DNA from: a virus
Taxonomy: Duplodnaviria > Heunggongvirae > Uroviricota > Caudoviricetes
Length of the DNA: 26,073 nucleotides
IMG/VR virus record: IMGVR_UViG_3300008110_000029
Reading direction: 5' to 3' (one strand)
Below the pieces are notes generated by a model. It did not search any database. It worked only from the letters and a program-made list of their open reading frames with translations, and had not been told where the DNA came from. A program made the translations under genes and the position numbers. How positions within the stretch are numbered: the stretch's first letter is position 1; every line of letters starts with the position of its first letter. Below, piece by piece: positions 1 through 26,073 of the stretch.

Positions 1-2
1 TA

Positions 3-764
3 AACAAACCCTACTTGGATAAATTTGAGGATAATCCTAACTGGTGGAATTCTTTTAAAAAATTACTTCCTTACTTTAGACGAGTAGAATTTGCTGGTGG
101 TGAACCACTAATGGATCCACAGCATTATCGCATACTAGATATGCTAGCTCCTTACGGAAATCAAATAGAAATTAAGTATGCCACTAACCTGAATATTTTA
201 GGTAAAAGCAATCGCACTATTTGGGAATATTGGCCTAAATTTAAAAGTGTAGCTGTAAATGTTTCTATTGATGGTATTGGTTCAAGTTATGAGTACATTC
301 GTGGAAACGCAAGTTGGTCAGAATTAATTAACAATATTAAACAGATACAGACTATTCCTAATGTCAGTAGAATAGTAGGCGCTGTAGCTGTACAGATTAG
401 TAATGTATTAATACTGGATGAAATGATAGAATACTTTTTAAATGATTTAGGAATCGTATTCTATACCAATATGGTAAAGTATCCTAAAGTTCTATCTATT
501 CAAACACTTCCTCCAGAACTAAAAACTCAAGCTATAGAAAGATTAGAAAATGTTAAACCTCGGATTGAAAAATTTAAATTAATAAAAGAACATCCAATGC
601 TTTATAATTTAACTATGGGACAAATACAAGGTGTTATCAATTTTCTTAATTCTAAAGACGAAAGCCATCTGTGGAAAGACTGCGTAGAATTTAATCATAG
701 ACTTGATGTCACAAGAGAACAACGATTTGAAGAAGTGACTCCGGAATTTACTGCCTATGTATAA
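3..764 (+). CDS. Radical SAM (twitch/SPASM-type) protein, 5'-truncated by window edge
   Basis: Frame is open from the window start. Has FAGGEP, YATN and VSIDG motifs like the paralogue at 3101-4399. CxxxCxxC would lie upstream of the window. Confidence 0.85.
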   Translation, partial: NKPYLDKFEDNPNWWNSFKKLLPYFRRVEFAGGEPLMDPQHYRILDMLAPYGNQIEIKYATNLNILGKSNRTIWEYWPKFKSVAVNVSIDGIGSSYEYIRGNASWSELINNIKQIQTIPNVSRIVGAVAVQISNVLILDEMIEYFLNDLGIVFYTNMVKYPKVLSIQTLPPELKTQAIERLENVKPRIEKFKLIKEHPMLYNLTMGQIQGVINFLNSKDESHLWKDCVEFNHRLDVTREQRFEEVTPEFTAYV

Positions 765-1611
765 AATAACCTCAGTATGGCCACATCAAGATCAAATCAA
801 GATCGAGTGGAATCTTGGTAAACGCTGTAACTACGATTGCTCATATTGCCCTGCAGACTGCGAAATAGGTAAACCTTTGCGTATTAGCCTCACGGGAGGG
901 GAACCCTGTGTGCATCCAGATATAGAAGACTTATTAGAATATTTCAAACGCAAAGATATTTTTTGGGTAAACTTAACTACCAATGGAACTAGAGGATATC
1001 AATGGTATTTAAATCATGAAATGTTTTATAATCACATCGTGTTCAGTCTGCACTTTGAACAGGAATGGATGAGAATATTTGATAATATAATGAAATTTTA
1101 TGACAGTACTGAGCGTGACTTTCATGTTAATGTAATGGCACACTATAAACACATGCACGGTGTTCGTACAGTGGTTAAAAAGTTTGATGAACTAGGTATT
1201 AGATATGCTGTACGGCGTATCCGTTGGACAGAAGGAGATCACAATGTGTTTGATGATCTTAGATACGAAGGTCAAGATCTTGAGTGGATATTAAACAAGA
1301 ATGCCACAGCTAAACCCAATTGCCGCATAGACGATGAACAGATCATTCATGCCAACGATGTAATCAAACAACATCTAAATCAATTCAAAGGATGGCAATG
1401 TAATGCAGGTCTCGAAAGTCTCATGATCAATTGGGATGGAGAAGTACATCGTGCTACCTGCCGTGTTGGTGGAAGTTTAGGTAATATCTATCAAGACACC
1501 TTTACTGTACCCAATCAACCTGTTGATTGCACTAGAGACTGGTGTACATGTGCCGCAGACATTCCGCTAACTAAAGAGAATAAAAATGAAACAAAAAGTT
1601 CTAATAATTGA
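757..1611 (+). CDS. Radical SAM protein with C-terminal twitch/SPASM-like Cys cluster; apparent in-frame internal deletion
   Basis: CNYDCSYC, LTGGEP, TTNG and C-terminal CNAG..C..CxxxxCxC. Only 15 aa between the Cys motif and GGEP. Confidence 0.85.
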   Translation: MYKITSVWPHQDQIKIEWNLGKRCNYDCSYCPADCEIGKPLRISLTGGEPCVHPDIEDLLEYFKRKDIFWVNLTTNGTRGYQWYLNHEMFYNHIVFSLHFEQEWMRIFDNIMKFYDSTERDFHVNVMAHYKHMHGVRTVVKKFDELGIRYAVRRIRWTEGDHNVFDDLRYEGQDLEWILNKNATAKPNCRIDDEQIIHANDVIKQHLNQFKGWQCNAGLESLMINWDGEVHRATCRVGGSLGNIYQDTFTVPNQPVDCTRDWCTCAADIPLTKENKNETKSSNN

Positions 1612-2272
1612 GCCGCATAGTGATGACAGTTATATAGGTGCCGGTGGATTCTTTTTAAAGAATCGAGATCAGTATGATTTTTACTTTTGTTTAGTTGCGG
1701 CTTCGGATATAGAACTACATCACAAAACTGTAACTAGAGAAGAACGTCTAGCAGAGTATCAACAATTTGTTAAATGGGCTAATGGTACATGGGTACGTCC
1801 CACAACTGGCGAGTTTCAATTGCCATTAGACTTTGATTCCAAGTTAGATTTGTTTCCTCGTTCTAAACTAGTCAAATTAGTAGAAAATGCCATTATGGAA
1901 ATTACGCCAGATATCATTATGACCATGGGTCCTAGTTTTCACATTGATCACACTACTGTCTATGAAGCAGTGATAGCGGCAACTCGTCCAACGTTTAACT
2001 ACTGTCCTAAGACTATGTACATACTGGAAAACCCAACGTATGTGCATAAGTTATATAAAACAGATTATGACACTCCGAATGTATATGTAGAATTAACTGA
2101 GCAAGTAGTACAAGAAAAAATTGATTCATTTGCTAAAATTTTTAAATCGCAAGTGCGTCCACAAGACAACTACTTGTCTAGTAAAGGCATGCTTGATTGG
2201 GCAAAATACCGGGGTATCGAAGCACGTTGTGAATACGCAGAAGCATTTTACCAATACTACCATAGGATATAA
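1586..2272 (+). CDS. PIG-L/LmbE family de-N-acetylase
   Basis: PHSDD and HIDH zinc motifs; C-terminal RG...AEAF pattern typical of the family. Confidence 0.85.
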   Translation: MKQKVLIIEPHSDDSYIGAGGFFLKNRDQYDFYFCLVAASDIELHHKTVTREERLAEYQQFVKWANGTWVRPTTGEFQLPLDFDSKLDLFPRSKLVKLVENAIMEITPDIIMTMGPSFHIDHTTVYEAVIAATRPTFNYCPKTMYILENPTYVHKLYKTDYDTPNVYVELTEQVVQEKIDSFAKIFKSQVRPQDNYLSSKGMLDWAKYRGIEARCEYAEAFYQYYHRI

Positions 2273-2273
2273 G

Positions 2274-3137
2274 ATGGATTTAGTAACTATTGCGTGTGAG
2301 CAAGATTTTGATGTAATGCGACTACAGGCCGAAAGCATCAGTAAGTTTCTACAGCCATGTACACATTGGGTTACTATTAACGAACGTTTTCCAGATAAGC
2401 AACGCTGGAAGGACATGTTAGAGCCATACTACACAAAACATAAACTTGTTTTATTATTTCCTAAATGGTACGAATACTTGCATGTCCCTGATGGATTTGA
2501 GCGCCACCAAGTTTATAAACTTAAAATGGTCAACTATATAAAAGACGAAGAGTTTTTATGTTTAGACCCTAAAGACTTTTTTGTTAAACCTTGCAGTACG
2601 ACTGACTGGGCAGGTGTACTAGGTTGCGGTTGGATCGCTTATGATTCTAACTGGGAACCAGTTATTAAACGATTTGCTGAATACTTTAATGTAGACCCTG
2701 TAAGAGAAAAACAGTTTGCGTCAGAATGTCCGTTTGTATGGCGTACTGAACTAGTTAAAAGTTTAGGTGATATTGAAAAGTTTTGTAGCTGGTATTTAAA
2801 AGGTAAGTGTGGTGAACTAGTATTGTATTCATATCTTGCTAATCATCTAGTTGACGAGTCATTTGTTCCTCGTAAATTTGCTAGAATATTTTGGAGGGGA
2901 GAAACAGTTAACGAAACTGTTTTACAAGATACCTATAATACAGATTACGTTAAAGTTATGGGGTTCCACAGATATGTACGCTATGCCGCAACTGACGAAC
3001 AACTTGCGGCTATTAATGTTTGGCTTAACCAACTAGGATTTAAAACACCTGTTGTAAGATTTAAACCATCTTGGTTTGAACGTTTTAGAAACAGCCGTTA
3101 TTACAAAACGCTCAACTCTGGAAATACATCTCGATAA
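2274..3137 (+). CDS. Hypothetical protein, possibly glycosyltransferase-like (GT-A/DUF6492-like)
   Basis: ATG at 2274 directly follows the upstream stop, so the 2121 start is an overlap extension. N-terminal LVTIAC strand and acidic LDPKD motif. Confidence 0.5.
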   Translation: MDLVTIACEQDFDVMRLQAESISKFLQPCTHWVTINERFPDKQRWKDMLEPYYTKHKLVLLFPKWYEYLHVPDGFERHQVYKLKMVNYIKDEEFLCLDPKDFFVKPCSTTDWAGVLGCGWIAYDSNWEPVIKRFAEYFNVDPVREKQFASECPFVWRTELVKSLGDIEKFCSWYLKGKCGELVLYSYLANHLVDESFVPRKFARIFWRGETVNETVLQDTYNTDYVKVMGFHRYVRYAATDEQLAAINVWLNQLGFKTPVVRFKPSWFERFRNSRYYKTLNSGNTSR

Positions 3138-4399
3138 TTAGTTCCACGCTGTGTATCTGTGGTTTCTAAATAATCTAGTAGTGTAGGAATTTTATCAGTC
3201 CAGTCTGCTGAATTCATGTATTTGATTAATCCCATCCAACGTTGAGCACCATATGGGTCTGTAGCAAAGTCTTTGTAGCCCATATGTTTAGCACAAAAAT
3301 ATTCAATGCGTTTTGCTACTTGATCTTTAATTTCTTTTGGTAGAACACGTACATTTAAGTAATCGGGCAAGTAGACTAAGTGTGTTCCAATAATGCCAGC
3401 GCCATGCGGTGGCAAATTAATCTTTTTAAAGTTCTTGCTAATCTTCCAATTGGCTAATTCTGGTATGCTTGATACGTTAAGCAACTGTACAGCACAAGCA
3501 ATATTAATAATAATGTTATCGGGTGTGTCGTCTAATCTTTCTAAGTTAGTAACAACATTATTCCATTTACTAGGATAACGAATATAATCGTTACGTTGGC
3601 CAAAAGCATCTACACTAAAGTTAAATTTAACCTGCTTAAAATAATTCCACAACTCAAATAACTTCTCCGGCAGTTCCATGCCGTTGCTGTTATAACGTAG
3701 TACACAGTTCTTAGCATTACCTGTTTCAACCATAAACTCTAATATTTTATAGTGTTCTGGTATAAGCAACGGTTCACCACCTGCAAAGTACAACTCTTTG
3801 ATATTGTGTGATTGCGTTCTTAAACTTGATAAGAATTCACCTTTTTGATACCAAGTGTAGTCAAAGTCAATGTTCCATCCTTGATCTTGTTTAAGTTCTA
3901 TTGTTTTGTATTTTGGATACTGTGCTTTCCATTCTTTAATCCAACTACTTGAATCGTGTGGACTACACATAATACACTTTAACTGGCACATATTCCCCAG
4001 GCGTAAATCAAAGTAAGGAATGTCTACAGGCAAAGTTCCGTCGAGGGTTGTTCTAGACACAACGGCATCAAGGTTTAATCGTTCTTTCCACACAACAGTT
4101 TCCCATTGGCGTTTACTAACAATACCGTTGAGTTCTTCTTGATAACATTTGGTACAACTGTATGGTTGTTCTCCATTAAGCATTTGTAGCCGTGTCTGCT
4201 TCATAAAACTGCTGTTCCACACTTGCTCAATTGAGTGTGATTGTAAGTTCATGTTTACGCCATTATCTTTAACAAGGCCTGATTCTTTGTCTGCGGTACC
4301 CGCACCAGATGCGTTAGCAGTGCAACATAAACGGACATCGCCGTTAGGTCTAGTAGCTAAATGGATCCATGGTAATGGACAAAATGTTTTATTGAACAA
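3101..4399 (-). CDS. Twitch-domain radical SAM protein (N-terminal twitch/SPASM-like domain)
   Basis: N-terminal CPLPW..RLCC..CTKC, then CQLKCIMC, FAGGEP, YNSNG, FSVDA. TTG start overlaps the upstream stop. Confidence 0.88.
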   Translation of the reverse strand: MFNKTFCPLPWIHLATRPNGDVRLCCTANASGAGTADKESGLVKDNGVNMNLQSHSIEQVWNSSFMKQTRLQMLNGEQPYSCTKCYQEELNGIVSKRQWETVVWKERLNLDAVVSRTTLDGTLPVDIPYFDLRLGNMCQLKCIMCSPHDSSSWIKEWKAQYPKYKTIELKQDQGWNIDFDYTWYQKGEFLSSLRTQSHNIKELYFAGGEPLLIPEHYKILEFMVETGNAKNCVLRYNSNGMELPEKLFELWNYFKQVKFNFSVDAFGQRNDYIRYPSKWNNVVTNLERLDDTPDNIIINIACAVQLLNVSSIPELANWKISKNFKKINLPPHGAGIIGTHLVYLPDYLNVRVLPKEIKDQVAKRIEYFCAKHMGYKDFATDPYGAQRWMGLIKYMNSADWTDKIPTLLDYLETTDTQRGTNYRDVFPELSVL

Positions 4400-5444
4400 T
4401 TTGGTCTCTTGGTTTTATAAAATCAGTATTTGTGCCACAGGTTCTAGCACAAGTCACTAGTTTATTGATAGACCAAAAATCATCCCATACAGTTTGATAC
4501 GCATGGCTTTCTATGATCTCTTTGATTGATCTTTCAAAAGTATTAACAGATCCTAATTTCTTTACCAATTCATCGTGTTGCTCTCTCATCTTTTGCCTTA
4601 CTGCTAACGCCTCATCTGGATTAATATAACTGTACGGAACGCTAGCTAACCAACAACATGGAAAAAGATCTCCATATGCATCAATGTAAACTTCTTTATC
4701 ATTTTTAGACTTGCAACTAATGATAGATTTGTCAACTATTTGTTGATAATTATCAATTATCTTTTTATCTATAAATTTTAAAGGTACATCTGATGCTGGT
4801 TCTATAAAATGGGTTATTTTCTTTTGTTTATTCATTACATTTATTTTAGGTTCTAATATGAATCTACTAGAATTTTTAAGAGTAAAATATTTAAAACCTA
4901 ATTGTTGAGATAGTAATCTTGCTTCGTCAACTTGATGTTCATTGTGTTTAAATTTTATAAAAACCCATTCGGCAATACCCCCGGCTTCAATAAATGTTTT
5001 GGCATTTTCTAAAACAGTTTCAAACTTGGTTCCTATTCTGTATAATTGATGAGTATCGAATAGACCATCTAATGCAAACACTACTCTATGATTTTTTGGT
5101 AGGACATTCGCTAAAGTTTTCCACCAATCAACAGATCTAGCACTACCGTTAGTGTGGATTACAATTCCGGTATTTGGCGAATGATTATTGCTATATTCAC
5201 ACATTTTTATTAGATCGTTATTAAGAATTGGATCTCCAAAGTTGCCACAAAAATAATAACTACTAAGTTGTTGCAATACTTCTAAAGTTATTACTTTTTT
5301 AAAATCATCAATAGTCCAATTTTTTATTTTGATCAATGGATTGTCTATTCCTCCATTTATATTTCTATTACACATAGGGCAACTAGCTTGACAATTGTTT
5401 GTAATTTCAAGATGAATTTGTTTTAAATTTGAAAAATTAAACAT
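4389..5444 (-). CDS. Radical SAM protein with C-terminal SPASM/twitch domain
   Basis: CQASCPMC, CGNFGDP, HTNG, FALDG and C-terminal C..GDLFPCC..CARTC. Confidence 0.88.
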   Translation of the reverse strand: MFNFSNLKQIHLEITNNCQASCPMCNRNINGGIDNPLIKIKNWTIDDFKKVITLEVLQQLSSYYFCGNFGDPILNNDLIKMCEYSNNHSPNTGIVIHTNGSARSVDWWKTLANVLPKNHRVVFALDGLFDTHQLYRIGTKFETVLENAKTFIEAGGIAEWVFIKFKHNEHQVDEARLLSQQLGFKYFTLKNSSRFILEPKINVMNKQKKITHFIEPASDVPLKFIDKKIIDNYQQIVDKSIISCKSKNDKEVYIDAYGDLFPCCWLASVPYSYINPDEALAVRQKMREQHDELVKKLGSVNTFERSIKEIIESHAYQTVWDDFWSINKLVTCARTCGTNTDFIKPRDQIVQ

Positions 5445-6423
5445 TTTTTTCTTTTGGTATTTTGCTGTCTGCAGAACTTACACAAGTTTCTGTTATGCAC
5501 GAAACAGGATTTCCAAATAAACTAAATCCCTGTTCTAAAGTTCCCAATCTTAAATCTCTGCAACTGTATCCTCTTTTTACTTCATTACCTCGTATAATGA
5601 CACTTTGGTATCCTGAATTACATTTCCAATCTTTAAATTTGTTAAACCCAAATGCATTAAATCTTTCTGCTTGATCAAACAGATATTCTCTGCCTTCTTG
5701 ATCGTACAGAGCAATCTGATATAGTTGTTCTCCCTCTACTGTTTGTGGAAATCCTGTTTGCATTAGATTGATCATTTCCTCAGTGTAACCACTTACTACA
5801 AAACTAGCAGTAGGATCGCTCTGAGGTTTTAAAGTTACATTAATGCCTTTCTTATGAAACCTCTCGCAGCGTTCATATAATTCGTAAAACTTTTCAGGTA
5901 CCATTACTTGATTGACAGTAACATAAACATATTCGTTCATTAATTTTAAGCATTTGTTAACGAAATCTGATTCTTTAGCATGTTCTACATGGTAACTGGC
6001 TGTAACACTCTTTCTCTGCAACATACTAACAGCATTGGCCCAACTTTTCCACCAATTGATGCTCGGGCTGAGATTGGTAGTCATGTGTACACTTTGGTAC
6101 GGTGTAGTTGGACCATCGTCAAGATGTTGTATTAATTGCAACAGATCTTTGTAGGCTGTGGGTTCTCCGCCACTGAAACTCCAATGAAAACGATTAAATC
6201 CATTATTACGGGCTTGACTTTTTATTTGATCGATTGTATTCTTGTAAACTTCAATGGTTTGGTGATCGGGTTTGTCACTGTGTGCATAGGGCCAACAATA
6301 GGAACAACTGTAGTTACAAAATCTTCCTAGGATCCAACTCACAGAAAACAGATTAGTGTCTAACATTGTACGTTGACCAAATCTTACAACTTGCTCAAAA
6401 GGTATTTTTTGAAATTCTGACAT
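5437..6423 (-). CDS. Radical SAM protein
   Basis: CNYSCSYC, FSGGEP, TTN and C-terminal CNSG..C..CITETCVS; paralogous to 757-1611. Confidence 0.88.
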   Translation of the reverse strand: MSEFQKIPFEQVVRFGQRTMLDTNLFSVSWILGRFCNYSCSYCWPYAHSDKPDHQTIEVYKNTIDQIKSQARNNGFNRFHWSFSGGEPTAYKDLLQLIQHLDDGPTTPYQSVHMTTNLSPSINWWKSWANAVSMLQRKSVTASYHVEHAKESDFVNKCLKLMNEYVYVTVNQVMVPEKFYELYERCERFHKKGINVTLKPQSDPTASFVVSGYTEEMINLMQTGFPQTVEGEQLYQIALYDQEGREYLFDQAERFNAFGFNKFKDWKCNSGYQSVIIRGNEVKRGYSCRDLRLGTLEQGFSLFGNPVSCITETCVSSADSKIPKEKNV

Positions 6424-6517
6424 ATATAAATAAAGTTAGAATATTTAGTGAGTTATTTTTTTGCTAGTGAGATTTTAGAATTTGGCGAAATTGCCACATT
6501 TGAGTGCAAAATTTTTG

Positions 6518-6546
6518 TTGACAGCTAAATAAACATACCATATAAT
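6518..6546 (+). promoter_or_regulatory. Consensus sigma70 promoter upstream of leader ORF and tRNA array
   Basis: TTGACA (6518-6523), 17 bp, TATAAT (6541-6546). Confidence 0.9.
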
Positions 6547-6590
6547 TATTAAACGCTGCATGGTGCAGCCTAAAAAGGATATAGAAGCAA

Positions 6591-6731
6591 ATGAAATTAA
6601 CGTCATTACATGGACAATTTAGATCGATAGCCAAACAGGCAGGCTTTATGCCCACCTATTGGTCATGCGAGACAATTAGCCTATCTAATGATCGTGTGCC
6701 AGGTAAGGGGTCCGTGAAGATCACGAGTTAA
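6591..6731 (+). CDS. Putative attenuator leader peptide, 46 aa: MKLTSLHGQFRSIAKQAGFMPTYWSCETISLSNDRVPGKGSVKITS
   Basis: AAGGA at 6575-6579, ATG 6591, TAA 6729-6731. The 3' end overlaps the antiterminator arm. Below the ORF-track size cut-off. Confidence 0.7.
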   Translation: MKLTSLHGQFRSIAKQAGFMPTYWSCETISLSNDRVPGKGSVKITS

Positions 6732-6792
6732 CGAAAAAGTAAACTCAAACTTCAAAAGGACCCCAGGATTAAAAACCCTGGGGTTTTTGTTT
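6707..6792 (+). terminator. Attenuator: antiterminator (6707-6764) competing with intrinsic terminator (6761-6792)
   Basis: Terminator CCCCAGG 6761-6767 / CCTGGGG 6777-6783 plus TTTTTGTTT. Antiterminator GGGGTCC 6707-6713 / GGACCCC 6758-6764, TGAAG/CTTCA, GAGTT/AACTC. Confidence 0.8.
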
Positions 6793-6806
6793 GTAGCAAG
6801 GATAAA

Positions 6807-6965
6807 ATGAAATTTGATATTGAAGACAGTTATAAAGTAGAGCACAGTGAAGGTTTTGTTTTAACTGAAGACCAGTTTAAAAAACTAATTGAGTCTAAAG
6901 TTGAAAGAAACAAAGCACTTTACTCGCTGGACAAAGTGCGGGAACGTAGGGAAAACCTTTCGTAG
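6807..6965 (+). CDS. Hypothetical 52-aa protein (MKFDIEDSYKVEHSEG...)
   Basis: AAGGA RBS, ATG 6807, TAG 6963-6965; first ORF after the attenuator. Confidence 0.6.
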   Translation: MKFDIEDSYKVEHSEGFVLTEDQFKKLIESKVERNKALYSLDKVRERRENLS

Positions 6966-7082
6966 AACGCGAAGTGTAATAGGGAACGCGACCCTGCAGG
7001 GCACTATAAACATCTTGCTACTAATGAGGGCGGCCTTGGGGATGAGAAGTCTGTGGCGATAACGCAGATGTGTAAAAACCAA

Positions 7083-7205
7083 GTGTAGTTAAGTATTCAC
7101 CATTCGCCCTACGACGGCGTCTAAAAGCATAGCGGAGAATACTTAACTACACACTCTCCTAATCATTTCAAAAAAAGGAATGAATGGTTACAATTAGGAG
7201 AGTGT
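7083..7205 (+). repeat. Two adjacent long inverted repeats (16 bp and 13 bp perfect stems)
   Basis: GTGTAGTTAAGTATTC 7083-7098 / 7137-7152; ACACTCTCCTAAT 7151-7163 / 7193-7205. Confidence 0.85.
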
Positions 7206-7215
7206 TATTTGTTAT

Positions 7216-7303
7216 GGATGGGTGTGCCGAATGGTTGAAGGCAACGGACTGTAAATCCGCCACATAAGAAACGCTGTAGGTTCGAATCCTACTCCATCCA
7301 CCA
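7216..7303 (+). tRNA. tRNA-Tyr(GTA)
   Basis: Cloverleaf, loop CTGTAAA, long variable region, TTCGAAT, CCA. Confidence 0.93.
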
Positions 7304-7307
7304 CTGT

Positions 7308-7382
7308 GTATCCCTGGTGTTAACGGCAGCATGACGGTCTCCAAAACCGCTGGTGGGGGTTCGAATCCCTCGGGGTATGCCA
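7308..7382 (+). tRNA. tRNA-Trp(CCA)
   Basis: Loop CTCCAAA, TTCGAAT, CCA. Confidence 0.92.
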
Positions 7383-7393
7383 TTGAAACACGG

Positions 7394-7435
7394 CCTTTGT
7401 CTCTAGGTCATAGATCTACACAAAGGTTCTTTTTT
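7394..7435 (+). terminator. Possible intrinsic terminator after tRNA-Trp
   Basis: CCTTTGT/ACAAAGG stem with inner TCTA/TAGA, followed by TTCTTTTTT. Confidence 0.4.
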
Positions 7436-7437
7436 AT

Positions 7438-7512
7438 GCACGGTTCGTCTATCGGTTAGGACACCCGCCTTTCACGCAGGTAAGAGGGGTTCGATTCCCC
7501 TACCGTGTACCA
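7438..7512 (+). tRNA. tRNA-Glu(TTC)
   Basis: Loop CTTTCAC, TTCGATT, CCA. Confidence 0.93.
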
Positions 7513-7518
7513 TATAAT

Positions 7519-7596
7519 GTGAGGATGGCAGAGAGGCCCAATGCAAGAGTCTGCAAAACTCTAAAACCGTCGGTTCGAATCCGACTCCTCACTCCA
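7519..7596 (+). tRNA. tRNA-Cys(GCA)
   Basis: Loop CTGCAAA, U73, CCA. Confidence 0.93.
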
Positions 7597-7625
7597 TTGA
7601 CATTTATATTTTTTTTCTATATTAT
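7597..7625 (+). promoter_or_regulatory. sigma70-like promoter for the nuclease-like ORF
   Basis: TTGACA, 17 bp, TATTAT. Confidence 0.7.
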
Positions 7626-7630
7626 AAGGT

Positions 7631-8092
7631 ATGGGACAAAGATTTTTAGAAAGCCTTAAAATTGGTGAAACTTGGGAAACTAAGATGGAAGATTGGATGC
7701 AAAGACATTTTGCAAAAACCAATTGGACTATTCACGACACTAGGGATATTCATAGAGACAGCGACGACGATCAGATTCCTGATTACGTTTTACACAATGT
7801 TCAATCAGACAAAGCCTGTTTTATTGATGCTAAAAAAAGAAATGTCTATAATATCCGAGGCGTTAATTATTTTGGATTTGATGAAAAATTTTACACCAGC
7901 TATACAAACATAGCTCGTAAATGTAACACAAAAGTTTATATAGGATTCAATGATCCTATATATGATTCAACTCATGTTTATATTCTTGATGTGGATCACC
8001 CTCCATCATTAAGACTCTACTTCAATAATGAGTATGGTAAAGGATACGCCTATCGTTGGCGTGTTGAAGATTTAACAAAATACAAAATCTAG
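7631..8092 (+). CDS. Putative PD-(D/E)xK-fold nuclease
   Basis: E..MEDW helix, then IPDY and FIDAKKR, matching PD..(D/E)xK catalytic spacing. Confidence 0.6.
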   Translation: MGQRFLESLKIGETWETKMEDWMQRHFAKTNWTIHDTRDIHRDSDDDQIPDYVLHNVQSDKACFIDAKKRNVYNIRGVNYFGFDEKFYTSYTNIARKCNTKVYIGFNDPIYDSTHVYILDVDHPPSLRLYFNNEYGKGYAYRWRVEDLTKYKI

Positions 8093-8181
8093 GAAGTGTG
8101 GCAGAGTCCGGTTTATTGCACCTGTCTTGAAAACAGACGATCAGAAATGGTCCGTGAGTTCAAATCTCACCGCTTCCGCCA
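8092..8181 (+). tRNA. tRNA-Ser(TGA)
   Basis: Loop CTTGAAA, long variable arm, G73, CCA. First base overlaps the upstream TAG. Confidence 0.93.
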
Positions 8182-8185
8182 ATAA

Positions 8186-8260
8186 GGTCTCAAAGTGTTT
8201 ATGGACGCACACAAGCCTGTCACGCTTGAAGAAGGGGATCGTTACCCCTTGGGACCGCCA
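8186..8260 (+). tRNA. tRNA-Asp(GTC)
   Basis: Loop CTGTCAC, atypical T-loop ATCGTTA, G73, CCA. Confidence 0.88.
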
Positions 8261-8278
8261 CAATAAGGAGAACTCAAA

Positions 8279-8308
8279 ATGGGGCGATCGCAGTTATTAT
8301 TATGTTAG
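8279..8308 (+). other. Putative minigene MGRSQLLLC
   Basis: AAGGAG 8265-8270, ATG GGG CGA ... TAG. Confidence 0.35.
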
Positions 8309-8326
8309 TAGTGTTAATATTGTATA

Positions 8327-8355
8327 TTGACAAGAATCTTAAATGAAAGTAAATT
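8327..8355 (+). promoter_or_regulatory. sigma70-like promoter
   Basis: TTGACA, 17 bp, TAAATT. Confidence 0.55.
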
Positions 8356-8376
8356 ATGTTCACAAAGGAGAACGAC

Positions 8377-8433
8377 ATGAAACGAGGTAAACAGTAGTGT
8401 CGCCTGGAATCCCGTATGGTCCAGGTTGGCACA
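8377..8433 (+). other. Putative minigene MKRGKQ (8377-8397) followed by a hairpin
   Basis: AAAGGAG RBS, ATG AAA CGA GGT AAA CAG TAG; CCTGGA/TCCAGG-centred stem 8398-8433. Confidence 0.45.
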
Positions 8434-8459
8434 GTAAATCAACTTAATACGGACTATAT

Positions 8460-8534
8460 GGGAGTATAGCTCAGCGGTAGAGCAGCGGACTTTTAATCCG
8501 TTGGTCCAGGGTTCAAATCCCTGTGCTCCTACCA
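8460..8534 (+). tRNA. tRNA-Lys(TTT)
   Basis: Loop CTTTTAA, TTCAAAT, CCA. Confidence 0.94.
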
Positions 8535-8611
8535 TATAAAAACATATTAACCACAGCCTGCACACATAGAAGCAGGGTGCATAGCACATTGTTGTTCGTG
8601 TGTTTCTATAT

Positions 8612-8686
8612 GGTAATGTAGCATAACGGTAGTGCAGCACCTTCATACGGTGTTCAGTGAAAGTTCAACTCTTTCCATTACCACCA
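8612..8686 (+). tRNA. tRNA-CAT, probably elongator Met
   Basis: Loop TTCATAC as in many bacterial elongator tRNA-Met, G1-C72 paired, CCA. Ile2 not excluded. Confidence 0.8.
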
Positions 8687-8687
8687 T

Positions 8688-8762
8688 GCCTGTTTAGCTC
8701 AGTGGTAGAGCATCGTCTTGATAAGGCGAGGGTCCGTGGATCGTTCCCACGAACAGGCACCA
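8688..8762 (+). tRNA. tRNA-Ile(GAT)
   Basis: Loop TTGATAA, atypical T-loop ATCGTTC, CCA. Confidence 0.88.
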
Positions 8763-8763
8763 A

Positions 8764-8988
8764 GTTTGTAGCGTCAGCAAGAGAAAAACACATTGTTGAG
8801 AGGTTCGAAACTTAATACAGTGTAAAGCAGATGTGGGTTCAACTCCCAGCGGATCGGAAGATCCGCGCAGATTGGTTGCCGCTGGTTAAGTATCTCAAGT
8901 GACATGTCCTGGAAAACCTCCGCATAAGGAAGTCCGGCTCTGTATGCGTAAACACTAGTGATAAACCTGAGGACACTGGGCTACAATT
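8764..8988 (+). ncRNA. Candidate structured ncRNA, about 225 nt, unknown family
   Basis: Closing stem TTGTAGC/GCTACAA; T-arm-like TGGG-TTCAACT-CCCA; GCGGATC-GGAA-GATCCGC; TGTCCT/AGGACA; CGCATA/TATGCG. Confidence 0.55.
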
Positions 8989-8997
8989 CAATTTAAT

Positions 8998-9074
8998 CGG
9001 TCCTTACGTCAACTGGAGAGACTACCTGTCTTCGAAACAGGAGGTTGTGGGTTCAAATCCTGCAGGACCGGCCA
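8998..9074 (+). tRNA. tRNA-Arg(TCG)
   Basis: Stem CCTGT/ACAGG, loop CTTCGAA, CCA. Confidence 0.88.
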
Positions 9075-9079
9075 GTTAT

Positions 9080-9155
9080 TGGGGATTCGCCAAGTTGGTA
9101 AGGCACCGGATTTTGATTCCGGCATTCGGTGGTTCGAGTCCATCATCCCCAGCCA
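9080..9155 (+). tRNA. tRNA-Gln(TTG)
   Basis: Loop TTTTGAT, U1-A72, G73, CCA. Confidence 0.94.
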
Positions 9156-9157
9156 AT

Positions 9158-9233
9158 GGTGTCCTTAATGTAGTGGCCTGCATACTAGTCTGTGAAACTG
9201 GAAGTACGAGATCGATACTCGTAGGACACCCCA
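9158..9233 (+). tRNA. tRNA-His(GTG), including G-1
   Basis: Loop CTGTGAA, G-1:C73 pair, T-loop ATCGATA, CCA. Confidence 0.9.
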
Positions 9234-9235
9234 AT

Positions 9236-9311
9236 GCTGCTTTAGCTGATGTGGTCATAGCGGCGGTCTGAAGAGCCGTTGAACTAGGTTCGATTCCTAG
9301 AGGCAGCACCA
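9236..9311 (+). tRNA. tRNA-Phe(GAA)
   Basis: Loop CTGAAGA, TTCGATT, CCA. Confidence 0.92.
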
Positions 9312-9314
9312 TAT

Positions 9315-9391
9315 GCGGATGTGATGGAATTGGTATACATATCAGACTTAAAATCTGAGTCCTGAGGGTTCGAGTCCCTCCATCCGTACCA
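9315..9391 (+). tRNA. tRNA-Leu(TAA), short 5-nt variable loop
   Basis: Loop CTTAAAA, Leu-type D arm GGAATTGGTATAC, A73, 77 nt. Confidence 0.88.
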
Positions 9392-9407
9392 GAACAAGGA
9401 GATTAAC

Positions 9408-9593
9408 ATGAAAACCTTATTATTCAAAAATCGTATGAACAGTGAACAATTTTATTGTAATGATCCTAAGGTTGTTCAAACTATAGATGGAGTGGAATAT
9501 CTTGTTGTTCATCGACCAGGACAAGAAAGACAATTCCTTATGCGTAAAGATGCATTAGAAAAAATAGGAAAAGTTGTTGACAAGACTAAGTAA
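9408..9593 (+). CDS. Hypothetical protein, 61 aa
   Basis: AAGGAG RBS; sits in a tRNA spacer. Confidence 0.75.
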   Translation: MKTLLFKNRMNSEQFYCNDPKVVQTIDGVEYLVVHRPGQERQFLMRKDALEKIGKVVDKTK

Positions 9594-9605
9594 TTCTGCA
9601 ATAAT
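9577..9605 (+). promoter_or_regulatory. sigma70-like promoter
   Basis: TTGACA, 17 bp, AATAAT. Confidence 0.6.
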
Positions 9606-9616
9606 TAAATTTTTAT

Positions 9617-9693
9617 GCCCCGGTGACGGAATTGGTATACGTGTTGGTCTTAGAAGCCAAATTTTAGGAGTTCGAGTCTCCTCTGGGGCACCA
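9617..9693 (+). tRNA. tRNA-Leu(TAG), short 5-nt variable loop
   Basis: Loop CTTAGAA, Leu-type D arm, A73, 77 nt. Confidence 0.88.
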
Positions 9694-9702
9694 AGGAATA
9701 TT

Positions 9703-9915
9703 ATGGAAGAAGATATTGACTTTTTTGAATTTGCAGAATTAATGCAGAAATATGAACAAGCTCTTGGTGGAATAGAATTTTCTATAGAACAAAAACCAGG
9801 ACCTCAGGAAGGCGATGAAGTTTGGCAACTCGACATTGATGGACAAACTGTGTTTTTTCAAAACTTTGATGAAGTTAAAGTTTACTTAGATAAATTAGTT
9901 GTAGAAAGAAATTAA
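9703..9915 (+). CDS. Hypothetical acidic protein, 70 aa
   Basis: AAGGA RBS, ATG 9703; the track's 9574 start reads through a tRNA. Confidence 0.65.
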   Translation: MEEDIDFFEFAELMQKYEQALGGIEFSIEQKPGPQEGDEVWQLDIDGQTVFFQNFDEVKVYLDKLVVERN

Positions 9916-9916
9916 T

Positions 9917-9991
9917 GCATCGTTAGTTCAGCGGTAGAACGTCGCCCTTACAAGGCGAATGTCAGTGGTTCGACTCCATTACGATGCACCA
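9917..9991 (+). tRNA. tRNA-Val(TAC)
   Basis: Loop CTTACAA, TTCGACT, CCA. Confidence 0.93.
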
Positions 9992-10000
9992 GCGTATCAG

Positions 10001-10100
10001 GCCTCTGTAGCTTAATTGGTAAAGACGGGAGCTTATATCTCCCCAAAGCACCGGCCAGATAAGCCGGCGTGTGCAGGTTCGAGTCCTGCCAGAGGCACCA
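10001..10100 (+). tRNA. Atypical tRNA with TAT anticodon (Ile) and 29-nt variable arm
   Basis: GCCTCTG/CAGAGGC acceptor, GGGAG-CTTATAT-CTCCC, variable hairpin CCGGC/GCCGG, GCAGG-TTCGAGT-CCTGC, ACCA. Confidence 0.75.
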
Positions 10101-10105
10101 GAATT

Positions 10106-10193
10106 GGAGAGTTGGCCGAGTGGTTAAGGCAGCGGTTTGCTAAACCGTCGTTGCGAAAGTGGCGCATAGGTTCGAATCCTATACTCTCCGCCA
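10106..10193 (+). tRNA. tRNA-Ser(GCT)
   Basis: Loop TTGCTAA, long variable arm, G73, CCA. Confidence 0.94.
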
Positions 10194-10213
10194 AGTTTAT
10201 AAAAGGAAAAATA

Positions 10214-10405
10214 ATGTTAAAAGCAGGTCCAAACTTTAAGTTAAGTAAGCAGTCCAAAAGATTGATAGCAACTATTATTGATAATCACGAACGTGGCGCA
10301 TTTAAACGTAGTGCTATTCAAGCAGAATTAGCAGCAGCTATTCAGCCCAAGAGAGAAAAAGGTAAACGAAACGAAGGATCTAGGGATAATGGTAGCAAAG
10401 AATGA
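10214..10405 (+). CDS. Hypothetical basic protein, 63 aa
   Basis: AAGGA RBS, ATG 10214; the track's 10016 start lies inside tRNAs. Confidence 0.7.
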   Translation: MLKAGPNFKLSKQSKRLIATIIDNHERGAFKRSAIQAELAAAIQPKREKGKRNEGSRDNGSKE

Positions 10406-10637
10406 TGTCACTGGGGATTCCATTCAGACTAAGTCAGCATCAAAATCTTACAGAGATAACTACGATAATATTTTTAGAAAGAACACTATGACACCTAAAT
10501 TGCAAGAAAACGATAATGAAGTTGGTAAATGTGGCTGCGGTCGTAGTCCAACTGGAAAGTGCATCGGATGGCATTCATTGTCCGAATCAGAGTATCAAAA
10601 ACGTTTAGCAGAATCTAAAGCAGTACAACAATCCTAA
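10389..10637 (+). CDS. Small protein with CDGSH-like Cys/His motif
   Basis: CGCGRSPTGKCIGWH resembles the CxCxxS..CDGSH 2Fe-2S motif. Confidence 0.6.
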   Translation: MVAKNDVTGDSIQTKSASKSYRDNYDNIFRKNTMTPKLQENDNEVGKCGCGRSPTGKCIGWHSLSESEYQKRLAESKAVQQS

Positions 10638-10647
10638 GGAAACTATC

Positions 10648-10851
10648 GTGAGAGAACAATTACTCAAAGCTGCAAAAGCACACTTCAAAAGTCATGTTGA
10701 AAAGCATCGCATGAATGTAGAAGTAATGTTAAATAATCCAATTGCTATACATGATCACACAGATTGGATGACTGCAATGGAAAATGAAATAGCACACATT
10801 GCTGAATATGAAGATAAATTAGAAGTGTTAGATAAACATTTCGGTAAATGA
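10648..10851 (+). CDS. Hypothetical protein, 67 aa
   Basis: AAGGA RBS, GTG start, helical His-rich sequence. Confidence 0.7.
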   Translation: MREQLLKAAKAHFKSHVEKHRMNVEVMLNNPIAIHDHTDWMTAMENEIAHIAEYEDKLEVLDKHFGK

Positions 10852-10856
10852 AATTA

Positions 10857-10932
10857 GGGCCAGTAGCTCATCTGGGAGAGCAGGACCTTTGCAAGGTCAA
10901 GGTGGCGGGTTCAAGTCCTGTCTGGTCCACCA
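10857..10932 (+). tRNA. tRNA-Ala(TGC)
   Basis: Loop TTTGCAA, G3:U70 identity pair, CCA. Confidence 0.93.
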
Positions 10933-10952
10933 AATAACAAAAAGGAAACATT

Positions 10953-11081
10953 ATGGCAGTTAAAGGTCAAGCAGGTACTCATAAAAGAGTTCACAAAAAT
11001 ACTTGTCAAAATGGTAGTAAGACATCTACTGCGAATAAGAGTAATAAAACTCGCAAAGCATATAGAGGACAAGGACGATAA
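10953..11081 (+). CDS. Small basic protein, 42 aa, ending YRGQGR
   Basis: AAGGA RBS; MAVKGQAGTHKRVHKNTCQNGSKTSTANKSNKTRKAYRGQGR. Not in the ORF track. Confidence 0.65.
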   Translation: MAVKGQAGTHKRVHKNTCQNGSKTSTANKSNKTRKAYRGQGR

Positions 11082-11083
11082 TT

Positions 11084-11245
11084 ATGGGCGAGAAAGGTGA
11101 TCCAATGAAAACCAAGACAGGAAAAACACGCCTTGGTCCTTTAAATCTTGCGCAACTCAATGACATGTTAGAGAAATCTAGCAGACCAAAAGATAAAGCA
11201 AAGATTCGTAATCGTATTAAACAATTAGAATCGAGCAGTAAGTAA
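11084..11245 (+). CDS. Small basic protein, 53 aa
   Basis: MGEKGDPMKTKTGKTRLGPLNLAQL...IKQLESSSK; follows the previous stop directly. Not in the ORF track. Confidence 0.6.
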   Translation: MGEKGDPMKTKTGKTRLGPLNLAQLNDMLEKSSRPKDKAKIRNRIKQLESSSK

Positions 11246-11250
11246 AAAAC

Positions 11251-11326
11251 GCTGGAGTAGCTCAGTTGGTAGAGCTCCTGATTTGTAATCAGGCGGTCGA
11301 GGGTTCGAATCCTTTCTCCAGCACCA
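11251..11326 (+). tRNA. tRNA-Thr(TGT)
   Basis: Loop TTTGTAA, TTCGAAT, CCA. Confidence 0.95.
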
Positions 11327-11333
11327 ATTGTCT

Positions 11334-12032
11334 ATGAAGTTATTTGCAAATGGATGCAGCCACACATGGGGCGGCGGAATCTTAGAAGAACAAGGTTTTG
11401 ATGGAGTATTATGGCCTAGTTTTTTTAATAAAGAAGAACAAGATAAAAAAAATTATCGGCTGTCTTCTGTATGGCCATCTCATTTATCAAATTTATTAAA
11501 TTGTACAGAAACAGTTAATTTTGCAATTGGGTGTGGATCAAATCAAAGAATAGTTAGAACAACGTTTGATTTTTTTATAGATAAAATAAAAAATAACGAA
11601 AATTTATCAGACTGGGTTGCAGTTATACAATGGACTGAACCATCAAGATATGAAATTTATGATGAAAAATTTGATAGATTTAATTTAATAAAATTAGATG
11701 TTGTAATTCCTAATGTTAAACAAAATAGATACGAGTACTTACAAAATAGATTTTACGAATCTGATGAACTGTTTATTTCAGAATTTTTAGTTCATCTTAA
11801 TTCTCTAGCATCGTTTTTTGACAAATGGAATATAAATTATAGATTTACTAGAATTAATCCTAGTCCGCCTATTCCAGACTATTATAAAAATAATTTAAAA
11901 TGGGTTGATGAATTTAGTTCAATGTTAGATCATCATAAAATATTTCAATATAAATGCGGCCATCCAAACATAGAAGGTCATAAATTAATAGCTAAAGAAC
12001 TTTACAATAGTTTTAAAAAAGATTATAATTAA
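11334..12032 (+). CDS. SGNH/GDSL-like hydrolase
   Basis: NGCSHT (block I), GCGSN (block II), GHPNIEGH (block V); ATG 11334. Confidence 0.7.
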   Translation: MKLFANGCSHTWGGGILEEQGFDGVLWPSFFNKEEQDKKNYRLSSVWPSHLSNLLNCTETVNFAIGCGSNQRIVRTTFDFFIDKIKNNENLSDWVAVIQWTEPSRYEIYDEKFDRFNLIKLDVVIPNVKQNRYEYLQNRFYESDELFISEFLVHLNSLASFFDKWNINYRFTRINPSPPIPDYYKNNLKWVDEFSSMLDHHKIFQYKCGHPNIEGHKLIAKELYNSFKKDYN

Positions 12033-12038
12033 GAATAT

Positions 12039-12113
<75 letters not shown>

Positions 12114-12121
12114 AATATCTA

Positions 12122-12184
12122 AGGCGGACCTGTAACCATATTCCGCCTCCGCTGACGCGAAAACAGGATGGGCTGCGCTCACGG
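12122..12184 (+). ncRNA. Candidate two-hairpin kissing-loop RNA element
   Basis: AGGCGGA/TCCGCCT hairpin; its loop (CCTGT, CCAT) is complementary to the second loop (ACAGG, ATGG). Confidence 0.45.
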
Positions 12185-12188
12185 GGTT

Positions 12189-12226
12189 TGACAATCTTCC
12201 TGACACAAAAAAGATTGTCACTTTTT
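12189..12226 (+). terminator. Intrinsic terminator
   Basis: TGACAATCTT/AAGATTGTCA 10-bp stem plus CTTTTT. Confidence 0.65.
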
Positions 12227-12235
12227 CAAAAAGAC

Positions 12236-12264
12236 TTGACTAAAGTCTTTTTTTATCATATACT
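12236..12264 (+). promoter_or_regulatory. sigma70 promoter with an inverted repeat across the -35
   Basis: TTGACT, 17 bp, TATACT; AAAAAGACTT 12228-12237 / AAGTCTTTTT 12243-12252. Confidence 0.75.
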
Positions 12265-12270
12265 AGTTTT

Positions 12271-12545
12271 GTTGTAACAGAAATGTTGCAACCGGTGAAG
12301 TAAAAGGTAGATGAGAATAGACATATTGTGGCTTCATGCCGCAATGACTTAATCTGGCAAACACTCTTGAAAAGTGTCGTGCTTGAGTGAACCGATTCCA
12401 AATATCTTTTATTAGACTGTCAATTGCTGATCGGAAATATTCAGGCCTCTGTAGCCTGTTTGTTGCACGTTGTAGAAGGAAATGCCTCATACGCTATCCT
12501 GTCTGTCAATTGTCCGGTCTATTACTTGACCTTTTACCGAACCGT
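12271..12545 (+). ncRNA. Candidate multibranch structured ncRNA or leader upstream of rpoZ
   Basis: Long-range stems GTAAAAGGT/ACCTTTTAC and AATAGAC/GTCTATT; internal hairpins; 5' GAAA-capped hairpin; no supported CDS. Confidence 0.5.
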
Positions 12546-12566
12546 CATTATAATAAGGAGCGAGCA

Positions 12567-12812
12567 ATGGCAAAAGTAACATCAGAAAAAGCAGTAGAAC
12601 AAATTGGAAACAGATTTAATTTAGTGCTAGCGGCATCACAACGTGCAAGAGAATTAAAAAATGGTTCTATGCAACGTGTAGAAGGAAAGGATGCCTCAAC
12701 AACTGTAACTGCACTAAGAGAAATTGAACAAGGCAAATATACTTGGAAAGATTATTTGAGCAAAGTTAAAGGCAAAAAAAGGAAAGAAACAGATGAATAT
12801 CACACTACGTAA
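12567..12812 (+). CDS. rpoZ: RNA polymerase omega subunit homologue
   Basis: [30 protein letters not shown]...[12 protein letters not shown] matches the omega consensus (IGNRFDLVL.AARRARQ...TVIALREIEEG); AAGGAG RBS. Confidence 0.9.
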
Positions 12813-13365
12813 AGCAAGTGCTGTACAAAACAGCATCAATGAAGCAATCAAACATATCAAGATTGAAACTAATCTTGAACTCAACGAGTTTCAAAATGTA
12901 GAAGCAGAGATTGCTGCTGCACAAAAAAAACTAGAAGAAGCTGATCTTCGTCGTGAAAAGTTGTTGGTTGTACTCTACAACATTCGCGGCCTAGTTGGTC
13001 AAGCTAATGCCGAAAGCGGCATTGATCTTAAGTTGGCTCGTGCAGCCTATGTTGACAAGAGAATTAGTCAACTTGATGCTGTTGCTAACAGCAATGCAGT
13101 AACCAGCCTTGACGTACTTAAAGGTAAACTTGAGAAAATCAAAAGTCTCAAAGACGAAGCACGTAGTCGCATTTATGGTTACGGCGACACTGTAACAACT
13201 TCTGTACTGACACAGGAAAAGATTGAAGCAATTCAATCCGAGATTAAAAATCTTAAAAAACAAAAACAAAAGCTCAATGACGAAATTCTTGAGCTTAATA
13301 TTAAAACTGAGATTCCACTCAGTGACGAAGCAGCTCAAGTCCTTCAAATAGAAGGTTTGATCTAA
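12793..13365 (+). CDS. Hypothetical coiled-coil protein, 190 aa
   Basis: Overlaps the rpoZ end; heptad-rich. Confidence 0.8.
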
Positions 13366-13565
13366 CAGACCCCTGTTACACTTTTCAGGAAGAAAGTGCG
13401 CCATTACCAAGCGATAGAAGGTACGGTGTTTAGGATCTACCGCAAGGCTCTCTTTAGGAGCGACTTGAGAAATCCTAGGTACGAACTGTAACGGCGCCAG
13501 AAGCAGAATACAGTGGACAGGGTAACAACTCAGTCTAGGGCGGACAGGGAACCGTGGCTAGACAC

Positions 13566-13730
13566 TTTTATTGATAGCACTCTGCAGGTATCGTTTGTGG
13601 ACGCACAGACTCATGAAGAATAGGGCCATCTTTCTCTTCTGATAAAACTGCGGGCAATGGCTTATGAGGAGAATCGAACTCCACTCAGAAATTTGCTCAG
13701 TCCTATAAGGCTTGAGTACTATCAATAAAA
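13566..13730 (+). ncRNA. Candidate structured RNA closed by a 17-bp near-perfect stem
   Basis: TTTTATTGATAGCACTC 13566-13582 / GAGTACTATCAATAAAA 13714-13730, one mismatch. Confidence 0.45.
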
Positions 13731-13736
13731 GTTTGA

Positions 13737-13812
13737 CGCAGAGTATGGAAGTGGTCATCCGTCCGGTCTCATAAGCCGGGAATCGCAGGTTCGAATCCTG
13801 CCTCTGCAACCA
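13737..13812 (+). tRNA. Initiator-type tRNA-fMet(CAT)
   Basis: C1.A72 mismatch, purine11-pyrimidine24, loop CTCATAA, CCA; U31.G39 replaces the third GC pair. Confidence 0.82.
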
Positions 13813-13817
13813 ATTAC

Positions 13818-13896
13818 CCGGGTGTAGCTTAGTCTGGCTTAAAGCGCCTGCTTTGGGAGCAGGAGATCGTGAGTTCGAATCCCACTTCCCGGACCA
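13818..13896 (+). tRNA. tRNA-Pro(TGG)
   Basis: Loop TTTGGGA, C1-G72, A73, CCA. Confidence 0.92.
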
Positions 13897-13912
13897 TATT
13901 AAGGAGTATGAC

Positions 13913-14065
13913 ATGCCAATGTATGAAACAACTGTAAGAACATCCGGTGGTGAGGAAAAGAAAAGAATCTATGCAGATACACCGCAAGAGGCTAAAAAAC
14001 TTTTTGAACAACTGTATGGTGGTCCTAGAGCAGTACCTTACATTCCTCATGTGGTACCAAGTTAA
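13913..14065 (+). CDS. Hypothetical protein, 50 aa
   Basis: AAGGAG RBS, ATG 13913. Confidence 0.7.
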   Translation: MPMYETTVRTSGGEEKKRIYADTPQEAKKLFEQLYGGPRAVPYIPHVVPS

Positions 14066-14068
14066 TTT

Positions 14069-14109
14069 CGCCCTGACACATGGCGTACAATGAGATAAGT
14101 AGTGTGTCA
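14069..14109 (+). ncRNA. Candidate H-type pseudoknot
   Basis: CGCC 14069-72 / GGCG 14082-85; loop TGACACA 14074-80 / TGTGTCA 14103-09. Confidence 0.5.
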
Positions 14110-14115
14110 TTTAAT

Positions 14116-14191
14116 GCGGGTGTAGCTCAGTTGGTAGAGCGTAACTTTGCCAAAGTTAAGGTCGACAGTTCGAGACTGTTCACCCGCTCCA
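14116..14191 (+). tRNA. tRNA-Gly(GCC)
   Basis: Loop TTGCCAA, U73, CCA. Confidence 0.93.
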
Positions 14192-14202
14192 AAGGATATT
14201 AA

Positions 14203-14598
14203 ATGTTAGAATGTTTAATTGTAGGTGATAGTATTGCTGTTGGTACTGCTCAGTTCAGACCAGAATGTGTAAGTTTGAGTAAAGGCGGTATTAACAGTCA
14301 TGACTGGAATAAAAAGAATCGTGACAATCCCGTAGCAGCTAAAACTGTAATAATCAGTCTTGGATCTAACGATCATTCTGGCGTTCGCACACTCTGGGAA
14401 TTACAACAGTTAAGAAACAGAGTAAATGCAGATAAAGTATATTGGATAATGCCAGCTATCAAACCGCATATACAAAAGATGGTCGAACTAGTTGCAAAAG
14501 ATTATAATGATGTTATAATTCCAATTACTAAATTACAAAAAGATGGTGTTCACCCCACCGGAGCAGGTTATAAAGAGATTGCAGCAAAAACAAAATGA
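14203..14598 (+). CDS. SGNH/GDSL hydrolase
   Basis: GDSIA, SLGSND, DGVHP motifs. Confidence 0.85.
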   Translation: MLECLIVGDSIAVGTAQFRPECVSLSKGGINSHDWNKKNRDNPVAAKTVIISLGSNDHSGVRTLWELQQLRNRVNADKVYWIMPAIKPHIQKMVELVAKDYNDVIIPITKLQKDGVHPTGAGYKEIAAKTK

Positions 14599-14616
14599 CT
14601 GTATAATGTTTTTCAT

Positions 14617-14690
14617 GCGGGATTAGTTTAATGGTAAAACGAAAGCCTTCCAAGCTCTAGTCATCGGTTCGATTCCGATATTCCGCTCCA
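14617..14690 (+). tRNA. tRNA-Gly(TCC)
   Basis: Loop CTTCCAA, U73, CCA. Confidence 0.93.
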
Positions 14691-14695
14691 AGTTT

Positions 14696-14770
14696 CTGGC
14701 TGTAGTTCAATGGATAGAACAAGGGTCTTCTAAACCCTAAATCTAGGTTCGATTCCTAGCAGCCGGGCCA
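14696..14770 (+). tRNA. tRNA-Arg(TCT)
   Basis: Loop CTTCTAA, TTCGATT, CCA. Confidence 0.93.
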
Positions 14771-14777
14771 TTTACTA

Positions 14778-14853
14778 GCTGATGTGGCACAGTAGGTAGC
14801 GCACATTCTTGGTAAGAATGAGGTCAGCGGTTCGATCCCGCTCATCAGCACCA
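14778..14853 (+). tRNA. tRNA-Thr(GGT)
   Basis: Loop TTGGTAA, TTCGATC, CCA. Confidence 0.93.
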
Positions 14854-14866
14854 AATAAATAACAGT

Positions 14867-15109
14867 ATGAAAGAGCTACTGGAAAAGCTGCCGCAGATAT
14901 TAGGAATGATGCCGCAAATCATTTCCTTTTTAAAATATATTCCTATCCTCATGCTATTAGCAGGTTTAGGTTACGGCGTTTATTATTTTGTTCAGAATAA
15001 AAAAGATCCTTACAAGTGTGTAAACAATCATGTATTTGAACAGTTGCGTATGGATTCAGATGTTTATGTATTTAAAGGCGGCACTTGTATAGATGCCAAC
15101 GATTTATAA
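14867..15109 (+). CDS. Small predicted membrane protein, 80 aa
   Basis: Hydrophobic IPILMLLAGLGYGVYYFV; C-terminal Cys pair; ATAAATA just upstream. Confidence 0.65.
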   Translation: MKELLEKLPQILGMMPQIISFLKYIPILMLLAGLGYGVYYFVQNKKDPYKCVNNHVFEQLRMDSDVYVFKGGTCIDANDL

Positions 15110-15883
15110 TTATTCACAAGTAGCCCAAACGGTATTAGTCCACTTTTTATAAAGATATGAACCTTTAGGAACCCAACAATTTCCAAGTTCTGGGTCACGC
15201 TCGATTCTTCCTTGTATGATTACCAAGAACATATAAGAAACTAAAAATATACAGGTTAAGATAGATATACCAATAACTGCTTGATGTGTCATTTTATCTT
15301 TCCTGGCTTTTTTTCTGCGCTGCTCTATTTCGTATCTGCGCATTTGATTGGTAATAGCAACTCTTTGTTCCTTTCCAACCGTTTGCATCATTTCTTCAAC
15401 ATCACTCCACAATGCACCTAATTCTGGAGGAGACTGATACACCATGATTTCTCGAAGTTCAGAAGACATGTGTTCCAATTGTTTTTTCATTAGAACACGT
15501 TGTAGAGCACGTTTACCAAGACTATCTTCGCCAGTATAAACTTCTGTTTTGTTACGGCGTTCTTCTTCTTCAAATATTGCTAGACATTTGTAATAGTTGT
15601 CAAAATAGGCCCCTAGATGTTGACCAATTTCTTGATAGATATTAGTCGTTTCTCCACCTTTTTTGTTTAATTCAACTACTCGATTACGCTCGGTTACATA
15701 TTGATTTCTTTCTGCAACTGTAGGCGTACGATCTTTGTATCTGTTATGGAATTGGTCATCCAGATCCTTGAGCACGTCTTTAACGTCGCCCGCGGCACCC
15801 TTTATATCTTTATAGAGTTTACACCCTTCTTTTACTAGCTTAACTGCTCCGTTAGCTAGTGCAAATAGCGTTACTGGATCCAT
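15110..15883 (-). CDS. Hypothetical coiled-coil protein with C-terminal TM helix, 257 aa
   Basis: AGGAG RBS on the minus strand; hydrophobic AVIGISILTCIFLVSYMFLVII. Confidence 0.8.
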   Translation of the reverse strand: MDPVTLFALANGAVKLVKEGCKLYKDIKGAAGDVKDVLKDLDDQFHNRYKDRTPTVAERNQYVTERNRVVELNKKGGETTNIYQEIGQHLGAYFDNYYKCLAIFEEEERRNKTEVYTGEDSLGKRALQRVLMKKQLEHMSSELREIMVYQSPPELGALWSDVEEMMQTVGKEQRVAITNQMRRYEIEQRRKKARKDKMTHQAVIGISILTCIFLVSYMFLVIIQGRIERDPELGNCWVPKGSYLYKKWTNTVWATCE

Positions 15884-15920
15884 TCATTAGTTCGCTCCTA
15901 ATGGTTCAATGCTATTTATT

Positions 15921-16002
15921 GCCCCTGTGGCCAAATTGGTAAAGGCAGCTCTCTCAAAAGGAGTGTTAGATGTTCCCGGTTCGAGTCCGGGCAGGGGTAC
16001 CA
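15921..16002 (+). tRNA. tRNA-Leu(CAA)
   Basis: Loop CTCAAAA, 10-nt variable region, A73, CCA. Confidence 0.9.
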
Positions 16003-16009
16003 ATTTTCC

Positions 16010-16038
16010 TTGCATTTTAAGTGGGTTTATAATATAAT
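16010..16038 (+). promoter_or_regulatory. sigma70 promoter
   Basis: TTGCAT, 17 bp, TATAAT. Confidence 0.7.
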
Positions 16039-16054
16039 ATATAAAGGATAAATT

Positions 16055-16621
16055 ATGACACCGTGGATTCAAAATGTATCGCTAGCCGATGTTCGTAACG
16101 GATTTCATATAGATGCGGGCGTAAATTCTATGTTGATTCAAATTGTGGATCCGGATATGGAATTCCCCCAGCCAAAATATCAATTTCGCGAGAAACATCA
16201 ATTTAAGTTTTTAGATGTTGAAGAAAAAGATCAAGTATTAGACGAGTCTATGCGTTGCAGCCAGAAACAGGCCAGCGAACTGGTCGGACTCTTACAACAT
16301 GCTCTTGAAAATAAGATGAATGTTGTAGTGCATTGCCATGCAGGTGTTTGTCGTTCTGGTGCAGTAGCAGAAGTTGGTGTTATGTTGGGCTTCCGTGATG
16401 CAGAAGCATTTCGTAGTCCAAACTTGCTAGTCAAGCACCGTATGATGAAATGTTTAGGTTGGACCTATGATGAAAATGAACCCCATACTATCAATGGTGT
16501 GACTTTATCTAGCGGAATTATAATTCCCACCAAAACAGTAGATTGGACTAACGATAATGAAAAAGTCTTTATGTTAGCGGCAGAACGTCGTGAACGTAGA
16601 GAGCGTGAAGGAGATATTTGA
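16055..16621 (+). CDS. Cys-based (PTP/dual-specificity-like) phosphatase
   Basis: P-loop VHCHAGVCRSGA (HCxxGxxR). Confidence 0.82.
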   Translation: MTPWIQNVSLADVRNGFHIDAGVNSMLIQIVDPDMEFPQPKYQFREKHQFKFLDVEEKDQVLDESMRCSQKQASELVGLLQHALENKMNVVVHCHAGVCRSGAVAEVGVMLGFRDAEAFRSPNLLVKHRMMKCLGWTYDENEPHTINGVTLSSGIIIPTKTVDWTNDNEKVFMLAAERRERREREGDI

Positions 16622-16812
16622 TGTATCTACATAAAGAAGATTTAAAACTAATCAGTGAAATTTTAGCAGAGTTTCCAGAGGTGGAAACTTTTAAATTAGA
16701 AAGTGATAGTTCCAGTGGCATTGGATCTATTCTAAAGTTAATTGTAACAACAAAGGTTATGGGCAGAGATGCTGATATCACTTTTGACATTTCTGGCGTA
16801 GAAAATTGGTAA
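16621..16812 (+). CDS. Hypothetical protein, 63 aa
   Basis: ATG overlaps the upstream TGA. Confidence 0.7.
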   Translation: MYLHKEDLKLISEILAEFPEVETFKLESDSSSGIGSILKLIVTTKVMGRDADITFDISGVENW

Positions 16813-16827
16813 AAAAAGGAGGGCACT

Positions 16828-17433
16828 ATGCCTAGCGTATTTTTAGTTAGCGACACGCACTTTGGCCACGCTGGCGTGTGCCGATTTTTGCGTGATGATG
16901 GAACTAAGTTAAGGCCGTGGGATGATCCAGATGAAATGGATGAAGCAATGATCGAGGCTTGGAACGAAAGAGTCAAGCCTACTGACAAGGTCTATCACTT
17001 AGGTGACGTTGTTATTAATCGCAAAGCATTAAAAACTTTAAGTAGATTAAATGGCGACAAAGTATTAATTCGTGGTAATCACGACATTTTTCGTGATACA
17101 GAATATAACGAGTACTTCCGTGAGCTTCGTGCGTATCATATTATGAACGGAATGATCTTAAGTCATATTCCAGTCCACGAAGCAAGTTTAGGTCGCTTTG
17201 GTGTTAACATCCATGGTCACTTACACTCTAACAGAGTTAAGAAAGCACGTGGTGTAGATGCTAGAACCGGTGCTGTATTATACGGAGATGAGATTGATGT
17301 TAGATATCATTGCGTATGCGTAGAACAAATCCCAGACTTTGCTCCAATCTTGTTTGAAGATGTTATCAAACGTATTGAAGCAGAAGGCGGATCGGTTGGT
17401 TTTAAAAATGGCAACGGACCAATAGTTGATTAA
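16828..17433 (+). CDS. Calcineurin-like metallophosphoesterase
   Basis: DTHFGH, HLGD, GNHD, SH and HGHLH motifs. Confidence 0.9.
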   Translation: MPSVFLVSDTHFGHAGVCRFLRDDGTKLRPWDDPDEMDEAMIEAWNERVKPTDKVYHLGDVVINRKALKTLSRLNGDKVLIRGNHDIFRDTEYNEYFRELRAYHIMNGMILSHIPVHEASLGRFGVNIHGHLHSNRVKKARGVDARTGAVLYGDEIDVRYHCVCVEQIPDFAPILFEDVIKRIEAEGGSVGFKNGNGPIVD

Positions 17434-17440
17434 CTACATT

Positions 17441-17467
17441 TAGGGCACTTTGGTGCCCTATTTTTTT
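17441..17467 (+). terminator. Intrinsic terminator
   Basis: TAGGGCAC-TTTG-GTGCCCTA plus T7. Confidence 0.85.
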
Positions 17468-17493
17468 GACTTTTATAATTAAGAATATATAAT
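17466..17493 (+). promoter_or_regulatory. sigma70-like promoter of the tRNA-like RNA
   Basis: TTGACT, 16 bp, TATAAT; predicted start close to 17500. Confidence 0.65.
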
Positions 17494-17499
17494 TTACAT

Positions 17500-17610
17500 G
17501 TGGTCGTGAGTGGAATATGGCAGACCTCCGGTCCGTTGCGAAACGCACTTGGGAATGGGGCGCCGACTTAGTCACAGCCTTTGTAGGTTCGAATCCTACC
17601 GACCACACCA
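17500..17610 (+). ncRNA. tRNA-like RNA, 111 nt, no canonical anticodon arm
   Basis: Acceptor GTGGTCG/CGACCAC plus ACCA; T arm GTAGG-TTCGAAT-CCTAC; Leu-like D loop; expanded central domain. Confidence 0.7.
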
Positions 17611-17667
17611 GATTTTTACGCTATAGACTAGGTTGCCTATAAGTAAAAGACAAATAAAGGAGACTAT

Positions 17668-17862
17668 ATGTCAAACACAGTAGAACAAATTAAATCAGCA
17701 ATGGAAGCATTTTTGGCAGAAGATGCAAAATTTACCAGCGGCAATGGTGCAGCTGGAACTCGTGCTCGTAAAGCATTAGCTGAAATGAGCAAACTAATCA
17801 AAGCTCGCCGCAATGAAATTACAGAAGAAAAGAACGCTCGTAAAGAAGCCAAGGCAGCTTAA
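17668..17862 (+). CDS. Histone H1-like (Hc1-family-like) small protein
   Basis: GNGAAGTRARKAL motif resembles the GNKAAGTRARK signature; AAGGAG RBS. Confidence 0.7.
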   Translation: MSNTVEQIKSAMEAFLAEDAKFTSGNGAAGTRARKALAEMSKLIKARRNEITEEKNARKEAKAA

Positions 17863-17863
17863 T

Positions 17864-18364
17864 ATGAACAGTAAGGATCTACCAGCTATATCATTAGATG
17901 ATATAATTTTAGATCTTGATAAAATCGACGTCGGCGGAGATACCATGCATGTTACTGGTGGCGGGGGCGTCGATTATATCACAATAGATCCCCTTCCTAT
18001 AGAATCAATTGATTTGTCCGGTCTTAATAATTTTTCTAGTTCAGTAACTATTCCCACAACAAATTATAGTCCATATAACTGGACAACTACATCGTCTGGT
18101 ACTTATACAGTGTCTAATACCTGGACTAGTAGTCCATCGACAGTAACTATAGGAACCAATGGAATCGATATGGCTCCAGGTACTGATATTAAAGTAGATG
18201 GAAAAAGCCTAAAGGCTTTCATGGATAAAATGGAAGAACGATTGGCTATTTTGGTTCCGGATCCAAAAAAATTAGAAAAATTTGAAGCACTCAAAAAAGC
18301 ATATGAACATTACAAGACTATGGAAAGTTTATGCTTTGATGAAGAGAAAGAAGAAAATAAATGA
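17864..18364 (+). CDS. Hypothetical protein with Thr/Ser-rich low-complexity middle
   Basis: ATG 17864 directly follows the upstream stop. Confidence 0.7.
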   Translation: MNSKDLPAISLDDIILDLDKIDVGGDTMHVTGGGGVDYITIDPLPIESIDLSGLNNFSSSVTIPTTNYSPYNWTTTSSGTYTVSNTWTSSPSTVTIGTNGIDMAPGTDIKVDGKSLKAFMDKMEERLAILVPDPKKLEKFEALKKAYEHYKTMESLCFDEEKEENK

Positions 18365-19047
18365 ATGTTAAACTCGTATCCTACTCACAACCAACAGCAG
18401 AATTTGCCAACATGGGAATCGGAGATGCACAAGAACTCATTGCGTATTGCGCCCGTGTCAGCAACCCAAACAACCAATTCAATACAGAGACATCAGAGAA
18501 GCTTATTCGATATCTTGTTAAACACGCACACTGGAGTCCCTTGGAAATGGTTTCAGCCTGTGTTGAAATCACAACCACAAGAGACATTGCAAGACAAATT
18601 CTACGACACAGAAGCTTTTCCTTCCAAGAGTTTAGTCAACGATACGCTGACCCTACAAAAGATCTTAACTTCATCACTAGAGAAGCACGGTTGCAGGACA
18701 CCAGAAACAGACAAAATTCTGTTGAATTGGACATGGCAGACCCTGAGCAGAGAGAGCTTGCACGTCTATGGGAAGAAAAACAACAGGCTGTCATTAGAGC
18801 CTCTAAGGAAGCCTACACTTGGGCTGTCTCGAACGGCCTAGCCAAAGAACAAGCTCGTGCTGTACTGCCAGAAGGTAACATTGAAAGTAAACTTTACATG
18901 AATGGCACGTTACGGTCTTGGGTACATTTTATTGAATTACGATCAGCCAACGGCACACAGAAAGAACATCAATTAGTGGCTCTGGCCTGTGCTAAAGCAA
19001 TTGCTGCGATCTTCCCGATGACTGAGAGTCTAATCCAAAATGGATAA
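18361..19047 (+). CDS. thyX: FAD-dependent thymidylate synthase
   Basis: HWSPLE, RQILRHRSFSFQEFSQRY (RHRx7S), EQARAVLP, NGTLRSWVHFIELR. Confidence 0.95.
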   Translation: MNVKLVSYSQPTAEFANMGIGDAQELIAYCARVSNPNNQFNTETSEKLIRYLVKHAHWSPLEMVSACVEITTTRDIARQILRHRSFSFQEFSQRYADPTKDLNFITREARLQDTRNRQNSVELDMADPEQRELARLWEEKQQAVIRASKEAYTWAVSNGLAKEQARAVLPEGNIESKLYMNGTLRSWVHFIELRSANGTQKEHQLVALACAKAIAAIFPMTESLIQNG

Positions 19048-19423
19048 AGAAGTCACAGAGTTTTGTGAAAACTACGAGGTGCGTGTCCTAAACGATTCTA
19101 AACGCAGGGCACGATACCATCCTCCAAAGTTTTTTACAGACCCAGAACGTGCTGATATTATTCGCAACGATGTTGTTGAATATGAAACAGAGCGTGTAAT
19201 TACTATGGAAATTCCAGAAGGCAGATTACGTACTCTAATAGAATTAGAAAAGCGTTTCTTCAAATGGCAACGACACAGCAAAGGCGAAATTGATATGTTT
19301 CAAACTCTAATGGACAAAGAAAGAGAAGAAGCAAATTATCGAAATATCAATCCTGCGGTAAAAAAAGCCTATGAGCAGTATTCAATTATGCTTAACTTGG
19401 CAGGATACCAAAGAAAATTTTGA
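19040..19423 (+). CDS. Hypothetical protein, 127 aa
   Basis: Coupled to thyX. Confidence 0.8.
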   Translation: MDKEVTEFCENYEVRVLNDSKRRARYHPPKFFTDPERADIIRNDVVEYETERVITMEIPEGRLRTLIELEKRFFKWQRHSKGEIDMFQTLMDKEREEANYRNINPAVKKAYEQYSIMLNLAGYQRKF

Positions 19424-19440
19424 TTCATTTTTTTGCCATA

Positions 19441-19469
19441 TTGACAGGTTTTTAAAAAGATCATATAAT
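19441..19469 (+). promoter_or_regulatory. Consensus sigma70 promoter
   Basis: TTGACA, 17 bp, TATAAT. Confidence 0.85.
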
Positions 19470-19507
19470 TAAAGTGTTCGACTACTAAGTCTGAAAAGGA
19501 ATTATAT

Positions 19508-20323
19508 ATGAGAAATTATTGGACCTGTTCCCCATTTGCTGATTGGATCCGTGGCACCACTAAGTTAAAGTGCGGCACAGGAAAAGAATGGCGCGAATGG
19601 GAAGAGGCTGCTAAAGCCAAGTATCCAATCCGTTGGTGGATTGCTGAGGAAGGTTTAGATCGCATTCAAGATGTTTGGTGTTGGATTCCAGAAAGGATCA
19701 ATGATGTACGCTACTATATCAACAATCGCTGGGTTACTAAAGCCCACGCTCTTACTGCTCACCCAAGCGACATTCCTCGCGGCGAGTGGCGTGATGTTGG
19801 CAACCGTTTTCTTCCATGTCTTTTTAATGAGCTTGTTGACTTTGTTGAAATAGAACAGGCATGGCATCATTGCGTTTGGAGTGATGAGGATAAGAAAAAA
19901 TACGATTATCCATGGTGGCGTCGTTGGTATCGTAACTGGCGTTGCCCCGAAGCAGGCATTGCTTATCTAGAATGGGCAATGACTCTAACCAACGAAGAAT
20001 TTTTAGACGAAGATCAAAAGCATCTAGCAGAGCCTACCTATCAGGCCAAAGCTGCTAAAGAAATACTAGAACTATATACTTGGTGGAAGGAAATCTATCC
20101 AAAGCGTCCAGATGTTTATGATGCCAGCGGATGGAGTGCTTACTGTGACATGCGTCGCGAAAAAGGGTATCATCTTCTTGATATGGAAGATAAAAACAAG
20201 GAAGAAGCAGAAATGTGTAAAATTGCCCTGGCTAAGAGTCAAGAGATTGAAAAAGCCTACAATGATGAAGATGAAGCAATGATGATTCGTTTGATTAAAG
20301 TAAGAGAAAGCTTATGGACCTAA
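19508..20323 (+). CDS. Hypothetical Trp-rich protein, 271 aa
   Basis: AAGGA RBS; long ORF with no recognised motif. Confidence 0.8.
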   Translation: MRNYWTCSPFADWIRGTTKLKCGTGKEWREWEEAAKAKYPIRWWIAEEGLDRIQDVWCWIPERINDVRYYINNRWVTKAHALTAHPSDIPRGEWRDVGNRFLPCLFNELVDFVEIEQAWHHCVWSDEDKKKYDYPWWRRWYRNWRCPEAGIAYLEWAMTLTNEEFLDEDQKHLAEPTYQAKAAKEILELYTWWKEIYPKRPDVYDASGWSAYCDMRREKGYHLLDMEDKNKEEAEMCKIALAKSQEIEKAYNDEDEAMMIRLIKVRESLWT

Positions 20324-20574
20324 TGAAAACTGTTGATTCAGAACGAGAACAAAAACTAATTCAGTTGTATAAATCCTTTTTAGATTTAACGGATAAATCT
20401 TTAGGTGAAGGATATTCTGGTTTAGAAGTTGCACCTATCTTAATTAAGTTAGGTTTAGAGATATATAAAACTAGTTTGTCAGAACAAGACTTTGAAAAAA
20501 TTTGTTCTTTTATATACGACAGTAGAGATCAAATTAATAAATTTAATATCAAGGACGAAGGAATTTTACATTAA
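20314..20574 (+). CDS. Hypothetical protein, 86 aa
   Basis: Coupled ORF. Confidence 0.65.
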   Translation: MDLMKTVDSEREQKLIQLYKSFLDLTDKSLGEGYSGLEVAPILIKLGLEIYKTSLSEQDFEKICSFIYDSRDQINKFNIKDEGILH

Positions 20575-20963
20575 TGAAATTACAGACACCAGCAGAAGGT
20601 ATTCTTAAAAAGAATGATTGGGGTGATACTAAAATGTATCACGTTGTCTGTGACTGTGGTTCAGACGATCACACTCATAATCTTTGGGTAGAAGCAGAGG
20701 ATATTGGTATCAGTGTAACTATCTATGCTACTGTAAAATCGCCTTGGTGGTCTACAAATCGTTTCAAACAGATTTGGACTCTCTTAACTAAGGGCTATCT
20801 TGAACACGAAACTGTATTAACAATGAATGAACAAACTGCATTAAATTATGCAGAAACTTTAAAGTCTGCTATAGTTGATACAACAAATTTTCGCAATCAA
20901 CGATTGTCTAAAAAAGAAAACAAAAAAGTTTTAAAAGAAGCAAATGAGCAAGACTGTGTCTAA
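20574..20963 (+). CDS. Hypothetical protein with CDC..H motif, 129 aa
   Basis: Coupled ORF; CDCGSDDH possible metal site. Confidence 0.75.
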   Translation: MKLQTPAEGILKKNDWGDTKMYHVVCDCGSDDHTHNLWVEAEDIGISVTIYATVKSPWWSTNRFKQIWTLLTKGYLEHETVLTMNEQTALNYAETLKSAIVDTTNFRNQRLSKKENKKVLKEANEQDCV

Positions 20964-21498
20964 AAGTCCCGATCGTTTTTCTTTCCAAAAGGAAGGATAT
21001 GTTAAGCGTCAGGCAGAAAAGGGCGAATCAGTTAACGAAGATTATCTTGATTATTTTGAAAAAATAATCGACCATCACGATCATAAATTTGATGATCCCG
21101 CTAGCCACGTTAATAATATGGAATACGATCTAGTAACCACTGATTGGATTTTGGAAAAAGTTCGTGCCAGCGAAACTTATGCCCAAAATTTATATGCGTC
21201 AATATGTAACAACGATTTTATAAAACTAGAAGTTGTTCCAATTCTTAGACAAGATCCAGACAAAGACTATTGGTCAGCTTCATGGAGATCAGCAGGTGGA
21301 ATTATTGCAGACATGCGACAGGAAGGTGACTACATCGATTGGTACTGCTCTGGTATTGGAGATGGATTAGGTAACGGCGATGCTGATGGAATTAAAGGAT
21401 ATGTGCCAGAAGGCATGGTAACCAACGAGATCCGGAATGATCTCCAACGTCTTGGCTGGGCAGTGGTGCCTGGTGGAGATTGGGAAAAATTTGTTTAA
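20944..21498 (+). CDS. Hypothetical protein, 184 aa
   Basis: Coupled ORF; SWRSAGGIIAD..DWYCSG motif. Confidence 0.8.
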   Translation: MSKTVSKSPDRFSFQKEGYVKRQAEKGESVNEDYLDYFEKIIDHHDHKFDDPASHVNNMEYDLVTTDWILEKVRASETYAQNLYASICNNDFIKLEVVPILRQDPDKDYWSASWRSAGGIIADMRQEGDYIDWYCSGIGDGLGNGDADGIKGYVPEGMVTNEIRNDLQRLGWAVVPGGDWEKFV

Positions 21499-21523
21499 CT
21501 TAATAGGAGATTAATAATATATC

Positions 21524-21721
21524 ATGACCTGGGAATTCTACGAGGTCTGGGCCGAAGATGATGACGGTCACGAAGAATTGGTTGAAACTACCAAAAGCAG
21601 AACTGAAGCACTTACTCTTGCCAAAAAAGCATTAGAAGAAGGTGAATATGCTTCTACCGTAATATATCAAGAAAATCCAGATGGTGATTTAATTACCATA
21701 GAGCGATTTTATGCAGATTGA
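21524..21721 (+). CDS. Hypothetical acidic protein, 65 aa
   Basis: AGGAG RBS. Confidence 0.7.
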   Translation: MTWEFYEVWAEDDDGHEELVETTKSRTEALTLAKKALEEGEYASTVIYQENPDGDLITIERFYAD

Positions 21722-21746
21722 CAAATCCAAAAAATGGTGCTATACT
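21718..21746 (+). promoter_or_regulatory. sigma70 promoter with extended -10
   Basis: TTGACA, 17 bp, TGc-TATACT. Confidence 0.8.
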
Positions 21747-21779
21747 GTATTTGTTTTATAACACACACAGGAGATAATT

Positions 21780-22946
21780 GTGGCAACAACTAAAAGTAAA
21801 TCCGTAGCTATTCGTGAAAATTCAAAACGTGATGTTAGTCCAAAATGGGATGGTCACGAAAGTTGGTCTGCTGAACAATTCAACAGACAGTTTCGTATCT
21901 CTATGGAATACTATCGCTTAGAGCATTCTGGCAGGGAATTAAAACCAAAAATTATCAACTGGATGAGTCAAGCAGGATATAGCAAAGATCAGATTGCACA
22001 ATTTAAAAAGACCCGCGATAATCGTTGTAATGTCACTATGGGTGCTATTGCAGCCAACCTATTAAAAGGAATGCCGCCGGTTCGTGCAGACTTTAACGAG
22101 GGGCGCAACACTGCACAATGGTTAGGTGAAGCAATTCAAAAGATTGTTATTGAAGGTAAAAATGACGTTGAGGATGAAGAAATTGACGAAGCAAAACCTG
22201 TAATTCCTCAAATTACAATCCAAGAACGTGTTCGAGAAGCTAGTTTTAAAATGACTGAAGAGATTGAAGATGCTCTAGAAAACTTTTCTCAAGATCCAGA
22301 ATCTTTTGATCCAAAAGCATTTAAGGTCATGAATTTGTTGCGAGGCAAAGACGCTAAAGCTGCACACGCTCGTATTATTAAAGATTTTTATCAACGTCAG
22401 TATGACGAATATCTTGACTTACAAGAAGGTAAAGACGAACAACTTAAAGAAGGTTACAGTCATTTGACTAAAGCACAGGTCAAAAAAATTGTAGCATTTT
22501 ACCATGAAATTCTCAGTGCTTGCGATATGTTGGCACAAGAAGCCAAAATTAATCGTAAACCACGTAAAGCCAAAGTTGTTCCCAAGGATAAAATTGTTGC
22601 TAAACTTAAATTTAAAAAGACTGATGAGCCTTTGAAACTTGTAAGTATTAATCCTGCTGACATTATTGGTAGCAAGGAATTGTGGATTTTTAACACTAAA
22701 ACACGTAAACTTGGCAAGTATGTTGCTAACGAATACATGGAGTTAAGTGTCAAAGGAACGTCAATTACAGGGTTTAACGAAAACACCAGCATTCAAAAAA
22801 CTATTCGCAAACCTGAAGAAAAACTCAAAGAGTTTAAGGCTGCTGGTAAAGTAGCATTGCGCAAGTTTTTAGATGATATTAATGCTACAGACACTAAAAT
22901 GAACGGACGCATTAATGAAGATGTGATTCTACTAAAAGTAGCATAA
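21780..22946 (+). CDS. Hypothetical protein, 388 aa
   Basis: AGGAG RBS, GTG start; Lys-rich C-terminal domain. Confidence 0.85.
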   Translation: MATTKSKSVAIRENSKRDVSPKWDGHESWSAEQFNRQFRISMEYYRLEHSGRELKPKIINWMSQAGYSKDQIAQFKKTRDNRCNVTMGAIAANLLKGMPPVRADFNEGRNTAQWLGEAIQKIVIEGKNDVEDEEIDEAKPVIPQITIQERVREASFKMTEEIEDALENFSQDPESFDPKAFKVMNLLRGKDAKAAHARIIKDFYQRQYDEYLDLQEGKDEQLKEGYSHLTKAQVKKIVAFYHEILSACDMLAQEAKINRKPRKAKVVPKDKIVAKLKFKKTDEPLKLVSINPADIIGSKELWIFNTKTRKLGKYVANEYMELSVKGTSITGFNENTSIQKTIRKPEEKLKEFKAAGKVALRKFLDDINATDTKMNGRINEDVILLKVA

Positions 22947-22965
22947 TCAATGTAAATATAGGCGG

Positions 22966-22972
22966 ATAAATA
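22966..22972 (+). promoter_or_regulatory. Putative late promoter motif ATAAATA
   Basis: Resembles T4 late TATAAATA; precedes the AAGGAG and ATG of the structural gene. Confidence 0.5.
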
Positions 22973-22995
22973 CTCCAAATAAGGAGTGTTTATCC

Positions 22996-25995
22996 ATGCC
23001 TGATATTGGGCGAGTTGCCGTAGCAGATGCTTTTAGACGCATCATCCTCCAACCAAATAATGTAACTATTTCAGCTGATGATGTTGATGACGGTTTAACT
23101 TTAACCGCGGGCAACTTCATTGAATTCGTGCCTAATGAAGCAGGCGACGCTATTCAAATAAATGCTAACTCTACTATTTCTGCTGCCTTTGAAGGCGGCA
23201 ATGTTCCCCTAGTAACAAACTTTCAAAACAGTCAGGCAGCTACTAATACTACTTCAGGTGCAGTGAGAATTACCGGAGGACTCGGAGTAGGTGGTGCGAT
23301 ATATGCTAGTAGTATACAGGCAACACCGGTTGGATCTGTAACAAAAGCCACAGGCGGATTTACCACACTGACTGCCACCGGAACAACTACATTAGAAGGC
23401 ACTGTTAACATTAACGGTCTTGATGTTACTACTACGATTAGTCCATTAGGAACTGGTTCCGTAGTAATCAATCCAGCCACTGCTGGTACTATTAATAATA
23501 TGAGTATTGGAGCCAGTACAAGAGGAACTGGTGCATTTACTACACTAGCCGCTAATAGTACAACTACGCTAACTGGTGCAGTTGACATCAACGGCAGTAA
23601 TGTCAACACTACAATTTCGCCTACAGGAACTGGTACCGTCACAATACAACCAGCTGGCGGGTTAACTGTTAATCCAACTACCGCTGGTAACATTAATAAT
23701 ACAAACATTGGTGCAAGTACAAGAGGTACTGGTGCATTTACTACGTTAGATGCCAATTCAACTGTTGGTCTTAGTCCATCAAATGCCAATGTAACTATTA
23801 GTCCGACTGGTTCTGGTACTGTCACAATACAACCAGTGGGTGGTTTAACTATTAATCCAACTACCGCTGGTAATATCAATAATACAAATATCGGTGCAAG
23901 TACAAGAGGAACTGGTGCGTTTACTACATTAGATGCCAATTCAACTGTTGGATTAAGTCCTTTAGATGCTAATGTGACCATTAGTCCAACTGGTACTGGA
24001 ACTGTTACAATTAATCCCACAACTGCCGGTAACATCAATAATATCAATATTGGTGCAAGTACTAGAGGTACTGGTGCATTTACTACATTAGGTGCCAATA
24101 GTACTGCAACTTTCACCGGTGTTGTAACTTTTAATACAACTACCAATAATCAAAGTTATACAACGACTGGAGCAGGTACTATCACTGTAAGTTCCGGCAC
24201 AGTTGGTTCTATTGACAATATGAATGTCGGTGCCTCAACTAGAGGAACTGGTGCATTTACTACCTTAGCTGCCAATAATGCTGTCACGCTTTCGGCAGGT
24301 GCTAATAATTCATCATTTACTACCACAGGTGCAGGCGTCCTAACAATTAGTTCTGGAACAGTTGGTTCTATTGACAATATGAATGTTGGAGCCTCAACTA
24401 GAGGTACTGGTGCATTTACTACTCTAGCTGCCAACAGCACAACAACTTTAACAGGAGCAGTCGATGTAAATGGTGCCAATGTTAATACAACATTGTCTCC
24501 GACTGGTACTGGAACAGTTACAATACAACCAGCGGGTGGTTTAACTGTTAATCCAACTACTGCCGGTAACATTAATAATACAAACATCGGTGCAAGTACT
24601 AGAGGTACTGGTGCGTTTACTACATTGGGTGCAAATAGTACAATAAACATAGACACCACAACTAATAATCAAAGTTATACTACCACAGGTGCTGGTGCAA
24701 TTACCATGTCATCTGGGGCTACTGGTTCTATTAATAACATGACAGTTGGTGCTACGACCGCAGCCACAGGAAGATTTACAACTGTTGAATCCACTATAGC
24801 AGATGGTACTGCACCATTTACAGTTGTATCAACTACCAAGGTTAACAATTTACAGGCCAATAGTGCCAGTAAGTTACACACAGCTAGAAACATTGGACTG
24901 TCTGGATTTATTACAGGAACTGCAAGTTTTGACGGAACACAAGACATAACCATAAGTACAACTTCCGGTCTTGATGTTATTACACTAGGGACCAGCACCG
25001 TTGGTCAGTATGCTATTACAGTCGGTGTTAGCGGTAGTGGTTTATCAGCAACTGCACCAAATGCTGCTGACGGAACATCTTATACTATTACGTCTAACGC
25101 TACTTCTGCAAACACTGCTGGTACATTAGTATTTAGAGAAGCGGTAACTGGAAATTTTAGCGCAGGAACAATTAGTGCTGCTATCAATGCTTCAACAATA
25201 TCTGCATCAAGTACAGTGACATTAGATCCAGCAAATGCTAACTTATCGTTAGCACCAACAGGGACTGGCACTGTTACTATCAACCCAGCTACCGCAGGTT
25301 CAATTAATAGAATGAGTATTGGTGTTACAACTAGAGCAGCAGGTAATTTTACAACTCTTGAATCTAACGGACAGACCAGATTCACCGCAGGCTTTGCAAG
25401 TACTAACACAACAACTGGAACATTAGTGGTAACTGGTGGAGTAGGAATCAGCGGAGCATTAAGAGTGGGCGGAGCAATTAATGGCTCTACCTCAATTAGT
25501 ACATCTTCACTTAGTAGTAATACATATACTTTTTCCAGCGGTGTTGGCGGTGGATTAAGACAGGGCATCGCTGGATTCTCGGTTTTTGTCGATGCCTTCA
25601 GTCAATTTAATACTGATACTCAAACAGATTTTGATATCACTTCAGAATTATGGCCATTTAGTAACGGGTACAGCTTTGTAAGGATTAGTTGCATTGCCAT
25701 ATACGAAAATGATTTTGGTGCTCCGACAGCTAGAGCTAGATTGCATAAATCTTGGATCCAAGGACTTTGGTATAACGATGCAACCTCAACCTGGACTATT
25801 GAAGGTGCAGCGTTAGAACACGGTGCATTTAATACGGATTCTACTAACTTTCCAGCAGGAGCAGTTAATGCTGGAAAAGCATTAATTGTAGCTTCAGGAT
25901 CTAGCGTAATATTAAGATTTATAAACAGAAACAGTCCATCAACTAGTTCATTAACTCGTTGGTCATGGAGAGCGGAGGTATTCTATGCTTGGTAA
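22996..25995 (+). CDS. Thr/Gly/Asn-rich repeat virion protein, tail fibre/adhesin-like, 999 aa
   Basis: Seven exact GASTRGTGAFTTL repeats plus 3 degenerate ones; fibre-type motifs ASKLHTARNIGLSG..SFDG and TSANTAGTLV..GNFSAGTISA; C-terminal globular domain. Confidence 0.7.
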   Translation: MPDIGRVAVADAFRRIILQPNNVTISADDVDDGLTLTAGNFIEFVPNEAGDAIQINANSTISAAFEGGNVPLVTNFQNSQAATNTTSGAVRITGGLGVGGAIYASSIQATPVGSVTKATGGFTTLTATGTTTLEGTVNINGLDVTTTISPLGTGSVVINPATAGTINNMSIGASTRGTGAFTTLAANSTTTLTGAVDINGSNVNTTISPTGTGTVTIQPAGGLTVNPTTAGNINNTNIGASTRGTGAFTTLDANSTVGLSPSNANVTISPTGSGTVTIQPVGGLTINPTTAGNINNTNIGASTRGTGAFTTLDANSTVGLSPLDANVTISPTGTGTVTINPTTAGNINNINIGASTRGTGAFTTLGANSTATFTGVVTFNTTTNNQSYTTTGAGTITVSSGTVGSIDNMNVGASTRGTGAFTTLAANNAVTLSAGANNSSFTTTGAGVLTISSGTVGSIDNMNVGASTRGTGAFTTLAANSTTTLTGAVDVNGANVNTTLSPTGTGTVTIQPAGGLTVNPTTAGNINNTNIGASTRGTGAFTTLGANSTINIDTTTNNQSYTTTGAGAITMSSGATGSINNMTVGATTAATGRFTTVESTIADGTAPFTVVSTTKVNNLQANSASKLHTARNIGLSGFITGTASFDGTQDITISTTSGLDVITLGTSTVGQYAITVGVSGSGLSATAPNAADGTSYTITSNATSANTAGTLVFREAVTGNFSAGTISAAINASTISASSTVTLDPANANLSLAPTGTGTVTINPATAGSINRMSIGVTTRAAGNFTTLESNGQTRFTAGFASTNTTTGTLVVTGGVGISGALRVGGAINGSTSISTSSLSSNTYTFSSGVGGGLRQGIAGFSVFVDAFSQFNTDTQTDFDITSELWPFSNGYSFVRISCIAIYENDFGAPTARARLHKSWIQGLWYNDATSTWTIEGAALEHGAFNTDSTNFPAGAVNAGKALIVASGSSVILRFINRNSPSTSSLTRWSWRAEVFYAW

Positions 25996-26073
25996 TAAAA
26001 AAGATTTATTGTTTAGAACTAATCAAAATATAAACGGAAAATCTATTGAAATAAGAAAATACAGTGAACGCAC

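Follow-up and report, generated by a model that had tools for sequence, protein, structure and literature searches.

A leader ORF containing all 20 amino acids as a likely general sensor of aminoacyl-tRNA supply ahead of a phage tRNA array

Arrays of tRNA genes are common in phages and, to our knowledge, the control of their expression is largely unknown; no published description of leader-peptide or attenuator control of phage tRNA genes was found in the full-text literature searched. The question is raised here by a piece of an uncultured freshwater phage-like genome (26,073 nt, G+C content 38.5%), the whole of which is referred to as the window. Near the head of its tRNA array stands a 46-codon ORF bracketed by a promoter and a terminator (Table 1), and it was asked what this ORF might sense and which genes it might control. 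A first-pass annotation made from the sequence had proposed a translation-sensing attenuator that reads every amino acid. By reading of the sequence and by scan, the promoter, 5' hairpin, SD-like site, ORF, both 3' hairpins and first tRNA were all located where that annotation had placed them.

Table 1. Features of the leader region and its surroundings, with positions counted from the first base of the window
Feature	Position	Strand	Details
Radical-SAM genes (three)	end at 6423	-	95 nt upstream of the promoter, on the other strand
Sigma-70-type promoter	6518..6546	+	TTGACA 6518-6523, 17-nt spacer, TATAAT 6541-6546; 12/12 matches
5' transcript hairpin	6555..6569	+	GCTGCA 6555-6560 / TGCAGC 6564-6569, loop UGG; -8.3 kcal/mol
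SD-like site	6576-6579	+	AGGA; 11 nt before the ATG, a long spacing
Leader ORF	6591..6731	+	46 codons and TAA; 20/20 amino acids, all by codon 36; 38 distinct codons
Nucleotide-conserved ORF stretch, candidate internal helix	6660..6701	+	family consensus UGGUCUGCGAU ... AUCGCACACCA
Antiterminator hairpin (predicted)	6707..6764	+	6707-13/6758-64, 6715-19/6750-54, 6725-29/6742-46; -25.1 kcal/mol, z -6.2
Intrinsic terminator (predicted)	6761..6793	+	CCCCAGG 6761-67, 9-nt loop, CCTGGGG 6777-83, then T-tract
52-aa protein gene	6807..6965	+	first gene after the terminator; conserved, two helices
Structured non-coding RNA	6972..7205	+	about 230 nt, between the leader and the first tRNA
tRNA-Tyr(GTA) and tRNA-Trp(CCA)	7216..7382	+	first tRNAs of the array; Tyr at 7216
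Terminator-like hairpin	7392..7435	+	after tRNA-Trp, then UUCUUUUUU; -15.1 kcal/mol, z -3.8
tRNA array	7216-16002	+	27 genes, 28 per Rfam; 20/20 amino acids covered

Distribution of the leader and its reading frame

Neither the leader nor the neighbouring radical-SAM gene had a relative among 50,697 deposited phage genomes searched by megablast, blastn and tblastn; the sole match was a weak one to a tail fibre of Synechococcus phages, which leaves no cultured relative and no host to assign. The leader element is also present on one 6.2-kb contig that had been binned into a Polynucleobacter MAG, evidence too weak for the naming of a host. Within IMG/VR, an exact search with the 33-nt terminator string recovered 41 contigs and a 16-nt string from the ORF interior at least 120 further contigs; a nucleotide profile picked out 127 loci with the element. 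When 1.84 billion protein cluster representatives (50% identity) were searched with a profile, 165 matched, of which 142 were usable. All 122 analysable loci have a tRNA array downstream of the element on the same strand; no opposite-strand tRNAs were found in these, and tRNAs upstream of the element were usually absent. The distance from the leader stop to the first tRNA is 235-1040 nt in loci with at least about 0.6 kb of downstream sequence present.

The three radical-SAM genes that precede the promoter in the window suggest an alternative in which the ORF encodes a small functional protein, for example a precursor peptide for these adjacent enzymes, and the hairpins form a translation-coupled mRNA 3' end. 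This alternative is considered very unlikely. The element was present in none of 80 loci fetched via the radical-SAM protein, within the flanks examined, and always accompanies tRNA arrays. The radical-SAM adjacency is peculiar to this window, and a role as a RiPP precursor was rejected on the ground that the radical-SAM loci fetched from elsewhere are without the element.

A promoter with 10-12 of 12 consensus matches is found no more than 100 nt upstream of the ATG in all 101 distinct relatives, and transcription in the window is predicted to start near 6553. Among 64 distinct long 5' UTRs, 62 carry a hairpin at most 7 nt from the predicted 5' end, in differing sequences and with a mean energy of -9.0 kcal/mol versus -2.4 kcal/mol for shuffles; its putative role is probably that of a transcript stabiliser. 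An SD-like 4-mer is present in only 28 of 101 relatives, and 24 of 101 would be leaderless or nearly so, their -10 box ending 6-10 nt upstream of the ATG. That the initiation signals are weak or unusual is counted against the attenuator reading. They are no argument against translation, because the reading frame is kept.

Among 98 distinct relatives the ORF keeps a length of 42-52 codons, and an ATG-to-stop frame within this range, ending 24-27 nt before the terminator string, was kept in 123 loci. In a frame-blind nucleotide alignment of the family, gap runs were a multiple of three in 233 of 261 cases (89%) inside the ORF versus 48 of 272 (18%) after the stop, a pattern that points to a real reading frame which survives indels. 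It bears directly on the idea that the locus specifies a non-coding small RNA of about 240 nt, from promoter to terminator, in which the ORF is incidental. A strong promoter and a terminator do bracket a short unit, conservation is seen at the nucleotide level, a stable fold is predicted (z -3.8) and the Shine-Dalgarno signals are weak; yet the frame persists in 123 loci despite many indels, and the amino-acid completeness described below would be meaningless for a non-coding RNA. A small RNA of this kind is scarcely credible as an explanation.

The three codon positions vary to the same extent (1.03, 0.94 and 1.02 bits), which argues against ordinary purifying selection on a protein. The few invariant residues (Trp and Asp-Arg-Thr-Pro-Glu) are invariant at synonymous sites too, or almost so in the case of the third positions of Asp-Arg-Thr-Pro-Glu, and the conservation is therefore partly at the RNA level with most of the peptide free to vary. 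While the kept frame and the conserved motifs AKQAGFMP.YW and NDRTPE would suit a functional peptide, the equal variability of codon positions and the fixation of these motifs at synonymous sites indicate an RNA-level constraint. The nucleotide-conserved stretch within the ORF departs from the family consensus on its 3' side in this window, where it reads CGTGTGCCAGG. A helix within this stretch, UGGUCUGCGAU / AUCGCACACCA, was tried and rejected: 81% of cells are paired, but this is no better than in shuffles and compensatory change is absent, so that the helix is not claimable as a pause or anti-antiterminator hairpin. The strong nucleotide conservation inside the ORF, invariant third positions included, is left unexplained by the attenuator model.

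Amino-acid and codon content of the leader ORF

The first-pass annotation had described the leader peptide as containing all 20 amino acids, and this was confirmed, with the set complete by codon 36. For this window alone the observation is unremarkable, completeness of a 46-47-mer having a probability of about 0.02-0.04; the strong statistics rest on the family and not on the single window sequence. A random 47-mer is complete with P = 0.033 when drawn from the family composition, 0.039 from the composition of the phages' long ORFs and 0.024 from real 47-residue stretches of these ORFs. Within the family, 98 distinct IMG/VR peptides were compared: 93 are complete, five hold 19 amino acids, and an internal Met is present throughout. 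Column shuffles gave 23.5 +/- 4 complete peptides of 98 and a maximum of 35 in 500 shuffles. A tree-aware null was also applied, in which sites evolved independently on the family tree with per-column frequencies and a root forced to be complete; at realistic divergence, these simulations gave a mean of 24-38 complete tips and a maximum of 74, and none of 300 reached 93. The coverage of the family is far above the composition-matched, column-shuffle and tree-aware nulls alike.

Completeness exceeds the nulls because single-copy residues relocate without loss, as is visible in the alignment. Cys is present as a single copy in 84% of peptides, with the sole copy found at 15 different alignment columns; its placement must have changed at least 30 times on the tree, and only two of the 98 peptides are without it. 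Neither His (91% single-copy, at least 28 placement changes) nor Tyr (83% single-copy, at least 24 placement changes) is ever absent from these 98 peptides. A recurrent swap in the alignment exchanges YW...SNDR for SW...SYDR, and in the clade of this window the usual Glu of TPE has been lost, with a Glu present in SCET instead. The functional-peptide alternative offers no reason for such compensatory relocation of single residues. In the independent and more diverse sample of 142 cluster representatives, 102 are complete, 36 lack one amino acid and four lack more, the residues missing from the incomplete 28% being mostly Cys or Val. Completeness is strongly favoured, though not absolute, and the comparative pattern argues that selection keeps the amino-acid set of the leader complete.

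No residue run is present in the leaders and the composition is even, with no residue above 13% and Ala at 5.8% of family residues. In 84 of 100 relatives the full set of 20 amino acids is encoded ahead of the antiterminator arm, versus 24 +/- 4 for order shuffles, and a complete set upstream of the arm is the arrangement required by a stalling sensor. Val occurs only in the tail that would be masked by the ribosome in 11-20% of relatives, and the usual single Glu is separated from the arm by just 9-12 nt, on the edge of what is expected to be sensed. The idea that a residue missing from the peptide matches a tRNA missing from the array was considered and rejected, since locus L109 has a leader without Leu and a tRNA-Leu, and the leader of L140 is without Cys in front of an array with a tRNA-Cys.

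At the codon level, the ORF of the window uses 38 distinct codons, including all six for Ser, all four for Gly and all three for Ile. Given the peptide and the codon usage of the window, 32.1 +/- 1.9 distinct codons are expected (P = 0.00125 for at least 38), and under the same null all six Ser codons have P = 0.008. Family ORFs contain a mean of 35.9 distinct codons versus 33.3 by synonymous resampling, both Ser boxes are represented in 101 of 101 relatives, and all 23 amino-acid/codon-box classes occur in 72 of 101 relatives versus 35 expected. Codon diversity, which the first-pass annotation had emphasised, is above the synonymous-resampling null; because these tests ignore shared ancestry, the pan-codon signal is suggestive only. 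It is possible, if doubtful, that the leader acts as a tRNA-pool homeostat at the isoacceptor level, which would gauge for each codon class whether the tRNAs of host and phage together still suffice for decoding and would stop the phage's own tRNA transcription once they did. Just as tentatively, selection would then keep both the 20 amino acids and the codon-box spread in the sensed part of the ORF.

Mutually exclusive hairpins and the proposed switch

The short ORF lies directly 3' of the promoter and ahead of the genes that would be regulated, and its end overlaps the 5' arm of the antiterminator hairpin, which consists of the last eight codons with the stop codon near the apex. The antiterminator 3' arm, GGACCCC, includes the first four bases of the terminator 5' arm, and with this common strand (CCCC 6761-6764) the two hairpins are mutually exclusive. 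The terminator stem, the core hairpin of which has an energy of -12.5 kcal/mol in the window, is followed by TTTTTGTTTG in the DNA, corresponding to UUUUUGUUUG as RNA. This layout is that of a ribosome-mediated attenuator, a class in which control codons are enriched for one to three amino acids; no such enrichment is present here, and the leader differs from the class in this respect.

Both stems were examined in a plain MAFFT alignment of 95 distinct 3' regions, against 500 shuffles and slid controls. The lower stem of the antiterminator is 98.3% paired, its outermost pair being G-C in 51 sequences and A-U in 35, and the terminator stem is also 98.3% paired, with double changes at five of its seven pairs; each stem beat 500 of 500 shuffles and all slid controls. 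The antiterminator and terminator pairings proposed in the first-pass annotation were thus found to covary, and the column that they share (C or U) does so three ways, with G or A in both the antiterminator arm and the terminator 3' arm. Divergent members alter all three strands jointly, for example to GGAGTCT / AGACTCC / CCTGGAG. Such three-way covariation is a hallmark of two functional alternative pairings and argues that both are under selection. RNAalifold predicted the antiterminator unprompted from 69 full-length leaders, and in 94 of 100 relatives the stop codon comes 21-25 nt after the start of the antiterminator arm.

Across 99 distinct relatives, the antiterminator has a predicted energy of -24.0 +/- 2.4 kcal/mol versus -11.5 +/- 1.6 kcal/mol for the terminator core. 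Naked RNA ending at the antiterminator 3' arm was predicted to form the antiterminator in 97 of 99 relatives and naked full-length RNA in 81 of 99, and when the ORF end was masked, mimicking a ribosome at the stop codon, the terminator was predicted in 97 of 99. The switch expected from folding with and without a ribosome was obtained, and on these results untranslated or slowly translated RNA should read through, while prompt and complete translation should lead to termination. The same energies weigh against the hairpins as a mere 3' end of a peptide mRNA, given that an antiterminator about 12 kcal/mol stabler than the terminator core would defeat a simple terminator unless the ribosome removed the antiterminator. 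In this window, the naked full-length minimum free energy structure contains the terminator, by way of a local pairing of 6609-15 with 6710-16. As a general feature this pairing was rejected, the terminator being present in the naked minimum free energy structure of only 16-17 of 99 relatives. An anti-antiterminator conserved in the family was not found.

Contigs from RNA libraries were also inspected; these derive from relatives and may represent DNA, and uncovered stretches and differences in bin depth were given no weight. In an aquaculture metatranscriptome, one relative is represented by a 216-nt contig that spans 6573-6784 and stops about 4 nt beyond. It weakly resembles a terminated leader RNA, bearing in mind that contigs cannot show ends or regulation, and its resemblance to a discrete short transcript would also suit a functional peptide. 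Contigs of relatives from two river metatranscriptomes join the terminator to the downstream structured RNA and weakly resemble read-through RNA or contaminating DNA, with the same restriction that contigs cannot show ends.

The leader is likely to be a ribosome-mediated transcription attenuator that responds to the general supply of aminoacyl-tRNAs, over the whole amino-acid alphabet, and the translation-sensing reading of the first-pass annotation finds support in both the comparative and the thermodynamic evidence. The phage would probably make more tRNA whenever ribosomes are slow to read some codon. In the proposed sequence of events, host RNA polymerase would start at the consensus promoter and transcribe the 46-codon ORF, and a ribosome keeping pace would reach the last codons or the stop while the polymerase was making 6761-6790. 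By occupying the antiterminator 5' arm (6707-6730), a ribosome at the ORF end would allow the terminator to fold, and transcription would end at about 6790. A ribosome stalled before about codon 36 for want of a scarce aminoacyl-tRNA, or an absence of translation, would instead let the more stable antiterminator fold first and sequester GGACCCC, with the polymerase then going on to transcribe the 52-aa ORF, the structured RNA and the first tRNAs. Slow decoding would in this way yield more phage tRNA, and negative feedback may follow after the phage tRNAs have restored decoding.

The same attenuator hardware could sense overall translation capacity (ribosomes, initiation, or translation-blocking defences and toxins), with the amino-acid set being a by-product or of weak relevance. 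With read-through as the untranslated default, any global loss of translation would switch the element on; whiB7 induction follows translation stress of many kinds, and 28% of the diverse relatives lack at least one amino acid. However, a capacity sensor would work with any composition, whereas here at least 24-30 relocations are counted for each of single-copy Cys, His and Tyr without loss (Cys being missing from two of 98), completeness exceeds every null, and the complete set lies upstream of the antiterminator arm. A sensor of capacity as such is therefore judged unlikely, and a sensor of aminoacyl-tRNA supply remains the preferred reading.

Reach of control and relation to known systems

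Most loci encode a 45-65-aa homologue of the 52-aa protein, starting 70-80 nt after the leader stop. AlphaFold2 predicts two helices for the 52-aa protein (pLDDT 82); no match was found in PHROGs, Pfam or, by Foldseek, the PDB, and the ESM Atlas gave nothing usable. The structured RNA is found on the same strand and at the same position in at least 44 loci, and several of its helices are kept through two-sided changes, as judged by eye in the alignment; no Rfam match was obtained at E values up to 1. Beyond tRNA-Trp, the terminator-like hairpin possibly marks the end of the attenuator-controlled transcription unit, and near-consensus internal promoters are located at 7597, 9577, 12001 and 12526. 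Direct control is therefore limited to the first unit, with most of the array independent, and the caution in the first-pass annotation that only the first part of the array may be controlled holds. In this window, we infer that the switch directly gates the 52-aa ORF, the structured RNA, tRNA-Tyr and tRNA-Trp.

If the proposed mechanism is true, a viral tRNA cluster would be switched, with built-in feedback, by a direct test of the usability of every amino acid in translation, and the leader would be the clearest natural case of selection on the compositional completeness of a peptide and not on its sequence. Completeness is a clean evolutionary signature that can be searched for elsewhere. 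Given its perfect sigma-70 consensus and a length of only about 280 nt, the element is directly testable in vitro, and it could serve as a compact reporter of aminoacyl-tRNA limitation. Should the more doubtful isoacceptor homeostat prove true, no cis-acting element sensing the entire decoding repertoire would have been known before it, and the phage would have in it a natural means of countering host defences that cleave tRNAs, or the loss of tRNA during infection. The host anticodon nucleases cited in the first-pass annotation (PrrC, RloC and PARIS) are a possible motive for such a sensor and not a finding.

In the classical attenuators of amino-acid biosynthetic operons (trp, his, thr, leu, ilv and pheA), the leader repeats one to three cognate amino acids, which are the only ones sensed, and a 1:2 hairpin makes untranslated RNA terminate. 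The phage leader is similar in its short leader ORF, in its exclusive hairpins with a common strand, in a fold that would be set by ribosome position and in the regulation of genes that would remedy the sensed shortage. Unlike in the classical systems, untranslated phage leader RNA is predicted to read through, and the products are tRNAs and a non-coding RNA, not enzymes. By its even and complete composition, the leader, as judged from the family alignments, differs from known leader-peptide attenuators.

T-box riboswitches bind one uncharged tRNA via a specifier codon and the T-box bulge, with no ribosome needed. Shared with them are a competing antiterminator and terminator in the leader RNA and, on the proposed reading, a report on tRNA charging and the control of genes that supply aminoacylation and translation; in contrast, the phage leader is without specifier architecture, and its translated ORF would read all amino acids at once. 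A cmscan of 6000-16500 at E values up to 1 gave no match to the T-box family (RF00230), only tRNA and chance plastid-motif matches.

In the whiB7 (wblC) uORF of mycobacteria and other Actinobacteria, efficient translation leads to a rho-independent terminator, while stalling or loss of the start codon leads to an antiterminator and read-through (PMC10274678). The residues of that uORF decide which starvations are sensed, and with Trp-less and His-less versions the starvation response was shown to depend on the presence of the residue (PMC10274678). The uORF of M. smegmatis contains every amino acid except Cys and that of M. tuberculosis lacks several; Ala makes up 25-40% of the whiB7 uORF, and its length varies (PMC10274678). 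Like it, the phage leader is a promoter-proximal uORF of tens of codons and varied composition, with the same switch logic inferred. Unlike it, the phage leader shows no sequence or RNA homology, and its composition is even, with completeness itself apparently under selection, in contrast to the Ala-rich and incomplete whiB7 peptides. The carrier is a phage and the genes gated would be those of tRNAs, whereas whiB7 is a WhiB-family transcription factor for drug resistance; the genes downstream of the phage leader, which specify a 52-aa protein without a known family, a non-coding RNA and tRNAs, do not place the locus within whiB7/wblC. By analogy of function and not by homology, the whiB7 uORF is the closest counterpart of the phage leader.

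Terminator pairings and the region preceding the first tRNA

Pairing is possible between the U-tract and the AAGGA sequence directly preceding the terminator stem, which lengthens the terminator to 12 pairs with a folding energy of -18.6 kcal/mol (6755-6795, + strand). The loop of this terminator is A-rich (AUUAAAAAC), shows unusually high conservation across the family of related loci, and is a predicted pairing partner of the U-tract when the antiterminator is formed.

The first product encoded downstream is a small protein that, in most relatives, starts approximately 15 nt past the terminator. Its consensus, HTLT.EQ..KLI..K.ERA, contains invariant Lys and Arg, and structure prediction yielded two helices (pLDDT 82). 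Searches of Pfam, PHROGs and the PDB returned no match for the protein. Between this gene and the tRNA array lies a structured RNA, which at least 44 related loci carry with strand and position unchanged. Within the aligned sequences several of its helices are kept despite changes on both sides, as illustrated by CCUUGG/CCAAG vs CCUACC/GGUAG, and a 16-bp stem at 7087-7156 is likewise kept. No match to this RNA was found in Rfam.

Features surrounding the leader and within the tRNA array
Feature	Coordinates	Strand	Remarks
Run of three radical-SAM genes (432, 351 and 328 aa)	3101-6423	-	transcription directed away from the leader promoter
Conserved 52-aa protein	6807-6965	+	first gene under the proposed switch
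Structured RNA, ~230 nt	6972-7205	+	between leader and first tRNA
Hairpin, then UUCUUUUUU	7392-7435	+	between tRNA-Trp and tRNA-Glu; -15.1 kcal/mol, z -3.8
97-nt stretch	10001-10097	+	57.5 bits with the Rfam tRNA model

Additional elements of the tRNA array

The hairpin following tRNA-Trp could act inside the array either as a terminator or as a signal for processing. The 97-nt stretch, which was uncalled by ARAGORN, may represent a 28th tRNA that contains an insertion or whose extra arm is long.

Genomic setting among relatives

More than 200 IMG/VR contigs carry relatives of the last radical-SAM gene, with ~70-75% identity, and in those contigs the leader does not adjoin them. The sole match to the element among 185,579 species' genomes was found on the 6.2 kb contig JBBAKF010000113.1 (locus L224, 5640-5930), which holds a complete leader encoding all 20 amino acids together with the start of tRNA-Tyr. 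This contig was binned into a Polynucleobacter metagenome-assembled genome, a placement that might faintly hint at the host or might be a binning artefact.

One clade, comprising 24 of the 101 distinct relatives (including loci L085, L090, L103, L114, L115 and L134), has a -10 box that ends just 6-10 nt upstream of the ATG of the leader, and the leader mRNA would therefore be leaderless or nearly so. At the loci of this clade one or two tRNA genes lie immediately upstream of the element.
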